NCBI GenBank assembly: GCA_036752825.1
Contig: DAIORV010000001.1
Span: forward strand, 42,843-106,842
DNA length: 64,000 nucleotides
DNA from: Chloroflexota bacterium
GTDB lineage: Bacteria > Chloroflexota > UBA5177
Direction of reading: 5' to 3'
In this document: positions 1-64,000 of the stretch, one piece after another
How positions within the stretch are numbered: the first letter of the stretch is position 1
Layout: the number at the start of each line of letters is the position of its first letter
Position numbers and translations under genes: made by a program
Notes under the pieces: model-generated
Told to the model about the DNA's origin: nothing
What the model saw: only the letters and a program-made list of their open reading frames with translations
Databases searched by the model: none

Positions 1-332
1 CTTACGATATGCCGATGTCGAAAATCGTGCAGCATTTGCAAGACATCGCCGGGCCGTCCTACTACGACCGCCTCGACATTCGCTTTCCCGAAGAGAAGCG
101 AGAGGAGGTCATAGCACGCTTTCAGGGGGAACATCCTGCTCAGATTGCAGGAGAAAGCGTGGACCATGTTCAGACGTTGGACGGCTTCAAGTACTTCCTG
201 AAAGACGGAAGTTGGCTTCTGGTTCGTTCCTCGGGCACAGAACCCTTGATCCGCCTTTACACCGAGGCGACCAGTCCGGAAATGGCGCAGCGAGTCCTCG
301 AGGCCGGTAAGCAAATGGCGGGACTAGCCTAG
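1..332 (+). CDS. C-terminal fragment of a phosphoglucomutase/phosphomannomutase-family (alpha-D-phosphohexomutase) protein; the 5' end lies outside the window
   Basis: The frame is open from the window edge. The C-terminal motif '...LVRSSGTEPLIRLYTEA...' is typical of PGM/PMM domain IV. Stop at 330-332. Confidence 0.6.
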   Translation, partial: YDMPMSKIVQHLQDIAGPSYYDRLDIRFPEEKREEVIARFQGEHPAQIAGESVDHVQTLDGFKYFLKDGSWLLVRSSGTEPLIRLYTEATSPEMAQRVLEAGKQMAGLA

Positions 333-1687
333 CTGGCTCGCTCCGATCGTCCGCGAGCCCGGAAGTAGAGGCGGATAGGCGTGCCGAAGAAGCCAAACCT
401 GTCCCGCAGCCGGTTTTCGAGATACCGTTTGAAACCGAAGTGTGCCAGGTCCGGCTCGTTGACCTTCACCACGAAGGTCGGTGGATCGACGCCCACCTGA
501 GTGATGTAAAGCAGCTTGAGCAGCCGGCCTCGGTGGGATGGCGCTTGATGTTCGTGGAGCGCGCGCTGCACTGCGTCATTTAGGGGACCGGTTGGCACGC
601 GCTTCATTCGTTCGGCGCGGATCTGGAGCGCGAGCTGGAGGACGTTCTGGATACGCTGACCGGTTTTTGCCGAAATGAAAACGATAGGGATATAAGGCAT
701 GAACTTGTACGCCTCGCGCAGCATGCGCTCGTACTGGCCCATGGTGTTGCTTTCCTTCGGAATCAAATCCCACTTGTTAACCGCCACCACGAGCCCTTTG
801 GCCTCTTCATGGACGAAGCCGGCCAAGTGCGCATCCTGGGCCGCGACCGGAACCGTCGCGTCCACCAGCAGGACGGCGACATCGCATCGTTCGACGGCTC
901 GCAGAGCTCGGATGACGCTGTAGCGCTCGATACCCTGCTCGACCTTGCCCCGCCGCCGGATCCCCGCCGTGTCCACCAAAATGACTCGCTGCTCATCTAA
1001 CTCGATCTCGGTATCAATGGCGTCTCGGGTGGTGCCGGGAGTAGGCGAAACCACCGTCCTCTTCTTGCCCACCAATGCGTTCACGAGTGAAGACTTGCCC
1101 ACGTTCGGACGCCCTACGATTGCCACTCGGACAGAGTCGGTTTCGGCCTCCTCCTCAATTGCCGGTGGAAGCGTGTCTACGATTGCGTCCAGCAGGTCCC
1201 CCACGCCCAAACCACGTTCCGCTGAGACTGGGATCGGATCCCCCAGACCAAGAGCGTGGAATTCGAGGGCGCTACTCTCCTGCTTCACGTTGTCCACCTT
1301 GTTGACCGCCAGGATCAGAGGTTTGCTGGTTCTCCTCAGCATGTCGGCGATGTCTTCGTCCACCGGAGTCACGCCTGTACGAGAGTCCAGCACGAACACG
1401 ATAGTGTCCGCTTCCTCAATCGCGATTTGGATCTGCTCGAACACGCTCTCGGTGACGTCTTCCGATACGCCCGGTACGATACCGCCGGTGTCGACGACTG
1501 AAGCTATGCGTCCGCGCCAATCAAATGTTCCGTGCAGGCGGTCCCGCGTGGTCCCCGGAAAATCTTCGACTATGGCCACTCGGGCGCCGACTAATCGGTT
1601 GAACAGGGTGGACTTTCCGACGTTTGGACGCCCCACGAGAGCGACAAGTGGTCGAGGCAAGATGAAATCTCTCTTTGAAATCAGCAA
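329..1687 (-). CDS. der: Ribosome-associated GTPase Der/EngA (tandem GTPase domains)
   Basis: Two G domains each with 'GRPNVGKS(T/S)L' P-loops and DTAG motifs, plus a KH-like C-terminus. 452 aa. Confidence 0.9.
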   Translation of the reverse strand: MLISKRDFILPRPLVALVGRPNVGKSTLFNRLVGARVAIVEDFPGTTRDRLHGTFDWRGRIASVVDTGGIVPGVSEDVTESVFEQIQIAIEEADTIVFVLDSRTGVTPVDEDIADMLRRTSKPLILAVNKVDNVKQESSALEFHALGLGDPIPVSAERGLGVGDLLDAIVDTLPPAIEEEAETDSVRVAIVGRPNVGKSSLVNALVGKKRTVVSPTPGTTRDAIDTEIELDEQRVILVDTAGIRRRGKVEQGIERYSVIRALRAVERCDVAVLLVDATVPVAAQDAHLAGFVHEEAKGLVVAVNKWDLIPKESNTMGQYERMLREAYKFMPYIPIVFISAKTGQRIQNVLQLALQIRAERMKRVPTGPLNDAVQRALHEHQAPSHRGRLLKLLYITQVGVDPPTFVVKVNEPDLAHFGFKRYLENRLRDRFGFFGTPIRLYFRARGRSERAS

Positions 1688-1749
1688 CCGACGGAAATCA
1701 TGCGACTCGCCACCGTGGACCGTCGGCGAGCCGAGACTCAGACCAAGCG

Positions 1750-2439
1750 TTATTGCTCTTTGTTTTGGAGCTTGTTCTCGACAAGCAGCACAGCGCGCCG
1801 AACAGTCTCCTCGGGAGTCAGCCCGTCGGTCTCCAACACTATAGCATCGTCAGCTTGACGTAACGGTGACACCTTTCGTCCACTGTCTCGGCTATCTCGC
1901 GCCCGAATTCGGCTCAGCTCCAACTGCGTGTCACCGCCAACGTCATCCTCGGACCGTTCGTGCCGTCGCCGTGTAGCACGCGTTTGCGCGGAGGCCGTCA
2001 CCCAGAGCTTCGCGTCTGCATTCGGAAGAACGACGGTTCCGATGTCCCGCCCCACCATGACGATGCCGCCGCCGCGGGCTATCTCCCGCTGGCGTTCGAC
2101 GAGGGCCTTGCGGACCTCGGGGTGCGCCGACACAGTCGAGACTGCAGCTTCCACCTCGGTCGTTCGCAGCTCTTCGTTCATACGGCGCCCATCCACCAGC
2201 ACACCCTCGCCGAGATCTCGCACCGGCCCAAACCGGGTCGTGCGAGCTACATCTGCTAGGGGAGGGCCGTTCGTAGGATCGATGCCTTGGCTGAGACCGA
2301 GATAGGTGACGGCTCGATACATCAGACCGGTGTCCAGGTAGCGGAAGCCAAGGGCTTCCGCCACTCCCTTGCCGACCGTCGATTTACCTGCGGCTGCGGG
2401 GCCGTCGATCGCGATCGACGGCTTTTGCTCCGCGCTCAT
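1750..2439 (-). CDS. cmk: Cytidylate kinase
   Basis: 'IAIDGPAAAGKSTVGK...LGFRYLDTGLMYRA' is a Cmk signature. 229 aa. The 5' end overlaps the 3' end of rluB by about 56 nt. Confidence 0.85.
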   Translation of the reverse strand: MSAEQKPSIAIDGPAAAGKSTVGKGVAEALGFRYLDTGLMYRAVTYLGLSQGIDPTNGPPLADVARTTRFGPVRDLGEGVLVDGRRMNEELRTTEVEAAVSTVSAHPEVRKALVERQREIARGGGIVMVGRDIGTVVLPNADAKLWVTASAQTRATRRRHERSEDDVGGDTQLELSRIRARDSRDSGRKVSPLRQADDAIVLETDGLTPEETVRRAVLLVENKLQNKEQ

Positions 2440-3199
2440 TCACACCTCGTGCCGCCAGCTCTCGGATGCCCTGCACCTCGTGCAGGCTCAGCACGCGAGA
2501 CTGGCCCTCATCCAATGTTCCGAGACGAACCGTTCCAATTCGCTCACGGCGAAGCAGCTCGACCGCGTGTCCGACGGCGGCGAACATGAGGCGTATCTGT
2601 CGCTTCTTTCCCTCCACGAGCGTGACCAGAAGCGTCGTGGCCGAAGCTGTTTGCGACACCATGCTCACGGTTGCAGGCGATGTCTTGGTCCCGTCAGGAA
2701 GCGGAGCTCCCCTCTGAAGCTGGAGCAGAGCGCCATCAGACACTTTGCCGTGGACGGTGACCTCATACTCCTTCTGGATCCCGTATCTCGGATGCGTCAC
2801 AAGGTTCGCCCAGTCTCCGTCATCTGTGAGGAGAAGGAGCCCGGAAGTGTCCTTGTCAAGGCGGCCCACGGGATTCACCCGGTGACTCGTTTCCATAAAC
2901 TCCATCACAGTTTGTTCGCCGTGCGTGCTGGCGAGGCTCGTAACAAAGCCGGCGGGCTTATGCAATGCGACATACAATTTCTCTCCAGGAAGCTCGATCA
3001 CGCGGCCATCTACGACAATTTCATCTCGCCCGGAATGCACCCTCTGTCCGACCAGAGCCGTGTCCCCGTTGACTGTGACGCGCCCCTCGGCGATCATGTT
3101 CTCTGCGGCTCTCCGAGAGGCTACTCCTGCGGCTGCAAGAATTTTTTGCAGGCGATCCCCGTCCCCCGACGCAGCTCCATTCCTGCGGCCCGCCATCAA
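2384..3199 (-). CDS. rluB: 23S rRNA pseudouridine synthase, RsuA/RluB family (N-terminal S4 domain plus an Arg-rich tail)
   Basis: S4 motif 'ILAAAGVASRRAAENMIAEGRVTVNG', catalytic-region motif 'RLDKDTSGLLLLTDDG', and a basic C-terminal tail. Confidence 0.8.
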   Translation of the reverse strand: MMAGRRNGAASGDGDRLQKILAAAGVASRRAAENMIAEGRVTVNGDTALVGQRVHSGRDEIVVDGRVIELPGEKLYVALHKPAGFVTSLASTHGEQTVMEFMETSHRVNPVGRLDKDTSGLLLLTDDGDWANLVTHPRYGIQKEYEVTVHGKVSDGALLQLQRGAPLPDGTKTSPATVSMVSQTASATTLLVTLVEGKKRQIRLMFAAVGHAVELLRRERIGTVRLGTLDEGQSRVLSLHEVQGIRELAARGVNERGAKAVDRDRRPRSRR

Positions 3200-3309
3200 C
3201 GCCTCCCGTCCTTGCGCAACTCTACCAAGTAGAAAGTCGTCCGGGCTGTAACCTTATTACCATTGGGCAGCCAAGCGCGTGGCGGCGAGAAGCCGCCGAG
3301 GAGCGAAAA

Positions 3310-3945
3310 ATGACGTCAATGGACTCTGTCGTCGCAAGCATCACCAGCGAGCTCGAAGTCAAGCAGAAATCACGCGATCGGGCGTTGGTCGATTCGCGAC
3401 AGATCGTCCGGCACGCTGCCACGTGCATCCGAGCACTCCACCGGGGCGAGTTCGACAAGGCCAACGAGAGCCTGCAGCAGGGGCGCGCCATGGTGGCAGC
3501 CACGCGCGCTGAACTCGCGGAGCATCCGGATCTTTACTGGACCGGCTACGTCCAGGACTCGCAAAAGGAGATTGCCGAGGCCTATCTGGTGGCTGCCATT
3601 GTGCAAGACAGGGATCTGCCGGCGCCTCGCGACATTGGGGTCGAGAACGCCCCTTTTCTGAATGGGCTAGCGGAGGCGGCCAGTGAAATGCGTCGTTATG
3701 CTCTGGACCGAATTCGAAAGGGTTCAGATGCCGATATGACGGAGGCGGAGCGAGTGCTTCAAGCGATGGACGATATTTACACCGCCCTCATTACCGTTGA
3801 CTTCCCGGACGCCATCACGGGAGGCCTGCGCCGAACCACCGATTCGCTTCGCGCGGTATTGGAGCGCACGCGTGGTGATCTCACCCTCACGTTGCGTCAG
3901 GCTGAGCTTGCTCGCGCCCTTATGCAGAGCAATCGAATCCAATAG
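3310..3945 (+). CDS. Translin/TRAX-family (COG2178-like) protein
   Basis: All-helical 211-aa protein. '...KSRDRALVDSRQIVRHAATCIRALHRGE...' resembles the translin 'SRDIT..SK..IF.LHR' block. An RBS GAGGAG precedes ATG 3310. Confidence 0.5.
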   Translation: MTSMDSVVASITSELEVKQKSRDRALVDSRQIVRHAATCIRALHRGEFDKANESLQQGRAMVAATRAELAEHPDLYWTGYVQDSQKEIAEAYLVAAIVQDRDLPAPRDIGVENAPFLNGLAEAASEMRRYALDRIRKGSDADMTEAERVLQAMDDIYTALITVDFPDAITGGLRRTTDSLRAVLERTRGDLTLTLRQAELARALMQSNRIQ

Positions 3946-3954
3946 TTGGAACCC

Positions 3955-3983
3955 TTGTAACTTCGCCAACAAGTGGCTACACT
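3955..3983 (+). promoter_or_regulatory. Candidate sigma70-type promoter for the 4035 gene (TTGTAA-17 nt-TACACT)
   Basis: -35 TTGTAA at 3955-3960, a 17-nt spacer, and -10 TACACT at 3978-3983, lying between the translin-like stop (3945) and the next start. Confidence 0.4.
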
Positions 3984-4034
3984 CGGACACGAGAATCCAA
4001 GGCGTCCGATTTTGAGTCCACGGAGGTCCCGTCT

Positions 4035-4682
4035 TTGGTGGCTGCCGGAGATTTCCAGGGAAGACGGGCTCCCTACGCGCCCATATCCGCTCTGGAGAAA
4101 TTCTTCGAGCGAATACGCGACCGTCAAACTCCGGATCGTGTCGATCACAAGTTTCTACGCAAGCTCGGTGTCGCCCACAACAACGAGTACTCGCTTCTCA
4201 GTGCGCTCAAGTTTCTCGGTATCTTGGATGAGTATGGAACTCCGACGACTTCGTACCGAAGTCTCCAAACCACTGATCAGTTCAAGGAAGCCCTTTGGAA
4301 CTTGGTCCAGCGCGCTTACAAGCCAGTTTTCGAAGCAGGCGCCAATACTTGGTCTACCGCAGAGCTGGTCGACTTCTTTCGAGTGAACAGTTCCGCTTCA
4401 CAGGCCAAGAATGCGGCGCGCTTTTTTCGAGCCGTCTGCAACCTCGCCGATCACGAAGCATCCCCTGCGGTGGGCAGCCTGCCGCAGGCCGAGACGAGGG
4501 CGCTCCGGCCAGACGCGGGCCGGCAGCCACCTTCCCATTCAGTTTCCAGACAGATGTTGCCCGCCAAAGCGGCCCTACTCGAAAAGCTACCGGCGGCGCA
4601 ACCTGGCTGGTCAGCGGATGAATATCTTCAGATCTGCGATCGGTTTATCGAGATGCTGCGACATCTCGATGAACCGGCCTAA
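4035..4682 (+). CDS. Hypothetical protein (possibly DUF5343-like); partner of the translin-like gene
   Basis: GGAGG at 4023-4027 sits 7 nt before TTG 4035 (a GTG is at 4038). No motif I can assign with confidence. The Pro/Ala/Gln-rich middle segment looks disordered. Confidence 0.55.
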   Translation: MVAAGDFQGRRAPYAPISALEKFFERIRDRQTPDRVDHKFLRKLGVAHNNEYSLLSALKFLGILDEYGTPTTSYRSLQTTDQFKEALWNLVQRAYKPVFEAGANTWSTAELVDFFRVNSSASQAKNAARFFRAVCNLADHEASPAVGSLPQAETRALRPDAGRQPPSHSVSRQMLPAKAALLEKLPAAQPGWSADEYLQICDRFIEMLRHLDEPA

Positions 4683-4929
4683 GCGCCCGCAGCCGGCTGC
4701 CTAGACAACGAAAAGACGCCCGGCAATCGCTCCCTTGACCAGTGGGCAACCCGGTCGAGACAGCGACTGCCGGACGTCCTTGGACCACAATTCCAAGAGC
4801 CGCAGACGACCTCTTCCCTCGACACCATCATAGTACAAGGCGCACAAGAAGTCAAACAAGAAATGCAAGAACCTTGGACAGCGCGGCTGCGCTAAGCTAT
4901 GTACTGTTTGAGCCCGAGATCCTTCTTCT

Positions 4930-7900
4930 ATGGTGACGCCCTTGCCAGGTAGCTTCGTACATCTGCACGCCCATTCGTCCTACTCTCTGTTGGACGGGCT
5001 CGCGCGGATCGACGACATGCTGCAGACGGCAAAAGACGCTGGAATGCCTGCTCTCGCGCTGACCGACCATGGCGCTATGTTCGGAGCTATTGAGTTCTAC
5101 GGCAAGGCGAGAGAGCTTGGTATAAAGCCGATCATTGGGTGCGAGGTGTACGTCTCAGGGGAGCCCCTCGACGACAAGCCGGGGCCCCAATCGAAGACTT
5201 TTCATCTCGTTCTCCTCGCCGAGAACGAGATCGGGTACCGCAACCTGATTCAGCTCACCACGGCAGCTCATCTTCGCGGCTTCTACCGCAAGCCGCGAGT
5301 CGATCATGCGCTGCTCGAGAAGCATAATGAAGGATTGATTTGTCTTTCAGGTTGTGCCAGCGGAGAGCTCGCTCGAACGATCCTGGAGGGCAATTTGCGC
5401 GTTGCCGAACAACTGGCCGACTGGCATCGCCAGGTCTTTCCAGGTCGCTACTACCTCGAGCTGCAGTATCACGACCTCGAAGTGCAGACAACGATCAATC
5501 AAGGCGTCATCCACTTGAGCCGTAGCCTCGATCTGCCCCTGGTCGCGACCAACGACGTGCACTACGTTCGCAGCAGCCAGGCGAAAGCCCACGAGGTGCT
5601 GCTGTGCGTCCAGACTCAGACGACGATGGCGGATCCGAAGCGCATGCGGATGGAGACGCCGGAGTTTTACCTAAAGACCGCCGACCAGATGGCATCGCTC
5701 TTTGCTGACTATCCGGCTGCCTTGACGAACACTCTTGAGATTGCCGAGCGATGCAACCTGGCACTCGATTTCGGCCGTCCGCAGCTGCCTCATTTCCCGG
5801 CCCCGAAAGGACGAACCTCCGATGAGCATCTCCGTGCTCTCTGCGAGGAAGGCCTGGTTCTCCGCTACCCTTCGGCAGACGATGACGTGCGAAGCCGGCT
5901 AGATTACGAGCTCTCCGTCATCACGAGTACCGGCTTCGTTGACTATTTTCTGCTCGTCCACGACGTCATCCATTTCGCGCGCACTCACGGTATCCCAGTA
6001 GGGCCGGGGCGCGGCAGCGCCGCGGGCAGCATCGTAGCGTACTGCCTCTTCATTACCAGTGTGGATCCAATTCGCCACGGTCTTTCCTTTGAGCGCTTTC
6101 TCAACCCGGATCGGGTGTCTATGCCTGACATGGATCTGGATTTTGCGGATGACCGCAGGGACGAGCTGATTCGCTACGTGACGGCCAAATACGGCAGAGA
6201 TCGAGTCGCCCAGATCATCACCTTCGGGACAATGGGCGTGAAGGCGGGTGTTCGCGACGTAGGCCGGGCGCTCGGCATGTCGTACGCCGATGTCGATCGA
6301 GTCGCCAAGCTGATTCCCCCAACCTGCTCGACCGTTGAGAAGGCGAAGGAAGAAGCGCCTGACCTGCAGATGTTGTACGAGGATGACCCTAACATCACCA
6401 AGTTGATGGATACTGTGCAGGACCTTGAAGGGGTGGCCAGGCACGCGTCGACTCACGCTGCGGGTGTGCTCATATCTCGTGATCCCCTTTCGCAGCACGT
6501 CCCGCTGTACAAGGTGCCCAAGAGCGAGCAGATTTCGTCGCAATACGCCATGGGCGCCATCGAAAAAATCGGCCTGCTCAAGCTCGATTTTCTTGGCCTG
6601 CGAACGCTGACCATTCTTCAGCGTGCCTGCAACTTCGTAAAAGCCACGACCGGACAAGATATTGATCTCGAGGCAATCTCGCTCGAGGATCCTTCCATTT
6701 ATCAGCTTCTAAACACCGGCGAGACCTTCGGAGTGTTTCAGGTCGATAAGGGCATGCGGAACCATATCAAGAACCTGCATCCGGAAGAGTTCAACCACAT
6801 CGTGGCTCTCATCTCCCTATATAGACCGGGCCCGATGCAGTACATCGAGCGCTTCTGCGATCGGAAAAACGGAAGGCTGCCGGTCGAATACAAGCACCCG
6901 GATCTCGAGGAGGCTCTGCGAGAGACCTACGGCATAGTCGTGTACCAGGAACAGGTCATGAAGATGTTGAACCTCCTGGCCGGCTACTCGCCGGGTGAGG
7001 CCGATCTGGTCCGCCGAGCCATGGCCAAGAAGAAAGCAGATCAACTGGCCCTCGAGAAGGAGCGCTTCCTCGAGCGCACGGTGGCCCGTGGACTCAGCGA
7101 GCAGCTCGCAGGGGAGCTGTTCTCCGACATCGAGCCGTTTGCGGGCTACGCCTTTCCCAAAGCGCATGCGGCAGCGTACGCCGTGCTTACCTGCCAGACC
7201 GCCTACATGAAGGCTAATTATCCACGGGAATACATGTGCGGGCTGCTCTCGGCGGAGAAAGAGAACGCGGAAAAGGTTTCCGAGGCAATGGCGGAGTGCC
7301 GGCACATGGGCATAGCCGTCCTGCCGCCGGACGTGAATGCTAGCCAACTCGACTTTACGATCCAGGATGGAAAGATCCGTTTTGGACTGTGCGCTGTGAA
7401 GAATGTCGGAGCAGCGGCGGTCGAGTCCATCGTCGAAACTCGACGCGTGGGCGGAGCTTTCGCGAATCTGGAGGACTTGTGCTCTCGTCTGGACTGGACA
7501 ATCGTGAGTAAGCGGGTCATCGAGAGCCTCGCGAAATGTGGTGCTCTAGACTCGTTCGGGCTCGAACGAGGCCGCCTTGTTGCCGGAGTCGACCGGATAG
7601 TGGGTGTCGGGACGCAAATGCAACGCGCCGCAGCAGCGGGTCAGGCCTCACTCTTCGGGGATGTGGCTGACTCCCCAACGACCTTGCAGCTCCCGATGGT
7701 TGCGGCGCCGGCGACTCTCGAAGAAAAGATCATGTGGGAAGAGGAGCTGATCGGAATCGCGGTGACTCAACATCCGTTCGTCGACGCCATCGAGGGCCTC
7801 CGCGACTTCCAAGTTCTCCCACCGGTCGAAATTTCAGACGAGCGTGACGGAGAGAAGCTTCTCGTCGGAGGCATCATGAAAAGCCTTCGCTCCTTCCCAA

Positions 7901-8469
7901 CCAAGGACGGAAGGATGATGGCGCGCTTTCAGCTTTCCGATCTGCAAGCATCGCTCGACGCCGTGGTCTTCAACCGAAGTTACGGTCAGGTGCGAGTCCG
8001 TCTCATCGAAGGCAGCGTCGTGGTTGCTTCGGGAACTATCAGTGCGTCCGACGGTCGTCTGCAGATCCTCGTAGATGCTTTACATACCCCCGAGGAAGTG
8101 GTTTCGCTTCCCGTTCCCTCCAACGGAAACGGACGACGTAATGGCCACTCGAACGGCCGTTCCGGACCAAGCTCCGGCGAGTCGAAGGAGAGCTCGGTGG
8201 CGTCTGACGAGCCGCGCAGGATACGAATTCGGGTTCTGAGAAGTGAAGATCGAGCGGCCGATCTCGATCGGCTTGAGGCCGTATACGCGGCGTTGCAGCG
8301 TCGCCACGGAACGGATGAGGTGGAGATCGTAGTCGAAATCGCCGGATCCGATTTGAAGCTTCAACTTCCCAACCGTTATACGTGCTTCAGCCCCGAGCTC
8401 GTGGCCGACCTTTCGGCGGTCGTGCAGATCTCGGAGCTCAGCGTCGACGGCGCCCCAGTCGGACGTTAG
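4930..8469 (+). CDS. dnaE: DNA polymerase III alpha subunit (replicative DnaE1)
   Basis: N-terminal PHP motif 'FVHLHAHSSYSLLDG'. 1179 aa. Contains a palm/fingers segment (LRTLTILQ..) and the catalytic motif GVFQVDKG. Confidence 0.9.
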   Translation: MVTPLPGSFVHLHAHSSYSLLDGLARIDDMLQTAKDAGMPALALTDHGAMFGAIEFYGKARELGIKPIIGCEVYVSGEPLDDKPGPQSKTFHLVLLAENEIGYRNLIQLTTAAHLRGFYRKPRVDHALLEKHNEGLICLSGCASGELARTILEGNLRVAEQLADWHRQVFPGRYYLELQYHDLEVQTTINQGVIHLSRSLDLPLVATNDVHYVRSSQAKAHEVLLCVQTQTTMADPKRMRMETPEFYLKTADQMASLFADYPAALTNTLEIAERCNLALDFGRPQLPHFPAPKGRTSDEHLRALCEEGLVLRYPSADDDVRSRLDYELSVITSTGFVDYFLLVHDVIHFARTHGIPVGPGRGSAAGSIVAYCLFITSVDPIRHGLSFERFLNPDRVSMPDMDLDFADDRRDELIRYVTAKYGRDRVAQIITFGTMGVKAGVRDVGRALGMSYADVDRVAKLIPPTCSTVEKAKEEAPDLQMLYEDDPNITKLMDTVQDLEGVARHASTHAAGVLISRDPLSQHVPLYKVPKSEQISSQYAMGAIEKIGLLKLDFLGLRTLTILQRACNFVKATTGQDIDLEAISLEDPSIYQLLNTGETFGVFQVDKGMRNHIKNLHPEEFNHIVALISLYRPGPMQYIERFCDRKNGRLPVEYKHPDLEEALRETYGIVVYQEQVMKMLNLLAGYSPGEADLVRRAMAKKKADQLALEKERFLERTVARGLSEQLAGELFSDIEPFAGYAFPKAHAAAYAVLTCQTAYMKANYPREYMCGLLSAEKENAEKVSEAMAECRHMGIAVLPPDVNASQLDFTIQDGKIRFGLCAVKNVGAAAVESIVETRRVGGAFANLEDLCSRLDWTIVSKRVIESLAKCGALDSFGLERGRLVAGVDRIVGVGTQMQRAAAAGQASLFGDVADSPTTLQLPMVAAPATLEEKIMWEEELIGIAVTQHPFVDAIEGLRDFQVLPPVEISDERDGEKLLVGGIMKSLRSFPTKDGRMMARFQLSDLQASLDAVVFNRSYGQVRVRLIEGSVVVASGTISASDGRLQILVDALHTPEEVVSLPVPSNGNGRRNGHSNGRSGPSSGESKESSVASDEPRRIRIRVLRSEDRAADLDRLEAVYAALQRRHGTDEVEIVVEIAGSDLKLQLPNRYTCFSPELVADLSAVVQISELSVDGAPVGR

Positions 8470-9695
8470 CCTGGGGGCAGACGCCAAACCTGGACGCTGC
8501 CTACCTCGCCGGCGCCCATTTCGTCTCGATCCTCCGGCATTACCAGGAGACCATCCGCCGCCGCTAGAGGGTGGATCATGGCCGAGTCCTGGGCGCCCGC
8601 TAGCCGCGCCCGGAAAGCACCGTCGCGATATGACAGTCGTACTCTGGCAAAGGTTCGCCGCCCTCCGCGATTGTCAATCTTCTCTTCCACAATCGCTTGT
8701 ATGACGGGCCTAAAGGGAGCCGCACCCAGCATGATTCGCAAGACCGGGCGAACAAAGAGCTCAAAGGTAACCATGGCGCTGGTCGGGTTTCCAGGGAGGC
8801 CAATGATCGACTTTCCGAAGACCTTCCCGAATAGCAAGGGTTTTCCGGGCCGAACTCGGACCCTCCAGAAGCCTACTTCTCCATGGGTCGCCACCACATC
8901 CTTCATATGGTCGTGATCGCCGACTGACGCACCGCCGGAGGTAACGATCAGATCCGAGGTGGCCGCGGAACGCAACGCGACTGTGAGACCTGAAACCGAG
9001 TCTTCTGCCGATTGCAAACTCTGCGCGCGACCTCCCGCCTCCTCGACGGCTGCGGTGAGCATCGGCGAGTTGCTGTTGTAGATCTGCCCCCGCTCCAGCG
9101 GCAAACCGGGCGAAATCAGTTCATCCCCGGTCGAGAGGATGGTGACGTGGGGCCGGCGCACCACCAGCACCTCAGCGTTGCCGGTCGAGGCGAGCAGGGC
9201 CAACTGAGAAGCAGCGAGCTCGGTCCCCTGAGCCAGCAGCTCCTGGCCCTTCCTCACATCCTGTCCTGCGGGACGTACGCAGGCCCCCGCGTGCACCGGA
9301 GCGACGACTTCTATGCCTTCATCTAGCTCAATGACCTCTTCAAATGGGACGACCGCATCAGCACCGGCTGGTAGCGGGGCGCCGGTCATAATCCGTGCGC
9401 ACGTGCCTCGTGAGATCCTCGCCTCACCGGCGGAGCCTGCCGCGATATGGGTCGTCACGGGCAGCGTAATCGGGTTGTTCTTTGACGCCCGCGCGGTGTC
9501 TCCACTCACTAGCGCGAAGCCGTCCATGGACGAGTTAGCGAACGGTGGGACGCTTAGGTTCGATGAAACGGAGGATGCAAGGATTCTGGCGCGTGCCTCT
9601 CTCAGAGGCACCATCTCGGCCTCTAAACGTTCGAAGTTCTCGAAGATTCGAGCTTGGGCTTCGTCCGCCGAGAGAAGATCAGCCAGCTTCGCCAC
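8466..9695 (-). CDS. moeA: Molybdopterin molybdenumtransferase MoeA
   Basis: 'SNSPMLTAAVEEAGG', 'SGGASVGDHD' and 'GLPGNPTSAMVTFELFVRPVL' are MoeA/gephyrin-E motifs. The ORF-track start 9773 is probably an upstream extension. GTG 9695 gives an N-terminus 'VAKLADLLSADEAQARI...' resembling MoeA starts; an ATG at 9614 is the alternative. Confidence 0.75.
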   Translation of the reverse strand: MAKLADLLSADEAQARIFENFERLEAEMVPLREARARILASSVSSNLSVPPFANSSMDGFALVSGDTARASKNNPITLPVTTHIAAGSAGEARISRGTCARIMTGAPLPAGADAVVPFEEVIELDEGIEVVAPVHAGACVRPAGQDVRKGQELLAQGTELAASQLALLASTGNAEVLVVRRPHVTILSTGDELISPGLPLERGQIYNSNSPMLTAAVEEAGGRAQSLQSAEDSVSGLTVALRSAATSDLIVTSGGASVGDHDHMKDVVATHGEVGFWRVRVRPGKPLLFGKVFGKSIIGLPGNPTSAMVTFELFVRPVLRIMLGAAPFRPVIQAIVEEKIDNRGGRRTFARVRLSYRDGAFRARLAGAQDSAMIHPLAAADGLLVMPEDRDEMGAGEVGSVQVWRLPPG

Positions 9696-10851
9696 GCAAA
9701 ATCTTCTCGTAGAGCATTCGAGTAGACGGAGCCGGTTGAGCGGCCAGATGCTGAGCAAAGAGTCGCTCAGCATAGCGGTAAAGCTGGATGGCTTCCCCTC
9801 TTCGCCCAGCTCGTGAGAGATACAACATAAGCGCCTGGTAGGCGTTCTCTCGATACGGATCGATCTCGAGAACCTTCTTCATGAGACGCACGCTGTCTGC
9901 GTACTCGCAGCGGTCGGCGCATATTGCTGCCACCCGGAACATGGACGAGATCCACAGCTCGCGCAAGCGCTCTCGCCGGTCGCTGGGCCAATCCTCATAG
10001 AGGTTCTCTCGAAGATAGTCTTCCTTATACAAAGCGAGAGCCGCCAGAAAGAGCCCGAGCGCGATGTCCGCATCGCCGCTTTCTTGCGCGTCCTGCGCCA
10101 TTCGAACTTGCGTCTCGAATTCATGTGCGTCGACCCAGACGTCCGCTTGAGTATTGAGATGTATGGAGTTCCCCTCTTCAGCGACGAAATGCTTGCCCCC
10201 CACGGCCGTCAGTGTTTCTCGCAACGTGTCGAGCAGGGCTCGGAGTCGGTCTTCAGCGTCCTTCTCCTCGAGATCAGGCCATAGGAGATACAGAAGCTGC
10301 GCTCGCTCCACCGGTTGATCCCAGTGTGTGACCAGATATTTGATCAGCATTCTTGCCCGCCTGTCGCCGATCTCTTCGTCGAGCAGCAGCTCATCTCCCA
10401 TCAGCACCCTGAAGGGCCCTATCGTGAAGACACGAAGCACTGTACCAGCCGCTTCGACAGGACGAATCCGATCGAGCCAGACCCGTATCCTGAGCAACAG
10501 ATCTTCGAGCTCAAAGGGCTTGGCGATGAAGTCGTCAGCGCCTTTTTCAAGCGCCTCGAGAATGTCGTGATGCGTTGACTTTGCGCTCAGCACGATGACC
10601 GACGGCCGAGGGGTGGGCGCTTTTCGGCGGAGCGAATCAAGCACCTCCAGCCCAGTCATCCGCGGCATCATCAGGTCAAGAATTACGAGGGAGGGGGTCG
10701 AAGCATCGATTCTCTCGAGCGCTTCGACGCCGTCACGAGCGATTTCTGTAGCATAGCCTTCGTCGGCCAAGACCGTAGTGAGGAAGTCGACGATATCCGG
10801 TTCGTCGTCGACGATCAGGATGGGCCCTTTCCCTGCGGTCAATACGCTCAT
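9679..10851 (-). CDS. Hybrid response regulator: CheY-like receiver fused to a SARP/OmpR-type winged helix and a BTAD (TPR-like) domain
   Basis: REC: 'ILIVDDEPDIVDFL...LVILDLMMPRMTGLEVL', with the phospho-acceptor Asp predicted in 'VILDLMMP'. C-terminus: 'VWVDAHEFE' and a helical repeat region 'LYKEDYLREN...' typical of SARP/BTAD. Confidence 0.75.
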   Translation of the reverse strand: MSVLTAGKGPILIVDDEPDIVDFLTTVLADEGYATEIARDGVEALERIDASTPSLVILDLMMPRMTGLEVLDSLRRKAPTPRPSVIVLSAKSTHHDILEALEKGADDFIAKPFELEDLLLRIRVWLDRIRPVEAAGTVLRVFTIGPFRVLMGDELLLDEEIGDRRARMLIKYLVTHWDQPVERAQLLYLLWPDLEEKDAEDRLRALLDTLRETLTAVGGKHFVAEEGNSIHLNTQADVWVDAHEFETQVRMAQDAQESGDADIALGLFLAALALYKEDYLRENLYEDWPSDRRERLRELWISSMFRVAAICADRCEYADSVRLMKKVLEIDPYRENAYQALMLYLSRAGRRGEAIQLYRYAERLFAQHLAAQPAPSTRMLYEKILRGEAG

Positions 10852-10912
10852 CCCCTCGCCAGCTGAACCACCTTGTACTATTGAAAATCATAGCTTACGC
10901 GGCCTGGAGTCG

Positions 10913-11668
10913 ATGGATCCTTACGCCACAATAGCCGCGTACTACGACCTCGAACACGCGGAGTCGCTGGACGATATCCAGTTGTACCTGAATCTGGTCG
11001 TGTCCGGACCGGTTCTCGAGCTGGGCGCGGGCACCGGGCGCATCACGGAAGCATTGGTGCGAGCCGGTCACGAGGTTTGGGCCGTCGACAGGTCGGCAGC
11101 CATGCTCCAAAGAGCCGCGGAAAGGCTCAAGGAGCTTCCTGGTGCACATCTCGTGGAAGCCGGCACAGGTGGCTTGGCGGATGGAGAGGTTCCCTCGCAC
11201 TTTCGGGTGGCGGTCCTCTCTCTGAATTTCCTGTGGCATCTGCCCAGCTGGGAAATGCAGCTGGCTGCTTTGCGCGAGGTCCACCAACACGTTGTCCACT
11301 CCGCGCTCGTCATGGTCGACCTAACGAATCCGTTGTCCATGGCGGACCGCGGAGCTGACGGTGAGATGCGCGAAAGGTTCGCAATCAGGTATAAGTCCGG
11401 GACCCTGATGGGTTCGTCAGTGGCCTGGGACGACGCGGCCGACCAGCGGCTCCTTCTCAAGCTGATATACGACGAAGTCGCGCAGGACGGGCTCGTCCAC
11501 CGAAGCGCGGCCAATCTCGATCTCAAGTACATCTATCGTGCAGAGCTGGAGATTATGCTGCAGACCGCCGGCTTCCAGCTGGAGTTTCTCTACGGCTCTT
11601 ACGACCTGGATCCGTATCAGTCAGACAGCCCCAACCTCATCGCCGTGTGTCGAGCCGAAAAAGCGTGA
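10913..11668 (+). CDS. Class I SAM-dependent methyltransferase
   Basis: Motif I 'VLELGAGTGRIT' (GxGxG). The real start is ATG 10913 ('MDPYATIAAYYDLEHA'); the ORF-track start 10778 overlaps the divergent regulator gene. Confidence 0.75.
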   Translation: MDPYATIAAYYDLEHAESLDDIQLYLNLVVSGPVLELGAGTGRITEALVRAGHEVWAVDRSAAMLQRAAERLKELPGAHLVEAGTGGLADGEVPSHFRVAVLSLNFLWHLPSWEMQLAALREVHQHVVHSALVMVDLTNPLSMADRGADGEMRERFAIRYKSGTLMGSSVAWDDAADQRLLLKLIYDEVAQDGLVHRSAANLDLKYIYRAELEIMLQTAGFQLEFLYGSYDLDPYQSDSPNLIAVCRAEKA

Positions 11669-11701
11669 GCCGAGCGAATTAGGTATCGCTGCCAGACGAG
11701 G

Positions 11702-12313
11702 TTAGGTCGGGCTCGCGGCTACCTGGCGGCTCCCGAGTGCTGTCTCCATCGCTTCCCGCTCCTCCGGCGTCAGAGCATAGCTAGACGTTCCGTTGTCAAT
11801 GGGCTTGGCGTAGAGACGGCTGTCGGTGCGCGAATGTAACCCGGTGATTACCACACCGTGGCCTCCGCTATCGAGCAACGCGAGCGCGAAGCTCTGATCT
11901 CCGCCCGTGTCGTGAAACGGACTGAAGCGAACGAGTCCGACGTGACGGATCACGCTGGGCATGACGGACATGATCTCATCGTGCTCCGACTTGACCCGCC
12001 GGACGTCCGCGGCCGTTTGCCGCACCGTTGATAGGTATTCCACGAGCCGTTGGGGCAGGCTTTCGCTGTCCAGATCTGAGAACAACGAGTCGAACCTCGC
12101 TTCCAGGCGGGTGGTTCTGCGCTGTGCGAGCAGCAACACGACAGCTCCCGCTAGCCAGAGCACCGCGAGCGCCACCCAGAACAGAAAAGCGTGCTGATCG
12201 TACGCCGTGCGAAGAGGATCCAAGCTCACCACTTCATGGGAGGTTTTCCGGTCAGTATAGCCATTCTCCTCTGTGAGCACTGTGTATAATTCGCGGGGTC
12301 GGGGACTTGACAA
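11702..12313 (-). CDS. Membrane-anchored DUF4446-like protein
   Basis: One N-terminal TM helix (FLFWVALAVLWLAGAVVLLLA), then a soluble domain containing 'VRFSPFHDTGGDQSFALALLD', which resembles the DUF4446 core. The start is uncertain (ATG 12313 or an internal GTG near 12232). Confidence 0.5.
   Translation of the reverse strand: MSSPRPRELYTVLTEENGYTDRKTSHEVVSLDPLRTAYDQHAFLFWVALAVLWLAGAVVLLLAQRRTTRLEARFDSLFSDLDSESLPQRLVEYLSTVRQTAADVRRVKSEHDEIMSVMPSVIRHVGLVRFSPFHDTGGDQSFALALLDSGGHGVVITGLHSRTDSRLYAKPIDNGTSSYALTPEEREAMETALGSRQVAASPT
12281..12290 (+). promoter_or_regulatory. Extended -10 element (TGTG-TATAAT) facing the small ORF and selA
   Basis: TGTGTATAAT at 12281-12290 with a weak -35 (ccattc) 17 nt upstream. 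It lies inside the 5' end of the divergent DUF4446 ORF. Confidence 0.3.
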
Positions 12314-12365
12314 CGTCGCGATCGTGAGCCGGCCCGAGTCACCATTACACTAGTGAGAGAGTCCC

Positions 12366-12674
12366 TTGCCGAAGAAAATGCGCGGACGTGCCGCCAAGCA
12401 ACGGCCGAAGCCACGCCGGCCGACGACCCCAGCGCCCAGCACCGCCGCTGTAGCTGACGGCATCGAAGCTTCGCCGCAGCAATCTTCTCTCCAGTACTCC
12501 CGATCTTCGACCACCTCGGCGCGGCCGGCACAGCGTAGGAGCACGGCTCCGCCGCGCCCTACGACGGCTCTCGCTTTCAACTATGCGTATCTGAGTCACG
12601 ACATCAGGACCTTGTTCATCCTGGCTCCTTCAATGATCGTGCTGCTCGTCGCCGCCTATTTCGTGTTGCATTAG
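12366..12674 (+). CDS. Small basic/low-complexity protein with a C-terminal transmembrane helix (hypothetical)
   Basis: 102 aa. Arg/Pro/Ala/Thr-rich N-terminus and a C-terminal hydrophobic segment 'LFILAPSMIVLLVAAYFVL'. Ends 14 nt before selA. Could be a GC artefact. Confidence 0.35.
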   Translation: MPKKMRGRAAKQRPKPRRPTTPAPSTAAVADGIEASPQQSSLQYSRSSTTSARPAQRRSTAPPRPTTALAFNYAYLSHDIRTLFILAPSMIVLLVAAYFVLH

Positions 12675-12687
12675 GGCTCTACCCTCG

Positions 12688-14076
12688 ATGGGCGACAGCC
12701 GATATCGGGCGTTGCCGTCCCTCGACTGCCTACTCAGGCTGAAGCCGAGCAAAGAGCTGCTGCACCGATATCGTCGAGAGGCAGTGGTGCATCTACTGCG
12801 CGGTGAGCTGGAGGCTGCTCGCGAGCGAATCGCCTCGGGCGAGATGGCGCCCGCGCCAGACTCAATCGCCGCTGCCGCCGCCGCCCGTGCGCAGGAGGAC
12901 TGGGAATCCGGCCCCAAGCGGCTGATCAACGCGACTGGGGTGATTCTCCACACTGCCGCCGGCCGAGCTCCCCTCAGCGTTAAAGCGATTGCCGCCATGG
13001 AAGAAGCCGCGGCTTATTCAAACCTGGAAATGGACTTGAAGACCGGAGCCCGCAGTTCGAGACAGGACCACGTAAGGCAGAAATTAGTCGCCCTAACTGG
13101 GGCCGAGTCGGCGCATGTGACGGTGAATGCTGCCTCGGCAGTTCTATTGGCTCTGGCGGCTCTCGCGCGAGGCCGGGAAGTTCTCATATCTCGAGGCCAA
13201 CTGGTTGAGATCGGGGGAGGTTTTCGCGTTCCAGTAATCCTGCGCCAGAGCGGAGCGCGGCTTGTGGAGGTGGGCACGACCAACCGCACAAGAGTTGCGG
13301 ACTATGAAGCAGCCATCAGCCCGCGAACGGGTGCAATTCTCCACGTTCACGCCAGCAACTTTCGCATCAGCGGGTTCACCGAGAATGTGAGGCTCGAGGC
13401 GCTCGCGGAACTTGCACGGCGTCACAACCTGCATCTGATCTCCGATAACGGCAGCGGAGCCCTTTTAGACACTGCATCGTTTGGTCTCACGCACGAGCCC
13501 ATGGTCCAAGAGGCGGTTGCCGCCGGTTGCGATCTCGTGGCGTTCTCGGGTGACAAGCTTCTGGGGGGCCCTCAGTCCGGGCTCCTCGTGGGCAAGCGCA
13601 CAGCCATAGAGGCTCTGGCACGTCATCCACTGGCGAGGGCACTGAGGCCGGATAAGATCATGCTCGCAGGCCTTTCGGCAACGTTAGCCGCGTACCTCCG
13701 GAATGAGTCCTCGTCTACCATACCCGTCTGGAATATGATTTCCACACGCGGCGAGCAGCTGGCACTGCGGGCCGCGGAGTGGCGGAAAAGAGCTCTTGAG
13801 CGCCAGCTTGAAGTGGGTCTTCTGGACGGGGAATCGACCGTCGGCGGCGGCTCCCTGCCAGACGAAGCGATGCCGACCACCCTTATCCGGCTGCCCAAGG
13901 AGATCACGGCAAATGCCCTGAGGAGCGGGGACGTTTCGGTGCTCGCGCGCACTAAGGGCAACCGGACTCTGCTCGATCTGAGAACCGTGCCGGCGCACCA
14001 AGAAGATGAGCTTCTCAACGCGGTAAACGCGGCCAAATTGCGGCAAGCCACCGTGATAGACTCGGCTGCCTCATGA
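12688..14076 (+). CDS. selA: L-seryl-tRNA(Sec) selenium transferase (selenocysteine synthase)
   Basis: N-terminus 'LPSLDCLL', 'HVHASNFRISGFTE', and a PLP-lysine block 'FSGDKLLGGPQSGLLVGK' matching the SelA signature. 462 aa. Confidence 0.8.
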   Translation: MGDSRYRALPSLDCLLRLKPSKELLHRYRREAVVHLLRGELEAARERIASGEMAPAPDSIAAAAAARAQEDWESGPKRLINATGVILHTAAGRAPLSVKAIAAMEEAAAYSNLEMDLKTGARSSRQDHVRQKLVALTGAESAHVTVNAASAVLLALAALARGREVLISRGQLVEIGGGFRVPVILRQSGARLVEVGTTNRTRVADYEAAISPRTGAILHVHASNFRISGFTENVRLEALAELARRHNLHLISDNGSGALLDTASFGLTHEPMVQEAVAAGCDLVAFSGDKLLGGPQSGLLVGKRTAIEALARHPLARALRPDKIMLAGLSATLAAYLRNESSSTIPVWNMISTRGEQLALRAAEWRKRALERQLEVGLLDGESTVGGGSLPDEAMPTTLIRLPKEITANALRSGDVSVLARTKGNRTLLDLRTVPAHQEDELLNAVNAAKLRQATVIDSAAS

Positions 14077-14639
14077 GCGACCTACCGGCTGTCAAGCCAG
14101 GCAGATCGAAATCATTTCTACGAGAGCTGCTCGAAACCGCCGTACTCACCGTTGCAATATTCTTGCTGGTTCGCGTGGCCCTTCAGAACTTCAAGGTCGA
14201 TGGGTACTCCATGGAGCCGAACTTCCACCCCAGCGAGTACATCCTGGTCGACAAGTTCGACTACTGGTTTCGCGGCCCAGAGCGAGGCGACGTGATTGTG
14301 TTTCGCGCAGTGCCGGCCAGGCAGCCGAACCGCGACTTCATCAAGAGAGTAATTGGTTTGCCAGGCGAGCGCGTCTCGGTCCACAGCGGCGCCGTCTATA
14401 TAAACGGTCGACGTCTGCATGAGTCCTACATTACGGATCCACCCACCTACACCTACCACCAGGTGACCGTGCCTAAGAACGACTACTTTGTACTCGGCGA
14501 TAATCGCAACAATAGTTTCGACTCGAGTAAATGGACGGCCACGCCATTTCTCGAACGAAAATACATTATTGGAAAAGCCTGGATGGCCTACTGGCCGTTC
14601 CATGACGTGACGGTGTTTCGGGAGCCTTCCTACAGGTAG
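14073..14639 (+). CDS. lepB: Signal peptidase I
   Basis: 'GYSMEPN' (catalytic Ser box), 'RGDVIVF', 'KRVIGLPGE', '[12 protein letters not shown]'. The ATGA overlap with the selA stop implies translational coupling. Confidence 0.9.
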
Positions 14640-14685
14640 CTCCCAGAGCCACTGTTTTACCGGCGCTGCAGACAAGGAGCCAAGG

Positions 14686-15942
14686 ATGTCGGCACTCAGC
14701 ACGAGCGATCTCGAAGCCTACGAAATAGTGCAACGCGAAACCGAGAGGCAGAGTGACGACATCGTCCTCATCGCTTCCGAGAATCACGCTAGCCGTGCCG
14801 TTCTCGAAGCAACCGGCTCAGTTCTTACGGATAAATACGCCGAAGGTTATCCTCACAAACGCTACTACGGCGGATGCGAGTACGTAGACGAAGCTGAAGA
14901 GCTGGCCGTCGAACGTGCCAAGCAGCTATTCGGAGCCGAGCACGCGAACGTGCAACCTCATGCCGGCGCCATGGCGAACATGGCTTCGTACGCGGCATGT
15001 CTTGAATATGGGGACCGAGTGCTGGCCATGAATCTAAAGCACGGGGGTCATCTGACCCACGGCGGAGGGTTCAATTTCTCCGGCAAGCTGTACGAGTTCC
15101 AGTGGTACGGGGTCGACGAACAAACCGAGCAGATCGACTACGATGCCGTCCAGAAGCAGGCAGAGGAATTTCAGCCCAAGTTGCTGGTTGCCGGTGCCAG
15201 TGCATACTCCCGTTTGTTCGACTTTCCTCGGCTTCGTCAGATTGCCGACTCTGTTGGCGCACGGTTCATGTTCGACATGGCGCACGTGGCTGGTCTCGTC
15301 GCCGGAGGTGTCCATCCGAACCCCGTGGAGCACGCGGACATCGTAACCTCCACGACGCACAAAACGCTTCGAGGTCCGCGCGGCGGTCTCATATTGTGCC
15401 GTGAGGAGCTCGCCAAGAAGGTAAACTCCGGCGTTTTCCCTTACATGCAGGGCGGTCCCTTCATGCATCAAATCCTTGCCAAGGCAGTCGCATTCGGTGA
15501 AGCGCTCCAGCCTGCGTTCAAGGAGTACGCGAGACAGGTCGTGCGGAACGCAAGAGATCTCTCGACGCAGCTGCAGGCCCGAGGCTTCTCAATCGTGTCC
15601 GGCGGGACCGACAACCACCTCTTCGTCCTCGACTTCCGCAAATCTGACCTCACTGGGAAGCGAGCTCAGGAAGCTTTGGAGTCTGTTGGATTGGTGACGA
15701 ACAAGAACCTCGTTCCATTCGACACGCGCAATTCGGTGCACACCAGCGGTCTGAGGGTGGGCACGCCGTCCGCAACGACCCGGGGCATGAAGACAGAGGA
15801 GATGAAGTTGATCGCCGACTGGATTGCTGAAAGACTGGCAGCGCCGGACGACCCGGAGACAGAGGGCACCATCGCCTCCCAGGTTCGAGCCCTTACGCGC
15901 GACTTTCCAATTCCGGCCGCCGTCCTGCCGGTGCCGGCTTAG
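14686..15942 (+). CDS. glyA: Serine hydroxymethyltransferase
   Basis: SHMT signatures '[15 protein letters not shown]', '[13 protein letters not shown]', '[15 protein letters not shown]'. RBS AAGGAG precedes the ATG. Confidence 0.95.
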
Positions 15943-16442
15943 CCCGCGAAATCCTCTGTGACATAGATCGAGTCGGGGGTCGTGACGATCCCTACGCCTA
16001 CTCTGGTGAAGGTTGCTCGCAACAGATTGGCTCGATGTCCGGGGCTTTGCAGCATGGCGGTTTCAATCGCTTCCAGCATCGCTATCTGGTTTGACCCGGT
16101 GTCGGTACCAAGGTTCTCTCCGGCGTAGCGATACCGAGCGCCCGCTCGGTCCATGCGGGAAAAAGGAGTGGAACCGTCCTCTCCCTCATGGGCGAAGTAG
16201 TCGTGTGCAGCCATGTCTTTGCTATGGAGCAGTGCTACGTGGGTGAGCAAACTGTTGAGACGTAACGGAAGCAAGCCATGGGATGCTCGATCGCGATTTA
16301 CAATCGCCAAGAGGATCCGCTTATCAGACGATGGACTGGTCCGGCTGTGCGCCGCATGGGTCACGGTGGGAAGAAGGAGTCCGCCTGATGCTGCTAATGC
16401 CAGCGTTCCAATCAGCGCCCGAATCCTCAGGTATTCCACCAA
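15939..16442 (-). CDS. Secreted CAP/SCP/PR-1-like domain protein
   Basis: Signal-like N-terminus ([12 protein letters not shown]). '[32 protein letters not shown]...GENLG' matches the CAP domain (CRISP/Ag5/PR-1 family). Confidence 0.65.
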
Positions 16443-16597
16443 ATCTCTCTCCTCGAAGCTTGTCCTAAAAACTGTATCAAGGGGCGATTAGGTGGGGATT
16501 AGTCGATAGTATGTGCGCGCCGGTCCGAATTACCAGTTTGGGATGTGCGAGTCTTGCCCGTTCGTCGAGAATCTGGGTACCCTATGAGGACTGCCGG

Positions 16598-16671
16598 TGC
16601 GGGATCGTCTAACGGTAGGACGCTTGACTCTGGATCAAGAAGTTGGGGTTCGAATCCCTGTCCCGCAGCCA
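16598..16671 (+). tRNA. tRNA-Gln (anticodon CUG)
   Basis: Hand-folded cloverleaf. Acceptor TGCGGGA/TCCCGCA with the U1-A72 pair typical of bacterial tRNA-Gln. D-arm GTCTAACGGTAGGAC. Anticodon stem CTTGA/TCAAG with loop CT-CTG-GA. T-arm TGGGGTTCGAATCCCTG. Discriminator G and an encoded CCA. Confidence 0.85.
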
Positions 16672-16842
16672 AGCGCGCAACAGTGGTCACCGTCGAAGCC
16701 GCACATTTTTCGCCACCTGTCCGCCTCACCGTCGGTTGTCAGCCGGTCGAAACCCATGTATAGTTATCGCAGTCTTTTCGCGGCCTTTTCATGATCGCCG
16801 CGAGACAGAAGTGGCAGCGAGACTTGCGACGACGCGGGGAGA

Positions 16843-18123
16843 TTGGCTCGAATGATTATTGATAGGGCAACGGAGACCGGCTTTTTTCCGACAGCGGCTC
16901 AGACGCTCGAGGAGACCGGACTTACAGGCTCGATCATTGATGATCTACTGCTCAAACGCCTCTTCAACGGGGGACCGCAGACAGCCGGTGATATAGCAGA
17001 CTTCCTAGCGTTGCCGTTCCTCTTGATTCTCGGAAACCTTAACGAGCTCCGCCGCCTTCACCAGACTCACGTGCTGGGCTCCGCCGGCTATGGCGAGCGC
17101 AACTACATCTACACCCTCACTGAAGACGGCCAGGGCCGAGCTCGATCATCCTTCGAACGCAACGCATATGACGGCCCAGCCCCCGTGCCGCTTCAGGACT
17201 ACATCGGCTCGGTCAAGGCACAGAGCGTACGGGACGTCGTCGTGACGAAGGAAGCGATTGAGAACGCGTTCAAGGATCTCGTCCTTCATGAGGAGATCAT
17301 CAACGAGATCGGTCCAGCGGTCAATGCCGGACAGTCCCTGTTCTTCTACGGGGCGGCAGGTAACGGGAAAACGGCTCTAGCTACCCGCATCACGAAAGCT
17401 ATGGGCAGCGATGTGTTCGTGCCTCACGCCGTCGAAGTCGACGGTTCGATCATCGAGATGTACGATCCCGTGTGCCACTACAAGACGGCCGATCAGGACG
17501 ATAGTCTAGATCCACGTTGGGTCAAGGTAAAGCGGCCGACTGTCGTTGTGGGCGGCGAGCTCAAGCTCGAGCAGCTTGACCTGACCTTCAGTCCGTCACG
17601 AAAGACGTACGACGCTCCATTCCAGATGAAAGCCAACACGGGCATGTTTCTGATCGACGATTTCGGCCGTCAGCAAATGTCACCGTCGGATCTCCTGAAC
17701 CGGTGGATCGTCCCGCTCGAGCTCAAGGTCGACTTTCTTCGTCTCCAGAGCGGTCGCAAGATCGAGATCCCGTTCGACGAGCTTCTAGTGCTGTCTTCCA
17801 ACCTCGATCCTTCGACGCTCATGGACGAGGCGTTCCTCCGACGTATCAAGTACAAGGTCAAGGCGAGGGATCCGGAGCGAGATATGTTCCGGTTGATCTT
17901 CATTGGAGCCTGTAAGTTCTTCAACGTGCCCTTCGATGACGAAGGCTTCGAATATCTGGTCGAAGAGCACTATACGAAGGCGGGACGTCCTTTCAGAGGT
18001 GTGCATCCTCGCGACCTCCTAGACCAGCTGGTGGCCCTCGCTCGGTACACCGAAGAGCCTGCTGTCATGAGCCCGCGGCTGCTCGATGCCGTCGTGAACA
18101 CCTACTTCATCGCATCCAAGTAA
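16843..18123 (+). CDS. AAA+ ATPase with an N-terminal winged-helix-like domain (DnaC/IstB- or DUF815-like Walker motifs); function unknown
   Basis: Walker A 'YGAAGNGKTALA', Walker B 'MFLIDDFG', sensor-1 'VLSSNLDPS', and an Arg-finger candidate 'FLRRIKYK'. 426 aa. No transposase is adjacent. Confidence 0.7.
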   Translation: MARMIIDRATETGFFPTAAQTLEETGLTGSIIDDLLLKRLFNGGPQTAGDIADFLALPFLLILGNLNELRRLHQTHVLGSAGYGERNYIYTLTEDGQGRARSSFERNAYDGPAPVPLQDYIGSVKAQSVRDVVVTKEAIENAFKDLVLHEEIINEIGPAVNAGQSLFFYGAAGNGKTALATRITKAMGSDVFVPHAVEVDGSIIEMYDPVCHYKTADQDDSLDPRWVKVKRPTVVVGGELKLEQLDLTFSPSRKTYDAPFQMKANTGMFLIDDFGRQQMSPSDLLNRWIVPLELKVDFLRLQSGRKIEIPFDELLVLSSNLDPSTLMDEAFLRRIKYKVKARDPERDMFRLIFIGACKFFNVPFDDEGFEYLVEEHYTKAGRPFRGVHPRDLLDQLVALARYTEEPAVMSPRLLDAVVNTYFIASK

Positions 18124-18142
18124 GCGGTACCGGCGCTCCGGG

Positions 18143-18340
18143 CTAACCCGTAGGTTCTGGAGTCACTTCTCGCGCTAGCAGCTCCGCGTATTCAAGGGCA
18201 CGCTCGCGAAGTCTGGGAAGGCTGTGCCGCTCGCAGTAGTACCCGCCCTCCCAAATCTCGAACCGATCTGTGTGGTGGATGTTTCCTCTGCACACGATGC
18301 ACCGTGCAACCAGCTGGCCCTTCTCGCCATCGTCCCGCAT
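18143..18340 (-). CDS. Small Cys/His-containing ORF (possible zinc-ribbon protein)
   Basis: 65 aa with 'CIVCRG...HH...YYCERH'. Convergent with the ATPase gene. No supporting RBS or homology seen by eye. Confidence 0.2.
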
Positions 18341-18476
18341 GAGGCGAACCTCCTCGGTTTTTCCAGTCTATCAAGAGCGGGAATCTTCGGCTCGCTACAA
18401 TCTGGAACGTGGATCCGAAGCCCAGTCGGCCCTCGGCGAGCATGAGAACCGTAGCTTCTGGACAAAAAGGACACAG

Positions 18477-19871
<1,395 letters not shown>

Positions 19872-19873
19872 TT

Positions 19874-20908
19874 GTGAACCACCGCGACCGCTTGGAGACG
19901 TTGGAGGATGAAATCCTTGCGCCGCATGCTGCTCACAGCAACCGCAGCCGAGGTCGAGAGCGTCCGGAGCCCGAGTCGCCGGTTCGAACCGCGTATCAGA
20001 GAGATCGAGACCGCGTCATCCACGCCAACGCCTTCAGACGTCTGCGGGGAAAGACTCAGGTCTTCATCGCCGTAGCCGGAGACCATTACGCCACGCGCCT
20101 GAGCCACGCTCTCGAGGTGGCACAAGTCGCACGCGACATCGCGCGCGCTCTGAGATTGAACGAGGACCTAGCGGAGGCAATAGCGCTCGCTCATGACCTC
20201 GGCCACGCTCCTTTCGGACACGCGGGCCAGCACGCGCTGGATCAGCTTCTCGGTGAGGGATACGAGCACGACAAACAGAGTCTTCGCGTGGTGAGGTTTA
20301 TCGAGAAGAGCGGGCGCGGCCTGAATCTCACTGAGGAAGTGCTTGACGGTATTCGAACGCACCGCAAGCCTCGGCATAGCCTTGCCGGCACTACCGCCGG
20401 TCCTTCCTCGACACTCGAAGCCGAAGTCGTGAAGCTGTCGGATGCCATCGCCTACATAAACCACGATGTCGACGACGCTGTGAGGGCTCATATTATTGCC
20501 GAAAGTGACCTTCCGTCGGATGCGGTGCGGCATCTCGGCCATAGCAGGTCCCAAAGGATAAACACGGCTGTATGCGACATCCTCGAGACCAGCGACGGGA
20601 AGCCACAAGTGGCCATGAGTGAGCGAACGCTGTCTGCGCTCGATGCTCTCCGCGACTACTTATTTCTGCACGTGTACACGAATCCGGCGGTCAAGCGAGA
20701 GTCGGCTCGTGCCGAGGGAGTCGTGGAGAGGCTCTTCGAATACTATTGCTCGCATCCCGACCTGCTTCCAGCCGAGTACCAAGAGGATCCACGGCGGGAA
20801 GGAACAGAGAGGCGCGTCGCCGACTACATCGCGGGTATGACGGATGCCTTTGCCATCACCACCTTTGAGGATCTCTTTGTCCCCAAAACGTGGCCCCTCG
20901 ACGGCTGA
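19874..20908 (+). CDS. dGTP triphosphohydrolase-like HD-domain phosphohydrolase
   Basis: 'TAYQRDRDRVIHANAFRRL', 'HALEVAQVARDIARAL', 'AHDLGHAPFGHAGQ'. There is no in-frame ATG after the asnS stop. GTG 19874 is proposed; TTG 19892 or 19901 are alternatives. Confidence 0.7.
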   Translation: MNHRDRLETLEDEILAPHAAHSNRSRGRERPEPESPVRTAYQRDRDRVIHANAFRRLRGKTQVFIAVAGDHYATRLSHALEVAQVARDIARALRLNEDLAEAIALAHDLGHAPFGHAGQHALDQLLGEGYEHDKQSLRVVRFIEKSGRGLNLTEEVLDGIRTHRKPRHSLAGTTAGPSSTLEAEVVKLSDAIAYINHDVDDAVRAHIIAESDLPSDAVRHLGHSRSQRINTAVCDILETSDGKPQVAMSERTLSALDALRDYLFLHVYTNPAVKRESARAEGVVERLFEYYCSHPDLLPAEYQEDPRREGTERRVADYIAGMTDAFAITTFEDLFVPKTWPLDG

Positions 20909-20911
20909 CCG

Positions 20912-21991
20912 TTAGTCGGGAGGCGGGCCGTCCGCCCGGCTCAATCGCTCTTTGACGCTGAACTCGTCCGTGGGGCGAAATGCGTAGTGGCGCTGCATCT
21001 CTCCGAGCAGCCCCATGGTAAAGAGCTGCAGTCCGCTGACTACCAAGATACCGGAGAAGACCAGCAACGGCCCGTGAGACTGAAACACGGCGTGTCCCAA
21101 CAGTTTGAGAACGAAAAGATAGAGAAATCCAGCCGCGCCGAGGCTAAGCGAGAGCGCGCCAAGCAGACCGAACAATTGAAGCGGGCGCTGCATGTACCGG
21201 GTGAGGAACAGCACCTTGATGAAATCGAGGAGTCCTTTGAAGAGCCTGGACGCGCCGAACTTGGAGCTGCCGTACTTGCGAGCGTGATGCTCGACTTCGA
21301 GCTCACCGATTCGATAACCCTTCCAGTACGCCATTACCGGAATGAAACGATGCAGCTCTCCGTACAGTTTTAGATCTTCCAGCACTTCACGTCGGTATGC
21401 TTTGTAGCCGCAATTGAAGTCATGCAGCGGAATACCCGTGGAGAGGCGCACGACTAAATTGAATAGCCGAGAGGGCAGCGTCTTGGTCAGCGGATCTCGC
21501 CGCCTTCTCTTCCAACCGCTGACCAGGTCATATTCGTTGGTTTCCTCCAAGAACCGGGATAGCTCCTTGGGGTCATCCTGCAAGTCCGAGTCCATCGTCA
21601 CGATGACAGACCCGCGTGCCTCCTGGAAGCCCGCAAGCAACGCGGCAGTCTTGCCGAAATTTCGCCTTAGCCCCACGACCTCGACTCTGGAATCCTGAAG
21701 GTACAACCGCTCGAGGACGTTGAAACTGCTGTCCCGGCTGCCATCATCCACGAAGATGATTTCCGAACGCAGATCGAGTTTGTTGAGAACCTCGGTCAAT
21801 CTGCCATGAAGCTCCTCTAGGCTCTCCGCCTCGTCGTACACCGGAACCACGATCGAAAGGTCGGGTGCGCCAACAATTGGGACGGCACGTACTCGAGACG
21901 ATTCAGTCAGAGTCACGCCCGTTACTCCGGGACCACCAGCGGGAGTGCCGGCCGACCGTCTCGGTACGCGGTCGCGGCGCGCCCACTCCAT
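20912..21991 (-). CDS. GT2-family polyprenyl-phosphate glycosyltransferase (DPM1/GtrB/ArnC-like) with two C-terminal TM helices
   Basis: 'LSIVVPVYDEAESL', 'IIFVDDGSRD', 'VIVTMDSDLQDDP', with a TM pair at the C-terminus. Start is ATG 21991 (overlaps the 3' end of PAP2 by 70 nt) or GTG 21916 (GGAG sits 8 nt upstream). The first ~148 codons of the ORF-track entry are antisense to the real PAP2 gene and were discarded. Confidence 0.75.
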   Translation of the reverse strand: MEWARRDRVPRRSAGTPAGGPGVTGVTLTESSRVRAVPIVGAPDLSIVVPVYDEAESLEELHGRLTEVLNKLDLRSEIIFVDDGSRDSSFNVLERLYLQDSRVEVVGLRRNFGKTAALLAGFQEARGSVIVTMDSDLQDDPKELSRFLEETNEYDLVSGWKRRRRDPLTKTLPSRLFNLVVRLSTGIPLHDFNCGYKAYRREVLEDLKLYGELHRFIPVMAYWKGYRIGELEVEHHARKYGSSKFGASRLFKGLLDFIKVLFLTRYMQRPLQLFGLLGALSLSLGAAGFLYLFVLKLLGHAVFQSHGPLLVFSGILVVSGLQLFTMGLLGEMQRHYAFRPTDEFSVKERLSRADGPPPD

Positions 21992-22836
21992 GACATTCCG
22001 GTATTCCAGGCGGCACGCGATCCGGCAAGCACTACCCAGGCGATGAGCACGGTCAGAAGAGCTCCGACCACGTCCAGTATCCAGTGATTGGCAGACGCTA
22101 TAACGGTAACCGCCATGGCCGCGGGATATATCACCCCTGCAACGCGCCAGGCTAACTTGCGCTCTGACAGGATGAGCGCTGCTCCTACTATGACCGCGTA
22201 TGCGACATGAAGACTCGGCATCGCCGCGTACGGATTGTACGTGTACGAGCTGAGCTGGGCACCGCCGGCTTGTACGAGGTGCTGCATCTGTTCTGGATCC
22301 GTGAAACCGTAGTTCGCGAACATGCGCGGGGGAGCGGTCGGGTACAGATAGAAAATGCTGAGAGCAAGTCCAGTGGTCATCACGAAGAGATTTCGAATCG
22401 CACCGTAGTACTCTCTTCGCCTCGTGTAGAGCCACACCAGGATGCCGATCGTGCCTACGAGATGACCGACGGCGTAAAAGAGGTCAACCCCGTTCATGAC
22501 AGGGCCTAGCTTTAGGAAGAACTGCTCCACTCGAGCCTCGACGAAGAGCCCATGACGCCACTCCAGGCCCAGGATTCGGTAGGAGTGCAAGAATGCCACG
22601 TCCCGGTTGTACGGAATTTGGGCTCGTGCCAGTTCGTACGCCTGCTCAAGCGCCAGCAGAATACCGATATTGGCTGTGAACTTGAAGACTCGCTCCGTCT
22701 GCCGGCCGAAGAGTTGGACGTCTGCGAATCGTGCGGTAATGCAAGCAAGGGCTGTAACCAGCAAAACGATGGCCAGCACGAGAACGAAATCGCCCAATTG
22801 CAGCTGATGCCACAGGACGTGAGCTAGGCTCAGCAT
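21922..22836 (-). CDS. PAP2-superfamily integral membrane protein (Aur1/IPC-synthase-like PAP2_3)
   Basis: Multi-pass membrane protein with 'AMPSLHVAYAVIVG' and 'HWILDVVGALL', a PAP2 signature. Confidence 0.65.
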   Translation of the reverse strand: MLSLAHVLWHQLQLGDFVLVLAIVLLVTALACITARFADVQLFGRQTERVFKFTANIGILLALEQAYELARAQIPYNRDVAFLHSYRILGLEWRHGLFVEARVEQFFLKLGPVMNGVDLFYAVGHLVGTIGILVWLYTRRREYYGAIRNLFVMTTGLALSIFYLYPTAPPRMFANYGFTDPEQMQHLVQAGGAQLSSYTYNPYAAMPSLHVAYAVIVGAALILSERKLAWRVAGVIYPAAMAVTVIASANHWILDVVGALLTVLIAWVVLAGSRAAWNTGMSWSGRAATAYRDGRPALPLVVPE

Positions 22837-22916
22837 TAAAGATCCATAGCCTTGAAGTCGCCTAACTATATCAACCAGTGTCCCCGGTGGTGCCCGGCCC
22901 CACTCGACATAACAAG

Positions 22917-22945
22917 ATGACAGAAGGCCTCGTGGGGCGTATAAT
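22917..22945 (+). promoter_or_regulatory. Candidate promoter (ATGACA-17 nt-TATAAT) with a ~120-nt leader to the 23069 ORF
   Basis: -35 ATGACA at 22917-22922, a 17-nt spacer, and a perfect -10 TATAAT at 22940-22945. Confidence 0.4.
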
Positions 22946-23068
22946 GCCGGGTAGTACGGTTAGCCGGGGGCGCCAATTCGCACGGAACAAGAAGCGGACG
23001 GAGATATGGTCAAAGAAGTACAGTCGCGTGGCTCGAGCTCGCGTCAACCGACGCGTGAAGGAGACCCC

Positions 23069-23230
23069 ATGATCAAGATAGAAGTGACGACGGCACTGAA
23101 GGATGCGCTTGAACATGCGGTCGCGAGCGGTACTGCACAGGTGGCGCTCTACAAGGACAAGCCGGTCGTCATTCTGAGCTACGACGAGTACGAGCGGATG
23201 TACGACGAAGAGGAAAACGCCGCAGTCTGA
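23069..23230 (+). CDS. Mini Phd/YefM-like (antitoxin-fold) protein, 53 aa, no cognate toxin
   Basis: AAGGAG RBS at 23056-23061, then ATG 23069. 'MIKIEVTTALKDALEHAVASGTAQVALYKDKPVVILSYDEYERM' resembles the Phd/YefM N-terminal dimerisation and DNA-binding region, but the toxin-binding C-terminus is absent. Confidence 0.45.
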   Translation: MIKIEVTTALKDALEHAVASGTAQVALYKDKPVVILSYDEYERMYDEEENAAV

Positions 23231-23234
23231 CCTG

Positions 23235-23825
23235 TTAGTGAGTGGATGGCTCGATCAGGCCGTAGTTTCCCTCGGCACGCCGGTAGAGGACGTTGAGAAC
23301 CTCATTCCGGGCATTGAGAAATACATAGAAGTCTCTTTCCCCGGCCAGCAGTTCGTCGAGCGCCTCGTCCTCGAACATCGGCTTCATCTCGAGCGACTCG
23401 ACGAGAATCTCGCCTTCAGGCGTCCCATTCTCCGGGCCAGGCGGTTCGCGCCCGACTTCCCCCTCAGATGGAAGCGTTTCTAGGCGGCTACCGTGATGGG
23501 ACTTCATGCGCTCTTTGGCGCGGTTGAGCTGCCTGTAGAGCTTGTCGACGGCGTCGTCGATGGCCGCATACATGTCTGCGTTCGAGGTCGCTGCCCTAAT
23601 CGTTCGGCCCCGGACGTGCGCCGTGGCCTCCACCAGATTGTGATATGCCGCATCACGGGTCTTCTCAGTCGAAAGCTCTATCTCGATCACATTGAGTCTG
23701 TCCAGGTACTTGTCCAGGCGTTCCATCTTGTGGATCACGTGGTCGCGAAGGACCGATGTTACGGACATGTTCTTCCCCTTGACGTCCACGGCGACGCCGC
23801 CCGGGGTTCGATGTCCTTTCCTCAT
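23235..23825 (-). CDS. hpf: Ribosome hibernation promoting factor, long form
   Basis: N-terminal 'VDVKGKNMSVTSVLRDHVIHKMERL' matches the HPF/YfiA start, followed by a linker and a C-terminal dimerisation domain ('DFYVFLNARNEVLNVLYRRAEGNYGLIEP'). Confidence 0.8.
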   Translation of the reverse strand: MRKGHRTPGGVAVDVKGKNMSVTSVLRDHVIHKMERLDKYLDRLNVIEIELSTEKTRDAAYHNLVEATAHVRGRTIRAATSNADMYAAIDDAVDKLYRQLNRAKERMKSHHGSRLETLPSEGEVGREPPGPENGTPEGEILVESLEMKPMFEDEALDELLAGERDFYVFLNARNEVLNVLYRRAEGNYGLIEPSTH

Positions 23826-23875
23826 TGAGCTTGACTCCTTTGCTGCGACACCAAGATCGCGCGAAGACTCATCTC

Positions 23876-23913
23876 AGAAAACAAAAAAGCGCTCTTCTGG
23901 GCAGAAGAGCGCT
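23876..23913 (-). terminator. Rho-independent terminator downstream of ftsK (minus strand)
   Basis: On the minus strand: AGCGCTCTTCTG-(ccc)-CAGAAGAGCGCT (an 11-12 bp GC-rich stem) followed by TTTTTTGTTTT. Confidence 0.7.
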
Positions 23914-24012
23914 CTCAGTCTGTTGATGATCCTGCGCATAGTTGAGTCTAGGACTGCCTGTCAGGTCTGTCAAAACCATCGTGCGAGTGGTGCAGTGGTA
24001 CCCCGTCCGACC

Positions 24013-26187
24013 TTAAGCTGCGTCCGGATCCCCGCCAGGTTCCAGAACCTCCCGCTGTTTGCTGCCGTCCGCTGGGCCTACGATGCCTCTGTCCTCCAAC
24101 TGATCGACTATTCTCGCGGCTCGCGAATATCCGATCTTGAGCCGTCGCTGAAGCAGGGACACTGAAGCGTGCTTGTACTCCTGGACGACGCGTTTCGCCT
24201 CACCTAGCAGTTCATCACCATCCTGTCGGGCCGCCTTCTCGGCGGCCGCAAACTCTTCCTGGCTTATCTTCTGGATGGCTTCGCGCAGAGGACTGCTCTT
24301 CCAGAATTCAACTAGGTGCTCGATCTCGTGATCGGTCACATTCGCGCCTTGCAAGCGAGTGGGGCGGGGCGCATCGGGAGGCTGGTACAACATGTCCCCG
24401 CGGCCCAGCAGCTTTTCCGCACCGACGGTATCGAGGATCGTGCGCGAGTCGACCTGAGAGCTCATGGAAAAAGCGATCCGGGCGGGGAAGTTCGCCTTGA
24501 TCAGACCGGTGACCACGTCAACCGACGGGCGTTGCGTCGCTATGACAAGGTGTATGCCGGCCGCTCTCGCGAGCTGCGCCAGGCGACAGATTGCGTCCTC
24601 CACCTCCTCGGGGGAGATCATCATGAGATCCGCTAGCTCGTCCACGATGATCACGATAAACGGGAGCTTCTTTTGGCCGACGGTCTCCATCTTTTCGTTG
24701 TAACGCTGAATGTTCCGCACAGTGGCGTCGGAGAACATCTGATAACGACGCTCCATCTCTCGAAGCGCCCACTGCAGCATTCCCAGGACCTTGTCCATGT
24801 TGGTCACGACCGGGCTCAGCAGGTGAGGAACACCGTTGTAGACCGTCAGCTCAACCATTTTTGGGTCCACCAGCATCAGCCGGACCTGGTCGGGCGTGTT
24901 CGCGTAGAGGAGGCAGCTTATCAGTGCGTTGACGCAAACGCTCTTCCCCGAGCCCGTCGCCCCCGCGATCAGCAGGTGTGGCATTTTTGCCAGGTCCACC
25001 ACGGCCGGCACGCCTGCCACGTCTTTTCCTAGCACGACCTTCAGGGGGGACGAAACGGTGCGGTACTTTTCGCTCTCCAGCAAGTCCCGCAAAGACACGA
25101 GGGAGGCCGCGGTGTTCGGTATCTCGATGCCGATCACGGACTTGCCGGGCACCGGCGCCTGCATGCGTATGGTCGGCGCAGCCAGCGCGAGAGCCAAATC
25201 GTTTTGCAGCGCCGTGATGCTCTTTACCTTCACTCCCCGGTCGGGTTGGATATCGAACTGCGTCACCACCGGGCCGACGTGGTGGTCCACGACTCGAGCC
25301 GCAACATTGAAGCTTGCCAGCGTTTCCTGGATGCGCTGCGACTTGTATTCCACATCTAGGGCGGTAGCCGGGCCTTTGGGGGCCGGCAAGAAAATGTCGA
25401 TCGGTGGAAGCAAGGGGCCGTTCTTAGCCGGGGGCAACCCCGGCTGTGCCGGCGACGTGGCAATCGGCGGTTTGGACTTTTGCTGCGCTCTGGAGAAAAT
25501 GCGCCGTACCGGCTCCTCGGGTTCCAGCGCACTTGCCTCATCGGCCGTGTACGGTTCAAGCGGCGGCGGGTCAAATGCGGCGGAGTGAACCGTCTCCCGT
25601 TCATTGACGGCTTCGAGCGCGCTACCCGCTCTTTCCGACAGCGCTGCAATCCAACCAAAAAGCGGAATTCTTGCGAGAAGCGCCAGCGCGAGCAACAAAA
25701 GCGCGCACAGCGCGATGACCGCGACTGTTCCGGCACCCAAGGGTCCGAGCAGAAGGAAAGAGCTTCCCTTTCCGAGCCCCGCTCCGATGAAGTGCCCCGT
25801 GATGGAAATCGCGACGAGCACGAGGACGATAGATCCCAGGAGATTGCGGCCGCGATCGACGGTCATCGCCTCCAGCTCCGCGCGCCACCACGGCGAGAGT
25901 CGAGCCGCCAGAGCAGACACGAACAAGACCGCCGGCCAAATCGCTTCGAGGCCAGGTTGGTAGCTCCGGGCAATGTACGCGTAGAGCTGAACACCAGCCG
26001 ACGCCAGGCCGCAAAGGACGAGGAGCAACGTCACAAGCTGTGACGCGGACCGTGGGCGTGAGAACGATTCCAGGCGCCCAACTACAAAAAGCGCCCGACG
26101 CCACAAGGGCCGGCGCTGAGTCGTCTGTCGTACGCTCTTCGCCCTCGGTGCCCGAGTGCGAGAAGCAGTGGTCTTTTTCACAGCCAT
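24013..26187 (-). CDS. ftsK: DNA translocase FtsK/SpoIIIE
   Basis: N-terminal TM segments, a Pro/Ala-rich linker, a motor with Walker A 'IAGATGSGKSV' and 'VIIVDELADLMM', and a C-terminal gamma winged-helix domain. Confidence 0.9.
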   Translation of the reverse strand: MAVKKTTASRTRAPRAKSVRQTTQRRPLWRRALFVVGRLESFSRPRSASQLVTLLLVLCGLASAGVQLYAYIARSYQPGLEAIWPAVLFVSALAARLSPWWRAELEAMTVDRGRNLLGSIVLVLVAISITGHFIGAGLGKGSSFLLLGPLGAGTVAVIALCALLLLALALLARIPLFGWIAALSERAGSALEAVNERETVHSAAFDPPPLEPYTADEASALEPEEPVRRIFSRAQQKSKPPIATSPAQPGLPPAKNGPLLPPIDIFLPAPKGPATALDVEYKSQRIQETLASFNVAARVVDHHVGPVVTQFDIQPDRGVKVKSITALQNDLALALAAPTIRMQAPVPGKSVIGIEIPNTAASLVSLRDLLESEKYRTVSSPLKVVLGKDVAGVPAVVDLAKMPHLLIAGATGSGKSVCVNALISCLLYANTPDQVRLMLVDPKMVELTVYNGVPHLLSPVVTNMDKVLGMLQWALREMERRYQMFSDATVRNIQRYNEKMETVGQKKLPFIVIIVDELADLMMISPEEVEDAICRLAQLARAAGIHLVIATQRPSVDVVTGLIKANFPARIAFSMSSQVDSRTILDTVGAEKLLGRGDMLYQPPDAPRPTRLQGANVTDHEIEHLVEFWKSSPLREAIQKISQEEFAAAEKAARQDGDELLGEAKRVVQEYKHASVSLLQRRLKIGYSRAARIVDQLEDRGIVGPADGSKQREVLEPGGDPDAA

Positions 26188-26239
26188 AAGGGTCGGTGGC
26201 TGGAAGGTGGGGGACGACTCAGAGCTTAGCAGCCGCGGC

Positions 26240-26286
26240 CCGTCAAGTAAAGAACGGGCCCGGGGAGGAGAAACCCAGGCCCGTTC
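26240..26286 (-). terminator. Candidate terminator after the M16 peptidase operon (minus strand)
   Basis: 9-bp stem GAACGGGCC/GGCCCGTTC with a 17-nt loop, followed on the minus strand by TTTACTT. Weaker than the ftsK terminator. Confidence 0.35.
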
Positions 26287-26444
26287 TTCGGAGGAGAAGT
26301 GTGAGCGACCCTAAACCGTATGCTACGCGCCAAATGTTGGAACAACATTAGGAAGTCTGCGGACACCACGGCTTGTACGGGGACGGGAGGACGAGGCCTC
26401 GGTCGCGTAGCGATCGTGTCCCTTTGCTCTGTCTCAGGATGCAA

Positions 26445-27719
26445 TCAGGCTGACTGGCGAAGAGACTCGCCGGGAAGGGGTCCGCCCGCCGTTACGACCT
26501 GCTTGGGCCATAAGGGGAAGTCGTTCACCAAGGCCTGAAGATCCTCCAGACTCACCGACTCAATCCTCTCTCGGATCTCCTCCAGAGTCTCCAGCCGGCC
26601 GCGCGTTTGCCATGACGAAATGAGACCCATCATGCGCTCATTGGTACTCTCGCCACCGATGATCAACGAGCTGTTCAGCTTTGCTTTGCAGCGTTCTAGC
26701 TCCTCCTGCTCGATATCAAAATTCTGAACGCGCTCCAGCTCGTGTTGCGTGACATCCAACACTTGCTGTGCCAGAGACGGCTGAGTGACGAGATAGACCA
26801 CGAATAGGCCCGTGTCCTCAAACTCAATGAGCTGAGCGCTCGCGGACTCTGCGAGCCCCGTCTGATTGAGCGCCCAGAACAGTCGAGACCCCGTGTCGTC
26901 TCCCAGAATCGTGGCGAGAATGGCGGAGGCGTAATAGCGGCTGTCATTGCGAGCCACCGTGGGTACGCCAATCGCGATCTGCTCCTGCACGAATTTCTCG
27001 GTCGGATAAACCTTGAAAGAGGGGTCGATCTGGACACGTACGGAAGCTCTGCCCGTTTCGCCGGGCTGCCAACCGGCGCTCAGGTGTTCGACCTGCTTCA
27101 CAACCTCGTTCCAATCGAAATTGCCGGCAATAGAAAAAATGATATTCCTGGTGCCGTACCGCCGTTCCCAGTAGGACCTCATTTCCTCAACCGTGAGCGC
27201 GTTGATGGTTTCAGGGGTGCCGAGGATGTCCATGGAAAGCGGATGCCCTCCGTAGAAATCGCGCATGAATCTGCTGATCAGAACGTGTGATGGAACGTCG
27301 TCATACCTGGCTATCTCCTCGAGAATGACTTTCCGTTCTGTGTCGAAAGCCTCCGCCTCCAGAGTCGGATGCGTCAATTCCGCCAGGATTTCCAGAGTTC
27401 GGGGCAGATTCTCCCGCAGCACCCTCGCCCAGTAATACGTCATCTCCCACGACGTAGCAGCGTTGTGCTCTGCTCCAAGCTCCTCAAATGCTCGATCGAT
27501 CTCTTCGCCCGTGAACGATTTGGTCTTCCGAAACGCCATGTGCTCGAGGAAGTGGGATACCCCCATCTGTCGACGATCTTCGTCGCGTGTCCCGGTGCAC
27601 ACCCAGAAGGCTGCGGCGACTGATTGGACTCCCGGAATCTCTTGTCCGATCATTTGCAAGCCGTTTGTAAGCAAATGCGTGTAGAACCGGCTGTCCTGCC
27701 GGGTGAGAGTAGTAGCCAT
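26445..27719 (-). CDS. M16-family zinc peptidase (pitrilysin/insulinase-like), subunit 1
   Basis: Inverted zinc motif 'HFLEHMAFRKT' (HxxEH) with a downstream Glu. Start is ATG 27719, 5 nt after GAGGAG; the TTG at 27722 is the ORF-track start. Confidence 0.8.
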   Translation of the reverse strand: MATTLTRQDSRFYTHLLTNGLQMIGQEIPGVQSVAAAFWVCTGTRDEDRRQMGVSHFLEHMAFRKTKSFTGEEIDRAFEELGAEHNAATSWEMTYYWARVLRENLPRTLEILAELTHPTLEAEAFDTERKVILEEIARYDDVPSHVLISRFMRDFYGGHPLSMDILGTPETINALTVEEMRSYWERRYGTRNIIFSIAGNFDWNEVVKQVEHLSAGWQPGETGRASVRVQIDPSFKVYPTEKFVQEQIAIGVPTVARNDSRYYASAILATILGDDTGSRLFWALNQTGLAESASAQLIEFEDTGLFVVYLVTQPSLAQQVLDVTQHELERVQNFDIEQEELERCKAKLNSSLIIGGESTNERMMGLISSWQTRGRLETLEEIRERIESVSLEDLQALVNDFPLWPKQVVTAGGPLPGESLRQSA

Positions 27720-27730
27720 CAACGCTCCTC

Positions 27731-29008
27731 TTAAGAAGGCACCATTTCGCTTTGAAAAAGATCCTGCCTGGATCTCGGGCCCAGCGCGACCGCGGCGATC
27801 CTGTGGGTCACCCCGAGGTCTCGCAGAAGGGCAGCCACCTCACCTAAGGTCACCCGGTCAATGCGCTGCTTGGCTTCGTCCAAGCTATACAACTGCCGTT
27901 CCATCCACCAGCTGCGCATGTTCGTGGCCATGCGAGCGTAAGTGCTCTCGCTTCTCATGATGACCTGGCTCTTGAGCCGCGTCTTTGCCCTGTCCAGCTC
28001 CTCGGGCTCGAGCCCGTCAGCCTCGAGTTTTCTCAGCTCTCCAAGCACTACCTCGACGCTTTCCGGGGCTCGTTCGGGACTGGTACCGACATATATGCGT
28101 ACCAGCCCGGTATTTTCGAAGCCGTCGAACCTCGCCTGTGCGGCGTAAGCAAGCCCTCGTTTTTCTCGGACTTCTCGGTGGAGTCTCGAATTCGTTCCAC
28201 CGCCCAGCGCCTGTGCCGTAAGACCGGCGGCGTGATACCGAGGATCGGACGCGGCAACTCCCGGGAACGCGAAACCGAGGTTCTCTTGCGAAGCATCCTC
28301 TTTGCTAAGCACGGTGACGCTCTGATGAGGTTCCGGAGGCGACAGCCGGTCACGCTGAGTGCCCACGGGCCAATCTGCAGTAAGCGCTTCCAATTTCTGT
28401 ATCAGAGGTGCCCAATCAAAATTCCCAGCGACGGAAATTACGGCATTGTCGGGCCGGAAGAATCTCTTGTGATACTCGGCAAGGGCCTGGCGATCGATGT
28501 TCTCCATGGTTTCAGGGGAGCCGAGAACGTCGTTCCCCAGCGGGCTTCCCGCGAACAGCTCTCGACGAACCAGGTCCATAACCTTCTGTGGCGGCCGATC
28601 GTCTCTTTGGCTGATCTCCTGCAGCTGAAGCGTCCGGACGCTCTCCACCGCGTCATCAGGGAACGCCGGGAAGCGGGCGCAGTCCCCGAGCAGGTCCAGC
28701 GCTTCAAGGAGTCTGTCTCCCAGCATCTGGCAGCTCATGACGTGCATTTCGATGCCGGCGGAGGAGTCGTAAGACGCTCCGAGTCGGTCGAACTGCTCGG
28801 AAATCTCCCTTGCGCTTCGATGCTCCGTTCCTCGAAAAATCATCTGCTCGAGGAAGTGCGAAATCCCAAAATGCTTTGCGGACTCGTCCCGCGCTCCGAC
28901 TCCGAATAGCAGGCCCACGGCAGCCGACTGCACGCCAGCCATTGGCTCCCCGACGACCTGGGTACCATTCGACAGGCGTTGTCGAAGAAAGCGCTCTCCC
29001 TTTTCCAT
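27731..29008 (-). CDS. M16-family zinc peptidase, subunit 2
   Basis: 'HFLEQMIFRGTEHRS' (HxxEQ). Start moved to ATG 29008 ('MEKGERFLRQRLSNGTQVV'), which is preceded by GGAAGGA and aligns with the subunit-1 N-terminus. 29038 is an alternative. Confidence 0.75.
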   Translation of the reverse strand: MEKGERFLRQRLSNGTQVVGEPMAGVQSAAVGLLFGVGARDESAKHFGISHFLEQMIFRGTEHRSAREISEQFDRLGASYDSSAGIEMHVMSCQMLGDRLLEALDLLGDCARFPAFPDDAVESVRTLQLQEISQRDDRPPQKVMDLVRRELFAGSPLGNDVLGSPETMENIDRQALAEYHKRFFRPDNAVISVAGNFDWAPLIQKLEALTADWPVGTQRDRLSPPEPHQSVTVLSKEDASQENLGFAFPGVAASDPRYHAAGLTAQALGGGTNSRLHREVREKRGLAYAAQARFDGFENTGLVRIYVGTSPERAPESVEVVLGELRKLEADGLEPEELDRAKTRLKSQVIMRSESTYARMATNMRSWWMERQLYSLDEAKQRIDRVTLGEVAALLRDLGVTHRIAAVALGPRSRQDLFQSEMVPS

Positions 29009-29079
29009 CGCTATCCTTCCCAGGCTCTCCCAGATCAACCGGAGCCATTTAAGGATACTTTAGCGTCGAGCAATTTCCC

Positions 29080-30105
29080 CTAGTAGCCGCCCTCACGGTC
29101 GACCATGTTCAGCAGCGGCTGGCCGTCCAGAAAGCGGCGCAGGTTTACCTCGAAGAGATGTGCCCCGCGCTCCCGAGTATGCTCTCCCAGCCCCCCAATA
29201 TGAGGACTCACTATCACATTTGGCGTAGACCAGAGAGGGCTGCTGCGTGGAAGCGGCTCGTGTTCGAAGACATCCAGACCCGCCCCCGCGATCGAGCCCT
29301 CTTGCAGCGCCTGAATCAAGGCGTTCTCATCTACCACCGCGCCGCGACCCAGGTTGAAGAAGAGCGCTCCTCGTTTCATGCTGCCGAAGGCCTCCTGCCC
29401 GAAGCTTCCTTTCGTGCCGTCAGTCAGCGGTAGGAGGAGGAGCACGATGTCGCTCTGGGACAGCACCTCCCCGAGTCGGTCTGCAGGGTAGACGGTGTCC
29501 GGCCCTTTCTGAGTCGGTTCCAGCCAGGGAGGATCTTCATACTCCCCCACCTGGTCCTCTAGCTCGCGGGGCACAGGCGCTGACCAACGGGTTCCCACTA
29601 CCCGCATGCCAAAGGCGTGCGCGATGTGGGCAACTCCAGCGCCAATCTTTCCCCACCCTATGATTCCAAGTGTCTTGCCGCGCAGCTCGACTAGTCGTAT
29701 TTGAGCCTGCCGGGTGTCATGCACCCACTCTCCCCGCGATTGCGCTCTTACCAGAGGCGCTATCTGCCGGCTTAGCGAGAGCAGCAAGGCGAAGAAATGT
29801 TCTGCCATCGGTACCGTATGTACCCCCTGGGACGCGGTGATCGTCACTGCGCTCTCCCAGACGGGAAGCTGGCGTATGTGGTCGGCTCCGGCACTCGGGA
29901 GCTGTATCCACCTCAGATGTGGCGATTCCCTCGGCACGTTCTCCGGAATCTGCCAGGTGTAAAGCACCTCGGCTTCGCGCACAGCTTGACGAAGCTCCTC
30001 GTCAGTGCGGGCGGTTACGAACCGAACGCGCGCCTCAAATTCCGCCACAGGGAAGTTAGAGGCGAGTGAGCCGCCGCTCACGACTAATAGTCTCTTGTCT
30101 CTCAT
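29080..30105 (-). CDS. D-isomer-specific 2-hydroxyacid dehydrogenase (NAD-binding)
   Basis: Rossmann motif 'GIIGWGKIGAGVAHIA' and a catalytic region '...VIVSPHIGG...'. 4-nt overlap with the upstream epimerase gene. Confidence 0.75.
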   Translation of the reverse strand: MRDKRLLVVSGGSLASNFPVAEFEARVRFVTARTDEELRQAVREAEVLYTWQIPENVPRESPHLRWIQLPSAGADHIRQLPVWESAVTITASQGVHTVPMAEHFFALLLSLSRQIAPLVRAQSRGEWVHDTRQAQIRLVELRGKTLGIIGWGKIGAGVAHIAHAFGMRVVGTRWSAPVPRELEDQVGEYEDPPWLEPTQKGPDTVYPADRLGEVLSQSDIVLLLLPLTDGTKGSFGQEAFGSMKRGALFFNLGRGAVVDENALIQALQEGSIAGAGLDVFEHEPLPRSSPLWSTPNVIVSPHIGGLGEHTRERGAHLFEVNLRRFLDGQPLLNMVDREGGY

Positions 30106-31124
30106 CGAGCCTGCTCGACCCCGAGGCCAGGGCTCTGACCAAGCACGAGTTTGCCGTCCTCTACGAGGACCCCGCGAAAAGGGTCATCGTCGATGAGCAG
30201 GTGACCGTCGAGATCTGCATAGTCGATCAGTGGAGAAAGATGTGCGGCCGCCGTGATGGCTAGCGAGCTCTCGATCATGCAGCCCATCATCACGCTGAGG
30301 CCCAAGCCGCGGGCTATGTGGATCATCTCAAGTGCCGGATAGATGCCTCCGCACTTCATGAGCTTGATGTTGATCCCGTCGACATAGGGGGCGACCTTCG
30401 CCACGTCGCTCGGGGCTATGCAGCTCTCGTCGGCTATGACGGGGAGTGAAACCGCGCTGCGGACGTAGCCCAGGCCCTCGAGGTCGTGGCCGTGGACTGG
30501 TTGCTCGATGAACTCCAGATCGTATTCGGCCAGCCGCTCGATTTTTTCGACGGCCTCCTTGGGTTTCCATGCCATGTTGGCATCGACTCGAATTAAAGCA
30601 TCGGGCCGTTCGGCCCGAATTGCTTTCAGGTTTGCCTCATCGTTGTCCGTGCCGACTTTGACCTTTAGAACCGGGTAGCTGCCCGCCTCTACAGCCTTGC
30701 GCGCCATGACCTCCGGGGTGTCGATGCCGATGGTGTATGAGGTTCGTGGTGCCTCTAGCGGATCGAGGCCGAGAATTTCATAGACGGGCGCACCAAGTCT
30801 CTTGCCGAGAAGATCGTAGGCGGCCATGTCGACAGCGGCTTTGGCAGCGGGATTGAGCATGGCGACGTCATCCATCAGAGCGTGGAGCGCGCTGATCGAT
30901 AGCGGAGCGTCGACTTCGGCCAGTCGATCGTTCAGGGCGGCAAGGTATACGAGGACCGTGCTCCCAAGTTCGCCGTAGTGCGGACTGGGTGCAGCTTCGC
31001 CGATGCCGGAGCTGTCGTCCTGGGTAAGGGTGAGGTGGACTGTTTCGGCGAGAACTTGCGTGCCGCGGGCGATGGTGAAGGGGTCGTGGAGCTGGAGCTC
31101 GACAGGCTCAAAGGCGAGGTCCAT
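30102..31124 (-). CDS. Enolase-superfamily dipeptide epimerase (L-Ala-D/L-Glu epimerase-like, MR/MLE family)
   Basis: 'VKVGTDNDEANLKAIRAERPDALIRVDANMAWKP...LEFIEQPV' with the metal-binding residue pattern of muconate-lactonizing/dipeptide epimerases. Confidence 0.7.
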   Translation of the reverse strand: MDLAFEPVELQLHDPFTIARGTQVLAETVHLTLTQDDSSGIGEAAPSPHYGELGSTVLVYLAALNDRLAEVDAPLSISALHALMDDVAMLNPAAKAAVDMAAYDLLGKRLGAPVYEILGLDPLEAPRTSYTIGIDTPEVMARKAVEAGSYPVLKVKVGTDNDEANLKAIRAERPDALIRVDANMAWKPKEAVEKIERLAEYDLEFIEQPVHGHDLEGLGYVRSAVSLPVIADESCIAPSDVAKVAPYVDGINIKLMKCGGIYPALEMIHIARGLGLSVMMGCMIESSLAITAAAHLSPLIDYADLDGHLLIDDDPFRGVLVEDGKLVLGQSPGLGVEQAR

Positions 31125-31195
31125 CCGGCCTCCTGCGGCTAGGTAGTCGATTGTATCAATGCCTTTCTGGCGAGGGACTCATGATTGACAATGAT

Positions 31196-31211
31196 TAGAA
31201 CTTATGTTCTA
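31196..31211. promoter_or_regulatory. LexA/SOS box of the Gram-positive Cheo type (tAGAAC-N4-GTTCTa) inside a TTGACA promoter
   Basis: Palindrome TAGAACTTATGTTCTA with GAAC at 31198-31201 and GTTC at 31206-31209. -35 TTGACA lies at 31185-31190, so the box sits in the spacer/-10 region. It is 47 nt upstream of imuB and divergent to the epimerase operon. Confidence 0.7.
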
Positions 31212-31257
31212 ATGAAGAACCCCAACCTGTGGCGCTGCCACTGTCGCGGAGGCGCCG

Positions 31258-32817
31258 GTGATTCTCTTTCTGCGTATCGTCCCCGGCCTCTCGGTTGCTC
31301 TGCTGGAACGAGATCGACCCGAGCTTCGATCTCGGCCTCTGGTCATTGGGCAATCTGGTGGACGCGGGTTAGTGCTCGAAGCAAATACCTCCGCCCAAGG
31401 CTTTGGTATTCAACCCGGAATAACGCTCGCTCAGGCTCGTCATCACTGTCCTGATGCACTCGTTCTTATGATCGATTTCGCCCGCTGCTCCGCCGTCTGG
31501 GAGGAGATATGCGTCGTACTTCGCAGCTTCACTCCCCTCGTCCAGCCGCTCGAGCCAGGATCGGCCGTCTGCGACTTTTCCGGCTGCGAGCGGCATTGGG
31601 GAGATGCATGGAGCACTGCGCGCAGCGTCGCCGGTGCAATTTTCGGAGATACCGGAATCAAGCCGTGGATCGGCATCGGTGCTAATCGTCTGGTTGCCGA
31701 GCTTGCCTCTGTTGTGGCCGATACCGATACCGATGGCATAGCAGTGGTTGAGCAGGGAGAAGAGCAGGCCTTCCTGGCGGATCTTCCGCTTACCTCGCTA
31801 CCCGAGGTCGACTCAAACCTAACGCTCACCTTCCAGGTATTGGGACTTGCCACCGCTGGCCAGTTTGCTGCCCTGCCCACCTCATCCGTGAAGAATCGCT
31901 TCGGCGCATTGGGGGAGCGGCTCCATCGCTATGCCCGAGGGATAGATTTTCGCCCTATCGTTCCACCACCCCTCAGCCCGGCTATTAGCGCCCGCTACGA
32001 ATGTGAAGAAGGAACTCCGGAGGAGGCTCTCGACGGCCTTCGAAAGCTCGCTCTTCGAGTGTCTTCCGAGCTTCAACAAAAGAGGCTCGAAGGGAAGGTC
32101 ATTACGGTGCGGTTGTTCTGGGCTCATGCCTCAAATGGAATGACCCTGCTACCGAAAAATGGAGCTCGATCTCTCCCTGGCCGAGTCCCACCACTTCTTT
32201 CGAACGGTGATGAGAATGATCGACCTCCTCAAACCGAGCCTCCCCCTCCACCTGGAGACGCGCTGCTTTCGAGCGGGATTAAAGCCAATATCCCTATCCC
32301 CTACCGTATTCACTCCTATGCTCTTCCTCAACCAAACATTGACATGGGAAAACCACTTTTGACCAAACAAACCCATTCCCCCTCGTCTCGAGATGAAAAT
32401 GCTCTTTCGACCAAACAAACCCATTTCCAACCAGGCACTTTGACCGCCATGGTCCGGACGCCTATCAGTGCCGAAGCTCCATTGGCTGAGCGGGCGCAGC
32501 GACTTCTCCTTGGGCGGTTCGCGAAACGAAAGGATGAGCGGTCTCTTCGACTGGAGGCACTCGAGCTGGAGGTCTCTGAGTTCGCTCAGCCTGAACAGAT
32601 CAGCTTTGCTGAGCTGAATCGGATTAGTGACACCGGCGGGCTCGCTGGTATGAGTCCCGAGCGGCGGAGTGCGCTACTCCATGGAGATGAAACCTGGGCT
32701 GCTCGGTACGGGCACACTGCCTTCCGTCATGTGGCATCAATTGATCCGACCAATGTGGTGACGGAACGGCGAGTGCGTTGGGCTGAAGGTTTGAAGATGG
32801 CTCGGGGACGAGTATGA
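31258..32817 (+). CDS. imuB: ImuB: catalytically inactive Y-family polymerase-like protein of the SOS mutasome
   Basis: DinB-like N-terminal fold, but the catalytic acidic residues are replaced ('FLRIVPGLSVALLE' in place of DxD; 'VCDFSG' in place of the catalytic DE). Long Pro-rich C-terminal extension. GTG start 7 nt after GGAGG. Sits directly upstream of dnaE2 and downstream of the LexA box. Confidence 0.8.
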   Translation: MILFLRIVPGLSVALLERDRPELRSRPLVIGQSGGRGLVLEANTSAQGFGIQPGITLAQARHHCPDALVLMIDFARCSAVWEEICVVLRSFTPLVQPLEPGSAVCDFSGCERHWGDAWSTARSVAGAIFGDTGIKPWIGIGANRLVAELASVVADTDTDGIAVVEQGEEQAFLADLPLTSLPEVDSNLTLTFQVLGLATAGQFAALPTSSVKNRFGALGERLHRYARGIDFRPIVPPPLSPAISARYECEEGTPEEALDGLRKLALRVSSELQQKRLEGKVITVRLFWAHASNGMTLLPKNGARSLPGRVPPLLSNGDENDRPPQTEPPPPPGDALLSSGIKANIPIPYRIHSYALPQPNIDMGKPLLTKQTHSPSSRDENALSTKQTHFQPGTLTAMVRTPISAEAPLAERAQRLLLGRFAKRKDERSLRLEALELEVSEFAQPEQISFAELNRISDTGGLAGMSPERRSALLHGDETWAARYGHTAFRHVASIDPTNVVTERRVRWAEGLKMARGRV

Positions 32818-33053
32818 CAAAGCTGTACTTCGAGCCGATCACCGTGAAGTGTGAAGATGGCCGTCCACGTTCCTTCATATGGCGAAGAACGCTTCATCCC
32901 ATCAGTAGTGTCCTTAAACGTTGGATTGTTTGTGTTGACTGGTGGCGGCAGGAGATTTCCCGCCAGTACTACAAAGTCGAGTGCGAAAACCTGGGCGTCT
33001 ACGAGATCTATCGAGAACACGATAGGTGGTTTCTCGAGCGGCTCTATGACTGA
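32814..33053 (+). CDS. 79-aa Trp/Tyr-rich hypothetical protein encoded between imuB and dnaE2
   Basis: Its ATG overlaps the imuB stop (ATGA, 32814-32817). Its TGA overlaps the dnaE2 ATG (TGATG, 33051-33055). Translation: MTKLYFEPITVKCEDGRPRSFIWRRTLHPISSVLKRWIVCVDWWRQEISRQYYKVECENLGVYEIYREHDRWFLERLYD. Confidence 0.6.
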   Translation: MTKLYFEPITVKCEDGRPRSFIWRRTLHPISSVLKRWIVCVDWWRQEISRQYYKVECENLGVYEIYREHDRWFLERLYD

Positions 33054-36000
33054 TGATCCATCTCCACACACACAGCAACTTCAGCTTCCTGGACGGAGCT
33101 TCGGCGCCTGATCGTCTGGTAAAGCGGGCCGCCGAGCTGGAAATGCCGGCCCTCGCCTTGACTGACCATCACGGACTTTACGGTGCCGTACGCTTTCTTC
33201 ACGCGGCAAAAGCTGCAGGCATAAAACCCATCATCGGTGCCGAGATCTGCCTGCGTTCGGAGAATGGAGAAGGCCAGGCAAAGCCACATCTGGTGCTCCT
33301 CGCTAGAAATAGGGTGGGCTATGCAAATCTCTGCCGCATCATCACCAAGGCGCAGCTCGACTATCAGGATGATCCTCAGATCACCCTCACCGATCTTGCT
33401 CCGTATCACGAAGGCCTTATTGCGCTCTCTGGTTGCCGGCGAGGTGAGCTTCCGCGTGCCCTCTTAGCCGGCCATAGAGAGGAGGCGCTGTCAATCGCAC
33501 GGCGCTATGCGGACCTCTTTGGTGACCGCTTCTTGATTGAGCTCGAGCATCACCTTCTCCCCGACGATGACGCGCTGGTTGATGCGCTGCTCGACCTAGC
33601 AAGGAAGATCGGCCTACGTGCCGTCCTCGCTAACGATGTTCACTATGCCTACCCGCACGAATACCGTCTGCGTGACGTCATGGCTTGTATTCAGACACGA
33701 ACCACGCTCGATGAATGGACTGATATCCGTCATGCCAACGGCGAGTACTACCTGAAGTCCCAGCAGGAGATGCGCGAAGCTTTTGCTCTCCCCGCAAACA
33801 TCTTCGATGCCTGTCTTGCCACCACCCAAGAGATCGCCGACGATTGCAATCTTGAGCTGCTGGCCGTTTCCTGCCGTCCGCCGGACTATCCCGTACCTAA
33901 AGGTGAAACTGCTTTCTCACACCTCTACACCCTCTGTCAGGAAGGAGTGCGCAAGCTCTATCACCCGCTCACACCAGAAGTTAGCAATCAGCTCGCTTAC
34001 GAGCTTTCCATCATCGAGCAGATGGGGCTCGCCTCCTTCTTTCTCTGCGTCTGGGACATCATTCGCTTCTCCCGGGAACACGGCATACGATGCGCCGGAC
34101 GGGGTTCGGCCGCCGATTCAATCGTGGCCTATATTCTCGGCATCACCGCGGTCGATCCCCTGGCCAACAATCTGCTTTTCGAGCGCTTCCTCAATCCCGG
34201 ACGTGTCGGCATGCCGGATGTGGACATCGACTTCGACTCACGGCGGCGCGACGAGGTCATCGAGTACATACAGGATCGCTACACCACTGAGCACGCCGCC
34301 ATGGTGGCGAACGTCATCACCTATCGTTCTCGCTCTGCCTTCCGAGACGTGGCCAAGGCGATGGGCTTCGCTCCCTCGCTGGTCGATACTCTCGCCTCGA
34401 AGCTCAGCTATCGAGGTGTCAAAGAGATGCGTGAAGAGATGGTTTTGGCAGGTGATGTACAGCCGGCACTCGAGGGAGCCGTCGACGAGAACGCGTCGAA
34501 AGCTCAGACGCCGCTCGAGCAGGTGATCGAGCTCTGCGAGCAGCTCGACGGCTATCCTCGCCATCTCTCACTTCATAACGGTGGCATGCTCATTACTGCC
34601 GAGCCACTGATAGATGTGGTCCCGCTCGAATACGCTACCAGTGGCGTCCGCGTCTGTCAGTTCAACAAAGATGATGTCGAGATGCTCGGCCTGATCAAGT
34701 TCGACATCCTCGGTCTGCGAACCCTTTCCATCCTTGACGAAGCCGTGCAAACCATTAAAGAGGTGCGCGGAATCGATCTTCCGATCGACAACATTCCGCT
34801 CGACGATCCTGCCTGTTACGACCTGGCATGCTCGTCCAAGACCATCGGCGTCTTTCAGATCGAGAGCCCGGGCCAATGGGCGCTTCTCGCTCGCGCTCAA
34901 CCTCGCACGTTCGGCGATCTCATCATTCAGATTGCTCTCTTCCGGCCCGGTCCGTTACAGGGAGGGATGGTCGATCCATACATCGAAAGGCGTCTAGGCC
35001 GGGAGGCGGTCACATACTCCCATCCCAGCCTCGAGAACTGCTTGCGAGACACACTTGGTGTGGTGATCTTCCAGGAACAAGTGCTGCAGGTTGCGCATGA
35101 CTTTGCAGGCCTTTCCTACGCTGATGCCGACGGCCTGCGCCGCGCCATGTCCCACTACCGTACCGACACCGAGATGAATGTCTGCCGCGACATCTTCGTG
35201 GCAAGCGCAGTCGAGCTCGGGCGCGACCGGGAGCTCTCGGAACGCATGTACGAAGCCATTTCGTACTTCTCCGGTTACGGCTTCTGCCGGTCGCATGCCG
35301 CTGCCTTCGCCAAGACCGTCTACCAGACCCTTTTCCTCAAGGTCTATTACCCCGCAGAGTTCCTGGCCGCTATCCTCTCCAACGAGCCCTGCTGCTATTA
35401 CCCGACGCAAACCGTCATTGAAGAGGCAAGACGGTGGGGAATACGAGTTCTTCCCGTTGACATAAATAGAAGTACCGCTCGCTATACCGTCGAACACGGC
35501 GCGATTCGTATGGGAATCATGCAGGTAAAGGGACTCACCGAGGACTCAGCACTGGCGGTCGTCGAGGCGCGTGGGAAACGCCCATTCGCTACCTTCTCTG
35601 ACTTCTGGGCACGTACTTCGGTGGATCGTGATGTCGCTGAGGCCCTGATAAGTGTTGGTGCTTTTGACTCTTTGGGGATGAATCGGAGAGCGTTGCTCTG
35701 GGGACTGGAGGAAGTGATCCGTACCGTCGTTCGTAAGCGTGATCTGCAGTCCCGAATGAAGATCGATGTGCGGGCGGGCGCGCCAGATCTTCCGCCTCTT
35801 ACCGATCTCGATGTCGCTGGACTTGATTACACACTGCAAGGTGCGTCCGCTCGTTACAGCGTCATGTCCTTCTATCGCCGATCGCTGGCTCGGGCCAACG
35901 TCCTTTCGATAGGACAGATCGAAGGTAAACCGTCAGGCACCACGGTTCGCACTGGGGGCATCGTCATCAGCCGCCAGAGGCCACCCACTGCCAAAGGCAT

Positions 36001-36268
36001 GACCTTTCTCGTCCTGGCCGACGAGGAAGGAGAGCTCCCGGTGGCCATCTACCCCAATATCTACGAGAGCCATCGCCTCATTGTGAACGGCAGCTCATCC
36101 CTGGTCATCGAGGGGATAGTCGAGCGAGAGCGTTACGTCACGTCTCTCCTGGCCACACGCCTCTGGCGTCTCAACGATGTCGCCACACTCGATACCCGTC
36201 CTTCCATCCAGCGCGCCAAGCAGGCCAAGCTCTTCGACTCGGTCGCCACCAAGTACATACCGGGATGA
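33053..36268 (+). CDS. dnaE2: Error-prone DNA polymerase DnaE2 (ImuC)
   Basis: Second PolIII-alpha paralogue (1071 aa), with PHP motif 'MIHLHTHSNFSFLDG' and 'GVFQIESPG'. The shorter length and the LexA-box/imuB context mark it as DnaE2. Confidence 0.85.
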   Translation: MIHLHTHSNFSFLDGASAPDRLVKRAAELEMPALALTDHHGLYGAVRFLHAAKAAGIKPIIGAEICLRSENGEGQAKPHLVLLARNRVGYANLCRIITKAQLDYQDDPQITLTDLAPYHEGLIALSGCRRGELPRALLAGHREEALSIARRYADLFGDRFLIELEHHLLPDDDALVDALLDLARKIGLRAVLANDVHYAYPHEYRLRDVMACIQTRTTLDEWTDIRHANGEYYLKSQQEMREAFALPANIFDACLATTQEIADDCNLELLAVSCRPPDYPVPKGETAFSHLYTLCQEGVRKLYHPLTPEVSNQLAYELSIIEQMGLASFFLCVWDIIRFSREHGIRCAGRGSAADSIVAYILGITAVDPLANNLLFERFLNPGRVGMPDVDIDFDSRRRDEVIEYIQDRYTTEHAAMVANVITYRSRSAFRDVAKAMGFAPSLVDTLASKLSYRGVKEMREEMVLAGDVQPALEGAVDENASKAQTPLEQVIELCEQLDGYPRHLSLHNGGMLITAEPLIDVVPLEYATSGVRVCQFNKDDVEMLGLIKFDILGLRTLSILDEAVQTIKEVRGIDLPIDNIPLDDPACYDLACSSKTIGVFQIESPGQWALLARAQPRTFGDLIIQIALFRPGPLQGGMVDPYIERRLGREAVTYSHPSLENCLRDTLGVVIFQEQVLQVAHDFAGLSYADADGLRRAMSHYRTDTEMNVCRDIFVASAVELGRDRELSERMYEAISYFSGYGFCRSHAAAFAKTVYQTLFLKVYYPAEFLAAILSNEPCCYYPTQTVIEEARRWGIRVLPVDINRSTARYTVEHGAIRMGIMQVKGLTEDSALAVVEARGKRPFATFSDFWARTSVDRDVAEALISVGAFDSLGMNRRALLWGLEEVIRTVVRKRDLQSRMKIDVRAGAPDLPPLTDLDVAGLDYTLQGASARYSVMSFYRRSLARANVLSIGQIEGKPSGTTVRTGGIVISRQRPPTAKGMTFLVLADEEGELPVAIYPNIYESHRLIVNGSSSLVIEGIVERERYVTSLLATRLWRLNDVATLDTRPSIQRAKQAKLFDSVATKYIPG

Positions 36269-36679
36269 CTACCCTCGAATCGCTTCGCGGACCATCTGCA
36301 GAGTGTATCGTGTGGCTTCGTCGAAACAGGGCTCGTCAAACGCCATCCATTCCGTCCCCGCCAGATACCCCTTGTCTCCCCGTGCCCCATTGACATCCTG
36401 AATAGCAGTATGCTCCCCGCCCACGATTTGCCCGATATACGTGTGACGAGGCTCCTTGAACGTGACTCCAGCGATCGATCGCGGCCCATCCACGAACAGA
36501 AGTCGCTCGATTCTGATTCGCAAGCCTGTCTCCTCGAGAACCTCTCGGATTGCGGCAGCCTCCGGCGTCTCACCCTCTTCCACCGCGCCGCCCGGAAGGA
36601 TCCAATACTCACGCTCTGGACACACGTGACGGGCGAGCAAGATCCGGTCGCCCTCGAGCAGCACAACCTGCGCCCTCAT
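36269..36679 (-). CDS. NUDIX hydrolase
   Basis: Nudix box 'GGAVEEGETPEAAAIREVLEETG'. 136 aa. Lies 4 nt downstream of mnmG on the same strand. Confidence 0.8.
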   Translation of the reverse strand: MRAQVVLLEGDRILLARHVCPEREYWILPGGAVEEGETPEAAAIREVLEETGLRIRIERLLFVDGPRSIAGVTFKEPRHTYIGQIVGGEHTAIQDVNGARGDKGYLAGTEWMAFDEPCFDEATRYTLQMVREAIRG

Positions 36680-36683
36680 GCAG

Positions 36684-38663
36684 CTAGCTCATCGCTACGT
36701 GGCGTCTTTCGCCCTCGAGCCGCACCAGCAGGACGGCCACATCCGAAGAGGTCACGCCGGCGATGCGCGACGCTTGACCGATGGTGCGCGGACGCACTTT
36801 CTGCAATCTCTCTTGAGTCTCCGCTCTGAGACCGCGTACTGAGTCATAGTCGAAATGTTCAGGGATGGCTCGTTCCTCCAACCGGTGCAGACGTTGAACT
36901 TCGGCCTCTTGCCTCGAGATGTAACCGTCGTACTTGACCGCCGTCTCAACCTCTCGCTCTACCTCGGGGCTCAGTGTTTCCGAGACCAGTCCGAGCTTCC
37001 GGAGGTGCTCCATCCCGATACCCGGCCTCGCCAGCAGATCACGCGCGCTCACGTTTCGCTTTGCGAGAGACACGTCCATGTCCCGCAGGCGCTGCAGGTT
37101 ATCTCGACTGAGCGAAAGATGAGCAGTGCCGAGCGAGCTGACGCTCCGAGCAATTGCTGCTCGGCGTTCTGCCAGCTCGCAGGCGCGCTCCTCATCGACT
37201 AGGCCCAGCTCCTCTGCAAGCTCACCAAGTCGTTCTTCCGCGTTGTCCTGTCGCAGCAAGAGCCTGAACTCCGCCTGTGAAGTGTGCATACGATAGGGCT
37301 CATCCATCCTCTTGGTCACAAGGTCGTCGATCAGAACGCCAATGTAGGCCTGATCGCGCCTCAATACAACCTCTGGCGAATTGCGGGCGCGCCGGGCCGC
37401 GTTGATGCCTGCGATGATTCCTAGAGCTCCCGCTTCCTCATATCCCGTGGTGCCCATGATCTGACCGGCCAGAAAGAGACTTTTGAGCGGCTTGGACTCA
37501 AGAGTCGGCGAAACCTGCGTTCCGGGAAGGTAGTCGTATTCGATTGCATAGCCGGCTCGCATGATCTCGCATCGGCGCAGCGCCGGTATGCTTCGCAACA
37601 TCTCGAGCTGGACATCTTCTGGGAGTGAGGTGTTGGCTCCTTGCACGTAGGTCTCTCGCGTATGCCATCCTTCGGGTTCCAGGAACAGGTGATGGGAAGG
37701 TTTTTCGGAGAAGCGAACGATCTTGGTTTCGATCGACGGGCAGTACCTCGGACCGACACTGGTAATGCCGCCGTTGAACATGGGAGCTCGGTCCAGATTG
37801 GAGCGAATGATCTCGTGCGTTTGTTCGTTCGTCTGCACCAAATGGCACGAGAGCTGCTCCCGCCACGTGCTTCCTGAGTTGCCGGTCTCTTCGCGCAGAC
37901 TCGCGACCGGGGATCGAGACGTCGGTGACGCCTCGCGTCCCTCCCGAAACGCCCTTCGAGCGTCAAAGCTGAAAAACAGTGGTTCGTCGCTTCCTGGTTG
38001 CTCGCGGGTCAGGCCGTAGTCAATGCTGCGCGCATCGATCCTGGGCGGTGTCCCTGTCTTCAGTCTTCCAAGTACGAAGCCGCAGCGCTCCAGACTTGCC
38101 GACAGATTGTCCGCCGGAAACTCGCCGGCGCGGCCCGCGGGGATGGTTCTATCGCCAATGCAGATACGACCCTTCAGGAACGTTCCGGTGGTCAGCACGA
38201 TCGTGCGGGCGTGATACCGAGTCCCGGCACTGGTTATGACTCCTGAGGCAGTGGCCAGCCCGTCCACAGTTTTGATGATGATGTCGTCGACGGCGGCTTG
38301 TTTCACGTCGAGGTTTGGCTGCGACTCGAGGACTTCCTTCATCGACTGCGCGTAAGCTCTCTTGTCGCTCTGCGCGCGAAGCGCCTGCACGGCTGGGCCT
38401 TTACTCGTGTTCAGCATCCGGATTTGAATGCTTGTACGGTCCGTGTTTCGCCCCATCTCGCCGCCAAGCGCGTCGATCTCGCGTACCAGGTGTGCCTTCC
38501 CCGGCCCCCCGACCGAGGGGTTACAAGGCATCAGGGCGGTCGTGTCTAGATTGAGGGTGAAGGCTGCAGTTCGGCAGCCCATCCGAGCAGCAGCCAACGC
38601 GGCCTCACAACCGGCATGTCCGGTTCCAATCACGATCACGTCGTATTCGGGAGACGTCTGCAT
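36684..38663 (-). CDS. mnmG: tRNA uridine-5-carboxymethylaminomethyl synthesis enzyme MnmG (GidA)
   Basis: FAD motif 'YDVIVIGTGHAGCEAALAAARMG', 'GPRYCPSIE', and 'TTGYEEAGALGIIAGINA'. Start at ATG 38663 ('MQTSPEYDVIVIG'); the ORF-track start 38861 is an upstream extension. Confidence 0.9.
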   Translation of the reverse strand: MQTSPEYDVIVIGTGHAGCEAALAAARMGCRTAAFTLNLDTTALMPCNPSVGGPGKAHLVREIDALGGEMGRNTDRTSIQIRMLNTSKGPAVQALRAQSDKRAYAQSMKEVLESQPNLDVKQAAVDDIIIKTVDGLATASGVITSAGTRYHARTIVLTTGTFLKGRICIGDRTIPAGRAGEFPADNLSASLERCGFVLGRLKTGTPPRIDARSIDYGLTREQPGSDEPLFFSFDARRAFREGREASPTSRSPVASLREETGNSGSTWREQLSCHLVQTNEQTHEIIRSNLDRAPMFNGGITSVGPRYCPSIETKIVRFSEKPSHHLFLEPEGWHTRETYVQGANTSLPEDVQLEMLRSIPALRRCEIMRAGYAIEYDYLPGTQVSPTLESKPLKSLFLAGQIMGTTGYEEAGALGIIAGINAARRARNSPEVVLRRDQAYIGVLIDDLVTKRMDEPYRMHTSQAEFRLLLRQDNAEERLGELAEELGLVDEERACELAERRAAIARSVSSLGTAHLSLSRDNLQRLRDMDVSLAKRNVSARDLLARPGIGMEHLRKLGLVSETLSPEVEREVETAVKYDGYISRQEAEVQRLHRLEERAIPEHFDYDSVRGLRAETQERLQKVRPRTIGQASRIAGVTSSDVAVLLVRLEGERRHVAMS

Positions 38664-38729
38664 GACTTCCTGACTGCTAAAGTTGACCGATTCTATCAAT
38701 GGGCTCACCCGTTTCGGCCTGGGGTATGC

Positions 38730-40085
38730 GTGTTCCTCGTCCCGCGTGGCCACCGGAGAATTCTTAAGATTCCGTTCCGACGCGGCACAGGACTCGCCTT
38801 TCTGCTCGTGTCGGGCTTGCTGCCGGTTCACGCCTCGCACGCGGCGCCTTCCGTGCAGCATTTTTGGCTTGCCAGTCCCAATGGCCCTCGACGGGCTGCG
38901 TGCGTGAGCGAGAGCAAGTCCCCCCGAGTGGAGCTCTATGCCTGCGGTACCGCGGCCGTGCCTCCTGATCAGGCGAAATCACTCGTCTCCGATCTCGAGC
39001 ATCGCATCATTCCCACCGATCTCCGAGAATTCGGCCACCCACGTAATTTCCGGAAGGTCGTTGTCCTGCTCAGCCCGCTCGATTCCATGACGCTCGGATA
39101 CTTCGACGAAAACGATATCCTTCCGTCCGATCCGGCGCACTCCAACCATGCAAACGTCATCTATGTACGCCCGCCGTACCTAATGCCGGATGTCTCTGAG
39201 ATGGCTGATGTCGAGGAAGCGGCGGCGCATGAGCTGCAGCATTTGATCAACTTTCGCATTCGCGTGTTGGACAGGCATCTTCCCCCTCAGGAGTCGTGGC
39301 TTAATGAAGGTCTTGCTTTCTATGCGCAGATGGCCAATGGCTTCTGGACACAGAGGGATGTCCTGAAGGTCAAGGCCGCTGCATCCGATCCGGGCTGGTC
39401 CATAAACAGTCTTGTCGAGGGCGATCGCTTCCTAGTTCGGCACGCCCGTGTCGCATACGGCCGCGCCGGACTTTTTGTTTGCGACCTGGTCCGCCGCTAT
39501 GGCTCCTCCATCGCGCGAGCGGTCATCCGATCTCCGGGTTCCGGGCTCGAGGAGATCGATCGCGCCCTCCGGGCTCGCCGGCCTTCGGCCAGCGTGCGCT
39601 CGGCGTTCGCCCAGTGGGGAGCGGATTTGGTTACTTCCGGGGCCACGCCACAACGATGGGTCGGACGCCTCGGCCTGCAACACATCCAACAGGCGTCTCT
39701 GGTCTCTGCCGTGACGATTCGTTCTGACGCGCCTCCCTGGTCCTCGCCGTCCCTTCGAGTACGTCCATGGTCTCAATCCTTCGTGACACTTAGATCGAGC
39801 GGCTCGGGCGCCCTTCGCGTCACACTGAAAACAAAAAGCTCCTCACTCTTCGTGGCTCTTGTCGCTACTTCAAGCGAGGATCTGGCGCGGCCGCGAATCG
39901 CATGGTTTAGACCCAATGTCAAGGGAATTGCCGGCGCTCAGATCGGCAACTTCGGCGAGACGTACGATAGCGCTACCCTGGCAGCTTCCAATGCCCCAGC
40001 TCTTGGATCGAATCAAGTACCAGCACTTTTTATGGCGAGCGCCTCGGTTACTCCAAGCGGCGAGAGGCAGCCTACCGGCCACTGA
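38730..40085 (+). CDS. Secreted gluzincin (MA-clan, M1/M61-like) zinc metallopeptidase with a twin-arginine-like signal
   Basis: 'HELQHLINF...x18...WLNEGLAFYA' matches the spacing of HExxH...WLNEGFA in M1-type gluzincins, and no GAMEN-like motif is seen. GTG 38730 gives an N-terminus '..HRRILKIPFRRGTGLAFLLVSGLLPVHASHA|AP' (RRxxLK, an h-region, and an AxA cleavage site). Ser/Ala-rich C-terminal tail. Confidence 0.6.
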   Translation: MFLVPRGHRRILKIPFRRGTGLAFLLVSGLLPVHASHAAPSVQHFWLASPNGPRRAACVSESKSPRVELYACGTAAVPPDQAKSLVSDLEHRIIPTDLREFGHPRNFRKVVVLLSPLDSMTLGYFDENDILPSDPAHSNHANVIYVRPPYLMPDVSEMADVEEAAAHELQHLINFRIRVLDRHLPPQESWLNEGLAFYAQMANGFWTQRDVLKVKAAASDPGWSINSLVEGDRFLVRHARVAYGRAGLFVCDLVRRYGSSIARAVIRSPGSGLEEIDRALRARRPSASVRSAFAQWGADLVTSGATPQRWVGRLGLQHIQQASLVSAVTIRSDAPPWSSPSLRVRPWSQSFVTLRSSGSGALRVTLKTKSSSLFVALVATSSEDLARPRIAWFRPNVKGIAGAQIGNFGETYDSATLAASNAPALGSNQVPALFMASASVTPSGERQPTGH

Positions 40086-40965
40086 GACGTTCTTTCGCAG
40101 GGCGCGCTTCCAGATCAAGCGCGTAGACAATCATCTCGGCGGCATCTGGATTGCGGAATCCGAGAGATTCGAGAATATCGGCAACGTCCGGCTCAAGTCT
40201 GAGGACTGCCGAAACGCGGGTCATGTGCGCGCTCGCTGCTCTCGCCAATAGCGTCTTCACCAGCCCGACTACATCCTCTTTATGTCCCGAGAGGTAGCCG
40301 AAGCGCAGCACCGGCCGTACTGGACGGCTGGTTGCAATAGCCATTCCCTTTGACGGACCAGCCTTCGACATGAGAACCGAGTGATCCGCGAGCAGGAGCG
40401 CGAGCCTGCGACGATCCAGCGTGTAAGCCGTCCAGCCTTCGCTGTAGAGGGCTGGCACCCCGCGGTGACCCGACACGACATCCCACACGTCGTCGATGTC
40501 CGCGGGTAGGGCAAGGGTGTAGCCGTCTGAAGCCGTGACGGAGGCCGGCTCGACAGCCAACGAACGCATTCGCTCCACCTCCAGAAAGCCCGCATTTTCG
40601 GCAAGTCGATTGCTGGAGGGATTTGCCCCGTAAGTCGAAAGCCTCATGCGTCGACTGCCGGCCTGGCGCGCCCAGGATATTCCCTCGGTAAGCAGCGCAC
40701 TGCCAATTCCCCTGCTCTGCAGATCTTCGCGTACTCGTATGCCCTCAGCCCACGCGGTCCCGTCGGACTGAATCTCAACGTGCATCAATCCGCACACAAT
40801 GCCAGCGCGTATGGCCACGGTCAGGTGTCCGCTTCCGTCCGCCAGCCACTTGTCCCACACGAAGGGAACGTAGTCGCTGCCCTCCCATACATTTCGGGTG
40901 ATTTCCAGCATGGCGCTTGTGTCTGCGGGCGCCGCTTGCCGGACGACTATGCGCTCCGATGCCAT
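40072..40965 (-). CDS. GNAT-family N-acetyltransferase fused to a C-terminal domain of unknown function
   Basis: Acetyl-CoA motif 'VREDLQSRGIGSALL' in the N-terminal half; no assignable motif in the C-terminal ~150 aa. Start is probably ATG 40965 ('MASERIVVRQ'). Confidence 0.6.
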   Translation of the reverse strand: MASERIVVRQAAPADTSAMLEITRNVWEGSDYVPFVWDKWLADGSGHLTVAIRAGIVCGLMHVEIQSDGTAWAEGIRVREDLQSRGIGSALLTEGISWARQAGSRRMRLSTYGANPSSNRLAENAGFLEVERMRSLAVEPASVTASDGYTLALPADIDDVWDVVSGHRGVPALYSEGWTAYTLDRRRLALLLADHSVLMSKAGPSKGMAIATSRPVRPVLRFGYLSGHKEDVVGLVKTLLARAASAHMTRVSAVLRLEPDVADILESLGFRNPDAAEMIVYALDLEARPAKERLSGR

Positions 40966-41106
40966 CTCACAGAGTACCGTCCCCGCATTGCCGGACAGGT
41001 GTCCGCGCCCGTACAATGCCTGCAGCAGAGAACGCTCTGCGCGAAGGAGCGGCGCGTCGGATTGAGAGACCGGTTCCACGAAAAGCAGCTAGCAGCACAA
41101 AAACAC

Positions 41107-41133
41107 GGAGGCCTCTGGGCCTCCTTTTTTCTT
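41107..41133 (+). terminator. Terminator-like hairpin and U-tract in the pyrB leader (candidate attenuator)
   Basis: GGAGGCC-tctg-GGCCTCC at 41107-41124, then TTTTTTCTT at 41125-41133, ending 2 nt before the GAGGAG RBS of pyrB. The reverse strand also carries a T-run after the stem, so the structure is bidirectional. Confidence 0.45.
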
Positions 41134-41147
41134 GTGAGGAGCGACGG

Positions 41148-42125
41148 TTGAGATTGCATCACGTTGTAGAGGCGCAGGACTTCAATCGAGGGATGCTGGA
41201 AGAGCTCTTCTCGACCGCTCGCGTCATGGAAAAGGTCGTGGAAGACGGGGGTAGCAAACTTCTCGATGGGTGCATCATGGCCTCTCTGTTCTACGAGGAA
41301 AGCACCCGAACCCGTTTCTCTTTCGAGACAGCCATGCTTCGCCTGGGTGGCAGCGTCATATCGACGGAGAACGCGCGACAATTCTCGTCGGTGTCCAAAG
41401 GGGAGACCCTGGAAGACACCATACGGATCATGAACGGATATGCCGATGTCATCGTCATGCGCCATTACGAGAGTGGTGCAGCTCGACGAGCCGCTGACAT
41501 TTCGAGAGTTCCAATCGTAAATGCGGGCGATGGCACTGGTCAGCATCCCACGCAGGCCTTTCTCGATCTCTACACCATCGAGAAAGAGCTCGGCGGCATC
41601 GACAACCTCACTATCGCGGTTGTCGGGGACCTGGCAAACGGTCGTACGGTGCGTTCACTTTGTTACTTGCTGGCCAAGTACCGCAATGTTCGGGTCTACA
41701 TGGTGGCTCCGGAGGTGGTACGCATGCGCGAAGACATAAAGGATTACCTCTCGCGGCACGACGTTAGGTGGACCGAGGAATCCGACCTGCGGGAAGTCGT
41801 TGGAGAGGTCGATGTTCTCTACCAAACCAGAATTCAGAAAGAACGATTTGGCGACCGCTCCGAGGACTACCTGTCCGCTCGAGGAGTGTACGTGGTCGAT
41901 CGGGAGCTGCTGAAGACACTCCGCAAGAACGCTATCGTGATGCACCCGCTTCCCAGAGTGGATGAGATAACGGTTGATGTCGATGGGGACCCGCGAGCCG
42001 CATACTTCCGTCAAGCCCAAAACGGAGTGTTCATTCGCATGGCGCTGCTTGCCGGATGCCTTGGTCGCGACCTCGTGCCTGCCACCGTGTCCTCTTCCAC
42101 CCCCATCAACGGACACACTTCATGA
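41148..42125 (+). CDS. pyrB: Aspartate carbamoyltransferase catalytic subunit
   Basis: 'STRTR', 'HPTQAFLD', 'HPLPRVDEI'. TTG 41148 (or 41154) follows GAGGAG. The ORF-track start 40917 extends into the divergent region. No pyrI or pyrC is adjacent. Confidence 0.8.
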   Translation: MRLHHVVEAQDFNRGMLEELFSTARVMEKVVEDGGSKLLDGCIMASLFYEESTRTRFSFETAMLRLGGSVISTENARQFSSVSKGETLEDTIRIMNGYADVIVMRHYESGAARRAADISRVPIVNAGDGTGQHPTQAFLDLYTIEKELGGIDNLTIAVVGDLANGRTVRSLCYLLAKYRNVRVYMVAPEVVRMREDIKDYLSRHDVRWTEESDLREVVGEVDVLYQTRIQKERFGDRSEDYLSARGVYVVDRELLKTLRKNAIVMHPLPRVDEITVDVDGDPRAAYFRQAQNGVFIRMALLAGCLGRDLVPATVSSSTPINGHTS

Positions 42126-42187
42126 CATCGCACTCTGGCTGCAATTACGATTAGTCCTCACGTGCTGAGCTAGAAAGGCGACCCGAC

Positions 42188-44470
42188 GTGAACGTCGACC
42201 AGGTCGTCGAGCGTTTCCTCACCGACCCTCAGATAGCCGTAAATGTCGCCGCCTACCGCGAGCTTCCCGCATGCGATGCGCACTTCGAGGATTTTCCGGC
42301 CCAAATAGACGGGAGGATCGTGGAGGCTTTTCGTAGGGGAGGCATTTCCCGTCTCTATTCCCATCAACTAGAGGCAATCGACGCCGTGCTCGCCGGGAAG
42401 AACGTGGCGGTGGTGACTCCAACCGCGTCGGGAAAGACGCTCTGCTACAACGTCCCGGTACTCAACTCGATAGTCGCCGACAGTTCTGCCAGGGCGCTGT
42501 ATCTTTTCCCGACCAAGGCTCTCTCTCAGGATCAAGTGAGCGAGCTGCACGACGTTGTTACGGCGCTTGGCGTGGACATCAAAACATTCACGTACGACGG
42601 GGACACGCCGCAAACTGCCCGCAAAGCCATCCGCTCGGCGGGCCACATCGTGGTCACCAATCCTGACATGCTTCACACGGGCATCCTGCCGCACCACACG
42701 CGTTGGATCCGCCTTTTCGAAAACTTACGCTTCGTCGTTGTGGACGAGCTTCATGTCTATCGCGGAGTGTTTGGAAGTCACGTCACAAATGTACTTCGAC
42801 GGCTCAAGCGAATCTGCAAGTATTACGGCTCGGATCCGCAGTTCATCTGCTGCTCGGCCACGATCGCCAACCCACGGGAGCTTGCAGAACGGATCATTGA
42901 ACGGCCGATTGAGCTCGTCGACAGTAATGGAGCCCCGCGGGGCAAGAAACACGTGCTCATCTACAATCCGCCGGTCGTGAACCGCGAGCTGGGACTTCGT
43001 GGAAGCTCTCGGTTTGCAGCCCGAGACCTCGCCGCCGAACTCGTAACAAATGGCATCCAGACCTTGGTTTTCACGCGCAGCCGGACTGGCGTAGAGATCC
43101 TGCTCGGCTATCTACGCGAACGTCTCGGCCATCGCGAACGCGACACGATTCGTGGCTACCGGAGTGGGTATCTTCCGCTGCAGCGCCGTGAGATTGAGCG
43201 GGGCCTGAGGGACGGATCGGTGCGTGGCGTCGTGGCCACGAACGCCCTCGAGCTTGGTATCGATATCGGTGCCCTCGATGCCTGTGTAATCACGGGCTTC
43301 CCGGGCACGATTGCCAGCACCTGGCAGCAGATGGGCCGCGCCGGCAGGCGTAACGATTCTTCGGTCGCCATTCTCGTTGCCAGCAGCAACGCTCTGGATC
43401 AATTTCTTGCCACTCATCCTGACTACTTCTTTGATCGGTCCCCCGAATCGGGCCTGGTCGACCCCAACAACCTGATCATCCTGGTCAATCACATCAAGTG
43501 CGCCGCTTTCGAGCTTCCATTTAAGGATGGCGAGCAGTTTGGACCGGAGGGAACTGCTGAGATTCTGCGATTCCTCGAGCAGAACGAAGTAGTTCATCAC
43601 GCGGACGGAGTATGGCATTGGATGTCGGACTCTTTCCCGGCGCAGGAGATCAGTCTTCGTACGGCAGCGGCCGACAACGTGGTGATCGTCGATCAGGGGC
43701 CGCCCGCTCGGGTGGTCGGTGAAATTGATAGGGTCTCCGCTCCCAGCATGGTTCACGAGGAAGCGATCTACATCCATGAGGGACAGCAGTACCAGGTGGA
43801 GCGGCTAGACGTAGAGGAGAAAAAGGCGTTTGTTCGACTCGTCGATGTCGATTACTACACCGACGCCGAGCTGGCCGTGAAGGTAAACGTCCTCGAGGTC
43901 TTCGACGACGCTGACGGCCGAACTCACGGCGAAGTGTCGGTCACGTATCTGCCGACTATCTTCAAGAAGATCAAACTTGGTACGCATGAAAACGTGGGGT
44001 GGGGACAGATTCACCTCGCTGAGGACACGTTCCACACCACCGCCTACTGGTTGCGTTTGCCGGTCCATGTCGCCGAGACCATGCCTCGCATCGAGCTGGA
44101 ATGTGGGCTGCTCGGCATGGCAACGGTGCTCGGTCAAGTGGCCCCACTATTCCTCATGTGCGATCCGTCCGACATTGCAGTCTGGCCCGAGATCAAGTCG
44201 ACATTCACCAATGCGCCGACCGTGTATCTTTACGATCGGGTGCCTGGCGGCATCGGATTTAGCAAGCGACTGTTTCACATGCACGGGCAGCTTCTTGGCA
44301 ACGCCGCTCACATGATATCCCGATGCCCCTGCGAGTACGGATGCCCTTCGTGCGTAGGGCCGCAACATAGTCGGGAGCCCAACTCCAAAATGGCGACTCT
44401 GAGACTCATTGGAGTCATGCTCGATGAGGCACGGGTTCCGGTCCTGCAAGAGAAACCGAGGATGGCATGA
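42188..44470 (+). CDS. mrfA: DEAD/DEAH-box helicase with a C-terminal DUF1998 zinc-binding domain (B. subtilis MrfA/YprA-like)
   Basis: Walker A 'VTPTASGKTLCYN', DExH 'VVVDELHVYRG', helicase C motifs, and a terminal Cys cluster 'CPCEYGCPSCVGP' (DUF1998). Confidence 0.75.
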   Translation: MNVDQVVERFLTDPQIAVNVAAYRELPACDAHFEDFPAQIDGRIVEAFRRGGISRLYSHQLEAIDAVLAGKNVAVVTPTASGKTLCYNVPVLNSIVADSSARALYLFPTKALSQDQVSELHDVVTALGVDIKTFTYDGDTPQTARKAIRSAGHIVVTNPDMLHTGILPHHTRWIRLFENLRFVVVDELHVYRGVFGSHVTNVLRRLKRICKYYGSDPQFICCSATIANPRELAERIIERPIELVDSNGAPRGKKHVLIYNPPVVNRELGLRGSSRFAARDLAAELVTNGIQTLVFTRSRTGVEILLGYLRERLGHRERDTIRGYRSGYLPLQRREIERGLRDGSVRGVVATNALELGIDIGALDACVITGFPGTIASTWQQMGRAGRRNDSSVAILVASSNALDQFLATHPDYFFDRSPESGLVDPNNLIILVNHIKCAAFELPFKDGEQFGPEGTAEILRFLEQNEVVHHADGVWHWMSDSFPAQEISLRTAAADNVVIVDQGPPARVVGEIDRVSAPSMVHEEAIYIHEGQQYQVERLDVEEKKAFVRLVDVDYYTDAELAVKVNVLEVFDDADGRTHGEVSVTYLPTIFKKIKLGTHENVGWGQIHLAEDTFHTTAYWLRLPVHVAETMPRIELECGLLGMATVLGQVAPLFLMCDPSDIAVWPEIKSTFTNAPTVYLYDRVPGGIGFSKRLFHMHGQLLGNAAHMISRCPCEYGCPSCVGPQHSREPNSKMATLRLIGVMLDEARVPVLQEKPRMA

Positions 44471-45735
44471 GCCTCGAGGAAAGGCTTCAAAGCGTACGGA
44501 AGCACATGGCGCTCGCGCAAGCCGCAACGGTTGCTCCCCCGAGGCGATCGCCTATCCCTCACGACTGGACGGGCCGCCTGGCCGGCAATGTCGAGTTCTT
44601 GGGCGCGGCGGGCTCTTTCTCGGTCACCTCGTCGTACGAGTCCGGCCACACTCACGGGCAACAGCGATTTTCGGACCTCACGACCGTCACCGGCAACGCG
44701 TTCTCGGTCGTATGTAGGGACCCGGAGCTCTCGTACGCCAACCTTCAAGGTGCTGTGTTTCTCGATACGGAGACAACCGGGCTCGGAATGGGAACCGGGA
44801 CCTACGTCTTTCTCGTCGGAGCGGGCTATATGGAGGGGGACCGTTTCATCGTCAAGCAGTTCTTTCTGGACGCTCCAGGTGATGAGCGTGTGCTTCTCGA
44901 AGCGCTTGGCAGTTTCCTCTCCAGGTTCCCGGTCCTCATTACTTTCAACGGCAAGGCCTTCGATTGGCCGCTGCTGGAAAGCAGATTTAGGTTGCATCGG
45001 CGGTCCGTTCCATTCGACGATCCGCCCCACGTCGATCTCCTCCATCCAGCTCGCCGCCTCTGGAAAAGGCGCCTGGACAGTTGCGCGCTGTCGTCGCTCG
45101 AAACTCAGATTCTTGGGGTCCGTCGAACAATCGAGGACGTGCCGGGGTGGGAGATACCATTCCGGTACTTCGGGTATCAAAGGTCTGGAGATGGGTCTCA
45201 GCTCGAGGGCGTCTTTTACCACAATCTGGTCGACATACTGTCCCTCGCGTCGCTTGCCCTGCACATCGATCGCGTCGTCGCTGATCCCAACTGCGGACTG
45301 GTCGAGCACGCGACCGACTTCTTCTGCATAGGCAAGGTCTACGAGGTCAGTGGAGACGGCGACATGGCCGTCTATTGTTATGAGCGAGCTCTCAGGCTCG
45401 GTGTGCCTGATGAGCTGCGACCGGATTGCTTCCTGCGGCTGGGAACCCTGCACAAACGCCAGAGGCGATGGGACGCCGCGATTCAGGCGTGGGAGTCGCT
45501 GCTGGACGAGGGAGGTCGGGCGGGGCTGGTGGCTCGCGTAGAGCTTGCGAAGTTTTACGAGCACGTCGAACGCGATTACGTGACGGCTATCGATCATGTT
45601 CAGCACGCGCTGGTGCTCGCAGAGCTCTTCGATAGCCCATGGCCTGATGCCAATCTACGGGACCTGGAGCACCGATTGAGCAGACTGTTCAACCGCTCGA
45701 TTCGCGCTCGAGACTGGGCGGGGACATATGGTTGA
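44467..45735 (+). CDS. mrfB: DEDD/RNase-T-like exonuclease with a C-terminal TPR domain (MrfB/YprB-like)
   Basis: ATGA overlap with mrfA. Exo motif I 'FLDTETTGLG' and motif II 'ITFNGKAFDWPLL'. Helical TPR-like tail. Confidence 0.65.
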   Translation: MSLEERLQSVRKHMALAQAATVAPPRRSPIPHDWTGRLAGNVEFLGAAGSFSVTSSYESGHTHGQQRFSDLTTVTGNAFSVVCRDPELSYANLQGAVFLDTETTGLGMGTGTYVFLVGAGYMEGDRFIVKQFFLDAPGDERVLLEALGSFLSRFPVLITFNGKAFDWPLLESRFRLHRRSVPFDDPPHVDLLHPARRLWKRRLDSCALSSLETQILGVRRTIEDVPGWEIPFRYFGYQRSGDGSQLEGVFYHNLVDILSLASLALHIDRVVADPNCGLVEHATDFFCIGKVYEVSGDGDMAVYCYERALRLGVPDELRPDCFLRLGTLHKRQRRWDAAIQAWESLLDEGGRAGLVARVELAKFYEHVERDYVTAIDHVQHALVLAELFDSPWPDANLRDLEHRLSRLFNRSIRARDWAGTYG

Positions 45736-45782
45736 GCACGCCTGCCGCGAACGCGGCGAACTCTGAGGCCGGGAGGATTGGC

Positions 45783-46667
45783 GTGCACGTTCGAAAGGCA
45801 GTAATCCCTGCTGCGGGCTTTGGCACGCGGCTGTTGCCTCTCACAAAAACTGTTCCAAAGGAGATGCTGCCGCTGGCCGGCAAGCCGGTCATCCAATACA
45901 TTGTCGAGGAGGCCGTCGCGTCCGGGATCGAAGAGATCATCCTGGTGACGAGTCCTAACAAGAAGGCCCTCGAGGATTATTTCGACAGCAACTTCGAGCT
46001 CGAGCATCAACTGGAGGCGACTGGGAAGGGATCTGTCGCGCAGCAGCTCCGGACGATTCGAGACATGGCTGCCTTTACGTACGTCCGGCAAAAGCAGCCC
46101 CTTGGAAACGGACACGCCGTTCTCGCCGCCAGGCATGCCGTGGGTAATGAGCCCTTCGCCGTCCTCTGGGGCGATGACGTCCTCGTGGGGCGTCCTCCAG
46201 TCCTAAAGCAGCTGATCCAGGTCGCGGAGAGAAACGACGCACCAGTAGTCGGGGTGCGCCAGGTTGCTGAGAATGATTTCGAGAAGTACGGAATGCTCGA
46301 GGTTGAGTTAATTGACGGTCGCCTTAGTCGAGCGATCTCGGTCATCGAGAAACCCAGTCGCACGGAAGCTCCGTCAGATCTCGCCCAAATCGGAGGATTC
46401 GTGCTAACGCCAGATATATTCGACCTTCTTGCATCCGCCGAGGTCGGGCCTAGCGGCGAAATCTACCTGGCGGATGCCCTGATCAAGCTCATGCAGATTC
46501 GAACGGTGTACGCTTACGCCTTTGAGGGCACGCGGTACGATGCGGGGAACCACATGGATTACTTGAAGGCATCGTTGGAGCTGGCGCTGGCCGATCCCTC
46601 CATCGGTCCTCCCTTCAGGGAGTATCTTGCAAGTCTCGGATGGCGAGGCGTCAACGGGCCTTTGTGA
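45783..46667 (+). CDS. galU: UTP--glucose-1-phosphate uridylyltransferase
   Basis: 'KAVIPAAGFGTRLLPLTKTVPKEMLPLAGKPVIQYIVEEA' and 'GIEEIILVT'. GTG 45783 lies 6 nt after GGGAGG; the ORF-track TTG 45732 overlaps mrfB. Confidence 0.85.
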   Translation: MHVRKAVIPAAGFGTRLLPLTKTVPKEMLPLAGKPVIQYIVEEAVASGIEEIILVTSPNKKALEDYFDSNFELEHQLEATGKGSVAQQLRTIRDMAAFTYVRQKQPLGNGHAVLAARHAVGNEPFAVLWGDDVLVGRPPVLKQLIQVAERNDAPVVGVRQVAENDFEKYGMLEVELIDGRLSRAISVIEKPSRTEAPSDLAQIGGFVLTPDIFDLLASAEVGPSGEIYLADALIKLMQIRTVYAYAFEGTRYDAGNHMDYLKASLELALADPSIGPPFREYLASLGWRGVNGPL

Positions 46668-47749
46668 GCGTCATACCTGGAGAGGCTCGGGCCCTCATTT
46701 TGATCTTCGCTGTGGCCGGGCTGGCGGCGCTCGTGGTCGGCTCAGTGGCCGCGTCTCCACATCTCACCGGGACCGTCACTCCTACTCCGATCCACGTCTC
46801 TACCAAGGCTACCGTTGTACCCAATATCGTCCCCGGGCCCCTCAATGGCGAGCCGACACAGCGGCGCATCGCCCTGCGCCGCCCAATCGCTGCGGTCATC
46901 GACAATCTCTATCCGGACGCGCGGCCGCAAGCGGGACTGAATCGAGCCAGCCTGGTTTTCGAAACGCTCGCCGAGGGAGGCATTACCCGGCTCATGGGCG
47001 TCTTCCTCGAGCATGATGCGTCGCAAATCGGCCCAATCCGCAGTGCCAGACCGTATTTCGTGAAGTGGGCGGCGGGATATCGAGCTCTGTTTGTTCACGC
47101 CGGCGGATCCCCAGCGGCGTTGCAGCTACTCTACCTCACGCCCCAGCTAGGCAATGTCGAAGCGTTGCTTCCTCGACCTGAGTTCCACCGGGAATCGGAT
47201 CGTATCTCACCTCACAACCTGTTCGGCAGTACCGACGGTGTTCGCGCGATCGCCGTCCGCAACGCCTGGAATCATCGCGTTTCGTATGCGTGGCTGGCCC
47301 ACAAGACGCCTGCTCCCAAAGCGGAACGCGGTCACATCAGCCACATCCGCATCAATTTTTCGACACCCAACATCTCATCTCCTCCCGACTACGCGGTTGA
47401 CTATCGCTTCGAGCGAGCTCAGGATCTCTACGTTCGATCGGTCGGCGGCGTACCGGCGATCGACAGACTTGCGAATCGGCCTGTGGAGACGAGCAATGTG
47501 GTCCTGCTTTACACCTCGATCGCGCCGATACCAAACGATGCCGAGGCTCGGGTTGCCGTTGGAGTGGTCGGCAAGGGCAAAGCACTCATTTTTGAAGATG
47601 GAGGGATCGTCCGCGGAAGCTGGTCCAAATCAGGTGTCCTTGCACCCCTTCGGCTCAAGGACGCAACGGGCAGTCCGGTGAAGCTGAATCCGGGACAGAC
47701 CTGGTTTGAGGTGACCACCCCCGGAGACGCCACATGGGGAGGTAAATGA
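46640..47749 (+). CDS. DUF3048-domain lipoprotein/membrane-anchored protein (YerB-like)
   Basis: N-terminal signal-anchor 'LILIFAVAGLAALVVG', then 'AVIDNLYPDARPQAGLNRASLVFETLAEGGITRLMGVF...RSARPYF', characteristic of DUF3048. Confidence 0.6.
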   Translation: MARRQRAFVSVIPGEARALILIFAVAGLAALVVGSVAASPHLTGTVTPTPIHVSTKATVVPNIVPGPLNGEPTQRRIALRRPIAAVIDNLYPDARPQAGLNRASLVFETLAEGGITRLMGVFLEHDASQIGPIRSARPYFVKWAAGYRALFVHAGGSPAALQLLYLTPQLGNVEALLPRPEFHRESDRISPHNLFGSTDGVRAIAVRNAWNHRVSYAWLAHKTPAPKAERGHISHIRINFSTPNISSPPDYAVDYRFERAQDLYVRSVGGVPAIDRLANRPVETSNVVLLYTSIAPIPNDAEARVAVGVVGKGKALIFEDGGIVRGSWSKSGVLAPLRLKDATGSPVKLNPGQTWFEVTTPGDATWGGK

Positions 47750-48903
47750 AAGTCCTCATTGCTCCTCAGGGCTTCAAGGGCAGCCTGGAGGCGGTGGAGG
47801 TCGCGAATGCGATTGCCCGCGGCGTTCGACAGGTTTTCAGCGACGCGAGTCTGACCGTCTTGCCGATTGCGGACGGTGGCGAGGGAACCGTGCGGGCCTT
47901 GGTGCAGGCCAGCAATGGACGCTCGGTTGTAAGTAGGGTTACTGGTCCGCTCGGACGACCGGTCAACGCCACTTGGGGAATACTCGGTGACGAGCGAACC
48001 GCAGTAATTGAAATGGCGGCGGCTTCCGGACTCCCTTTGATACGGCGTGACGAACGCAATCCGATGCACACGACGTCATTTGGAACCGGAGAGCTGATCC
48101 TTCGTGCGCTCGACGCCGGTGTCCGACACGTCATCGTCGGTATTGGAGGCAGTGCCACGAACGACGGTGGAGCCGGCATGGCGCAGGCCCTCGGAGCTCA
48201 CTTGCTCGATGCTCGAGGGCAGGAGCTGGGGCCGGGCGGCGCGTCCCTCGGCACACTGGATCGCATCGACACGTCGGAGCTCGACCCGCGCATCAACGGA
48301 CTCGAGGTTGACGTTGCGTGCGACGTTAACAATCCGCTCACGGGCCCGACCGGGGCTAGCCTCGTGTACGGGCCTCAAAAAGGAGCCACGCCCCAAATGG
48401 CAGAGGAGCTGGACTCTGCTCTCTCACGGTATGCAGATATCTTGAAGCGCGATCTCGGTCAAGATGTTGGGGCCGTGCCCGGTGCTGGAGCAGCAGGCGG
48501 TCTCGGAGCAGGGCTCATTGCCTTCCTCCAAGCGCGACTGCGGCCCGGCGTAGACCTGGTATTCGGAGCCATGGACATAGAGCGCCACCTTGAGGGCGCC
48601 GATCTAGTGATCACCGGTGAGGGTCGGATAGATCGGCAAGATCTCTACGGAAAGGCTCCCATGGGAATCGCTCAACGGGCTCGGGCGAGAGGCATCCCGT
48701 GTTTCGCCGTGGCGGGCAGCACGGGCAGAGACTATCACGTGGTCTATGATCACGGACTCGATGCCGTGATCGGAACCGTAAACCGGCCCATGCAGCTCGA
48801 TCGCGCTATTGCGGAAGGCTCCCGGCTCATCACTGAAGCAGCAATGCGTGCCTGTCGGCTTCTGCGCGTGGGTATGCGCATACAGGCTGGTCGAGAGCCT
48901 TAG
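47746..48903 (+). CDS. Glycerate kinase (GlxK/GarK family)
   Basis: 'MKVLIAPQGFKGSL', 'IADGGEGT' and 'VITGEGRID' are glycerate-kinase family motifs. ATGA overlap with the upstream gene. Confidence 0.8.
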   Translation: MKVLIAPQGFKGSLEAVEVANAIARGVRQVFSDASLTVLPIADGGEGTVRALVQASNGRSVVSRVTGPLGRPVNATWGILGDERTAVIEMAAASGLPLIRRDERNPMHTTSFGTGELILRALDAGVRHVIVGIGGSATNDGGAGMAQALGAHLLDARGQELGPGGASLGTLDRIDTSELDPRINGLEVDVACDVNNPLTGPTGASLVYGPQKGATPQMAEELDSALSRYADILKRDLGQDVGAVPGAGAAGGLGAGLIAFLQARLRPGVDLVFGAMDIERHLEGADLVITGEGRIDRQDLYGKAPMGIAQRARARGIPCFAVAGSTGRDYHVVYDHGLDAVIGTVNRPMQLDRAIAEGSRLITEAAMRACRLLRVGMRIQAGREP

Positions 48904-48942
48904 CGGTTCACCTGCTGGTATAATTCTACGTCTCGCTTCGGG

Positions 48943-48971
48943 CAACACCCTCTCCCGGAGGGTGTTGTTTT
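48943..48971 (+). terminator. Rho-independent terminator after glycerate kinase
   Basis: 10-bp stem CAACACCCTC/GAGGGTGTTG with loop tcccg, followed by TTTT. An extended -10 (TGgTATAAT, 48916-48924) lies just upstream. Confidence 0.6.
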
Positions 48972-48988
48972 CATATATAAGGAACCCC

Positions 48989-49936
48989 GTGAGAAGTCTC
49001 TTCCGTCGCAGCCCAGGTGAGCCGAAGACAGAGGAGCAGCAGCAGCTCGACCAGGCAGTCAGCAAGACCAGAGAAAGCTCCTTTCGCCGAATCTCGACTC
49101 TCTTTCACGAAGCGATCGTGACGGACGAAACCTGGGAGGAGCTCGAGGATCTTTTGGTTCAGGCTGACGTCGGTCCCGTCACCGCCGCTCGCCTAGTCGA
49201 AGACGCTCGCGGGGAGGTCGAAACGCTCGAAGAGCGTACCGCGGTCGAGGCGGAAACTGCTATCCGAGGCCAGATGGTAGACGTTCTCGGATCCGACAGC
49301 CGCGTGCCGCTCGAGAAAATGCCTTCCGGAACGGTCCTCCTGATGGTGGGGGTCAACGGCTCCGGAAAGACCACCACGACCGCCAAGATTGCTCGCTACC
49401 TCGAACGTCATGGACGCACCGTGCTACTCGCGGCTGCTGACACCTTTAGAGCTGCAGCCATCGATCAGCTTCGCGTGTGGGGAGAACGGGTCAAGGCGCC
49501 CGTCGTGGCCCATCAGCAGGAGGCGGACCCTGGTGCCGTCGTCTTCGACGCGGTGCGAGCGGCCCTCGCCCGCCATGTCGACTTCGTCATAGTCGACACC
49601 GCCGGTAGACTGCACACGAAATTCAATCTGATGGAAGAATTGCAGAAGATTCGTCGGGTGGTGGGAAAAGCGAACCCCGAGGCTGCGATCATCGCGCTAC
49701 TTGTGATTGACGCCACGACGGGTCAAAATGCCATTCTGCAGGCCAAGAGCTTCCTGGCGACCGTGGAGGTCGACGGCATAATCCTGGCAAAGCTGGACGG
49801 CACGGCCAAGGGTGGTGTTGCTTTCTCGGTCTACAACGAGCTGAAGGTTCCGATCTGGTACGTGGGCACTGGTGAGACAATGGACGATTTCGCAGCATTT
49901 GATCATTTAGAGTTTGTCAATGCACTCTTCGACTGA
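48989..49936 (+). CDS. ftsY: Signal recognition particle receptor FtsY (NG domain only, minimal A region)
   Basis: 'LLMVGVNGSGKTTTTAKIA', 'DTAGR', 'AKLDGTAKGG'. GTG 48989 follows an aaggaa RBS; the ORF-track start 48809 overlaps glxK. Confidence 0.85.
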   Translation: MRSLFRRSPGEPKTEEQQQLDQAVSKTRESSFRRISTLFHEAIVTDETWEELEDLLVQADVGPVTAARLVEDARGEVETLEERTAVEAETAIRGQMVDVLGSDSRVPLEKMPSGTVLLMVGVNGSGKTTTTAKIARYLERHGRTVLLAAADTFRAAAIDQLRVWGERVKAPVVAHQQEADPGAVVFDAVRAALARHVDFVIVDTAGRLHTKFNLMEELQKIRRVVGKANPEAAIIALLVIDATTGQNAILQAKSFLATVEVDGIILAKLDGTAKGGVAFSVYNELKVPIWYVGTGETMDDFAAFDHLEFVNALFD

Positions 49937-49965
49937 CATGAGGGCGGAAACGCTCCGTCACGCGC

Positions 49966-51303
49966 ATGTTTGAGGCACTTTCGGACCGGTTGACGGACAT
50001 CTTTCAGGGTCTCCGAAGCAAGGGCACGCTGACCGAGCGAGATGTCGACCAGGCCATGCGCGAAATTCGCATGTCGCTCCTCGAGGCCGACGTGAATTTT
50101 AAGGTCGTAAAGGAGTTCGTTGCGCACGTGAAGGAGCGAAGTGTCGGCTCCGAAGTGCTTCAAAGCCTGACTCCTGCGCAGCAGGTTGTGAAGATCGTGC
50201 ACGAGGAGCTGCTCGCCATTCTGGGCGAGCCCGCAAGACTCGAGCTCTCCGGCACTCCTCCTTCGGTCATCCTGCTCGCGGGTTTGCAGGGCTCCGGAAA
50301 GACGACGACGGCCGCCAAGCTGGCTAACTATCTTCGCAAGCAGGGGCAGTATCCAGTGTTGGCAGCTCTCGACATCTATCGTCCTGCCGCCATAGACCAG
50401 CTCATTTCGCTAGGCAAGCAGCTGAATGTCCCCGTTCATAGCGAAGGAAGCAAGGTCGATCCCGTAAAGATCGCGGGAAACGCCGTCAGTGAAGCACGCC
50501 GCAACGGAAATACCGTGGTCATTCTGGACACCGCCGGTCGCTTGCACGTAGACGACGACATGATGCGGGAGCTGCAAGAGATAGAAGCACGGGTCAAGCC
50601 GAGTGAGACGCTGTTGGTAGCCGACGCGATGACCGGACAGGACGCGGTGCACACCGCGGAAGAGTTCAACAGATCCGTGAAGCTTACCGGCCTGATCCTT
50701 ACCAAGATGGATGGCGACGCTCGAGGTGGAGCTGCGCTGTCCATTCGGCATGTCACGGGCATTCCGATCAAATTCGTGGCGACCGGCGAGAAGACGGACG
50801 CGCTTGATCTCTTCCACCCGGATCGACTTGCACAGCGGATCCTCGGAATGGGGGACGTTCTCTCTCTGATCGAACGAACCGAGGAGGCATTTTCCAAAGA
50901 TCAGCAGGAGCTAATCGAAAAGAAAATGCGCCGAGCGGAGTTTGACTTCGATGATTTTCTGCAGACCATGTCGACCATCCGAAAAATGGGGCCTCTCTCA
51001 AACATCATGGAGATGATTCCGGGGATGCGGGGCGCCATGAAGCAGATGGGCGGTATGCCCAATGTCGATGACAAGAACTTCAAGCGCATCGAAGCCATCA
51101 TCACGTCCATGACGAAGCACGAGCGCCGCTCTCCGGGATTGATTGACGGTAGCCGTCGCAAGCGAATCGCGCGCGGCAGCGGGACATCGGTGCAGGAGGT
51201 CAACGAGCTTCTCAATCGCTTCAAAGACATGCAGAAACTGATGAAGCAGCTGACCAAGGGCAAGATGCGGTTGCCCAAGGGCATGGGCCTTCCCGGCCTT
51301 TGA
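49966..51303 (+). CDS. ffh: Signal recognition particle protein Ffh
   Basis: NG domain 'LLAGLQGSGKTTTAAKLA', 'DTAGR', 'TKMDGDARGG', and a Met-rich M domain 'MRGAMKQMGGMP'. Confidence 0.95.
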   Translation: MFEALSDRLTDIFQGLRSKGTLTERDVDQAMREIRMSLLEADVNFKVVKEFVAHVKERSVGSEVLQSLTPAQQVVKIVHEELLAILGEPARLELSGTPPSVILLAGLQGSGKTTTAAKLANYLRKQGQYPVLAALDIYRPAAIDQLISLGKQLNVPVHSEGSKVDPVKIAGNAVSEARRNGNTVVILDTAGRLHVDDDMMRELQEIEARVKPSETLLVADAMTGQDAVHTAEEFNRSVKLTGLILTKMDGDARGGAALSIRHVTGIPIKFVATGEKTDALDLFHPDRLAQRILGMGDVLSLIERTEEAFSKDQQELIEKKMRRAEFDFDDFLQTMSTIRKMGPLSNIMEMIPGMRGAMKQMGGMPNVDDKNFKRIEAIITSMTKHERRSPGLIDGSRRKRIARGSGTSVQEVNELLNRFKDMQKLMKQLTKGKMRLPKGMGLPGL

Positions 51304-51387
51304 CATGACCACCCTCTCAAAAGGTGGCAGGCGGAGTCCGGACCTCATGTCTCCTGGTTGGCTTCGCCGGCCGATAGGACGCGCTTG

Positions 51388-53121
51388 ATGACTTCTCTGC
51401 ACGGCGAGAGATACGATCGCGGAGACGCTGAAGACTCCACGGCGGTTGACCCTGCCAATCCTCAGGCGGAGGGAACATGTGTTTACCTCGGCAAGGCTGA
51501 TGCAGAACAAGTTCAACCGGAGGCGATGCAGCAGCTTTTCCAGCGACTGACTACTCTGCGTCATCCAAACGTTGCACGCGTCCGAGAGTTGTCTCTGGAG
51601 GACGATGCGCTGACGCTGGTTGTCGATCCCGTGCATGGTATGCCCCTGTCTGAGTACGTGGCGACACGAGAACCCGGTATCGCTGAAGTGAGGAAGCTGT
51701 CCATCCAACTTGTCTCCGCCCTCGCATACCTGCAGAAGCATCTGCCCGGATTGCGACTCCGACTTGAGCATGTTCTCGTCGGAGACGGAAGCTTGGTTCT
51801 CACCGGGGCGAATCTTGTCCAGCTCAAAGGGGTCTCGTGGCCCAGGGACTTTCCGTCCTCGATCGCCTTTGCGATTGAGGCGCCGGAGCCTGAAGAGAAA
51901 CGTGACGAGACGGCAACGGTATTCACCGCCGGCGCAGTCACGTACCACATGCTCACAAGGGTGGCGGCGGGATCTGCACGCGACGCTTGGGGTGCCGCCG
52001 CGATAGCATTCGAGCATTTCGTTCGGGAGCGCGTCCCCCCGAGCGACCTGGTTCGAAACATACCCAAGCAATGGGATGAGGCGGTCCTCCGAGCTCTTTC
52101 GGTAAACCCAGGCGATCGATTCCCGACGTTGGAAGCGCTCCAGCAAGCATTGGCAGAGCTCGAGGCTTTGGACTACGAAGATGAAGAGGCGGCTGTGGCA
52201 ACAAGCTCGCCACTACCGGCTCCTCTGCCTCTGGACCTTCCGTTTCCTTACTATTTAGAGCCAGACAATGAAGCCTCGGGAAGCCGCTGGCTGATTCCCG
52301 GGATGACCGTGATGGGTCTTGCCCTGGCGGCAGCCGTCTTCGTAGCGGCTTGGTTCGTAGTCGGCGGACACACGAAGACCTTGAAGCCAGCGCAGCTCGC
52401 CGCGGTCTCAGGTCTGCGCCTTGTAGAATCTGCACCGGTCTCCGGTTCAGACGTCATTCTCGCGTGGTCACCGGTAGTTGGTGCCGACCGCTATCGAGTG
52501 CGAATAACGGCTTCCTCGGACGGTAAGACGTCCACGTTCGCCACTTCTCGACCCCGATACGCCTTTCGAAATGCGGCAGGCCAGCAGTCATTCGTATGGA
52601 TGGCGTCTGCCCACACCTCCAATGGCTGGACTCCCTTTTCGCCAGCAAGAACCTTCATCGTACGCGCTCCTAGAGTCGGCGTTCCGGCGCTGATTCGACC
52701 GACAGACAAGCAAATCTCCCATACCAAGAACGTGACCTTTTGCTGGCTTGCCGTGACGGACGCGCGCGGCTACCTTCTGCGGGCCGGCACTCTCACAGTT
52801 CATACGCTCAATAGGTGTCACCTAATGACCTTGGGATACGGCAAGTACGCCTGGACCGTCACCGCGCAGGTGCAGGGCACTCGTCTCTATACGGGACCGA
52901 CCGCTCCGCCGCGCGTCATCGATATTGTGCCGGCTCGAGGACGAGCCACGGCAGCTCCGACCGCGACAACGTTTCCCGCGGCTACGGCCGTCGCGCCCGG
53001 ACCGCCAGTCGTCAGTCAACCTCCTCCGGTTCCCACTGCAGTCGTTGCCGCCCCTGTCGCGCCCGCTCCAGTCAATCCAGCCCCGACTGCGCCCGCGTGT
53101 GTCCCATTCGTCAATTGTTAG
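51388..53121 (+). CDS. Membrane protein with a degenerate Ser/Thr-kinase-like (pseudokinase) cytoplasmic domain, one TM helix, extracellular Ig/Fn3-like repeats and a Pro-rich tail
   Basis: Kinase-like blocks 'LRHPNVARVRELSLEDDALTLVVDPVHGMPLSEYV' and 'LRLEHVLVGDGSLVL', with no HRD or DFG Asp and no Gly loop. TM helix 'MTVMGLALAAAVFVAAWFVVGG'. Two ~90-aa beta-rich repeats. ATG 51388 follows AGGA; TTG 51358 is the alternative. Confidence 0.6.
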   Translation: MTSLHGERYDRGDAEDSTAVDPANPQAEGTCVYLGKADAEQVQPEAMQQLFQRLTTLRHPNVARVRELSLEDDALTLVVDPVHGMPLSEYVATREPGIAEVRKLSIQLVSALAYLQKHLPGLRLRLEHVLVGDGSLVLTGANLVQLKGVSWPRDFPSSIAFAIEAPEPEEKRDETATVFTAGAVTYHMLTRVAAGSARDAWGAAAIAFEHFVRERVPPSDLVRNIPKQWDEAVLRALSVNPGDRFPTLEALQQALAELEALDYEDEEAAVATSSPLPAPLPLDLPFPYYLEPDNEASGSRWLIPGMTVMGLALAAAVFVAAWFVVGGHTKTLKPAQLAAVSGLRLVESAPVSGSDVILAWSPVVGADRYRVRITASSDGKTSTFATSRPRYAFRNAAGQQSFVWMASAHTSNGWTPFSPARTFIVRAPRVGVPALIRPTDKQISHTKNVTFCWLAVTDARGYLLRAGTLTVHTLNRCHLMTLGYGKYAWTVTAQVQGTRLYTGPTAPPRVIDIVPARGRATAAPTATTFPAATAVAPGPPVVSQPPPVPTAVVAAPVAPAPVNPAPTAPACVPFVNC

Positions 53122-53195
53122 CCGAGATTCACGCACCGCCCTGCGACGTTTGGGCGAGGCCGCGTCAGATCGAACAGAGACAGCGCTAGATGGCG

Positions 53196-53224
53196 TTGAC
53201 GATCACCTTGTCGGGCACTATACT
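53196..53224 (+). promoter_or_regulatory. Candidate mraZ promoter (TTGACG-17 nt-TATACT)
   Basis: -35 at 53196-53201 and -10 at 53219-53224. The predicted leader contains two GATTTAG direct repeats (53249-53255 and 53266-53272). Confidence 0.45.
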
Positions 53225-53274
53225 GTGCCTGCCCCACCCGTTCACATCGATTTAGAGTTTGAGAGATTTAGCAC

Positions 53275-53727
53275 GTGTTCTTCGGTGAATACGAACGGAC
53301 GGTGGACTACAAGGGACGCCTGACGATCCCAGCCCACCTACTGGAGCCTACCGACAGCGCCGACTGGTCGCGCGTGATGGTAGTAAAGGGTGATGCGAGC
53401 TGTCTGTACGTCTACGATGTCAAGACGTGGAAGGTAGTCCTCGACGAAGCCTACAAGAGCATGGATGACGACGAAAGCCGTCTTTTCATGCACAGAGCCT
53501 TGCAGGATGCTCAGCTTTCGGATGTCGACAACCTGAAGCGCATCTCCGTTCCAATGTCTCTTCTCTCTCATGCAGCCATAGAAAAGCGCACCACGATAGT
53601 GGGAATGTTCAACCGGCTTGAGTTGTGGGATCCGGAACGCTGGCAAGGGTACCTGGACACCATGGAAGAGGTCCCGGTTCCGTCCATTGCGGACCTCTCT
53701 CGCGCCAGAATTCGTGAGGTTTCATAA
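53275..53727 (+). CDS. mraZ: Transcriptional regulator MraZ (tandem MraZ/SpoVT-AbrB domains)
   Basis: 'MFFGEYERTVDYKGRLTIPAHL' and a second repeat '...VDNLKRISVPMSLLSHAAI'. GTG start. No rsmH, ftsL or ftsI follows. Confidence 0.85.
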   Translation: MFFGEYERTVDYKGRLTIPAHLLEPTDSADWSRVMVVKGDASCLYVYDVKTWKVVLDEAYKSMDDDESRLFMHRALQDAQLSDVDNLKRISVPMSLLSHAAIEKRTTIVGMFNRLELWDPERWQGYLDTMEEVPVPSIADLSRARIREVS

Positions 53728-53772
53728 GCGAGGCAGTATCACCGAAAGCCTAATTCGTCTATACTGGAAGAG

Positions 53773-53807
53773 CGCGGGATTGCCGTCCCCGCGCTTTCTT
53801 TGTCTTT
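53773..53807 (+). terminator. Rho-independent terminator after mraZ
   Basis: GCGCGGG-(attgccgt)-CCCGCGC followed by TTTCTTTGTCTTT. Confidence 0.6.
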
Positions 53808-53825
53808 AACTCCAGCAAGAACACA

Positions 53826-56800
53826 ATGACACTAACTGTACTTACGTCCGTGCTCTCTCGCCTCAAAGAGATCGAGAAATTGAGGGGCGTGTCAACCTTC
53901 ACAGTCGTCTCAGGACTGCTTGGCGCGGCCCGACCGGCGGTCGCAGCGGCGCTGATCGATCGGCGCCAGGTGCTCGTCGTCACCGCGCACTCTCAGGCGG
54001 CTCTCGACTTTGCCCAAGAGCTTCATCGCTGGACAGAGGAGACAGTCGGACTCTTCCCGGCCACCGAAGCACTTCCATACGAGCGGGTACGCGTGGACCG
54101 ATCAGTCCTCGCGGCGCGCGAGAGCGTCGTGCACGACCTGGGCACGGGAGTCTGTCGCGTTGTTGTCGCTCCCGTCAGAGCCCTGATGCAACCAGTCGAG
54201 GGTCGAAACCCGCTGGAGCTATCCGTCTCAAGAGTCCGGGCCGGCTCGTCGACTCGGCCCGAGGAGCTCCTGCGGCAATGGGTATCGATGGGGTACGTGG
54301 AAACACGGGTGGTCGACGAACCAGGCTCCTTTGCTCGGCGCGGAGGAGTTCTGGACATCTTTCCGGCGGGCCGAGACTTGCCGGTGCGCATAGATCTCTT
54401 TGGAAACGACGTCGAATCTCTCCGCGAATTCGATCCGGCGTCACAGCGATCTCTCGTCACGGTCGCCGAGGTCGAGATCCTGCCGCTCGCTCAGCTACAA
54501 GACGATATCCGCACGTCTGTCCGGTCGGAGCTTCAGGGTATCGACGCGTCCAGATTGACGGCTGAGGCGGAGACGCGGTGGCAGCAAGACGTGGCTGCGC
54601 TTGAGCATGCCTCAGGTCTCGACGAGCTAGCCATCTTCTCCCCCTACCTGCTGGCTGAGCCTTGTAGCTTCGTCGATCATTTCGCAGCCGATGCCCTCGT
54701 GCTGGTCGACGATGCTCCGGAAACCTGGTCGACGCTTGCGTCCTTGCAGATCCAAGCCGAGGATGTGCAGCGAGGTATGGAGGAAGCGGGCACGTTGCCG
54801 ATAGGCCTAAAAGCCGCAGTAATCGCTGCAGACTCGGTCAAGTTAAGCGTCGAATCTCGACACCTGATCAGCATCACGCCCGGAACGACATCTCAAGACG
54901 CCGTTGACCTATCAGGACTGTTCACTCCCGCGCGGCTCTACGCCGGCAGAGTTCGCGACTTTGTCCGGGCTTCCGCGCAAGGCGCCCGGGTAAGAACTGT
55001 TGTTGGAACGCAGCAGGTGGAGCGAGTTCGTGAGCTGCTCACGGAGGAGGGGATAGCTGTCGGCGTCTCCGGTCCAAATGCAAATGAGCTAGCACTCGGC
55101 GTAACGCTCGTCTCGAGCAGCTCGGTCCAGGGTTGGACTCTACCTCGCGAAGAAATTGCTTTTCTGACCGACCACGAAATCTTCGGCCGCTCCCTGACTC
55201 GACCCGTTCCCAGGAAAAAGCGGCAGGCGCGCGAGGCCTTTTTCTTCGATTACTCCCCGGGTGACTTTGTCGTGCATCTCGAACACGGAATTGGAAGCTT
55301 CGAAGGCGTTACCCGCATGTCAGTGGAGGGCGCGGAACGCGAATACGCCATTGTCCAGTACGCGGGCAAAGATCGCGTCTACGTACCCACGGATCAACTG
55401 GAACGACTGACCAAGTACGTCGGAAGCGGAGATGCAGCTCCCCACATCAGCAAGCTGGGAGGCGGGGAGTGGCAGCGCGCGCGCGCTCGGGCGAAGGCCG
55501 CCGCCGACGACATCGCCCGAGAGCTGATCGAGCTCTATGCCAAGCGCCGCACGCGGCCCGCCCATGCCTTCCCCTCCGACCAACCATGGCAGCACGAGCT
55601 GGAGGCGACGTTTTCCTTCGAAGAGACAGCTGATCAGGTGCAGGCCATTCGCGATGTCAAGGCGGACATGGAAGAGCCCCATCCCATGGATCGTTTGGTC
55701 TGCGCCGATGTCGGCTACGGAAAGACGGAGGTCGCCGTACGTGCCGCCTTCAAGGCGGTGATGGATGGCAAGCAGGTGGCTATGCTCGTTCCCACGACCA
55801 TCCTGGCCCAGCAGCACTTTGAGACGTTCGCCGATCGATACGGTCCGTTTCCCGTCTCAGTCGAGGTCTTGAGCCGTTTCCGATCCCCAGCTCAGCAACG
55901 TGAAGTGCTGCGGCGACTGGCGTCAGGGGAGGTCGACATTGTGATCGGTACTCATCGACTTTTGCAGACGGACGTTCTCTTCAAGAATCTCGGGCTTCTG
56001 ATCATCGACGAGGAGCAGCGTTTTGGTGTCAAGCACAAGGAGCAGTTGAAGAGGTTCAGGGAATCCATTGACGTGCTCACGCTCACAGCCACCCCAATCC
56101 CACGGACTCTACACTCTGGGCTCGTAGGCATAAGAGAGATCAGCGTCATCGAGACGCCGCCAGAGGGCCGCCTTCCAATCAGGACGTATTTGCAGCCGTT
56201 CGACGAGCGTCTGATTCGCGAGGCGGTTTTACGGGAGCTCGATAGGGACGGTCAGGTCTATTTCGTCCACAACAAAGTTGCGACCATCGATAGCATGGCT
56301 GAGCGCGTGCGACGCCTCGTCCCCGAAGCCCGGGTTGTTGTGGCTCACGGACAGATGGATGAAGGTTTGCTCGAGGGGGTCATGTTGTCCTTCGCCCACG
56401 GCGAGGCCGACGTTCTACTTTGCAGCACCATCATCGAGAACGGATTGGACATTCCAAACGTAAATACAATCGTCGTCAACAATGCACATCGACTGGGATT
56501 GACTCAGCTTTATCAGCTGCGAGGCCGGGTGGGGCGCAGCGCCAACCAGGCCTACGCGTATCTCCTATATCCGCTGGATTCACACCTCACACAGGATGCT
56601 TCGCGCCGCATGGAGGCGGTGTTCGAAGCGCAGGACCTGGGTGCCGGATTTAGCATCGCCATGAAGGACCTTGAGATTAGGGGAACGGGCAACCTTTTAG
56701 GTGCGGAGCAGAGCGGCCACGCTGCGTCCATTGGCTTTGACCTATATACGAGGATGATTGGGGACGCCGTTGAGCGGATGCGGGGAGTTCCGGTCGAGGA

Positions 56801-57266
56801 ACCCCCCTCCATTTCGATCAATCTTCCGCTGACCATGCTTCTGCCGGAGGAATACGTCGGAAGCGAGTCTGAACGGCTTACCTTGTATCGCCGCCTGGCA
56901 AACGTGGCAACGCTTTCGGAGATCGCGGACCTGGAAGACGAGATGCGGGACAGATTTGGCGCGCTACCGTTGCCGGTGCAGAACCTCATAGCCGTCGTAA
57001 GGCTGAAACTGAAAGCACGGGACGCTAGAATATCGTCCATCACTTTGGATCGTGAGGCTTTGACCGTGCGCTCCCAGCCGGGCGCGATATACGACCGAGT
57101 GTCTCTGTACCGAACCTATGGCACAGATGCCAAAATTTCAAATGCGCTACTACGGATTCCGCGCCGTAGGTTGAAGGAAGACTGGATGAGCGCTATTAGC
57201 GAGATGCTGGATTGCACGCTGGCTCTGCAAGACACTCTTGCCAAACCAGAGCCCGTTCCTGTATGA
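53826..57266 (+). CDS. mfd: Transcription-repair coupling factor Mfd
   Basis: 1146 aa. UvrB-homology N-terminus, RNAP-interaction domain, and a superfamily-2 translocase ('GYGKTEVAVRAAF', 'LIIDEEQRFG', TRG motif 'LRGRVGRS'). Confidence 0.95.
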   Translation: MTLTVLTSVLSRLKEIEKLRGVSTFTVVSGLLGAARPAVAAALIDRRQVLVVTAHSQAALDFAQELHRWTEETVGLFPATEALPYERVRVDRSVLAARESVVHDLGTGVCRVVVAPVRALMQPVEGRNPLELSVSRVRAGSSTRPEELLRQWVSMGYVETRVVDEPGSFARRGGVLDIFPAGRDLPVRIDLFGNDVESLREFDPASQRSLVTVAEVEILPLAQLQDDIRTSVRSELQGIDASRLTAEAETRWQQDVAALEHASGLDELAIFSPYLLAEPCSFVDHFAADALVLVDDAPETWSTLASLQIQAEDVQRGMEEAGTLPIGLKAAVIAADSVKLSVESRHLISITPGTTSQDAVDLSGLFTPARLYAGRVRDFVRASAQGARVRTVVGTQQVERVRELLTEEGIAVGVSGPNANELALGVTLVSSSSVQGWTLPREEIAFLTDHEIFGRSLTRPVPRKKRQAREAFFFDYSPGDFVVHLEHGIGSFEGVTRMSVEGAEREYAIVQYAGKDRVYVPTDQLERLTKYVGSGDAAPHISKLGGGEWQRARARAKAAADDIARELIELYAKRRTRPAHAFPSDQPWQHELEATFSFEETADQVQAIRDVKADMEEPHPMDRLVCADVGYGKTEVAVRAAFKAVMDGKQVAMLVPTTILAQQHFETFADRYGPFPVSVEVLSRFRSPAQQREVLRRLASGEVDIVIGTHRLLQTDVLFKNLGLLIIDEEQRFGVKHKEQLKRFRESIDVLTLTATPIPRTLHSGLVGIREISVIETPPEGRLPIRTYLQPFDERLIREAVLRELDRDGQVYFVHNKVATIDSMAERVRRLVPEARVVVAHGQMDEGLLEGVMLSFAHGEADVLLCSTIIENGLDIPNVNTIVVNNAHRLGLTQLYQLRGRVGRSANQAYAYLLYPLDSHLTQDASRRMEAVFEAQDLGAGFSIAMKDLEIRGTGNLLGAEQSGHAASIGFDLYTRMIGDAVERMRGVPVEEPPSISINLPLTMLLPEEYVGSESERLTLYRRLANVATLSEIADLEDEMRDRFGALPLPVQNLIAVVRLKLKARDARISSITLDREALTVRSQPGAIYDRVSLYRTYGTDAKISNALLRIPRRRLKEDWMSAISEMLDCTLALQDTLAKPEPVPV

Positions 57267-57385
57267 CAGATGCAATCAGGATGGTCCATGGTTGTAGCAA
57301 CAGCGAGCCGACCCGCTAATTTGACATAATGTACACATGCTTATCACGCAATCGCTGCCCTCGGTAGGGCGGTTGGGAGTACCGT

Positions 57386-59470
57386 TTGGCCTCTAATCTG
57401 GTGATCGTAGAGTCGCCTTCAAAAGCAAAAACCATCGAAAAGTTCCTCGGTTCTGACTATCAAGTGCTGGCCTCGGTCGGGCACATCATCGACTTGCCTG
57501 CAAAAGGACTGGGTGTCGACACGCGTCGCAATTTTTCTCCGAAGTACGTGGTGATTCCCGGCAAGGAGAAGATCCTCCTCGACCTCCGAAGGGCAAGCCG
57601 CCAGGCGAAGACTGTCTATCTAGCCCCCGACCCGGACCGAGAGGGCGAGGCGATCAGTGCTCACCTGGCTCGAGCGCTTGAGATACCTGACGCTCGGCGT
57701 GCCGTCTTCAACGAGATCACGAAGTCCGCCGTGCAAGCGGCGATCGCTCACCCCAGGCCCATCAACGACGATTTGGTGAACGCGCAACAGGCTCGCCGCA
57801 TCCTGGACCGATTGGTTGGCTACAAAATCAGTCCGCTGCTGTGGCGACGAGTGCAGAAACACACAAGCGCCGGCCGAGTTCAGTCAGTGGCGGTTCGTCT
57901 CATTTGTGACCGAGAAGAGGCCATTCGAAGCTTCGTTCCCGAGGAGTACTGGACCCTGACGGCCGAGCTTTCGAAACTCAAAGAGCGGAAGATATTCAAG
58001 GCCGAGCTTCTTCGCCGGCTCGACCAGAGCGAGAAGGAAAAGCTGAGAGTAAGCAGTGAGGGCGAGATGAAGAACATCCTCGCCGATCTCGAAGGCGCCG
58101 AGTATCAAGTGCGGAAGGTCGAGCAAAAGAAGACTCGGAGCATGCCGCCTCTGCCGTACAGTACGTCCTCACTGCAGCAGGACGCGTCCTCTCGGCTTCG
58201 GTTTTCGCCCAAGAAGACGATGAAGCAGGCTCAAGAGTTGTACGAGGGTATCGATCTGGGTGAGGGCCGGACGGGCCTCATTACCTACATGAGAACTGAC
58301 TCGACCCGTGTCTCGGACGACGCTCAGAAAGCGGTTCGCGCGTACATCGACAATCGCTTCGGGCGCAAGTACGAAGGGCCAGGCCCTCGCACGAAGCAGA
58401 AGGCACATGCCCAGGGTGCCCACGAGGCCATACGACCCACCGATGTGGAGAGGTCACCAGAATCCCTAAGAACAATTCTCAGCCCCGACCAGCTGAAACT
58501 TTACACCCTCGTCTGGAACAGGTTCGTGGCCGCCTTCATGGCGCCGGCACAATTTGACTCCGTCCGAGCGCTAATTGGGGCAGGCAACTACCTCTTCGTG
58601 GCCACCGGCTCCACCCTCACCTTCGATGGCTACTACAAGATCTGGCCGAGAGACGAGAAAGATGCGTCGCTGCCCGTGCTGGCCGAGGGAGAGGACTTGA
58701 GGCTCCACAGGCTCGACGATGAGCAACATTTCACCGAGCCACTTCCGCGGTACACCGAAGCAAGTTTGGTGAAGGAGCTGGAGGATCTGGGAATCGGCAG
58801 ACCGAGCACCTACGTGCCCATTATCTCGACAATTCAGCAGCGGAAGTACGTCACGCTGAAGGAACGTCGTTTCATGCCGCTGGAACTCGGGGAGACGGTC
58901 AACCGGCTGATGAAAGAGTACTTCCCGGAGATCGTGGACGTGAAATTCACCGCGCAGGTCGAAAACGAGCTCGACGAGGTGGAGGAGGGCGAGGTCGAAT
59001 GGACTCAACTTCTCAAGAACTTCTATGGTCCGTTCAAACAAATGCTGGACAAGGCGGAAAAGCAGATGGAGCGCGTTGAGCGTCCCGTGGTGGAGCTTGG
59101 AGAAGACTGTCCGGAATGCGGCCTGCCGCTTGTCATAAAGACGGGAAGGTTCGGCGAGTTCATCTCGTGCTCGAACTATCCCGAATGCAAGTACTCGAGA
59201 CAGATGCAAACCAAGATAGGAGTGGCCTGCCCGCGCTGCGGAAACGATCTCATCGAGCGCAAGAGTCGCCGAGGCCGAGTTTTCTTTGGGTGCAGTACCT
59301 ATCCCGCCTGCGACTTCGCAAGCTGGGACAAACCTCTACCCGAGCCGTGCCCTCAATGCGGGGAGCTTCTGGTGGAAACCATGAGAGGCAAGAAGCTCGT
59401 CCGCTGTACGGTCTGCGACTATCAACAGCAGGTCGGCGAGCCCAGCAGGGAGCCAGTCACTGCACAGTGA
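57386..59470 (+). CDS. topA: DNA topoisomerase I with C-terminal zinc ribbons
   Basis: TOPRIM 'LVIVESPSKAKTIEKFLG', an active-site Tyr region, and three Cys4 zinc ribbons (CPECG..C, CPRCG..C, CPQCG..C). TTG 57386 lies 6 nt after GGGAG. Confidence 0.9.
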   Translation: MASNLVIVESPSKAKTIEKFLGSDYQVLASVGHIIDLPAKGLGVDTRRNFSPKYVVIPGKEKILLDLRRASRQAKTVYLAPDPDREGEAISAHLARALEIPDARRAVFNEITKSAVQAAIAHPRPINDDLVNAQQARRILDRLVGYKISPLLWRRVQKHTSAGRVQSVAVRLICDREEAIRSFVPEEYWTLTAELSKLKERKIFKAELLRRLDQSEKEKLRVSSEGEMKNILADLEGAEYQVRKVEQKKTRSMPPLPYSTSSLQQDASSRLRFSPKKTMKQAQELYEGIDLGEGRTGLITYMRTDSTRVSDDAQKAVRAYIDNRFGRKYEGPGPRTKQKAHAQGAHEAIRPTDVERSPESLRTILSPDQLKLYTLVWNRFVAAFMAPAQFDSVRALIGAGNYLFVATGSTLTFDGYYKIWPRDEKDASLPVLAEGEDLRLHRLDDEQHFTEPLPRYTEASLVKELEDLGIGRPSTYVPIISTIQQRKYVTLKERRFMPLELGETVNRLMKEYFPEIVDVKFTAQVENELDEVEEGEVEWTQLLKNFYGPFKQMLDKAEKQMERVERPVVELGEDCPECGLPLVIKTGRFGEFISCSNYPECKYSRQMQTKIGVACPRCGNDLIERKSRRGRVFFGCSTYPACDFASWDKPLPEPCPQCGELLVETMRGKKLVRCTVCDYQQQVGEPSREPVTAQ

Positions 59471-59498
59471 CACGCAGCCTTCGGTCGTTGGTGGACAG

Positions 59499-60386
59499 AT
59501 GAAGGAGGCGGTCGATGCTTTTCTCGCCGATCTCGAGGAGCGCCGAGGCGCGTCCCCGCACACGGTGCTGAATTACCGATTAGATTTGGATCAGATGCGG
59601 GAGTGGCTGGCGGGACGGAGCGTCAAAGTGTGGACCGATGTGGATCGCAGAACGGTCCGAGCCTGGGCCTCCTGGATGGGCTCCGAAGGCTACGCGAAGG
59701 CCAGCATTGCCAGGAAGCTTTCGGCCGCCCGATCGCTCTACCGCTACTTGGTGCGCGAGGAGCAGGCGGAGAGAAGTCCCTTCATGCTCGTCCCCGCCCC
59801 AAAGGGTGGCAAGCATCTTCCTGTCGTTCTCACCGTTGACGAGATCGAACGCCTGGTCACCGCCCCCGACCCCCAATCGCGCCTCGGGATCCGCGATCGA
59901 GCGATGCTGGAGCTCATGTACGCAACAGGACTCCGCGTAAGCGAGCTCTTGAGCCTGAACCTCGACAGCATTGACTGGAATCAACAGCTGGTGCGTGTAA
60001 CCGGCAAGGGAACTAAGGAACGACTGGTACTCGTCGGAGAGATCGCGAGAGATGCCCTCGACCTATATCTTCATGACAGCCGTCCGTTGCTCGCACGAGA
60101 TCGCATTTTGGACGCACTCTTTCTGAATCACTACGGAAAACCGCTGAGCGTACGGGGCTTTCACCTTGTTTTGCAGCATCACCTTCGGAGCGCAGGCATC
60201 ACTCGTCACGTCACGCCTCACACACTTCGTCACAGCTTTGCCACGCACATGCTCGAGGGCGGCGCCGATCTCAGATCAGTGCAAGAGCTACTAGGTCATG
60301 CGAGCGTCAGCACTACTCAGGTCTATACGCACGTGTCAGAAGGCTACTTGCGAGATCTTTATGCCCAGGCCCGGGGTGGACGCTGA
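59499..60386 (+). CDS. xerC: Tyrosine recombinase XerC/XerD family
   Basis: 'RDRAMLELMYATGLRVSEL', 'HTLRHSFATHMLEGGADLRSVQELLGHASVSTTQVYTHV' (the R-H-R-Y catalytic tetrad context). Confidence 0.85.
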   Translation: MKEAVDAFLADLEERRGASPHTVLNYRLDLDQMREWLAGRSVKVWTDVDRRTVRAWASWMGSEGYAKASIARKLSAARSLYRYLVREEQAERSPFMLVPAPKGGKHLPVVLTVDEIERLVTAPDPQSRLGIRDRAMLELMYATGLRVSELLSLNLDSIDWNQQLVRVTGKGTKERLVLVGEIARDALDLYLHDSRPLLARDRILDALFLNHYGKPLSVRGFHLVLQHHLRSAGITRHVTPHTLRHSFATHMLEGGADLRSVQELLGHASVSTTQVYTHVSEGYLRDLYAQARGGR

Positions 60387-60964
60387 TGTTAAGTCTGAGA
60401 GCGACTACGGTCATTGCCGTACGGCGAGATGGCCAGGTAGCAATGGCCGGAGACGGCCAGATAACAATGGGCGACACGGTGATGAAGAACTCGGCTGTTA
60501 AGATTAGAACGATGTACCGAGGTCAGGTGCTCGCCGGGTTCGCGGGAGCGGTTGCCGATGCTCTCGCCCTGTTTGACCGATTCGAGACTCAGCTTGATCG
60601 TAGTGCCGGGAACCTACGCAAGGCGGCGGTCGACCTGGCGAAAGACTGGCGAACCGATAGGTATCTTCGCCGGCTCGAGGCGCAGCTGGTTCTGGCCGAC
60701 GGCGCGACACTGTTGCTCGTGTCCGGAGACGGAGAGGTGATCGAGCCCGATAACGACGTCGTGGCCATTGGCTCTGGTGGACAGTACGCCATGGCCGCCG
60801 CGCAGGCGCTCATGCGCCACACGACACTATCTGCCGCGGAGCTGGCACGGGCCGCTATGGAGGTCGCCGCCTCGATCTGCATTTACACAAATGACAACAT
60901 CACCTTGCATTGCGTCGATGGGACACAGCCGGCCGAAGCCGCAAAGGGGGGGACCAGTGACTGA
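60386..60964 (+). CDS. hslV: ATP-dependent protease subunit HslV
   Basis: 'TTVIAVRRDGQVAMAGDGQITMG' (N-terminal Thr nucleophile after a short leader) and 'GSGGQYAMAAAQAL'. The TGATG overlaps xerC. Confidence 0.85.
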   Translation: MLSLRATTVIAVRRDGQVAMAGDGQITMGDTVMKNSAVKIRTMYRGQVLAGFAGAVADALALFDRFETQLDRSAGNLRKAAVDLAKDWRTDRYLRRLEAQLVLADGATLLLVSGDGEVIEPDNDVVAIGSGGQYAMAAAQALMRHTTLSAAELARAAMEVAASICIYTNDNITLHCVDGTQPAEAAKGGTSD

Positions 60965-62315
60965 CCTCACGCCACAGGACATCGTGCAAGAGCTTGACCG
61001 ATTCATAGTCGGCCAGGAGCAGGCCAAGCGCTCGCTCGCCGTCGCGCTACGCGAACGTGAACGGCGCAAACGCCTTGAACCGGAGGTTCGCGCGGAGATC
61101 GGCTCGAAGAACATATTGGTCGTCGGTCCTACTGGGGTTGGCAAGACGGAGCTGGCCAGGCGGCTGGCGAAGCTTGTCGACGCCCCCTTCCTGAAGACGG
61201 AAGCTACGAAGTTTACTGAGGTCGGGTACGTGGGACGAGACGTGGAGTCCATCGTGCGCGATCTGGCCGACGCCAGCGTTCAAATGGTCCATCAAGAGCG
61301 GATGACAGGCGTGAGACAGGAATCCGAGGAGCGCGCCGATGACCGCATCCTTACCTGTTTGCTCGAGCCGAAGCGCGTCACAGATGAGTCCACTGGAGAC
61401 AGCGCCCCCACGACCTCACAGCGGGCATACATGAAGCGCAGACGCCGGGCCGTGGCGCAACAGCTAGCGAATCACGAGCTTGAAGAGAGGATCATTGAAA
61501 TCGAGATCGACCCTGAGGAAGCGTTCAGCTCGGTCATAGAATTCGCGTCAGGTATCGGCTCAGAAGAGATTCACGAGCAATTCCAGGAATTCATTCAGAG
61601 CGTGCAGTCGCGCAAACGAGCGAGACGGGTCTCGGTCCGCGAGGCTCGGAGGATCCTGGTTGAACAGGAAGCGAACAAGCTTATCGATTTCGAAGAGGTC
61701 GTCGATATGGCCTTGCGCCGCGTCGAGGACTCGGGCGTTGTCTTCGTTGACGAGATAGACAAGTTAGTGTCGCGCAGCGGTGACTATGGTGCTGACGTGT
61801 CTGGAGAAGGAGTCCAGCGAGATCTGCTTCCCATCGTCGAGGGAGCAAGCGTGGCCACCCGATACGGCCTGATTAATACCGATCACATACTCTTCGTCGC
61901 GGCTGGCGCGTTTAATCGTTCCAGGCCTTCGGACTTGCTCCCGGAGCTTCAGGGGCGCTTCCCGATCCGGGTGGAGGTGCAGGACTTGAACGAAGCCGAC
62001 TTCCTGCGGATCTTGACCGAGCCGGAGAACTCGCTGACAAAACAGCATGCGGCCCTCCTGTCCACCGAGGACGTGACGCTTACTTTTACTGAGGACGGTC
62101 TCCGTGAGATGGCTCGCGCAGCTGCGCTGATGAACGAGAAGACGGAGAATCTGGGCGCTCGCCGGCTGTACGGTGTGATGGAAAAAGTACTGCAAGAAGT
62201 GAGCTTCAGGTCTCCTGAATTCGCGGGTCAAACGGTGGTTATCGACGCCGAATACGTGAGGACGCAGCTGCGAGACGTCCCGTTGTCAGACGAGGCGAGC
62301 AAGTACATTTTGTAG
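60957..62315 (+). CDS. hslU: ATP-dependent protease ATPase subunit HslU
   Basis: 'LTPQDIVQELDRFIVGQEQAKRSLAVAL', Walker A 'GPTGVGKTELARRLA', 'VFVDEIDK'. GTG 60957 overlaps the hslV end by 8 nt; the ORF-track start 60768 is an extension. Confidence 0.9.
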   Translation: MTDLTPQDIVQELDRFIVGQEQAKRSLAVALRERERRKRLEPEVRAEIGSKNILVVGPTGVGKTELARRLAKLVDAPFLKTEATKFTEVGYVGRDVESIVRDLADASVQMVHQERMTGVRQESEERADDRILTCLLEPKRVTDESTGDSAPTTSQRAYMKRRRRAVAQQLANHELEERIIEIEIDPEEAFSSVIEFASGIGSEEIHEQFQEFIQSVQSRKRARRVSVREARRILVEQEANKLIDFEEVVDMALRRVEDSGVVFVDEIDKLVSRSGDYGADVSGEGVQRDLLPIVEGASVATRYGLINTDHILFVAAGAFNRSRPSDLLPELQGRFPIRVEVQDLNEADFLRILTEPENSLTKQHAALLSTEDVTLTFTEDGLREMARAAALMNEKTENLGARRLYGVMEKVLQEVSFRSPEFAGQTVVIDAEYVRTQLRDVPLSDEASKYIL

Positions 62316-62380
62316 GCGAAACACCTATAGCCTGACGTGTTCGCGCTTCACGCGCAGGTCTGCCTCTGGTACACTGATCG

Positions 62381-62410
62381 TGACCAGCGGCGGCGCGCGC
62401 TGGTCTTTTC
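62381..62410 (+). terminator. Rho-independent terminator after hslU
   Basis: GACCAGCG-(gcggcgcg)-CGCTGGTC followed by TTTTCT. Confidence 0.6.
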
Positions 62411-62517
62411 TACGCCCAATCACACACGCATCCTGATCGTGCGATGTTGCCGCTCCTTTGAGCGGTGTGCGTACGGGACGACGGGTGCGGAGGACGACAA
62501 ACAAAGGAGGCACGATC

Positions 62518-63618
62518 ATGGCAGTTGTCAGCATGAAGCAGCTCCTCGAGGCAGGAGTACACTTCGGACACCAGACTCGACGGTGGAACCCGAAGATGAA
62601 ACCGTACATCTATACCGAGCGGAACGGCATCCACATCATCGACCTTCAAAAAACCGTCTCGATGCTGGACCGTGCGTACGGATACATTCAGGACGTGACG
62701 CGACAGGGAGGTAAAGTGCTCTTTGTCGGGACCAAGAAGCAAGCCCAGGACGCGGTAGCCGAAGAAGCGGGCCGCGCGGGCCAGTTCTACGTGAATCAGC
62801 GCTGGCTCGGAGGATTGCTGACCAATTTTCAGACGATTCAGCAGAGAATGCGCCGGCTCGAAGAGCTCGAGCGAATGCGCGAGTCCGGCGAGCTCGAGAG
62901 CCGACCGAAGAAAGAACAGCTGAAGCTCAACGACCAGGCGGCCAAGCTCGAGCGAATGCTGGGTGGCATCAGGGGAATGAGGCGCCTCCCCGACGCAATA
63001 TTCGTGGTGGATACGGGCAAGGAGCACATCGCGATCCATGAGGCCGATCGGCTAGAGATTCCTGTCGTTGCCCTTCTCGATACGAACTCAGACCCCGATG
63101 AGGTGGAGTACGGCATCCCGGCAAATGACGACGCAATCCGGGCGGTACGTCTCCTATCCAGCAAGATTGCCGATGCGGCTGAAGAAGGCGCTCAGGAGTA
63201 CGCGAGCACCCGAGCCAAGGAAGACGAAGAAGAGGGTGTCGAGCCAGCTGAGCTGTACGAGGGCGGCTACACAGCCGAGCCCGAAGGCTACGACGCGTCT
63301 CTGGACGGGGAAGACTTTGTCGCGCCCGAGCTTGACGGGGAAGACGTTGTCGAACTCGACGTGCCGGATCTACCGGAAGGCAATGGCGATAGCGCTCTGC
63401 CCTCCGTGGCCGAGACGGACAAGGATACTGAGCCCGTCGTGAATCCTGTCGACCCGATGGGCGCGTCCGGCGAAAACGGCCACGATGCTCCAGAAATCGA
63501 GTCCGAAGGCGCTGCTGATGCGAACCTGGTCCAGGCTGCCGAAGATGCGCCGGCGGGTGATGTGCCTCCGGTGGCGGAGGAGTCTCGAGTCGGCGTCCAT
63601 CCGGACGCTGCGGAGTGA
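62518..63618 (+). CDS. rpsB: 30S ribosomal protein S2 with a ~100-aa acidic C-terminal extension
   Basis: '[27 protein letters not shown]'. AAAGGAGG RBS. The C-terminal third is Asp/Glu-rich low complexity. Confidence 0.9.
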
Positions 63619-63660
63619 AACTATTTTAAGAACATTTGACTACCTGAGTAGGTGATAAAC

Positions 63661-64000
63661 GTGGGAACTACCGTGGCTTCAATTGACGATATCAAGCGTC
63701 TTCGCGAGGAGACAGGCGCCGGCATTATGGAGGCGAAGCGGGCTCTCAATGAGGCGGGTGGGGACTTTGGTAAAGCCAAGAAGCTTCTCGAGCAATGGGG
63801 CGCGGCCAGCGCCGCCAAGCGGGCCGGCCGGACGGCTTCGCAGGGAGTAATCGAGCCGTACATCCATGGCGGTGGACAGATAGGAGCCCTCGTAGAGCTG
63901 GATTGCGAGACAGATTTTGTGGCTCGAACCGAAGACTTCAGGAACCTGGCACACGAGATAGCGATGCACGTCGCGGCCATGAATCCGAGGTATCTGTCGA
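63661..64000 (+). CDS. tsf: Elongation factor Ts (5' portion; continues beyond the window)
   Basis: '[33 protein letters not shown]' (UBA-like N-terminus) and '[16 protein letters not shown]'. GTG 63661 lies 6 nt after AGGTGA; GTG 63673 is the alternative. No stop in the window. Confidence 0.8.

Follow-up and report, generated by a model that had tools for sequence, protein, structure and literature searches.

The described system closest to the element reported here is the pyrBI attenuator of E. coli and Salmonella. In E. coli (NC_000913), the 44-codon pyrL open reading frame (ORF) runs through the terminator hairpin GCCCCTC-aat-GAGGGGC and its T8 tract, contains the pyrB Shine-Dalgarno (SD) sequence AGGAGA and ends with a TAA at a distance of 3 nt from the pyrB ATG. 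A leader gene of 135 bp encloses the pyrBI terminator, which at normal UTP is not repressed; pausing links translation to transcription, and a ribosome within a few nucleotides suppresses an intrinsic terminator, bringing termination down from ~90% to <10% (PMC4824070). Tight coupling over pyrL is required to stop the terminator from forming (PMC5021804, citing Roland et al. 1988), and an early terminator in a short ORF functions unless pausing couples polymerase and ribosome (PMC4824070; PMC5021804). In Bacillus and many other phyla, pyrimidine-responsive premature termination in pyr leaders is exerted by PyrR (Rfam family RF00515). Outside the enteric bacteria, Van de Casteele and colleagues are said to have described, in 1997, a translated leader ORF that overlaps the attenuator of the Thermus pyr operon, where pyrR and a PyrR box are reportedly involved and the leader ORF overlaps pyrR. 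In the trpL, hisL and pheL attenuators, the terminator comes well after the end of the leader ORF, runs of regulatory codons occur, and the choice between 2:3 and 3:4 hairpins decides the outcome. Ribosome-gated attenuation of pyrB without an antiterminator has, to our knowledge, been described only for enteric bacteria.

The locus considered here lies in a 64-kb stretch of DNA, the whole of which we refer to as the window and which its PyrB sequence places in an uncultured Chloroflexota clade (Table 1). Within its neighbourhood, pyrB is solitary, as the initial annotation had stated: a divergent gene for a GNAT acetyltransferase lies upstream of pyrB and a DEAD/MZB helicase gene downstream, and no other pyr gene, PyrR included, was found among the 14 ORFs of the window that were scanned. 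Because its homologues are called at 287-298 aa, the GNAT gene probably starts at ATG 40965 (297 aa) and not at GTG 41079, and with that start the GNAT-pyrB intergenic region measures 182 bp. The N terminus of PyrB, M-R-L-H-H-V, aligns with that of all relatives. Several public gene calls extend PyrB N-terminally over the leader, to 369, 366 or 346 aa as against ~325. We rejected this longer form, which in some public annotations begins at the ATG inside TACAATG, as the extension is unconserved as protein and holds both a terminator and the SD sequence; the public calls reaching over the leader need correction.

Table 1. Features of the pyrB leader and its neighbourhood in the window, followed by the leader ORFs of related loci, given as SD sequence, spacing in nt and start codon.
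Feature	Position	Strand	Evidence or description
GNAT acetyltransferase gene, divergent, 297 aa	40072..40965	-	Pfam Acetyltransf_1
-35-like hexamer TTGCCG	40988..40993	+	terminator-region scan; TTGnnn in most related loci
-10 hexamer TACAAT	41012..41017	+	exact match in every carrier analysed
SD-like GAAGGAG of the leader ORF	41043..41049	+	GGAG 12 nt before TTG 41062
Leader ORF, TTG start, 29 codons MRDRFHEKQLAAQKHGGLWASFFLVRSDG, stop TGA 41149-41151	41062..41151	+	open reading frame; SD-preceded
Terminator hairpin GGAGGCC-TCTG-GGCCTCC	41107..41124	+	sequence read, terminator scan, folding
T tract TTTTTTCTT	41125..41133	+	directly 3' of the stem; sequence read
Conserved TGA	41135..41137	+	directly 3' of the T tract; out of frame with the leader ORF of the window
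SD sequence of pyrB, GAGGAG	41136..41141	+	GAGGAG(G) kept in relatives
pyrB, aspartate carbamoyltransferase catalytic chain, 325 aa, TTG start	41148..42125	+	Pfam OTCace_N, OTCace
Leader ORF of L084			GGAGG-6-GTG; peptide MFGKKATTEALGLLFL, then stop
Leader ORF of L167			GGAGGT-5-GTG; peptide MLDRCSSLEAIGLLFL, then stop
Leader ORF of L161			GGAGG-4-TTG; 24 codons
Leader ORF of L163			GGAG-5-TTG; 24 codons
Leader ORF of L162			GGGAG-12-TTG; 25 codons
Leader ORF of L165			GGAG-12-TTG; 23 codons
Leader ORF of L005			GAGG-4-ATG; 20 codons
Leader ORF of L007			GAGG-10-ATG; 21 codons
Leader ORF of L081 and L168			no SD before ATG; 30 codons
Leader ORF of L172	at -85		GGAGGTG-11-GTG; 24 codons, stop ending at -10

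The hairpin and T tract that the initial annotation had placed within 41089-41147, 2 nt (GT) before the pyrB SD, are confirmed by both the reading of the sequence and the terminator scan. The stem arms (41107-41113 and 41118-41124) form 7 bp, 6 of them G-C, around the 4-nt loop TCTG, with a computed dG of -13.2 kcal/mol at the window locus. The leader reads, in order, CACAAAAACAC - GGAGGCC TCTG GGCCTCC - TTTTTTCTT - GT - GAGGAG - CGACGG - TTG AGA TTG CAT CAC, the T tract beginning 23 nt before the pyrB TTG and making up, together with the 3' arm of the hairpin, a 14-nt pyrimidine run (41120-41133). This is the anatomy of an intrinsic terminator, that is, a G+C-rich stem of at least 5 bp, a loop of 3-8 nt and a U-rich tract right after it. 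Under loose criteria, the region 38000-44500 holds 7 terminator-like sites against 4.9 +/- 2.0 in shuffled sequences, a count not above chance, and in a consensus scan the pyrB-leader hairpin ranks first among the sites of this region. When the criteria are tightened, the 64 kb retain only about five sites, of which only that of pyrB is not situated behind a long gene. Of the remaining four, no fewer than three are found 39-97 nt past the stop codon of an ORF on the same strand (after 47746-48903, after 60768-62315 and after ftsK, 24013-26187). The organism seems to use canonical intrinsic terminators at gene ends, and we infer that the hairpin in the pyrB leader stops transcription in vivo, with termination at the U tract as the default because of its canonical anatomy and its conservation.

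Upstream of the hairpin, the window carries the predicted promoter TTGCCG-18-TACAAT (40988-41017), whose TACAAT is separated from the hairpin by 90 nt. All 12 loci compared, and likewise L170 and L172, have an exact TACAAT 111-170 nt 5' of the pyrB start; a TTGnnn precedes it by 17-18 nt in most of the related loci, and the sequence around it is only ~65% alike between loci. Transcription is predicted to start at ~41023-41026, about 80 nt 5' of the hairpin, and almost certainly starts somewhere 5' of it. The gap between T tract and start codon is only ~20 nt long and is occupied by the conserved SD sequence. Since the promoter precedes the hairpin and the stretch that follows the hairpin is too short for another, pyrB would be transcribed through the hairpin, and with the conserved promoter in that place the gene would be expressible solely by read-through. 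A transcription start downstream of the hairpin, the case that would have spoken against the initial annotation, is very unlikely given this conserved upstream promoter and the ~20 nt left downstream; by its position, the hairpin element is an attenuator.

Loci with pyrB were gathered from genomes and metagenomes and through look-ups of exact proteins; over 100 PyrB proteins of at least 76% identity are on record. In 14 distinct loci, all of one clade, this hairpin and T tract are found 19-25 nt 5' of the start codon of pyrB (the window, L165, L170, L161, L162, L163, L081, L168, L084, L167, L005, L007, L086 and L172; L081 is on the same contig as L166, and L005 has the same sequence as L085), and the element of the window recurs identically in an independent ENA assembly (L169). 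Across these carriers, the stems have 6-8 bp, hairpin dG ranges from -9 to -17 kcal/mol, and 5-7 T follow directly behind the stem in every hairpin-carrying locus; in L163 the stem is weakened and the element otherwise present. The element is absent from about half of the close relatives (L001, L002, L003, L004, L006, L082, L087 and L173, with L083 near-identical to L001 and L088 of the same sequence as L006), which have a plain promoter where it would sit. In a wider check, which took in 162 pyrB loci preceded by 120 nt of sequence or more and sought a terminator within 60 nt of the start, only L098, L140/141, L143 and L150 had one near pyrB outside the clade, and their sequences are unrelated. 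In a neighbour-joining tree of PyrB, carriers make up the core of the clade, and L007, which branches basally, and L086, whose sister group consists of non-carriers, also have the element; this distribution suggests that the element is ancestral to the clade and was lost several times.

Taking one representative per lineage, the mean pairwise identity is 0.76 between hairpin and pyrB start (0.53 when shuffled) and 0.78 in the first 60 nt of pyrB, as against 0.50 in the leader body, from start site to hairpin, for which shuffling also gives 0.50. The hairpin block is therefore conserved like coding sequence and the leader body no better than shuffled sequence. As the same hairpin, T tract and SD are placed alike in 14 loci, the hairpin is not a chance structure. 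An origin as a dispersed, REP-like repeat was considered and rejected, there being a single copy of the motif per locus.

The element had also been proposed to insulate the GNAT gene from the divergent pyrB by terminating transcription in both directions. The part of this proposal that stands is the observation behind it: in the window, the minus strand passes the terminator scan, with GGAGGCCCAGAGGCCTCC followed by the tail GTGTTTTTGT. This reading is unique to the window, however, since a minus-strand T tract needs an A run upstream of the hairpin, which is absent in all relatives compared. Moreover, the two genes diverge from the region, leaving nothing to terminate on the minus strand, and in L081/L166 the element is unchanged although a co-oriented NUDIX gene takes the upstream position. 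We thus consider insulation a highly improbable function.

Control by PyrR, which the initial annotation had named as one of two classical modes for pyr genes, finds no support in the leader. RF00515 gave no match at E<=10 in 40850-41300, and neither in the window nor in 11 related loci did any Rfam family attain its gathering score; the search at E<=10 in 40850-41300 returned only sub-threshold, terminator-driven matches to small RNAs (PrrB_RsmZ at 18.8 bits, with a gathering score of 44). Neither an antiterminator nor any alternative pairing of the 5' arm is shared among the folds of truncated and full leaders from 12 loci, and folding and Rfam together revealed neither the alternative antiterminator folds nor the PyrR loop that had been suggested upstream of the hairpin. 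The terminator is present in every full-length minimum-free-energy structure of these 12 leaders, and the stability of the whole-leader fold in the window is close to that of shuffled sequences (z = 0.21). Consistent with the leader-body identity, no conserved aptamer was found in the window and the 11 related loci. The hallmarks of amino-acid attenuators, a regulatory codon run and an ORF that ends before alternative hairpins, are also missing from a leader whose ORF includes the terminator. These negative searches and the unconstrained leader body argue against a riboswitch, a PyrR-type site and a classical antiterminator; what remains of the leader attenuator as first annotated is a terminator that, with the promoter upstream of it, pyrB transcription must pass.

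The initial annotation had passed over a short, SD-preceded ORF (41062-41151) that runs through this terminator. In the window, it covers the entire terminator and the pyrB SD, and its TGA overlaps the pyrB TTG as TTGA. The arrangement GAAGGAG-N12-TTG is also found in L165 and L170, and the leader ORF of L170 uses the same frame as that of the window, is 6 nt shorter and has a stop codon overlapping the pyrB start. A short ORF of 15-30 codons passes through the terminator in every carrier, although its SD sequence is weak or distant in several loci, as with the 12-nt spacing in the window. In most carriers, it stops at a TGA 1-3 nt past the T tract, leaving 10 nt to the pyrB start or, in L081/L168, 14 nt. 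This TGA occurs in 13 of the 14 carriers and is missing only from L086, where an ATG-started frame passes the hairpin in frame into pyrB; because L007 retains it although the SD sequence there is shifted downstream, it appears to be conserved as a stop codon.

The positions of the leader stops are also what a purely translational device would produce, in which the upstream ORF feeds pyrB by reinitiation, the U-rich tract enhances translation and the hairpin stabilises the mRNA. Most loci have 10 nt between its stop and the pyrB start, L081/L168 have 14 nt, and in the window and L170 the two overlap; distances of 10-11 nt between leader stop and start are over-represented in several bacterial phyla, which has been interpreted as reinitiation (PMC4833913). 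Yet a G+C-rich stem of 6-8 bp followed by 5-7 U is the signature of a terminator, and while neither reinitiation nor enhancement needs a hairpin, the hairpin is the most conserved part of the element. We regard such a device as an unlikely explanation by itself, and a translational role can coexist with attenuation.

The leader peptides are unconserved except for a C-terminal L/P-F-L, which is shared because CCTCC and the T run dictate it. No residue or codon run is common to the variable parts of the peptides across the carriers, and a comparison of the L081 and L168 leader ORFs by eye shows no third-position bias, so that no purifying selection on the peptide is seen. If translation relieves termination, such variability is expected, since only the act of translation would count. 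It weighs, on the other hand, against the idea that promoter, ORF and terminator make up an independent small gene, encoding a micro-protein or a small RNA, with read-through into pyrB secondary. The parts do form a complete promoter-SD-ORF-terminator unit of ~110 nt with the weak, sub-threshold likeness to terminator-ended small RNAs mentioned above, but peptide and RNA body both lack conservation, the unit always adjoins pyrB with one copy per locus and gives way to a plain promoter in non-carriers, and no alternative pyrB promoter is possible downstream. An independent gene is thus, in our judgement, improbable.

How far the leader ORF exceeds chance depends on what is required of it. An ORF of any kind spanning the hairpin is expected at 0.83-1.0 per locus and is thus uninformative, and we discarded 'any ORF across the hairpin' as evidence; likewise, for an ORF that stops at the TGA the null expectation is 0.4-0.65, and all three frames are open across the hairpin, so that conservation of the frame is weak evidence. 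The case rests on the SD requirement, because an ORF without an SD is expected by chance. In a motif-based test, which asks for an SD four-mer 4-12 nt before a start codon in frame with the conserved TGA, 9 of 11 loci comply, with a per-locus null of 0.04-0.26 from dinucleotide shuffles (Poisson-binomial P ~1e-7 for the full set of loci and 5e-5 when each lineage contributes a single locus); the SD definition of this test was chosen after inspection of the data. With an energy-based SD and any hairpin-spanning frame, 12 of 13 loci are positive (P ~1e-5), and with lineage representatives three thresholds give P values of 0.003, 0.026 and 0.014; significance over independent lineages is thus moderate. 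L172 and L170, retrieved only once the motif-based criteria stood, both fit. Translation of the leader ORF is hence moderately supported, and no more than moderately because the SD definition was set post hoc.

This enrichment also bears on a further explanation, in which the leader terminator is real and the ORF incidental, read-through being brought about by an unseen trans-acting factor (a PyrR-like or other RNA-binding protein, factors of the NusA/NusG type or a small RNA), or in which a constitutive, partial terminator simply lowers pyrB expression. Both the terminator and the promoter are solid, an ORF alone is expected by chance, and the stem GGAGGCC/GGCCTCC is kept by sequence and not by covariation, which could reflect a sequence-specific binder. 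As the leader body is unconstrained, with neither a shared alternative fold nor a match to RF00515, the binding site of any such factor would be the terminator itself. However, this explanation accounts neither for the enrichment of SD-plus-start combinations nor for the conserved TGA, and we hold it to be fairly unlikely, though the strongest competitor of a translation-gated attenuator.

The reading we favour, if tentatively, is that the pyrB leader holds a translation-gated and probably pyrimidine-NTP-sensitive transcription attenuator; among the known options, a UTP-sensitive one of the E. coli pyrBI type fits best because an SD-preceded leader ORF crosses the terminator. Transcription, as the conservation of the promoter strongly implies, would begin ~6-9 nt past TACAAT (41012-41017), and some 80 nt on, RNA polymerase would reach the hairpin (41107-41124) and its U tract. 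By default, the transcript would stop there, leaving the pyrB SD and start, 3-23 nt beyond, unused. If, however, a ribosome translating the leader ORF from its own SD (41062-41151 in the window) trailed the polymerase closely across the hairpin, it could, by analogy with pyrBI, cover or unwind the 5' arm, so that no hairpin would form and transcription would read through into pyrB. At this decision point, the polymerase would have to add 12-14 pyrimidines running (CCUCC and U6-7), and we speculate that low UTP or CTP slows it there and lets the ribosome catch up. With the leader stop 10 nt before the pyrB start, or overlapping it, the same ribosome may possibly reinitiate on pyrB. We infer that leader translation lifts termination and that the signal is UTP/CTP, but low UTP could just as well favour termination at the U tract. 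The unconserved leader peptides, the missing pause cluster upstream of the terminator and the many close relatives that lack the element also count against this reading.

A broader proposition, which we put forward as possible but rather doubtful, is that a clade of soil Chloroflexota independently evolved a minimal, pyrL-like attenuator that has neither an antiterminator nor a separate pause module, in which the pyrimidine run of 12-14 nt acts as the UTP/CTP sensor and a trailing ribosome vetoes termination and reinitiates on pyrB. Were this true, the locus would provide direct sequence evidence for tight coupling of transcription and translation, and for its regulatory use, in Chloroflexota; the ribosome-gated design would be a recurrent solution for sensing pyrimidine nucleotides, and the pyrimidines of the terminator itself may be all the sensor that is needed.

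Set against the known systems, the element shares with PyrR attenuation a terminator in a pyr leader, but differs from it in the absence of a PyrR-binding loop, of an antiterminator/anti-antiterminator pair and of a conserved leader. The pyrR gene, the PyrR box and the overlap between leader ORF and pyrR that set the Thermus pyr leader apart are likewise not present at this locus. As in trpL, hisL and pheL, a short leader ORF would govern an intrinsic terminator, but here the ORF contains the terminator, and there is neither a shared codon run nor a shared alternative hairpin. The likeness to the pyrBI attenuator of E. coli and Salmonella goes further: it concerns the same gene, which is preceded by an intrinsic terminator at a distance of a few tens of nucleotides; in both systems, hairpin and U tract lie within a leader ORF that has its own SD; that of the window extends over the pyrB SD as well and ends at the start of pyrB; and there is no antiterminator hairpin, the ribosome itself being the antiterminator in pyrBI (PMC5021804, PMC4824070).

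The differences from pyrBI lie in the peptide, in the sensor and in the genomic setting. While the Pfam model of PyrL (PF08052) scores 117 bits on E. coli PyrL, six of the Chloroflexota peptides have no Pfam match at E<=10, and with PF08052 silent on them we rejected homology to PyrL; the Chloroflexota ORFs are also shorter, at 15-30 codons as against 44. E. coli has the U-rich CCGTTTTTCTTCCCGTT upstream of its terminator, whereas the Chloroflexota leader lacks such a stretch, its pyrimidine-rich part consisting only of the 3' arm of the terminator and the U tract: the window leader has no run of three or more T in 41062-41106, the relatives have no consistent U-rich stretch, and nothing corresponds to the upstream UTP-sensitive pause region or pause hairpin of pyrBI. 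Near the predicted transcription start, there is no T run that would point to reiterative transcription as described for E. coli (AATTTG; PMC6524683), and the locus, from the phylum Chloroflexota, has no pyrI. A simpler pyrB attenuator of a non-PyrL kind is probably ancestral to this uncultured Chloroflexota clade. On sequence evidence, the element works like the pyrBI attenuator yet stands outside the PyrL family, and its likeness to the E. coli system appears to be of independent origin.

All three reading frames of the window are open across the hairpin and T tract upstream of pyrB (41107-41147), one of them being the pyrB frame itself and the other two running to separate stops after the hairpin (see table below). 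Among close relatives, leader indels of only 1-2 nt switch between the latter two, the first stop (41135-41137) closing the frame used by the relative L165 and the second (41149-41151) that used by the window and L170.

The open pyrB frame also bears on public gene calls, in which several PyrB proteins measure 369, 366 or 346 aa, as opposed to about 325 aa. Because this frame happens to be open across the leader, these calls take as their start an in-frame codon further upstream, such as the ATG within TACAATG. The resulting N-terminal extension includes the terminator hairpin and the Shine-Dalgarno sequence and is not conserved as protein, so that the long calls are probably start-codon miscalls. 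The leader further gives a match to the Rfam PrrB/RsmZ family (41000-41132, plus strand), which is sub-threshold (18.8 bits against a gathering score of 44, E = 0.032). The terminator, together with a few GGA motifs, accounts for most of this match, which is not preserved among relatives.

On the opposite strand, the GNAT acetyltransferase gene divergent from pyrB probably starts at ATG 40965, and only 5 nt separate this codon from an upstream -10-like hexamer, TACTCT (40971-40976, minus strand; whole region 40963-40976). TACTCT-N5-ATG is also found in L165 and L170, TACCCT-N5 in L161 and TATCCT-N3 in L162. The recurrence of such a hexamer 3-5 nt before the start suggests that the GNAT mRNA is leaderless and that the divergent GNAT and pyrB promoters stand back-to-back.

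The members of the Chloroflexota pyrB clade that are free of the terminator differ among themselves: in L001, L003, L082 and L087 the 5' UTR is short and plain, in L173 both TACAAT and a terminator-free leader, about 150 nt long, are retained (~1050-1200), and L002 carries a stable hairpin, AAGCGCGCC-tgag-GGCGCGCTT, at the corresponding site (~2935-2960), without a T tract. Hairpins followed by T7-8 are also found 16-26 nt upstream of pyrB in two unrelated loci, L098 and L150, which show 60% and 44% PyrB identity, respectively, across the first 80 residues. In L098, the leader reads AAACGCTCCC-ttat-TGGGGCGTTT, then T8 and GTGTGGGAGG, and a short ORF stops ahead of the hairpin. Each of the two may be an independent attenuator in the pyrB leader, built on a different design.

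Coordinates of features in the window and in unrelated pyrB loci
Feature	Position	Strand	Remarks
Frame stop after hairpin	41135-41137
Frame stop after hairpin	41149-41151
Long PyrB gene calls	41016-41147		P0003, P0013, P0015, P0016, P0042; loci L161, L162, L172
DEAD/Helicase_C/WHD_HRQ1/MZB helicase	42188-44470	+	directly after pyrB
RNase_H_2 + TPR protein	44467-45735	+	4-nt overlap with helicase gene
Leader hairpin + T tract, L098	~1075-1128
Leader hairpin + T tract, L150	~2455-2488
IMS-family (ImuB-like) ORF	31258-32817	+
DNA polymerase III alpha homologue, 1071 aa	33053-36268	+	after IMS-family ORF

Elsewhere in the window, the gene pair at 31258-36268 looks like a mutagenesis cassette of the imuB-dnaE2 type. 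Next to pyrB, the order GNAT-pyrB-helicase is kept in most relatives, and the helicase and RNase_H_2/TPR protein pair (42188-45735) may resemble MrfA/MrfB.

Follow-up and report, generated by a model that had tools for sequence, protein, structure and literature searches.

The closest described system is the MrfAB (YprAB) pair of Bacillus subtilis, whose two members bind each other, show epistasis and do not depend on UvrABC (10.1101/426304). The helicase mechanism of MrfA and its four-cysteine zinc motif were described in PMC7797055 and the exonuclease mechanism of MrfB in PMC11194089; mutagenesis of MrfB revealed that D107, E109, L113, F171, D172, H258 and D262 matter, with L113 serving as a wedge and F171 as a stacking residue (PMC11194089). 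Both the MrfA-MrfB interaction and the mitomycin-specific sensitivity of mutants are known only for B. subtilis, whose mutants were complemented only by homologs of close relatives; the homologs of P. aeruginosa failed, and the authors proposed that distant homologs were adapted to other uses (10.1101/426304). In the published tree of the YprA family, MrfAB is found on the repair branch and not on the defence branch, and genes of the SftH type form a "YprA only" group without MrfB (10.1101/2025.09.15.676423). The statement of the initial annotation that the pathway is little characterised outside Bacillus is fair for its function but not for the family itself, for which a broad distribution across phyla and two crystal structures have been published (10.1101/426304; PMC7797055; PMC11194089; 10.1101/2025.09.15.676423).

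The window analysed here is a stretch of 64,000 nucleotides from a Chloroflexota MAG, in which two ORFs had been read as a counterpart of this pair. The first, mrfA (yprA), is located at 42188-44470 on the plus strand, has a GTG start and encodes a predicted SF2 DExH 3'-5' DNA helicase of 760 aa. Nine nt 5' of the GTG, a Shine-Dalgarno-like AGAAAGG was read from the sequence (42172..42178, plus strand), and an AGAAGGC motif, the position of the mrfA start and the first codons (V/L-N-V/I-D-Q) are kept in the three closest relatives examined (L081-L083). Membership in MrfA/YprA was assessed following Burby & Simmons (10.1101/426304) and Roske et al. (PMC7797055). The protein matched the Pfam models DEAD (123 bits), Helicase_C (57 bits) and WHD_HRQ1 (PF22982; 42.6 bits), each over the curated cut-off, and the helicase motifs I, II, III and VI are intact (GKT82, DELH186, SAT223 and QQMGRAGR380). 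MZB/DUF1998 (PF09369) was matched by residues 646-723 over profile positions 3-80 of 80, with 73.3 bits (cut-off 24.2). This module carries a four-cysteine motif predicted to bind zinc (C713, C715, C719 and C722 in CPCEYGCPSC; 44324..44353, plus strand), as deduced from the alignment of RCPCEYGCPSC to HCPCHDGCPSC of B. subtilis MrfA; the CxCx3CxxC pattern is common to the 16 syntenic MrfA homologs that were parsed. A DExH helicase with a C-terminal DUF1998 Cys4 module, as initially annotated, is indeed encoded here.

Among solved structures the best match was B. subtilis YprA/MrfA (6ZNP; 903 bits, E 8e-271), with 54% identity over 716 aligned residues. The alignment consists of one HMMER domain which is collinear (residues 11-727 of the query with 12-734 of the chain) and has only small gaps; together with the PF22982 match it indicates that the WH-OB-CON array between RecA2 and MZB corresponds to that of the solved MrfA, giving a predicted architecture of NTR-RecA1-RecA2-WH-OB-CON-MZB. 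Length (760 compared to 749-751 aa in 6ZNP/6ZNQ/6ZNS), domains, motifs I, II, III and VI and the cysteine pattern are shared with the B. subtilis protein. Unlike the latter, the protein is encoded in a Chloroflexota MAG from a gene with a GTG start, and its last ~30 residues lie outside the alignment. Like SftH of M. smegmatis, the actinobacterial DUF1998 helicase of TIGR03817, it has the YprA-family architecture, and TIGR03817, the best NCBIfam helicase model, could be aligned over its full length (residues 24-747), but the score of 646 bits is under the cut-off of 874, which places the protein outside that equivalog. Judged by its sequence, the first ORF clearly codes for a full-length MrfA/YprA helicase, whose catalytic activity is predicted by homology.

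The second ORF, mrfB (yprB; 44467-45735, plus strand), has an ATG start and codes for a protein of 422 aa, which Pfam, 8UN9 and an AF2 model identify as a predicted DEDDh 3'-5' exonuclease with a C-terminal TPR domain. Its DnaQ-like exonuclease core (residues 97-264; 44755..45258, plus strand) was matched by Pfam RNase_H_2 with 132.8 bits and is 43% identical to the core of B. subtilis MrfB (8UN9; 150 bits, E 5e-43). Residues D100, E102, L106, F165, D166, H252 and D256 correspond to D107, E109, L113, F171, D172, H258 and D262 of the B. subtilis enzyme; D100, E102, D166, H252 and D256, aligned to 8UN9, make up the DEDDh set. An alignment of 30 homologs which are 40-87% identical to the query showed no variation in these five, in the leucine of the wedge (L106) or in F165; the acidic residues and the histidine expected of a DEDD exonuclease are in place. 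Ahead of beta-1 there is, as in B. subtilis MrfB, an N-terminal extension, which is poorly ordered in the protein described here.

The TPR domain comprises seven helices at residues about 282-413 (45310..45705, plus strand), as supported by TPR_2, consensus-TPR PDB chains and the AF2 model. Pfam TPR matches were found at residues 285-345, where only TPR_2 exceeded its cut-off (29.2 compared to 27 bits) and the remaining TPR models scored just under theirs, and consensus-TPR PDB chains aligned to residues 282-392. In the AF2 model (pLDDT 88.5, pTM 0.84) the helices of residues 282-413 have a pLDDT above 85. The top Foldseek match of this model was 8UN9 (E 1e-9), with a TM of 0.69 on target and an rmsd of 4.9 A, part of which may be explained by the inactive conformation of the crystal (PMC11194089). 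TPR proteins (CTPR3, 1NA0, with a TM of 0.82 on target) and the exonuclease domains of B-family polymerases (Pol epsilon and Pol alpha) came next, the same structural neighbours that were given for B. subtilis MrfB (PMC11194089), and the model fits the fold of the MrfB core with its DnaQ fold, a long alpha-C and B-family polymerase exonuclease domains as nearest relatives. A TPR tail of the three-repeat type with a capping helix is shared with the B. subtilis protein, too, but outside the core the tail and the N-terminus have diverged too far for a match at the sequence level. The second ORF clearly encodes an MrfB/YprB exonuclease as far as its sequence tells, with an activity assigned by homology. 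In this way the profile searches suggested at the outset recovered both DUF1998/MZB and the DnaQ-like exonuclease fold, and the proposed match to YprA/YprB as well as the DEDD exonuclease with a TPR tail were borne out. In the NCBIfam scan no model matched the second protein; NCBIfam does not contain an MrfB model. An ORF of 432 aa on the opposite strand (44308-45606, minus) was set aside as a presumably spurious high-GC ORF, the sense strand being strongly homologous.

The two genes are adjacent and co-oriented, mrfB lying immediately 3' of mrfA as in B. subtilis, and their boundaries are those given in the initial annotation. They overlap in an ATGA (44467..44470, plus strand): the sequence reads ...AGG ATG GCA TGA, with the ATG of mrfB at 44467-44469 and the TGA of mrfA at 44468-44470. 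The overlap of 4 nt is shared by L082 and L083, while in L081 the genes are 2 nt apart; the two genes are probably a translationally coupled unit. A terminator scan revealed no convincing candidate either in the gap from pyrB to mrfA or in that from mrfB to galU. A candidate promoter of mrfAB itself is located at 42122-42151.

With up to two mismatches allowed, a scan for the LexA box GAAC-N4-GTTC found nothing in 42040-42200, where even the closest sites differ at 3/8 positions, in agreement with the earlier reading that no box is evident upstream, and a mismatch-tolerant scan of the mrfB-galU gap did not find one either. A perfect box, GAACTTATGTTC, is present at 31198-31209, 11 kb upstream of mrfA and 5' of a cassette with an imuB-like gene (31258-32817) and dnaE2 (33053-36268), both members of an SOS mutasome; the motif is, therefore, valid for this genome. 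Because such a box precedes the mutasome cassette but not mrfA, mrfAB is probably not SOS-controlled, and SOS control was rejected as an explanation. Going by these sites, expression is most likely constitutive rather than part of the SOS response. The initial annotation had also pointed to the nearby SOS mutasome. The cassette is real, but it lies 6-11 kb upstream, with mnmG, genes for a peptidase-like and a GNAT protein and pyrB, on mixed strands, in between; its link to mrfAB is one of loose proximity only.

In this genome mrfA is located directly 3' of pyrB, unlike B. subtilis mrfA, which resides in the ypr neighbourhood. The block pyrB-mrfA-mrfB-galU-DUF3048-glycerate kinase (glxK)-ftsY-ffh is kept in the three closest relatives examined, in which MrfB is 87%, 59% and 57% identical. 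Among 80 more distant MrfB-like loci, MrfA was found within 6 kb at 17, from four or more phyla, and was absent from this distance at the other 63. The pair is thus syntenic in relatives, but MrfB can evidently exist apart from mrfA and perhaps also work without it. Clustering of 1,355 ORFs that adjoin MrfB at the 80 loci revealed no alternative partner for the loci without MrfA: besides MrfA, found at 16 loci, there were only small clusters or clusters of spurious antisense ORFs, and MrfA was the only neighbour recurring across phyla. Stand-alone MrfB-like genes are frequent in Chloroflexota and in Acidobacteriota, and they make up most of the Anaerolineae and Acidobacteriota loci. Some MrfA proteins of Anaerolineae have acquired an HNH nuclease insertion. 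An Rfam scan of the window gave a single tRNA, which is not near the operon. The G+C content is uniform across the region (0.57-0.62) and homologs of MrfB hardly occur on plasmids or in phages; horizontal acquisition is unsupported in view of the flat G+C profile and the near absence from mobile elements. Uniform G+C, rarity of MrfB on plasmids and phages and the conserved block argue for a chromosomal housekeeping repair pair and not for a defence island.

We propose, with a probability of roughly 85%, that the pair is a Chloroflexota MrfAB (YprAB), composed of a 3'-5' SF2 helicase and a DEDDh 3'-5' exonuclease that has a TPR tail and depends on Mg2+; the pair would excise bulky adducts and is likely constitutive. 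The mechanism is carried over from the B. subtilis proteins by analogy. MrfA would load on single-stranded DNA and translocate in the 3'-5' direction, the zinc-binding MZB "drum" closing the OB-CON canopy over the strand. MrfA would bind MrfB, whose N-terminus (residues 1-60) is expected to dock on the MrfA winged-helix domain, following a model of the Bacillus complex. MrfB is predicted to digest the damaged strand, once unwound, starting at a 3' end or a nick. Together they may remove bulky guanine adducts or intrastrand crosslinks of the mitomycin C type without UvrABC, and would do so from a stable housekeeping neighbourhood right after pyrB and without a LexA box. A carry-over of the mitomycin specificity from the Bacillus pair, and with it the lesion specificity here, is uncertain, given that complementation in B. 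subtilis was limited to homologs from close relatives (10.1101/426304). The operon is an ordinary, correctly recognised case of a known repair pair from an already known family. It extends the characterised two-protein pathway to an uncultivated Chloroflexota lineage, with all catalytic signatures intact and in a stable chromosomal position that is probably not under SOS control. It is also of value for annotation, as MrfB proteins carry public names such as "ribonuclease H-like domain-containing protein" or "uncharacterized protein YprB".

Helicases of the YprA/DUF1998 family also occur in anti-phage systems, and the pair could be a module akin to DISARM, Dpd, Druantia or ARMADA with MrfB as effector nuclease. 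Indeed, the PADLOC models BrxHI, SngC, DruE, DpdF/J and DrmA matched the helicase, and DrmA (DISARM), DpdJ/F, DruE and BrxHI share the SF2 RecA core with it, some of them also DUF1998. However, these matches do not extend beyond the RecA core (roughly residues 33-400), and over its full length the protein is matched best by the repair helicase MrfA. Unlike in the defence YprA helicases, the OB region carries no insertions, and neither a fused nuclease nor defence partners are present; no methyltransferase, PLD or other partner adjoins the pair, which is surrounded by pyrB, galU, DUF3048, glycerate kinase, ftsY and ffh. Unlike defence islands, this neighbourhood is kept down to an MrfB identity of 57%; the even G+C, the near absence of MrfB from plasmids and phages and the position of MrfAB on a non-defence branch of the published phylogeny (10.1101/2025.09.15.676423) speak against defence as well. 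We consider this reading very improbable and rejected it on the basis of the core-only PADLOC matches, the housekeeping neighbours and the conserved context.

A second possibility is that the genes are true MrfAB orthologs with a different job in this phylum, acting on bulky lesions of another kind, oxidative damage, stalled forks, R-loops or, in the way of Hrq1, crosslinks and not specifically on mitomycin damage. That the distant homologs of P. aeruginosa failed to complement and that the authors suggested other uses (10.1101/426304) is in line with such a change, as are the frequent separation of MrfB-like genes from mrfA in Chloroflexota and Acidobacteriota and the HNH insertion of some Anaerolineae MrfA proteins, which is a sign of functional plasticity in the clade. 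But the catalytic and structural signatures are all as in Bacillus, the identity of MrfA is high (54%) and no other substrate is indicated by the sequence, which makes a different job quite unlikely compared to the adduct-excising MrfAB proposed above.

To our knowledge, no enzyme for the initial incision in the MrfAB pathway is known, Bacillus included. A broader and rather unlikely conjecture is that Chloroflexota MrfAB is a constitutive, SOS-independent backup excision system, maybe cotranscribed with pyrB, with a lesion spectrum unlike that of Bacillus, and that the clade has been rewired towards stand-alone MrfB and an HNH-MrfA possibly supplying the incision. If this were true, the HNH-bearing MrfA would hint at the source of the incision activity of the pathway. 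The operon itself raises no new question, and the HNH-bearing MrfA proteins of Anaerolineae and the frequent stand-alone MrfB genes are of more interest than the operon.

The pair consists of ORF1 (mrfA; 42188-44470, plus strand, GTG start, 760 aa) and ORF2 (mrfB; 44467-45735, plus strand, ATG start, 422 aa), exactly where the initial annotation had placed them. The junction reads ...AGG ATG GCA TGA GCC..., with the ATG of mrfB at 44467-44469 and the TGA of mrfA at 44468-44470, and, therefore, the helicase and exonuclease genes overlap as ATGA (44467-44470), as had been proposed. This 4-nt overlap was repeated in two of three related contigs. An AGAAAGG motif 5' of the ORF1 GTG (42172-42178) is kept in all three, as are the position of the start and the opening codons.

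Judged by its sequence, ORF1 is an MrfA. Pfam searches revealed DEAD (123 bits), Helicase_C (57 bits), HRQ1-type winged helix (42.6 bits) and MrfA Zn-binding (MZB/DUF1998; 73.3 bits) domains, all above the curated cut-offs. The top match among all PDB sequences was B. subtilis YprA/MrfA (6ZNP/6ZNQ/6ZNS; E 8e-271, 903 bits): residues 11-727 align with MrfA 12-734 in a single collinear alignment, in which 389 of 716 aligned positions were counted as identical (54%), and the second-ranked match, 5V9X, reached only 75 bits. Helicase motifs I (GKT82), II (DELH186), III (SAT223) and VI (QQMGRAGR380) are intact, as is the family-defining cysteine cluster C713-x-C715-x3-C719-x2-C722, which in MrfA provides four closely spaced Zn ligands according to Roske et al. 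(PMC7797055). The predicted DExH helicase with a C-terminal DUF1998 Cys4 module was thus recovered. The NCBIfam profile of actinobacterial SftH-type helicases, TIGR03817, aligned over the full length with 646 bits against a cut-off of 874, which it thus failed to reach, and, therefore, ORF1 resembles MrfA of the Bacillus type more closely than SftH.

ORF2 is MrfB. It contains a DnaQ-like RNase_H_2 domain (residues 97-264, 132.8 bits) followed by TPR repeats (residues 285-345; both Pfam), and its top PDB sequence match was the MrfB exonuclease core 8UN9 (E 5e-43, 43% identity over 211 aligned residues), the others being consensus TPR proteins matching residues 282-392. Mutagenesis of B. subtilis MrfB identified D107, E109, D172, H258 and D262 as catalytic, besides the L113 wedge and F171 (PMC11194089). 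The equivalents in ORF2, D100, E102, D166, H252 and D256 as well as L106 and F165, are invariant across an alignment of 30 homologs with 40-87% identity to ORF2, so that the annotated DEDD exonuclease holds, with all four acidic residues in place. An AlphaFold2 model built from this alignment was confident (pLDDT 88.5, pTM 0.84). In it, residues 1-30 at the N-terminus are poorly ordered, an alpha/beta fold forms the exonuclease core and seven helices span 282-413. Foldseek against the PDB ranked 8UN9 first (E 1e-9, TM 0.69 on target), followed by TPR proteins (CTPR3, TM 0.82 on target) and the exonuclease domains of Pol epsilon and Pol alpha, the same structural neighbours as reported for B. 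subtilis MrfB (PMC11194089). With 54% identity to 6ZNP, 43% to the 8UN9 core and intact motifs, mrfAB belongs to a known, structurally characterised system, as the initial annotation had suggested.

In B. subtilis, MrfA is a 3'-5' helicase in which the MZB, by rotating, closes the OB-CON canopy that covers the loading strand (PMC7797055), and MrfB, a 3'-5' exonuclease dependent on Mg, seems to stay auto-inhibited until it encounters DNA (PMC11194089). Both interact, are epistatic and act independently of UvrABC, and the protection they give is specific to mono-adducts or intrastrand crosslinks formed by mitomycin C (10.1101/426304). By analogy with this Bacillus work, the pair studied here would use the same mechanism, and its proteins have every residue needed for these activities. 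Lesion specificity is the least secure step in this transfer, since Bacillus mutants were complemented only by genes of close relatives (10.1101/426304). A diverged repair or housekeeping role is less likely but possible. A defence module of the YprA-family type is unlikely because the PADLOC matches are confined to the RecA core of ORF1, partner genes are absent beside mrfAB and MrfAB lies on the repair branch of the published phylogeny (10.1101/2025.09.15.676423).

The neighbours of mrfAB are housekeeping genes: mnmG (minus strand), a peptidase-MA-like gene, a GNAT gene (minus strand) and pyrB upstream, and galU, DUF3048, glycerate kinase, ftsY and ffh downstream. The order pyrB-mrfA-mrfB-galU-DUF3048-glxK-ftsY-ffh is common to contigs whose MrfB is 87%, 59% and 57% identical. 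G+C is flat (0.57-0.62) over 36-52 kb of the window, and MrfB-like proteins gave three matches in 72,556 plasmids, one on a 1.4-Mb replicon, and one partial match in 50,697 phage records. Neighbours, kept order, flat G+C and near-absence from plasmids and phages thus depict mrfAB as a chromosomal pair inherited vertically, not as a mobile or defence island. The named database homologs come from Chloroflexota MAGs, and ENA already lists an identical protein, encoded on a contig of 53.9 kb.

Two neighbouring gene starts probably need revision. galU (45732-46667) probably starts at GTG 45783, preceded by GGGAGGA; TTG 45732 is less likely because, in the longest ORF, the GalU profile alignment begins only at residue 20, which is two residues past GTG 45783. 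The TTGA at the mrfB stop is then probably not a true overlap, and the gap would be ~47 nt, without a terminator. The longest pyrB ORF (40917-42125), with a TTG start and 402 aa, extends into the divergent GNAT gene (40072-41079) and exceeds both the profile match and the orthologs (311-326 aa) by ~80 residues; the true start is probably near 41150.

Perfect GAAC-N4-GTTC motifs occur at three sites in the window. One, the LexA/Cheo box GAACTTATGTTC (31198-31209), sits within a TTGACA...TAAT promoter just 5' of an imuB-like Y-family gene (31258-32817), which is followed by dnaE2 (33053-36268; NCBIfam NF004225 "error-prone DNA polymerase", 989 bits, cut-off 939). This perfect box and the dnaE2 score show that the motif is valid for this genome and that the two-gene mutasome cassette (31198-36268) is real; an imuA-like gene was not seen in it, and the divergent gene upstream belongs to the MR/MLE enolase family. 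The SOS mutasome noted earlier therefore stands, its association with mrfAB being one of loose proximity only. As annotated, no LexA operator is recognisable for mrfAB: a scan of 42040-42200 allowing mismatches gave best sites with 3/8 mismatches. A weak sigma-70-like site lies upstream of mrfA (42122-42151), and a sequence scan found no terminator between pyrB and mrfA or mrfB and galU. Further genome-maintenance genes in the window are mfd (transcription-repair coupling factor; 53826-57266) and the replicative dnaE (4930-8469); one tRNA (16598-16668) is the sole Rfam match.

With the MrfB alignment as query, a scan of GTDB species representatives yielded 80 loci from Chloroflexota, Acidobacteriota, Firmicutes, Atribacterota, KSB1 and others. 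A tblastn search with the window's MrfA found a homolog within 6 kb of MrfB in 17, in 16 of them directly upstream on the same strand, and clustering of all neighbouring ORFs revealed MrfA as the sole partner recurring across phyla; the pair is thus syntenic in relatives. This linkage is far short of universal: at 63 of the 80 loci the MrfB-like gene is full-length, with both the exonuclease and the TPR part, and no mrfA lies within 6 kb; MrfB is, therefore, frequently unlinked or stand-alone. These loci, mostly Anaerolineales and Acidobacteriota, had no other conserved neighbour in the clustering. In several Anaerolineae/Chloroflexia MAGs, the MrfA homologs beside MrfB (829-860 aa; L022:3221-5743 and loci L015, L021, L024, L027 and L034) contain an insertion directly ahead of the MZB, an HNH endonuclease domain (PF01844, E 3e-11, L022 residues 673-718). 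The word HNH is absent from the 2025 preprint surveying the YprA family (10.1101/2025.09.15.676423). Such an insertion could give the pathway an incision activity.

Follow-up and report, generated by a model that had tools for sequence, protein, structure and literature searches.

Gene organisation and genomic context

The window that was analysed here, a stretch of 64,000 nucleotides of DNA from an uncultured Chloroflexota bacterium, carries a gene for a receptor-like pseudokinase (Table 1) in a neighbourhood of housekeeping genes, namely ftsY, ffh, mraZ, mfd, topA, a xerC-like gene and hslVU. Its single intact reading frame begins with ATG and ends at a stop codon; an alternative TTG start at position 51358 is possible, but the N-termini of the orthologues line up with the ATG instead. 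The same protein, identical in sequence, has been called on three public contigs, including one of the MAG GCA_002413265.1. In agreement with the preliminary description, which had noted no FHA or phosphatase partner nearby, neither an FHA protein nor a PP2C phosphatase nor a second kinase was found within about 10 kb of the gene, and the whole 64-kb window held no second kinase and no second ectodomain module. A type VII secretion (T7SS) gene context was absent around the gene.

Two candidate associations were rejected. A functional tie to ffh or mraZ is contradicted by the closest relative outside the clade, in which ffh is followed directly by mraZ, and also by the relatives of the 'HG' clade, which sit in unrelated contexts. 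A link to defence systems was dismissed because the PADLOC and NCBIfam matches were partial, covered the C-lobe only and lay far under the cutoffs, and because the neighbours are housekeeping genes. The PADLOC matches reached 50 bits or less and the NCBIfam models of anti-phage kinases gave 46 bits (cutoff 460) and 15 bits (cutoff 990), and thus the protein does not belong to the anti-phage kinases PD-T4-6, MADS MAD6 or BREX PglW.

Table 1. Features of the pseudokinase gene and of its predicted product (positions in the window; aa, amino acid residues).
Feature	Position	Strand	Observations
Whole gene	51388..53121	+	577 aa + stop; receptor-like pseudokinase gene
N-terminal aa 1-29, degenerate beta1-Gly-loop-beta2 remnant	51388..51474	+	predicted disordered, pLDDT 27-52
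Kinase-like (pseudokinase) domain, aa 30-265	51475..52182	+	pLDDT mostly >90, Foldseek, phmmer
Degenerate catalytic loop G121-L-R-L-R-L-E-H128 for H-R-D-x-K-x-x-N	51748..51771	+	alignment to active relatives and 4eqm
G140-A141-N142 for DFG	51805..51813	+	alignments; 'TG[AGS]N' is the clade signature
Acidic Pro-rich juxtamembrane linker, aa 266-300	52183..52287	+	disordered; pLDDT <50 for aa 273-302
Single TM helix, aa 301-327	52288..52368	+	hydropathy peak 300-329; model helix 308-325
Fn3 domain 1, aa 345-428	52420..52671	+	conserved W360, Y369, W404
Fn3 domain 2, aa 429-516	52672..52935	+	invariant C452/C477; W453, Y462, W489
Pro/Ala/Thr/Val-rich tail, aa 517-570	52936..53097	+	extended, low-confidence, pLDDT about 55
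C-terminal heptapeptide C571-V-P-F-V-N-C577	53098..53118	+	most conserved segment among orthologues

A degenerate Hanks-type domain

The homology of the N-terminal domain to protein kinases is real but weak. The Pfam Pkinase model (PF00069) scored 19 bits, which is under its gathering cutoff of 31.7, while the top phmmer match in the PDB was Staphylococcus aureus Stk1/PknB (4eqm; E-value 4e-7). In a Foldseek search with the AF2 model, the same structure was found at a TM-score of 0.61-0.64 and Mycobacterium tuberculosis PknB (6i2p) was matched as well. The E-value, the structural matches and a pLDDT above 90 over aa 30-265 place the domain in the Hanks-type (ePK-like) fold, of which it retains beta3, alphaC, beta4-5, the hinge and the C-lobe from alphaD to alphaI.

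Motif losses were scored by alignment to active relatives with an ectodomain of the same kind. The first 29 residues align to the GxGxxG region of these kinases, at which they read RGDAEDSTAV; the Gly loop itself is RGDAEDS where the active relatives have LGAGGMG, and the pLDDT is below 50 there. The position of the alphaC Glu is occupied by L50 and is hydrophobic in all of the orthologues. In place of HRDVKPDN, the catalytic loop reads GLRLRLEH, with G121-L122-R123 for HRD and H128 for the catalytic Asn; the orthologues likewise lack the catalytic Asp and Asn, and have SAP, HAA, SGD or TNR at the HRD position. At the DFG position they carry G[AGS]N, and N142, together with W151, is invariant in four orthologues. 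Therefore, none of the features of catalytic competence (GxGxxG, the Lys-Glu salt bridge, HRDxKxxN and the DFG Asp) is present. A pseudokinase is defined by sequence as lacking at least one of the VAIK-Lys, HRD-Asp and DFG-Asp, and this folded, conserved homologue has lost both the HRD-Asp and the DFG-Asp. In the biochemical sense, by which phosphotransfer is absent and nucleotide binding absent or altered, it is a predicted pseudokinase. The absence of the Gly loop, the HRD Asp and DFG, which had been proposed in the preliminary description, was confirmed against the active relatives, with the alphaC Glu to be added to the losses; the alignment to PknB-type kinases that it called for was carried out and the catalytic residues did not turn up. 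Its classification of the protein as a Hanks-type membrane pseudokinase thus stands on alignment, structure prediction and the comparison of orthologues.

The one residue that recalls an active site is K36 in the predicted beta3 strand, which may match the VAIK Lys. The strand reads CVYLGK here and SIFLGS or similar in the orthologues, in which the position is Ser, Phe or Thr, and K36 has no alphaC Glu as a partner. Judged from the sequence, there is a slight chance that K36 still allows some nucleotide binding in this protein, alone among the orthologues. The orthologue alignment showed no invariant group of charged (acidic or basic) residues that could stand in for the active site.

The ectodomain and its terminal loop

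Both of the predicted extracellular domains belong to the Fn3 clan (PF00041): each is a seven-stranded beta-sandwich with a conserved Trp in strand B and a Tyr in strand C, predicted with a pLDDT above 90. They had initially been regarded as repeats, which holds for their shared fold and not for their sequences, as no sequence repeat is detectable between the two units. The Cys pair of the second domain is invariant in all 33 of the aligned ectodomains (33/33), and the disulfides that we infer for the protein include one between C452 and C477. The single TM helix, the Pro-rich tail and the terminal CVPFVNC were all found as first described, and both the tail and the heptapeptide are conserved in the orthologues. 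The tail is kept, with varying length, in orthologues and paralogues alike, the heptapeptide has the consensus C[VI][PA]F[VI][NTS]C in the orthologues, and short C-x2-7-C termini occur across the wider ectodomain family. No other ORF that ends in a Pro-rich segment and CxxFxxC, as would be expected of a general sorting signal, was found in the window or in the loci of the retrieved relatives. The predicted topology would place the kinase-like domain in the cytoplasm and the Fn3 domains, the stalk and the Cys-x5-Cys loop outside the cell.

Conservation and selection

Four to five orthologues (P0011, P0012, P0013 and P0014/P0278) share the ffh-pseudokinase-mraZ-mfd slot, intact ORFs and the degenerate motifs. 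They are 29-43% identical to the protein. Where the neighbours were compared as well, the pseudokinase showed 29-39% identity and the flanking proteins 68-87%; hence, the pseudokinase evolves much faster than its neighbours. Since the same motif losses are found in the syntenic orthologues, the loss is ancient and stable. A comparison with one strain variant gave a dN/dS of 0.29 overall, 0.24 for the kinase-like domain and 0.40 for the ectodomain. The intact syntenic ORFs, the shared motifs and the low dN/dS together indicate that the gene is functional and not decaying, and we conclude that it is a real conserved gene of uncultured Chloroflexota.

Constraint is distributed unevenly along the protein. 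Pairwise identity among the orthologues is 71% in the heptapeptide, 44-48% in the C-lobe, which is the best-conserved large region, 19% in the linker and 17% in the N-terminal aa 1-29, the least conserved part. High constraint on the C-lobe and the heptapeptide combined with low constraint on the N-terminus is the pattern that is expected of a docking surface and not of an ATP site. Three motifs, TGxN, W151 and AFEHF, are conserved specifically in this clade. The nearest sampled relative, whose Ffh is 74% identical, lacks the gene and has ffh directly followed by mraZ, which shows that the pseudokinase is dispensable at that evolutionary distance.

A wider family with the same ectodomain

The module that consists of the TM helix, two Fn3 domains, a Pro-rich segment and a Cys loop is also found on active serine/threonine kinases (STPKs), on a second, 'HG' type of pseudokinase and on J-domains that lack HPD, and some module proteins carry almost no cytoplasmic part. 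These relatives, which come from other Chloroflexota-type contigs, were found by an exhaustive search of representative proteins. Word-indexed homologue searches with the protein and with alignments of the pseudokinase clade and of the ectodomain returned only the query, generic kinases and unrelated Fn3 proteins; no related locus was found in GTDB genomes with the protein as a query or in JGI metagenomes with the orthologue alignment. A narrower search with the ectodomain alignment yielded five loci, which comprise an active kinase, J-like proteins and a multi-Fn3 protein, with no new pseudokinase among them.

The active module kinases (P0017, P0018, P0021, P0025, P0026, P0036 and the L100 gene) keep GxGxxG, VAAK, HRD, DFG and APE and score 200 bits with Pfam Pkinase. 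They resemble the pseudokinase in architecture, in the W, Y, C-W…C and W of the ectodomain, in the Pro-rich tail and in the Cys loop, and differ from it in their catalytic motifs, in longer juxtamembrane linkers and in other terminal loops such as CNPEVQAC; the identity between the ectodomains is only about 28-30%. Their existence means that potential partners with matching ectodomains occur in this group of organisms. The kinase-like domain alone matched both the ectodomain-sharing kinases and other STPKs at 63-76 bits. As it is no closer to the module kinases, the case for common descent depends on the architecture of the TM helix, ectodomain and tail and on a neighbour-joining (NJ) tree of the family, which is weakly resolved. 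On this evidence, the pseudokinase appears to descend from active Chloroflexota receptor Ser/Thr kinases with the same module. The neighbourhoods of the paralogues are heterogeneous. One relative adjoins sortase and polysaccharide-synthesis genes, but among the partners that were considered (a Kelch propeller, sortase/polysaccharide genes, an adenylate cyclase-TPR protein, GGDEF/EAL and PIN proteins) nothing recurs.

Comparison with known kinases and pseudokinases

The PknB/Stk1/PrkC-type kinases (4EQM, M. tuberculosis PknB) come closest to the cytoplasmic domain both in sequence and in structure. They share with the pseudokinase an N-terminal cytoplasmic kinase domain followed by a linker, one TM helix and extracellular beta-rich domains, as well as the alphaF-alphaI motifs …AF.H…PPS…P..WD…R[FY]. 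Unlike them, the pseudokinase has no catalytic motifs, a disordered beta1-beta2 and two Fn3 domains with a Pro-rich stalk instead of PASTA domains; the PASTA-kinase model NF033483 matched its C-lobe only (43 bits; cutoff 450). The N-lobe region through which PknB-type kinases dimerise back-to-back is disordered and unconserved in the pseudokinase.

A recent atlas that covers some 300,000 STKs from bacteria distinguishes seven pseudokinase families, none of which is assigned to Chloroflexota in the part of its text that was searched (PMC12599244; bioRxiv 10.1101/2025.01.12.632604). Among them, MviN (MurJ) of M. tuberculosis, a member of the ActPs3 family, recruits FhaA once PknB has phosphorylated it, and so serves as a regulatory scaffold (PMC12599244). 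As far as it is described there, MviN is, like the protein studied here, a membrane-tethered bacterial pseudokinase with a complete loss of the catalytic motifs, but in MviN the pseudokinase is joined to a lipid II flippase and to a domain that binds carbohydrates, and our protein has no flippase. The hallmark given for the actinobacterial ActPs3 family is an activation loop shortened by about 40 residues (PMC12599244; bioRxiv 10.1101/2025.01.12.632604). In our protein, GAN (140-142) and the APE-like 'EAPE' are separated by an activation segment of some 28 residues and the host belongs to the Chloroflexota, which places it outside the ActPs3/MviN type; MviN was not among its best 60 PDB sequence matches or its top 50 fold matches. 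EssB/YukC, a monotopic membrane pseudokinase of the Firmicutes T7SSb with a degraded Gly loop and catalytic motifs, also acts as a scaffold (PMC12599244). In that account it shares with our protein an N-terminal cytoplasmic pseudokinase domain with degraded motifs in a membrane protein, and differs in its T7SS context, its extracellular domain and a markedly reduced activation loop. The PDB sequence and fold searches detected no specific similarity between the two, and the gene does not lie in a type VII locus. The GLW pseudokinases of Proteobacteria are characterised by a conserved GLW for HRD and a poly-Leu/Trp beta3 (PMC12599244). They likewise have a TM segment C-terminal to the pseudokinase domain, and the HRD position of our protein happens to read G-L-R; however, GLR is found in this protein only within its clade, beta3 is not poly-Leu and the phylum is different, which sets the clade apart from the GLW family. 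The protein matches none of the seven families as the searched atlas text describes them, and it represents a further pseudokinase clade, yet not a new kind of system.

Eukaryotes offer an analogy in HER3/ErbB3 and the plant BIR2-type proteins, single-pass receptors with dead kinase domains that form heterodimers with an active paralogue or sequester it and thereby tune its activity. The comparison is an analogy only, as their topology is opposite (N-out) and only the kinase fold is homologous.

Possible functions

We consider it probable that the protein, a receptor-like homologue of the Hanks-type kinases that is catalytically dead, functions as a transmembrane scaffold or co-receptor; a signalling scaffold or a decoy receptor had been suggested in the preliminary description. 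Being predicted to be unable to phosphorylate, it would serve in a non-catalytic capacity: its Fn3/stalk module would contact a partner in the envelope or outside the cell, or else a paralogue's ectodomain, while the conserved C-lobe, from alphaE through the catalytic loop, over alphaF-alphaI and including the alphaG 'AFEHF..PPS' surface, would bind a cytoplasmic partner. The most plausible such partner would be a catalytically active paralogue or a substrate of that kinase, and signalling would be modulated allosterically or by sequestration; all of these interactions are putative. The bacterial membrane pseudokinases MviN and EssB/YukC, as portrayed in the atlas text searched (PMC12599244), are precedents that support this role. 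The lack of a recurrent neighbour, the dispensability of the gene, its fast evolution and the disorder of the N-lobe dimerisation region count against it.

Rather unlikely, though with several observations in its favour, is a purely structural envelope protein, in which the ectodomain, stalk and Cys loop would be the functional parts, for attachment or spacing of the cell wall, sheath or S-layer, and the dead kinase would be a relic that serves as a plug or anchor. The same ectodomain is joined to quite unlike cytoplasmic parts, from an active kinase, two types of pseudokinases and an HPD-less J-domain down to next to nothing. Moreover, no other segment is as conserved as the terminal heptapeptide, a Pro-rich stretch of 55-100 residues could span a cell wall and one relative lies beside sortase and polysaccharide-synthesis genes. 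A relic, however, would not be expected to contain the best-conserved large region, to have a lower dN/dS than the ectodomain (0.24 against 0.40), to be predicted as folded with a pLDDT above 90 or to conserve the new clade-specific motifs. A conserved and well-folded cytoplasmic C-lobe would also be superfluous in a pure decoy or dominant-negative receptor, which would compete for the ligand of an active paralogue or form dead heterodimers and so damp signalling. The common ectodomain fold and invariant residues, the loss of all of the catalytic residues and the fast evolution of the ectodomain with its relatively high dN/dS would fit such a decoy; nonetheless, the low ectodomain identity to the active relatives does not imply a shared ligand and the known active module kinases come from other contigs, and we regard it as improbable.

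Activity has been found in several supposed pseudokinases, and WNK, CASK, SelO and SidJ exemplify nucleotide binding and transfer by non-canonical residues. K36 in the predicted beta3 strand would be the starting point for a similar, atypical activity here, but the Gly loop, alphaC Glu, HRD Asp, Asn and DFG Asp have all been lost at once, K36 is replaced in the orthologues, the beta1-beta2 lid is predicted to be disordered and no alternative invariant charged cluster takes the place of the active site, which makes an enzyme very improbable.

Bacterial pseudokinases have barely been studied, and the protein defines a further clade that is known only from metagenomes. It opens no long-standing question. 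Active kinases, the intermediate 'HG' type and the fully degenerate type form an unusually clear series on one ectodomain chassis, and this series offers a natural system for how a receptor kinase becomes a non-catalytic receptor. The protein also draws attention to an uncharacterised module of two Fn3 domains, a Pro-rich stalk and a Cys loop in a phylum with a poorly understood envelope. A broader reading, which we consider unlikely, is that the TM helix, two Fn3 domains, Pro-rich segment and Cys-x(2-7)-Cys constitute an undescribed, Chloroflexota-specific, envelope-spanning module that evolution has repeatedly coupled to dead signalling domains. If this were true, C[VI][PA]F[VI][NTS]C would represent a novel element for surface attachment or for presenting ligands, and the two pseudokinase types and the HPD-less J-domain would together couple the outside to the inside without enzymatic activity and so regulate active paralogous kinases or chaperones.

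Kinase motifs and predicted structure

The gene at 51388-53121 had been put forward in the preliminary description as encoding a membrane pseudokinase with Ig/Fn3-like repeats, and this observation was confirmed. Sequence homology of the 577-aa product to kinases is genuine but eroded: the Pfam Pkinase score was 19 bits (cutoff 31.7), NCBIfam models gave only partial matches far below their cutoffs and a phmmer search of the PDB matched Stk1/PknB (E 4e-7). An exhaustive representative search recovered relatives that had the entire architecture, including canonical kinases (P0017, with a Pfam Pkinase score of 200 bits, P0018, P0021, P0025 and P0026). Using the active architecture-sharing relatives as the alignment reference, the Gly loop LGAGGMGRVF was found to be replaced by RGDAEDSTAV, the alphaC Glu by L50, the catalytic loop H-R-D-V-K-P-D-N by G121-L-R-L-R-L-E-H128, the D-F-G motif by G140-A141-N142 and the alphaF Asp by T176. 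K36, which falls in the predicted beta3 strand, could be the equivalent of the VAIK-Lys given a beta3-alphaC loop that is five residues shorter; the orthologues have Ser, Phe, Thr or Ser at this position. The same motifs are missing from all of the orthologues, and the clade has conserved motifs of its own, namely TG[AGS]N[LF][LV]P, an invariant activation-segment Trp (W151), SP[IL] and AFEHF…PPS. Alignment to active kinases, in which catalytic residues were sought and none appeared, supported the assignment together with the orthologues, and the cytoplasmic kinase fold is without any residue required to position ATP, bind metal or carry out catalysis.

An AlphaFold2 model that was based on a 58-sequence family alignment had a mean pLDDT of 81. 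In Foldseek searches of the PDB, its kinase part matched Hanks kinases of bacteria, namely S. aureus PknB/Stk1 4eqm (TM 0.61-0.64), M. tuberculosis PknB 6i2p and Xanthomonas PknS, and its beta part matched tandem FN3 pairs such as those of LAR, neogenin and integrin beta4. The single hydropathy peak marks the TM helix. In the second Fn3 domain, the Cys pair C452 and C477 was invariant in 33/33 ectodomains; because of this pair and the terminal Cys pair, the ectodomain side is probably extracytoplasmic, and the topology would be N-in, C-out.

Positions of the genes, protein segments and related loci
Feature	Position	Strand	Remark
DEAD/Helicase_C/WHD_HRQ1/MZB helicase, 760 aa	42188-44470	+	4-nt overlap with next gene
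RNase-H-like + TPR protein	44467-45717	+
ftsY (SRP receptor) + ffh (SRP54)	48809-51303	+	adjacent, immediately upstream of the pseudokinase gene
ffh	49966-51303	+	directly 5' of the pseudokinase gene
Antisense ORF over ffh and pseudokinase gene (example)	50998-52146	-
Pseudokinase gene	51388-53121	+	one ORF, 577 codons + stop
Substitution cluster, aa 116-135	51733-51792		degenerate catalytic-loop region
Sigma70-like site TTGACG-17-TATACT	53196-53224		just upstream of mraZ
mraZ	53275-53727	+	3' of the pseudokinase gene
mfd, topA, xerC-like gene, hslVU	beyond mraZ	+	same strand as the pseudokinase gene
Disordered N-terminus	aa 1-26		AlphaFold2
Kinase-like domain	aa 30-265		AlphaFold2, pLDDT mostly >90
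beta3	aa 31-37		AlphaFold2
alphaC	aa 44-55		AlphaFold2; then beta4, beta5, helices alphaD to alphaI
Disordered linker	aa 273-302		AlphaFold2
TM helix	aa 301-327		hydropathy
Helix within TM region	aa 308-325		AlphaFold2
Two all-beta domains	aa ~345-428 and 433-515		AlphaFold2, pLDDT >94
Tail			AlphaFold2, low confidence
ffh-mraZ junction in L004	2140-4000		52-nt gap
HG-type relative, L090	10001-12819
HG-type relative, L096	365-4019
HG-type relative, L098	5133-7623
Active STPK with full module, L100	3601-5694		metagenome Ga0207416; tail …CNPEVQAC
J-like protein, L103	3025-4665		Ga0207416, different contig from L100; first Fn3 domain only

Conservation and selection

The ffh-pseudokinase-mraZ-mfd slot is common to the orthologues P0011, P0012, P0013 and P0014/P0278. 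At these loci, the flanking proteins are 83-87% (Ffh), 69-83% (MraZ), 68-73% (Mfd) and 80-83% (TopA) identical to those in the window, while the pseudokinase copies, all of which are intact, share only 29-39%; the gene thus evolves fast within a backbone that is conserved. In L004, which comes from the nearest genome sampled beyond the clade (its Ffh is 74% identical), ffh is followed directly by mraZ. This makes the pseudokinase gene a lineage-specific insertion between the two, and its neighbours thus imply nothing on its function. Constraint is concentrated in the C-lobe: the mean pairwise identity among five orthologues was 48% for the C-lobe core (degenerate catalytic loop included) and 44% for alphaF-alphaI, compared with 33-36% for the Fn3 domains and 17% for the N-terminus; for the last seven residues it was 71%. 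A Nei-Gojobori comparison with one strain variant (L092, 6% amino-acid differences), based on small counts, gave a dN/dS of 0.29 for the whole gene, with a lower value in the kinase-like domain (0.24) and a higher one in the ectodomain (0.40); the adjoining ffh fragment had 17 synonymous and 0 non-synonymous changes. These small counts point to purifying selection, though of a more relaxed kind than that on housekeeping genes.

In the strain variants P0004 and P0008 (L092, L093), substitutions cluster where the catalytic loop has degenerated (Q116H, K117E, L122S, R123L, V131I, G132E and S135R), and 14/14 nucleotide differences in P0008 fall within the kinase-like domain. This clustering could reflect either a tract of recombination or a hotspot of local polymorphism.

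Family sharing the ectodomain module

Among the proteins fetched, an ectodomain HMM found the complete two-domain module in ~45 cluster representatives. The cytoplasmic part that it carries may be an active kinase, and active kinases on this chassis do exist; an 'HG' pseudokinase (VHGxLxPxN, without DFG and Gly loop, Pfam Pkinase 56-88 bits); the fully degenerate type that includes the protein studied here; a ~70-aa N-terminal J-domain homologue without the HPD tripeptide (profile against DnaJ J-domains, E 8e-7); or almost nothing. The J-domain homologue is a second 'dead' signalling domain carried by this chassis. Such fusions were observed in the Chloroflexota-type proteins P0037, P0044, P0046, P0051, P0063-65, P0082, P0089, P0094, P0110, P0124 and P0125 (loci L095, L102 and L103), with HPD replaced, e.g., by A-L-A/V.

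Most of the module members have a Pro-rich tail and a short terminal Cys-x(2-7)-Cys, and the form C[VI][PA]F[VI][NTS]C is common to the clade of the fully degenerate protein, some members of the HG clade and two proteins that lack a kinase part. The ectodomains were also placed in an NJ tree without support values, where the fully degenerate clade was monophyletic and grouped with the HG members bearing that ending; the grouping may tentatively be regarded as compatible with a degeneration in steps, from active kinases by way of the HG type to the fully degenerate one. Taken by itself, the kinase-like domain lay at the same distance from kinases with this ectodomain as from other STPKs. The genomic contexts of the HG-clade and active relatives differ mutually and from that of the window (sortase and polysaccharide genes, Kelch propeller, PIN-domain gene, cyclase-TPR). 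One HG-type relative lies tail-to-tail with a sortase gene (4-nt overlap) beside polysaccharide-synthesis genes. Another follows a Kelch beta-propeller gene at a distance of 2 nt, and a third follows, at 5 nt, the gene of a 287-aa protein without a Pfam match.

Proposed role and comparison with known pseudokinases

We consider it reasonably probable that the protein is a scaffold or co-receptor. It would act non-catalytically, linking an outside contact of the Fn3/stalk/Cys-loop module to a cytoplasmic partner that would dock on the conserved C-lobe; this partner would most plausibly be a substrate of an active paralogous kinase or the kinase itself. The protein is unlikely to be a structural component of the envelope whose inner domain is vestigial, as the C-lobe is conserved with a low dN/dS. 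It is quite unlikely that the protein serves purely as a decoy, and a cryptically active enzyme is highly improbable given the loss of all motifs and a K36 that is not conserved. The scaffold or co-receptor role has a precedent in the M. tuberculosis MviN pseudokinase, described as a scaffold that is phosphorylated by PknB and then recruits FhaA; EssB/YukC of T7SSb is a further bacterial pseudokinase precedent in the same text (PMC12599244).

The domain is homologous to that of the PknB-type receptor kinases and resembles it in its working, yet it fails every catalytic-motif test for an active kinase; nor is the protein a member of the PASTA kinases. It fits none of the bacterial pseudokinase families as set apart by their published descriptions: membership of the GLW family calls for conservation of the GLW motif together with a beta3 of poly-Leu type, whereas the 'GLR' found here is not kept in orthologues; ActPs3/MviN are described as actinobacterial with a ~40-residue activation-loop deletion, EssB/YukC as located in T7SS loci, and CP1, DYD and DLHK as being without TM segments or keeping parts of the triad. 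The searchable text of the review and of the kinase atlas, to which this comparison was confined, mentions no Chloroflexota pseudokinase family or Fn3 ectodomain; overlap with an unnamed group in their supplementary classification is possible. Pseudokinases as such are already known; the one reported here is receptor-like and lineage-specific, and its module of ectodomain and tail is undescribed. Its function in these uncultured organisms is inferred, and the family offers a clean series of evolutionary stages as well as an envelope module that is uncharacterised.

Gene, host and neighbourhood

The ATG start (MTSL) aligns with the orthologue N-termini VTTI, MDTI, MTAT and VTIY and agrees with public gene calls; 30 nt before it there is a TTG in the same frame. 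An identical protein is present on three public contigs, one of which belongs to the MAG GCA_002413265.1. The host, an uncultured member of the Chloroflexota, has an Ffh that shares 74% identity with the protein from a Chloroflexota soil MAG and ~60% with those of Roseilinea and Anaerolineae MAGs, and NCBI labels one family member 'protein kinase [Chloroflexota bacterium]'. A terminator-like site is absent 3' of the gene, and a promoter-like site precedes mraZ, which does not head a division/cell-wall cluster here. No FHA, PP2C or second kinase gene was found within 10 kb, and no second kinase or ectodomain module across the whole 64-kb window. The long antisense ORFs over ffh and the pseudokinase gene (up to 382 aa, without a homologue or gene call) are typical of ~59% GC DNA. 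Upstream, the putative helicase and RNase-H-like/TPR pair resembles, by Pfam calls only, the MrfA/MrfB helicase-exonuclease repair pair.

Follow-up and report, generated by a model that had tools for sequence, protein, structure and literature searches.

MraZ is among the most conserved bacterial regulators, and its physiological role is still unclear, partly because MraZ is entangled with its own operon in model organisms. At a canonical locus, mraZ is followed by rsmH and then by ftsL, ftsI and mur genes, and an array of GTG(G/T) boxes lies at its promoter. In the 64-kb stretch of DNA analyzed here (hereafter, the window), by contrast, a mraZ gene at positions 53275-53727 of the forward strand (150 aa, GTG start, TAA stop) has none of these genes beside it and no such array, and its neighbor is mfd. 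The locus thus raises the question of what a MraZ without its operon does: whether it is the relocated regulator, acting in trans on a distant target, or a second, diverged copy, and how its own expression would be controlled.

We found that the product of the 150-aa open reading frame (ORF) is a MraZ-family protein, as an earlier note on this DNA had proposed. Pfam family PF02381 matched the ORF in two stretches (92.3 bits), as expected for a chain with two MraZ (SpoVT-AbrB-like) domains in tandem, and PDB MraZ chains, those of the solved Mycoplasma MraZ, aligned with residues 1-134 at an E value of about 1e-12. When the AlphaFold2 model of the protein (pLDDT 71) was compared with the PDB by using Foldseek, all 16 matches at E<=1e-3 were MraZ structures (9qlg, 1n0e, 9r4j and 9sz7), with a probability of 1.0 and a TM score of about 0.57. 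The window protein therefore resembles canonical and solved MraZ in its two-domain fold, in similarity over the full length, and in length. It also shares with them the base-contacting residues K13, R15 and R89 and the DxxxR motifs. In an alignment of 26 clade members, D11, K13, R15, D85 and R89 were invariant and the DxxxR motifs were kept; K13, R15 and R89 were also invariant over an alignment of 20 diverse MraZ proteins. These three residues correspond to Lys13, Arg15 and Arg86 of Mycoplasma genitalium MraZ, which contact the GTG(G/T) box in cryo-EM structures of MraZ-DNA complexes (PMC12957436). DNA recognition by the window MraZ most likely stays canonical.

In automated annotation the protein is less easily recognized. 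The NCBIfam equivalog model TIGR00242, named 'division/cell wall cluster transcriptional repressor MraZ', scored 89.4 bits, below its NCBI equivalog cut-off of 98.35, and the remaining five MraZ models scored far under their own cut-offs. An identical GenBank protein from a Chloroflexi MAG, HCF99892.1, is named 'hypothetical', probably because its score falls just under the equivalog cut-off, and the subfamily is in practice partly annotated in this manner. With a score below the cut-off, a changed function is also conceivable.

When 1.84 billion representatives were searched exhaustively with HMMER, 3678 MraZ-like matches were obtained. The clade of the window protein comprised three representatives at E<=1e-30, the next matches formed a small sister group with 41-47% identity and lengths of 161-172 aa, and all other full-length matches had 37% identity or less. 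Unlike canonical MraZ, the window protein carries a basic C-terminal motif of its own, ..PSIxDLxRxRIRxVS, which aligned through only in the clade and the sister group and was predicted with low confidence as a helix in the AlphaFold2 model. The only sister cluster with an organism name is from Chloroflexota. On these relationships, the window MraZ can be assigned to a distinct, Chloroflexota-specific subfamily. The closest outgroup MraZ (L015), used as a query, led to Zixibacteria. All three sister loci that we fetched are orphan too: the gene order is glmS-(glnA)-mraZ followed by unknown genes, and none of the three contains rsmH. That the subfamily is orphan in this second context is compatible with a relocation of long standing as well as with a paralogue.

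The stand-alone position upstream of mfd, rather than at the dcw cluster, which had been noticed earlier, proved to be conserved in at least 20 loci and is not an annotation artifact. At least 161 homologues with 62-100% identity were found, nearly all of them exactly 150 aa long. In the window, mfd (53826-57266, forward strand), encoding the transcription-repair coupling factor, was identified by the Pfam domains TRCF, CarD_TRCF_RID, UvrB_inter, DEAD and Helicase_C. The upstream neighbor is a 587-aa ORF (51358-53121, forward strand), resembling a kinase only weakly and in part (Pkinase, 19 bits, below the cut-off), which was inserted between ffh and mraZ in the window's lineage only; in relatives, ffh ends about 80-100 nt ahead of mraZ. 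In the loci with enough flanking sequence (L054, L055, L058 and L059), the gene order is ftsY-ffh-mraZ-mfd-topA-xerC-hslV-hslU-rpsB-tsf. In one relative, mraZ and mfd are kept apart by an insertion of three genes, one of which lies on the opposite strand. As insertions occur on either side of it, mraZ is not welded to ffh or to mfd.

We also found that mraZ is uncoupled from rsmH and from the dcw cluster. Five RsmH queries taken from control loci gave no tblastn match in the window or in the clade loci, Pfam detected no dcw gene among all large ORFs of the 64-kb window, and neither rsmH nor a dcw gene lies within 4-10 kb of mraZ in the relatives. Neither the window nor any of the loci fetched contains a second mraZ. 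The window does contain ftsK, 27 kb from mraZ and on the opposite strand. Split dcw clusters are already known in Chloroflexi (PMC8871954), and the reduced dcw clusters of Dehalococcoidia and Mollicutes (mraZ-mraW-ftsA-ftsZ) resemble the present case in that the cluster is broken up or reduced (PMC10608941; PMC8871954). However, Dehalococcoidia, which belong to the same phylum, and Mollicutes keep mraZ beside mraW/rsmH, whereas here this pair is split, which is an unusual step.

The gene has its own promoter. The TTGACG-17-TATACT element claimed in the earlier note stands as a sequence feature, being called by a promoter scanner and conserved in relatives: the -35 hexamer TTGACG lies at 53196-53201 and the -10 hexamer TATACT at 53219-53224, both on the forward strand and separated by a 17-nt spacer. 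The element agrees with the consensus at 10 of 12 positions and ranks first among the sigma-70-like sites in 20 kb. Among 15 relatives, the -35 hexamer always begins with TTG, and in 13 of them with TTGAC; all six bases of the -10 hexamer are invariant in 15 loci, and the 17-nt spacing is constant in the loci scanned. The scanner called the same TTGAC-17-TATACT site in L059, L057 and L001, and TATACT also stands ahead of mraZ in the sister loci L060, L061 and L063. About 20 related Chloroflexota loci share both this promoter and a hairpin that follows the stop codon. Transcription is predicted to start at the G at 53231 (forward strand), the seventh base after the -10 hexamer, a position occupied by a purine in 16 of the 16 loci examined.

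As mentioned above, the canonical operator is missing from this promoter. We defined the operator pattern as at least three direct GTG(G/T) boxes with 10-bp spacing (about 6 nt between boxes), and used as controls 39 distant MraZ loci from the same metagenome scan, with 28-36% identity apart from one short fragment. In most control loci, the coding strand just upstream of mraZ carries 3-5 GTG(G/T) boxes spaced by 10 bp. The three-box pattern was matched 50 times in 165 kb of DNA from the distant loci, every time just upstream of mraZ; in 27 of the control loci, rsmH lies downstream of mraZ, directly or after a STAS-domain gene. No three-box array was found upstream of mraZ in 21 clade loci, and the 230 kb of clade DNA contained a single match, located within mfd. 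For two-box sites, the count in the window was 2, versus 5.5 expected, and a search for a MraZ box array elsewhere in the window found none. The mraZ-STAS-rsmH loci (high-GC metagenome contigs L021-L050), which came from the same scan, are also non-standard mraZ neighborhoods, but they keep the GTGG array and have rsmH one gene further on, whereas the window mraZ has neither. The absence of the canonical operator array at the window mraZ is a new finding. With its own promoter and no canonical GTG(G/T) array there, classical MraZ autorepression most likely does not operate at this locus, and since rsmH and dcw genes are also missing nearby, this gene has lost its operon as well as the canonical array for autoregulation.

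The anatomy of the locus, a free-standing and strongly promoted mraZ of a Chloroflexota-specific subfamily, is secure. For its function, we favor, with a probability of roughly 60%, an independent unit that encodes an uncoupled MraZ of this subfamily, acts in trans on GTGG arrays and has dispensed with classical autorepression. According to this model, the conserved sigma-70-type promoter TTGAC-17-TATACT would be strong and would start a leader of roughly 44 nt that opens with a conserved C-rich box. MraZ with intact K13, R15 and R89 would be expressed from this promoter and would act on GTGG-type arrays elsewhere in the genome, its most likely target being a separated dcw sub-cluster. The level of mraZ would probably be set via the C-rich leader box. 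A GC hairpin followed by a U-tract would close the mraZ unit, and the same hairpin would probably form the 5' end of the mfd mRNA.

There is a parallel for a regulator of this type among proteins with related domains. The AbrB chain has a single domain, and AbrB assembles into tetramers. AbrB/SpoVT-type regulators, whose DNA-binding domain belongs to the same superfamily with its 'cradle-like' motif (PMC12957436), are monocistronic and trans-acting, and the stand-alone window mraZ may be likened to them, its own trans action being presumed. The window protein differs from the single-domain AbrB chain in its fused two-domain MraZ architecture and its MraZ-specific helices. With a separate promoter and no array of its own, this lineage would split the 'regulator' from the 'target', so that surviving GTGG arrays in clade genomes would define the MraZ regulon directly, and their location would show whether dcw genes stay a target after the cluster has broken up.

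The main rival to the relocated, trans-acting regulator is that the window holds a diverged paralogue, a second MraZ-like regulator with its own regulon, and that a canonical mraZ-rsmH pair with GTGG boxes exists at the dcw cluster elsewhere in the genome. We regard this as a serious possibility, though one with odds well short of even. It would account for the separate subfamily and its particular C-terminal motif, for the identity gap to other MraZ (41-47%, then 37% or less), for the two unrelated genomic contexts (ffh-mraZ-mfd and glmS-mraZ), for the score below the NCBIfam equivalog cut-off, and for the lack of canonical boxes at the gene's own promoter. In addition, other Chloroflexota have kept the canonical mraZ-rsmH pair, including the Limnocylindria-like loci L016 and L018 and the Dehalococcoidia (PMC10608941). 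When the RsmH of L018 was used as a protein query, matches were obtained in other lineages (Limnocylindria / 'Eisenbacteria'). The unchanged DNA-contact residues speak against a diverged paralogue, as does the failure to find a second mraZ in the 64-kb window or in the fetched loci.

How the level of this MraZ would be controlled is a separate issue, and here the 5' end of the leader offers a candidate. A C-rich box, CCCCACCCGTTC, lies at 53232-53243 (forward strand) and is conserved in the clade with the core CCCC[AC][CT]CCG, which in the window reads CCCCACCCG (53232-53240). This core was found in 13 of the 15 clade loci with scanned upstream sequence, at a constant distance from the -10 hexamer, and the loci L009 and L056 carry one-base variants at the same position. 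The box would begin at about +2 of the predicted transcript, after 7-9 variable bases past the -10 hexamer. Apart from these positions, 223 kb of clade DNA contained just 3 matches to the core, all of them within coding sequence. Related C-rich boxes follow TATACT in 2 of the 3 sister loci, L060 (CCCCCACC) and L063 (CACCCGTT), and the box is thus found with mraZ also among other neighbors. A conserved C-rich box at the predicted 5' end of the mraZ leader is a new finding, and the box may have a part in mraZ control. Two simple explanations of the box were rejected. It is not common to promoters or leaders of the lineage in general, being restricted to mraZ in 223 kb, and it does not behave as an anti-Shine-Dalgarno mimic: at most 4 bp could form, this pairing was missing from the minimum free energy (MFE) folds, and there was no covariation with the Shine-Dalgarno sequence. 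Rfam gave no match in the leader or in the mraZ-mfd spacer, even at E<=1.

A broader reading takes the box as part of a wider remodeling, in which the MraZ subfamily became permanently detached, gave up autorepression by the array, came under the control of a C-rich 5' element and gained a basic C-terminal helix; we put this forward only tentatively. If it is correct, the window would hold a naturally 'rewired' MraZ, whose targets could reveal roles of MraZ beyond its own operon. Control by the C-rich element could operate here either through pairing of the leader with the coding sequence or through a single inverted box.

The first of these, in which the box acts as RNA, with mraZ codons 7-14 as the pairing partner of the leader's 5' end, is conceivable but rather doubtful. 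The proposed pairs are CCGUYC with GRACGG and CCCC with AAGGG, and codons 7-10 (GAACGGACGGTG, 53293-53304, forward strand), which are complementary to the 3' half of the leader box, are a tentative candidate for such long-range pairing. The pairing would enclose the Shine-Dalgarno sequence and the start codon and would either damp translation or stabilize the mRNA. The leader-coding sequence helix appeared in the MFE folds of most loci and in centroid folds, the second register was 88.6% paired as compared with 15-62% when the partner was slid, and leaders paired better with their own coding sequence than in swapped combinations (P=0.005). Codon usage points in the same direction: R8 is CGG in 13 of 16 loci, whereas R15 uses six codons, and E7-R8-T9 shows little synonymous variation. 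The base following CCG tracks the codon variants in L002, L004, L009, L013 and L057, the CAC of the box is matched by a complementary GTG at V10 that is unique to the window, and the variable AC or T falls between the two proposed helices. However, the RNAalifold consensus for the leader was essentially empty (-2.9 kcal/mol, no compensatory pairs), and a consensus leader structure was rejected on this basis. Moreover, the leader-coding sequence covariation score was equaled by 49 of 500 shuffles, the box paired equally well with other 60-nt coding windows (median rank of the mraZ start, 0.15), the folding z-score of the window leader was only -0.29, and the pairing register varies among loci, with L011 not fitting.

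Alternatively, the C-rich box may be a single inverted MraZ box at the transcription start, so that MraZ would still repress its own promoter, which we consider unlikely. The reverse complement of CCCCAC is GTGGGG, the commonest first box of the control arrays, and the position of the C-rich box at +2 to +10 is that of box 1 in canonical promoters; in M. genitalium, transcription starts inside box 1 (PMC12957436). The box also travels with the gene to a different genomic context (L060), and binding to one box has a precedent in the solved structure of a MraZ octamer on a single box (PMC12957436). Against these points, about 40% of the clade loci carry CCCCCTCCG, the bottom strand of which reads GAGGGG with the T of GTG gone, and this form is interspersed in the protein tree with the form that reads GTGGGG. 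Furthermore, there is one box only, it is inverted, and it has no partner at 10-bp spacing.

At the other end of the unit, the mraZ-mfd spacer contains a GC-rich hairpin at 53772-53794 (forward strand) with a 7-bp stem (GCGCGGG/CCCGCGC) and a 9-nt loop, followed by a T-rich tract, TTTCTTTGTCTTT, at 53795-53807 (forward strand). The simple scanner missed the hairpin in the window because of its 9-nt loop, and called the orthologous hairpins, with loops of 4-8 nt, and the equivalent T-rich tracts terminator-like in L059, L057 and L001. Across 17 loci, 93% of the stem cells were paired, and the seventh stem pair switches among AU, GC and CG, that is, by compensatory changes. The hairpin is specific to the mraZ-mfd spacer in the clade loci, and the possibility of a dispersed REP-like repeat was rejected for that reason. 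Transcription of mraZ is predicted to end at this hairpin. Upstream of it we found a -10-like hexamer, TATACT (53760-53765, forward strand), in which the first T, the A and the last T do not vary over 17 loci; there it stands 3-10 nt ahead of the stem (6 nt in the window). This invariant TAnnnT element is likewise a new finding. It has no recognizable -35 element and the scanner made no call there; we read it as the probable -10 hexamer of an mfd promoter. Of the 'clean terminator' before mfd that the earlier note had described, the conserved GC hairpin and T-tract are real, but 'clean' holds only with a reservation, given the invariant hexamer just upstream. With the hexamer in this position, the mfd 5' untranslated region (UTR) probably includes the hairpin as well; if mfd is transcribed from the hexamer, the hairpin would not be a fully efficient terminator, and some read-through from mraZ into mfd would be possible.

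This arrangement could also mean that mraZ and mfd form one functional operon, with the hairpin serving as an attenuator or as an mfd 5'-UTR element. An mfd-like ORF starts after the spacer in all clade loci with enough downstream sequence, and Pfam or length established its identity as mfd in the window, L001, L054, L055, L058 and L059. The GCGCGG/CCGCGC stem, lying 3-10 nt past the invariant TAnnnT, is also unusually invariant for a mere terminator. However, three genes, one on the opposite strand, separate mraZ from mfd in one relative, the neighbors of the sister-group mraZ genes differ, and the GC stem with its T-tract scores as terminator-like in relatives. In addition, we know of no functional link between MraZ and Mfd. 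A common operon is thus improbable.

Finally, the leader contains two copies of GATTTAG, at 53249-53255 and 53265-53271 (both on the forward strand), whose presence had been reported correctly and whose spacing is 16 nt from start to start and not 17 nt. The suggestion that they are autoregulatory MraZ sites did not hold and can be dismissed almost entirely, although both copies stand between the promoter and the start codon, because the motif is neither enriched in the window (5 observed versus 3.8 expected) nor conserved in any relative other than the 99%-identical L003, is dissimilar to the GTG(G/T) box and has a spacing of 16 nt rather than 10. Both copies were judged to be due to chance. 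In L003, copy 1 is present and copy 2 is mutated to GATTTGG, and copy 2 of the window overlaps the position at which the relatives carry their GAGG Shine-Dalgarno sequence.

The spacer between mraZ and mfd carries a hexamer of the form TAnnnT (window positions 53760-53765), which is invariant in the aligned column across the 17 clade loci compared. Between the hexamer and the conserved hairpin downstream of it there are 3-10 nt in these loci, and in many of them TTCGTC precedes the hexamer. The hexamer may represent an mfd promoter of an unusual type, because no sigma-70 -35 element accompanies it. Within mfd itself, positions 56089-56114 on the reverse strand hold the sole match to three GTG[GT] boxes in the 230 kb of clade sequence. 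Given its location inside the mfd coding sequence and its 7-nt spacers, this match was judged to be due to chance.

Upstream of mraZ, a forward-strand 587-aa ORF (51358-53121) with a Pro/Ala-rich C-terminus, whose sole resemblance is to part of a protein kinase and is weak (19 bits, under the cut-off), separates ffh from mraZ in this lineage only, whereas ffh directly precedes mraZ in relatives. In the sister-group loci (L060:6504-6700, L061:8486-8670), mraZ is followed by a gene of 199-206 aa that has its own conserved promoter (TTGACA-17-TAAGCT) and no Pfam match, and the pair is conserved beside glmS. Many of the distant metagenome loci (L021-L050; GC 70-75%) have a STAS-domain gene of ~150 aa inserted with 4-nt overlaps between mraZ and rsmH (e.g., L036:4438-4896, L040:4444-4893), and the upstream array of 3-5 GTGG boxes is retained.

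Elsewhere in the window, two DnaE-type Pol III alpha genes and an impB/DinB-family polymerase gene occupy 4930-8469, 31258-32817, and 33053-36268; one DnaE-type gene adjoins the impB/DinB-family gene, and this pair resembles an imuB-dnaE2 mutagenesis cassette. The forward strand carries selA (selenocysteine synthase; 12688-14076) and the window's sole tRNA, tRNA-Gln(CTG) (16598-16671). On the same strand, immediately upstream of rpsB, a hairpin of GACCAGCG...CGCTGGTC with TTTTC after it (62382-62405) strongly resembles a terminator.
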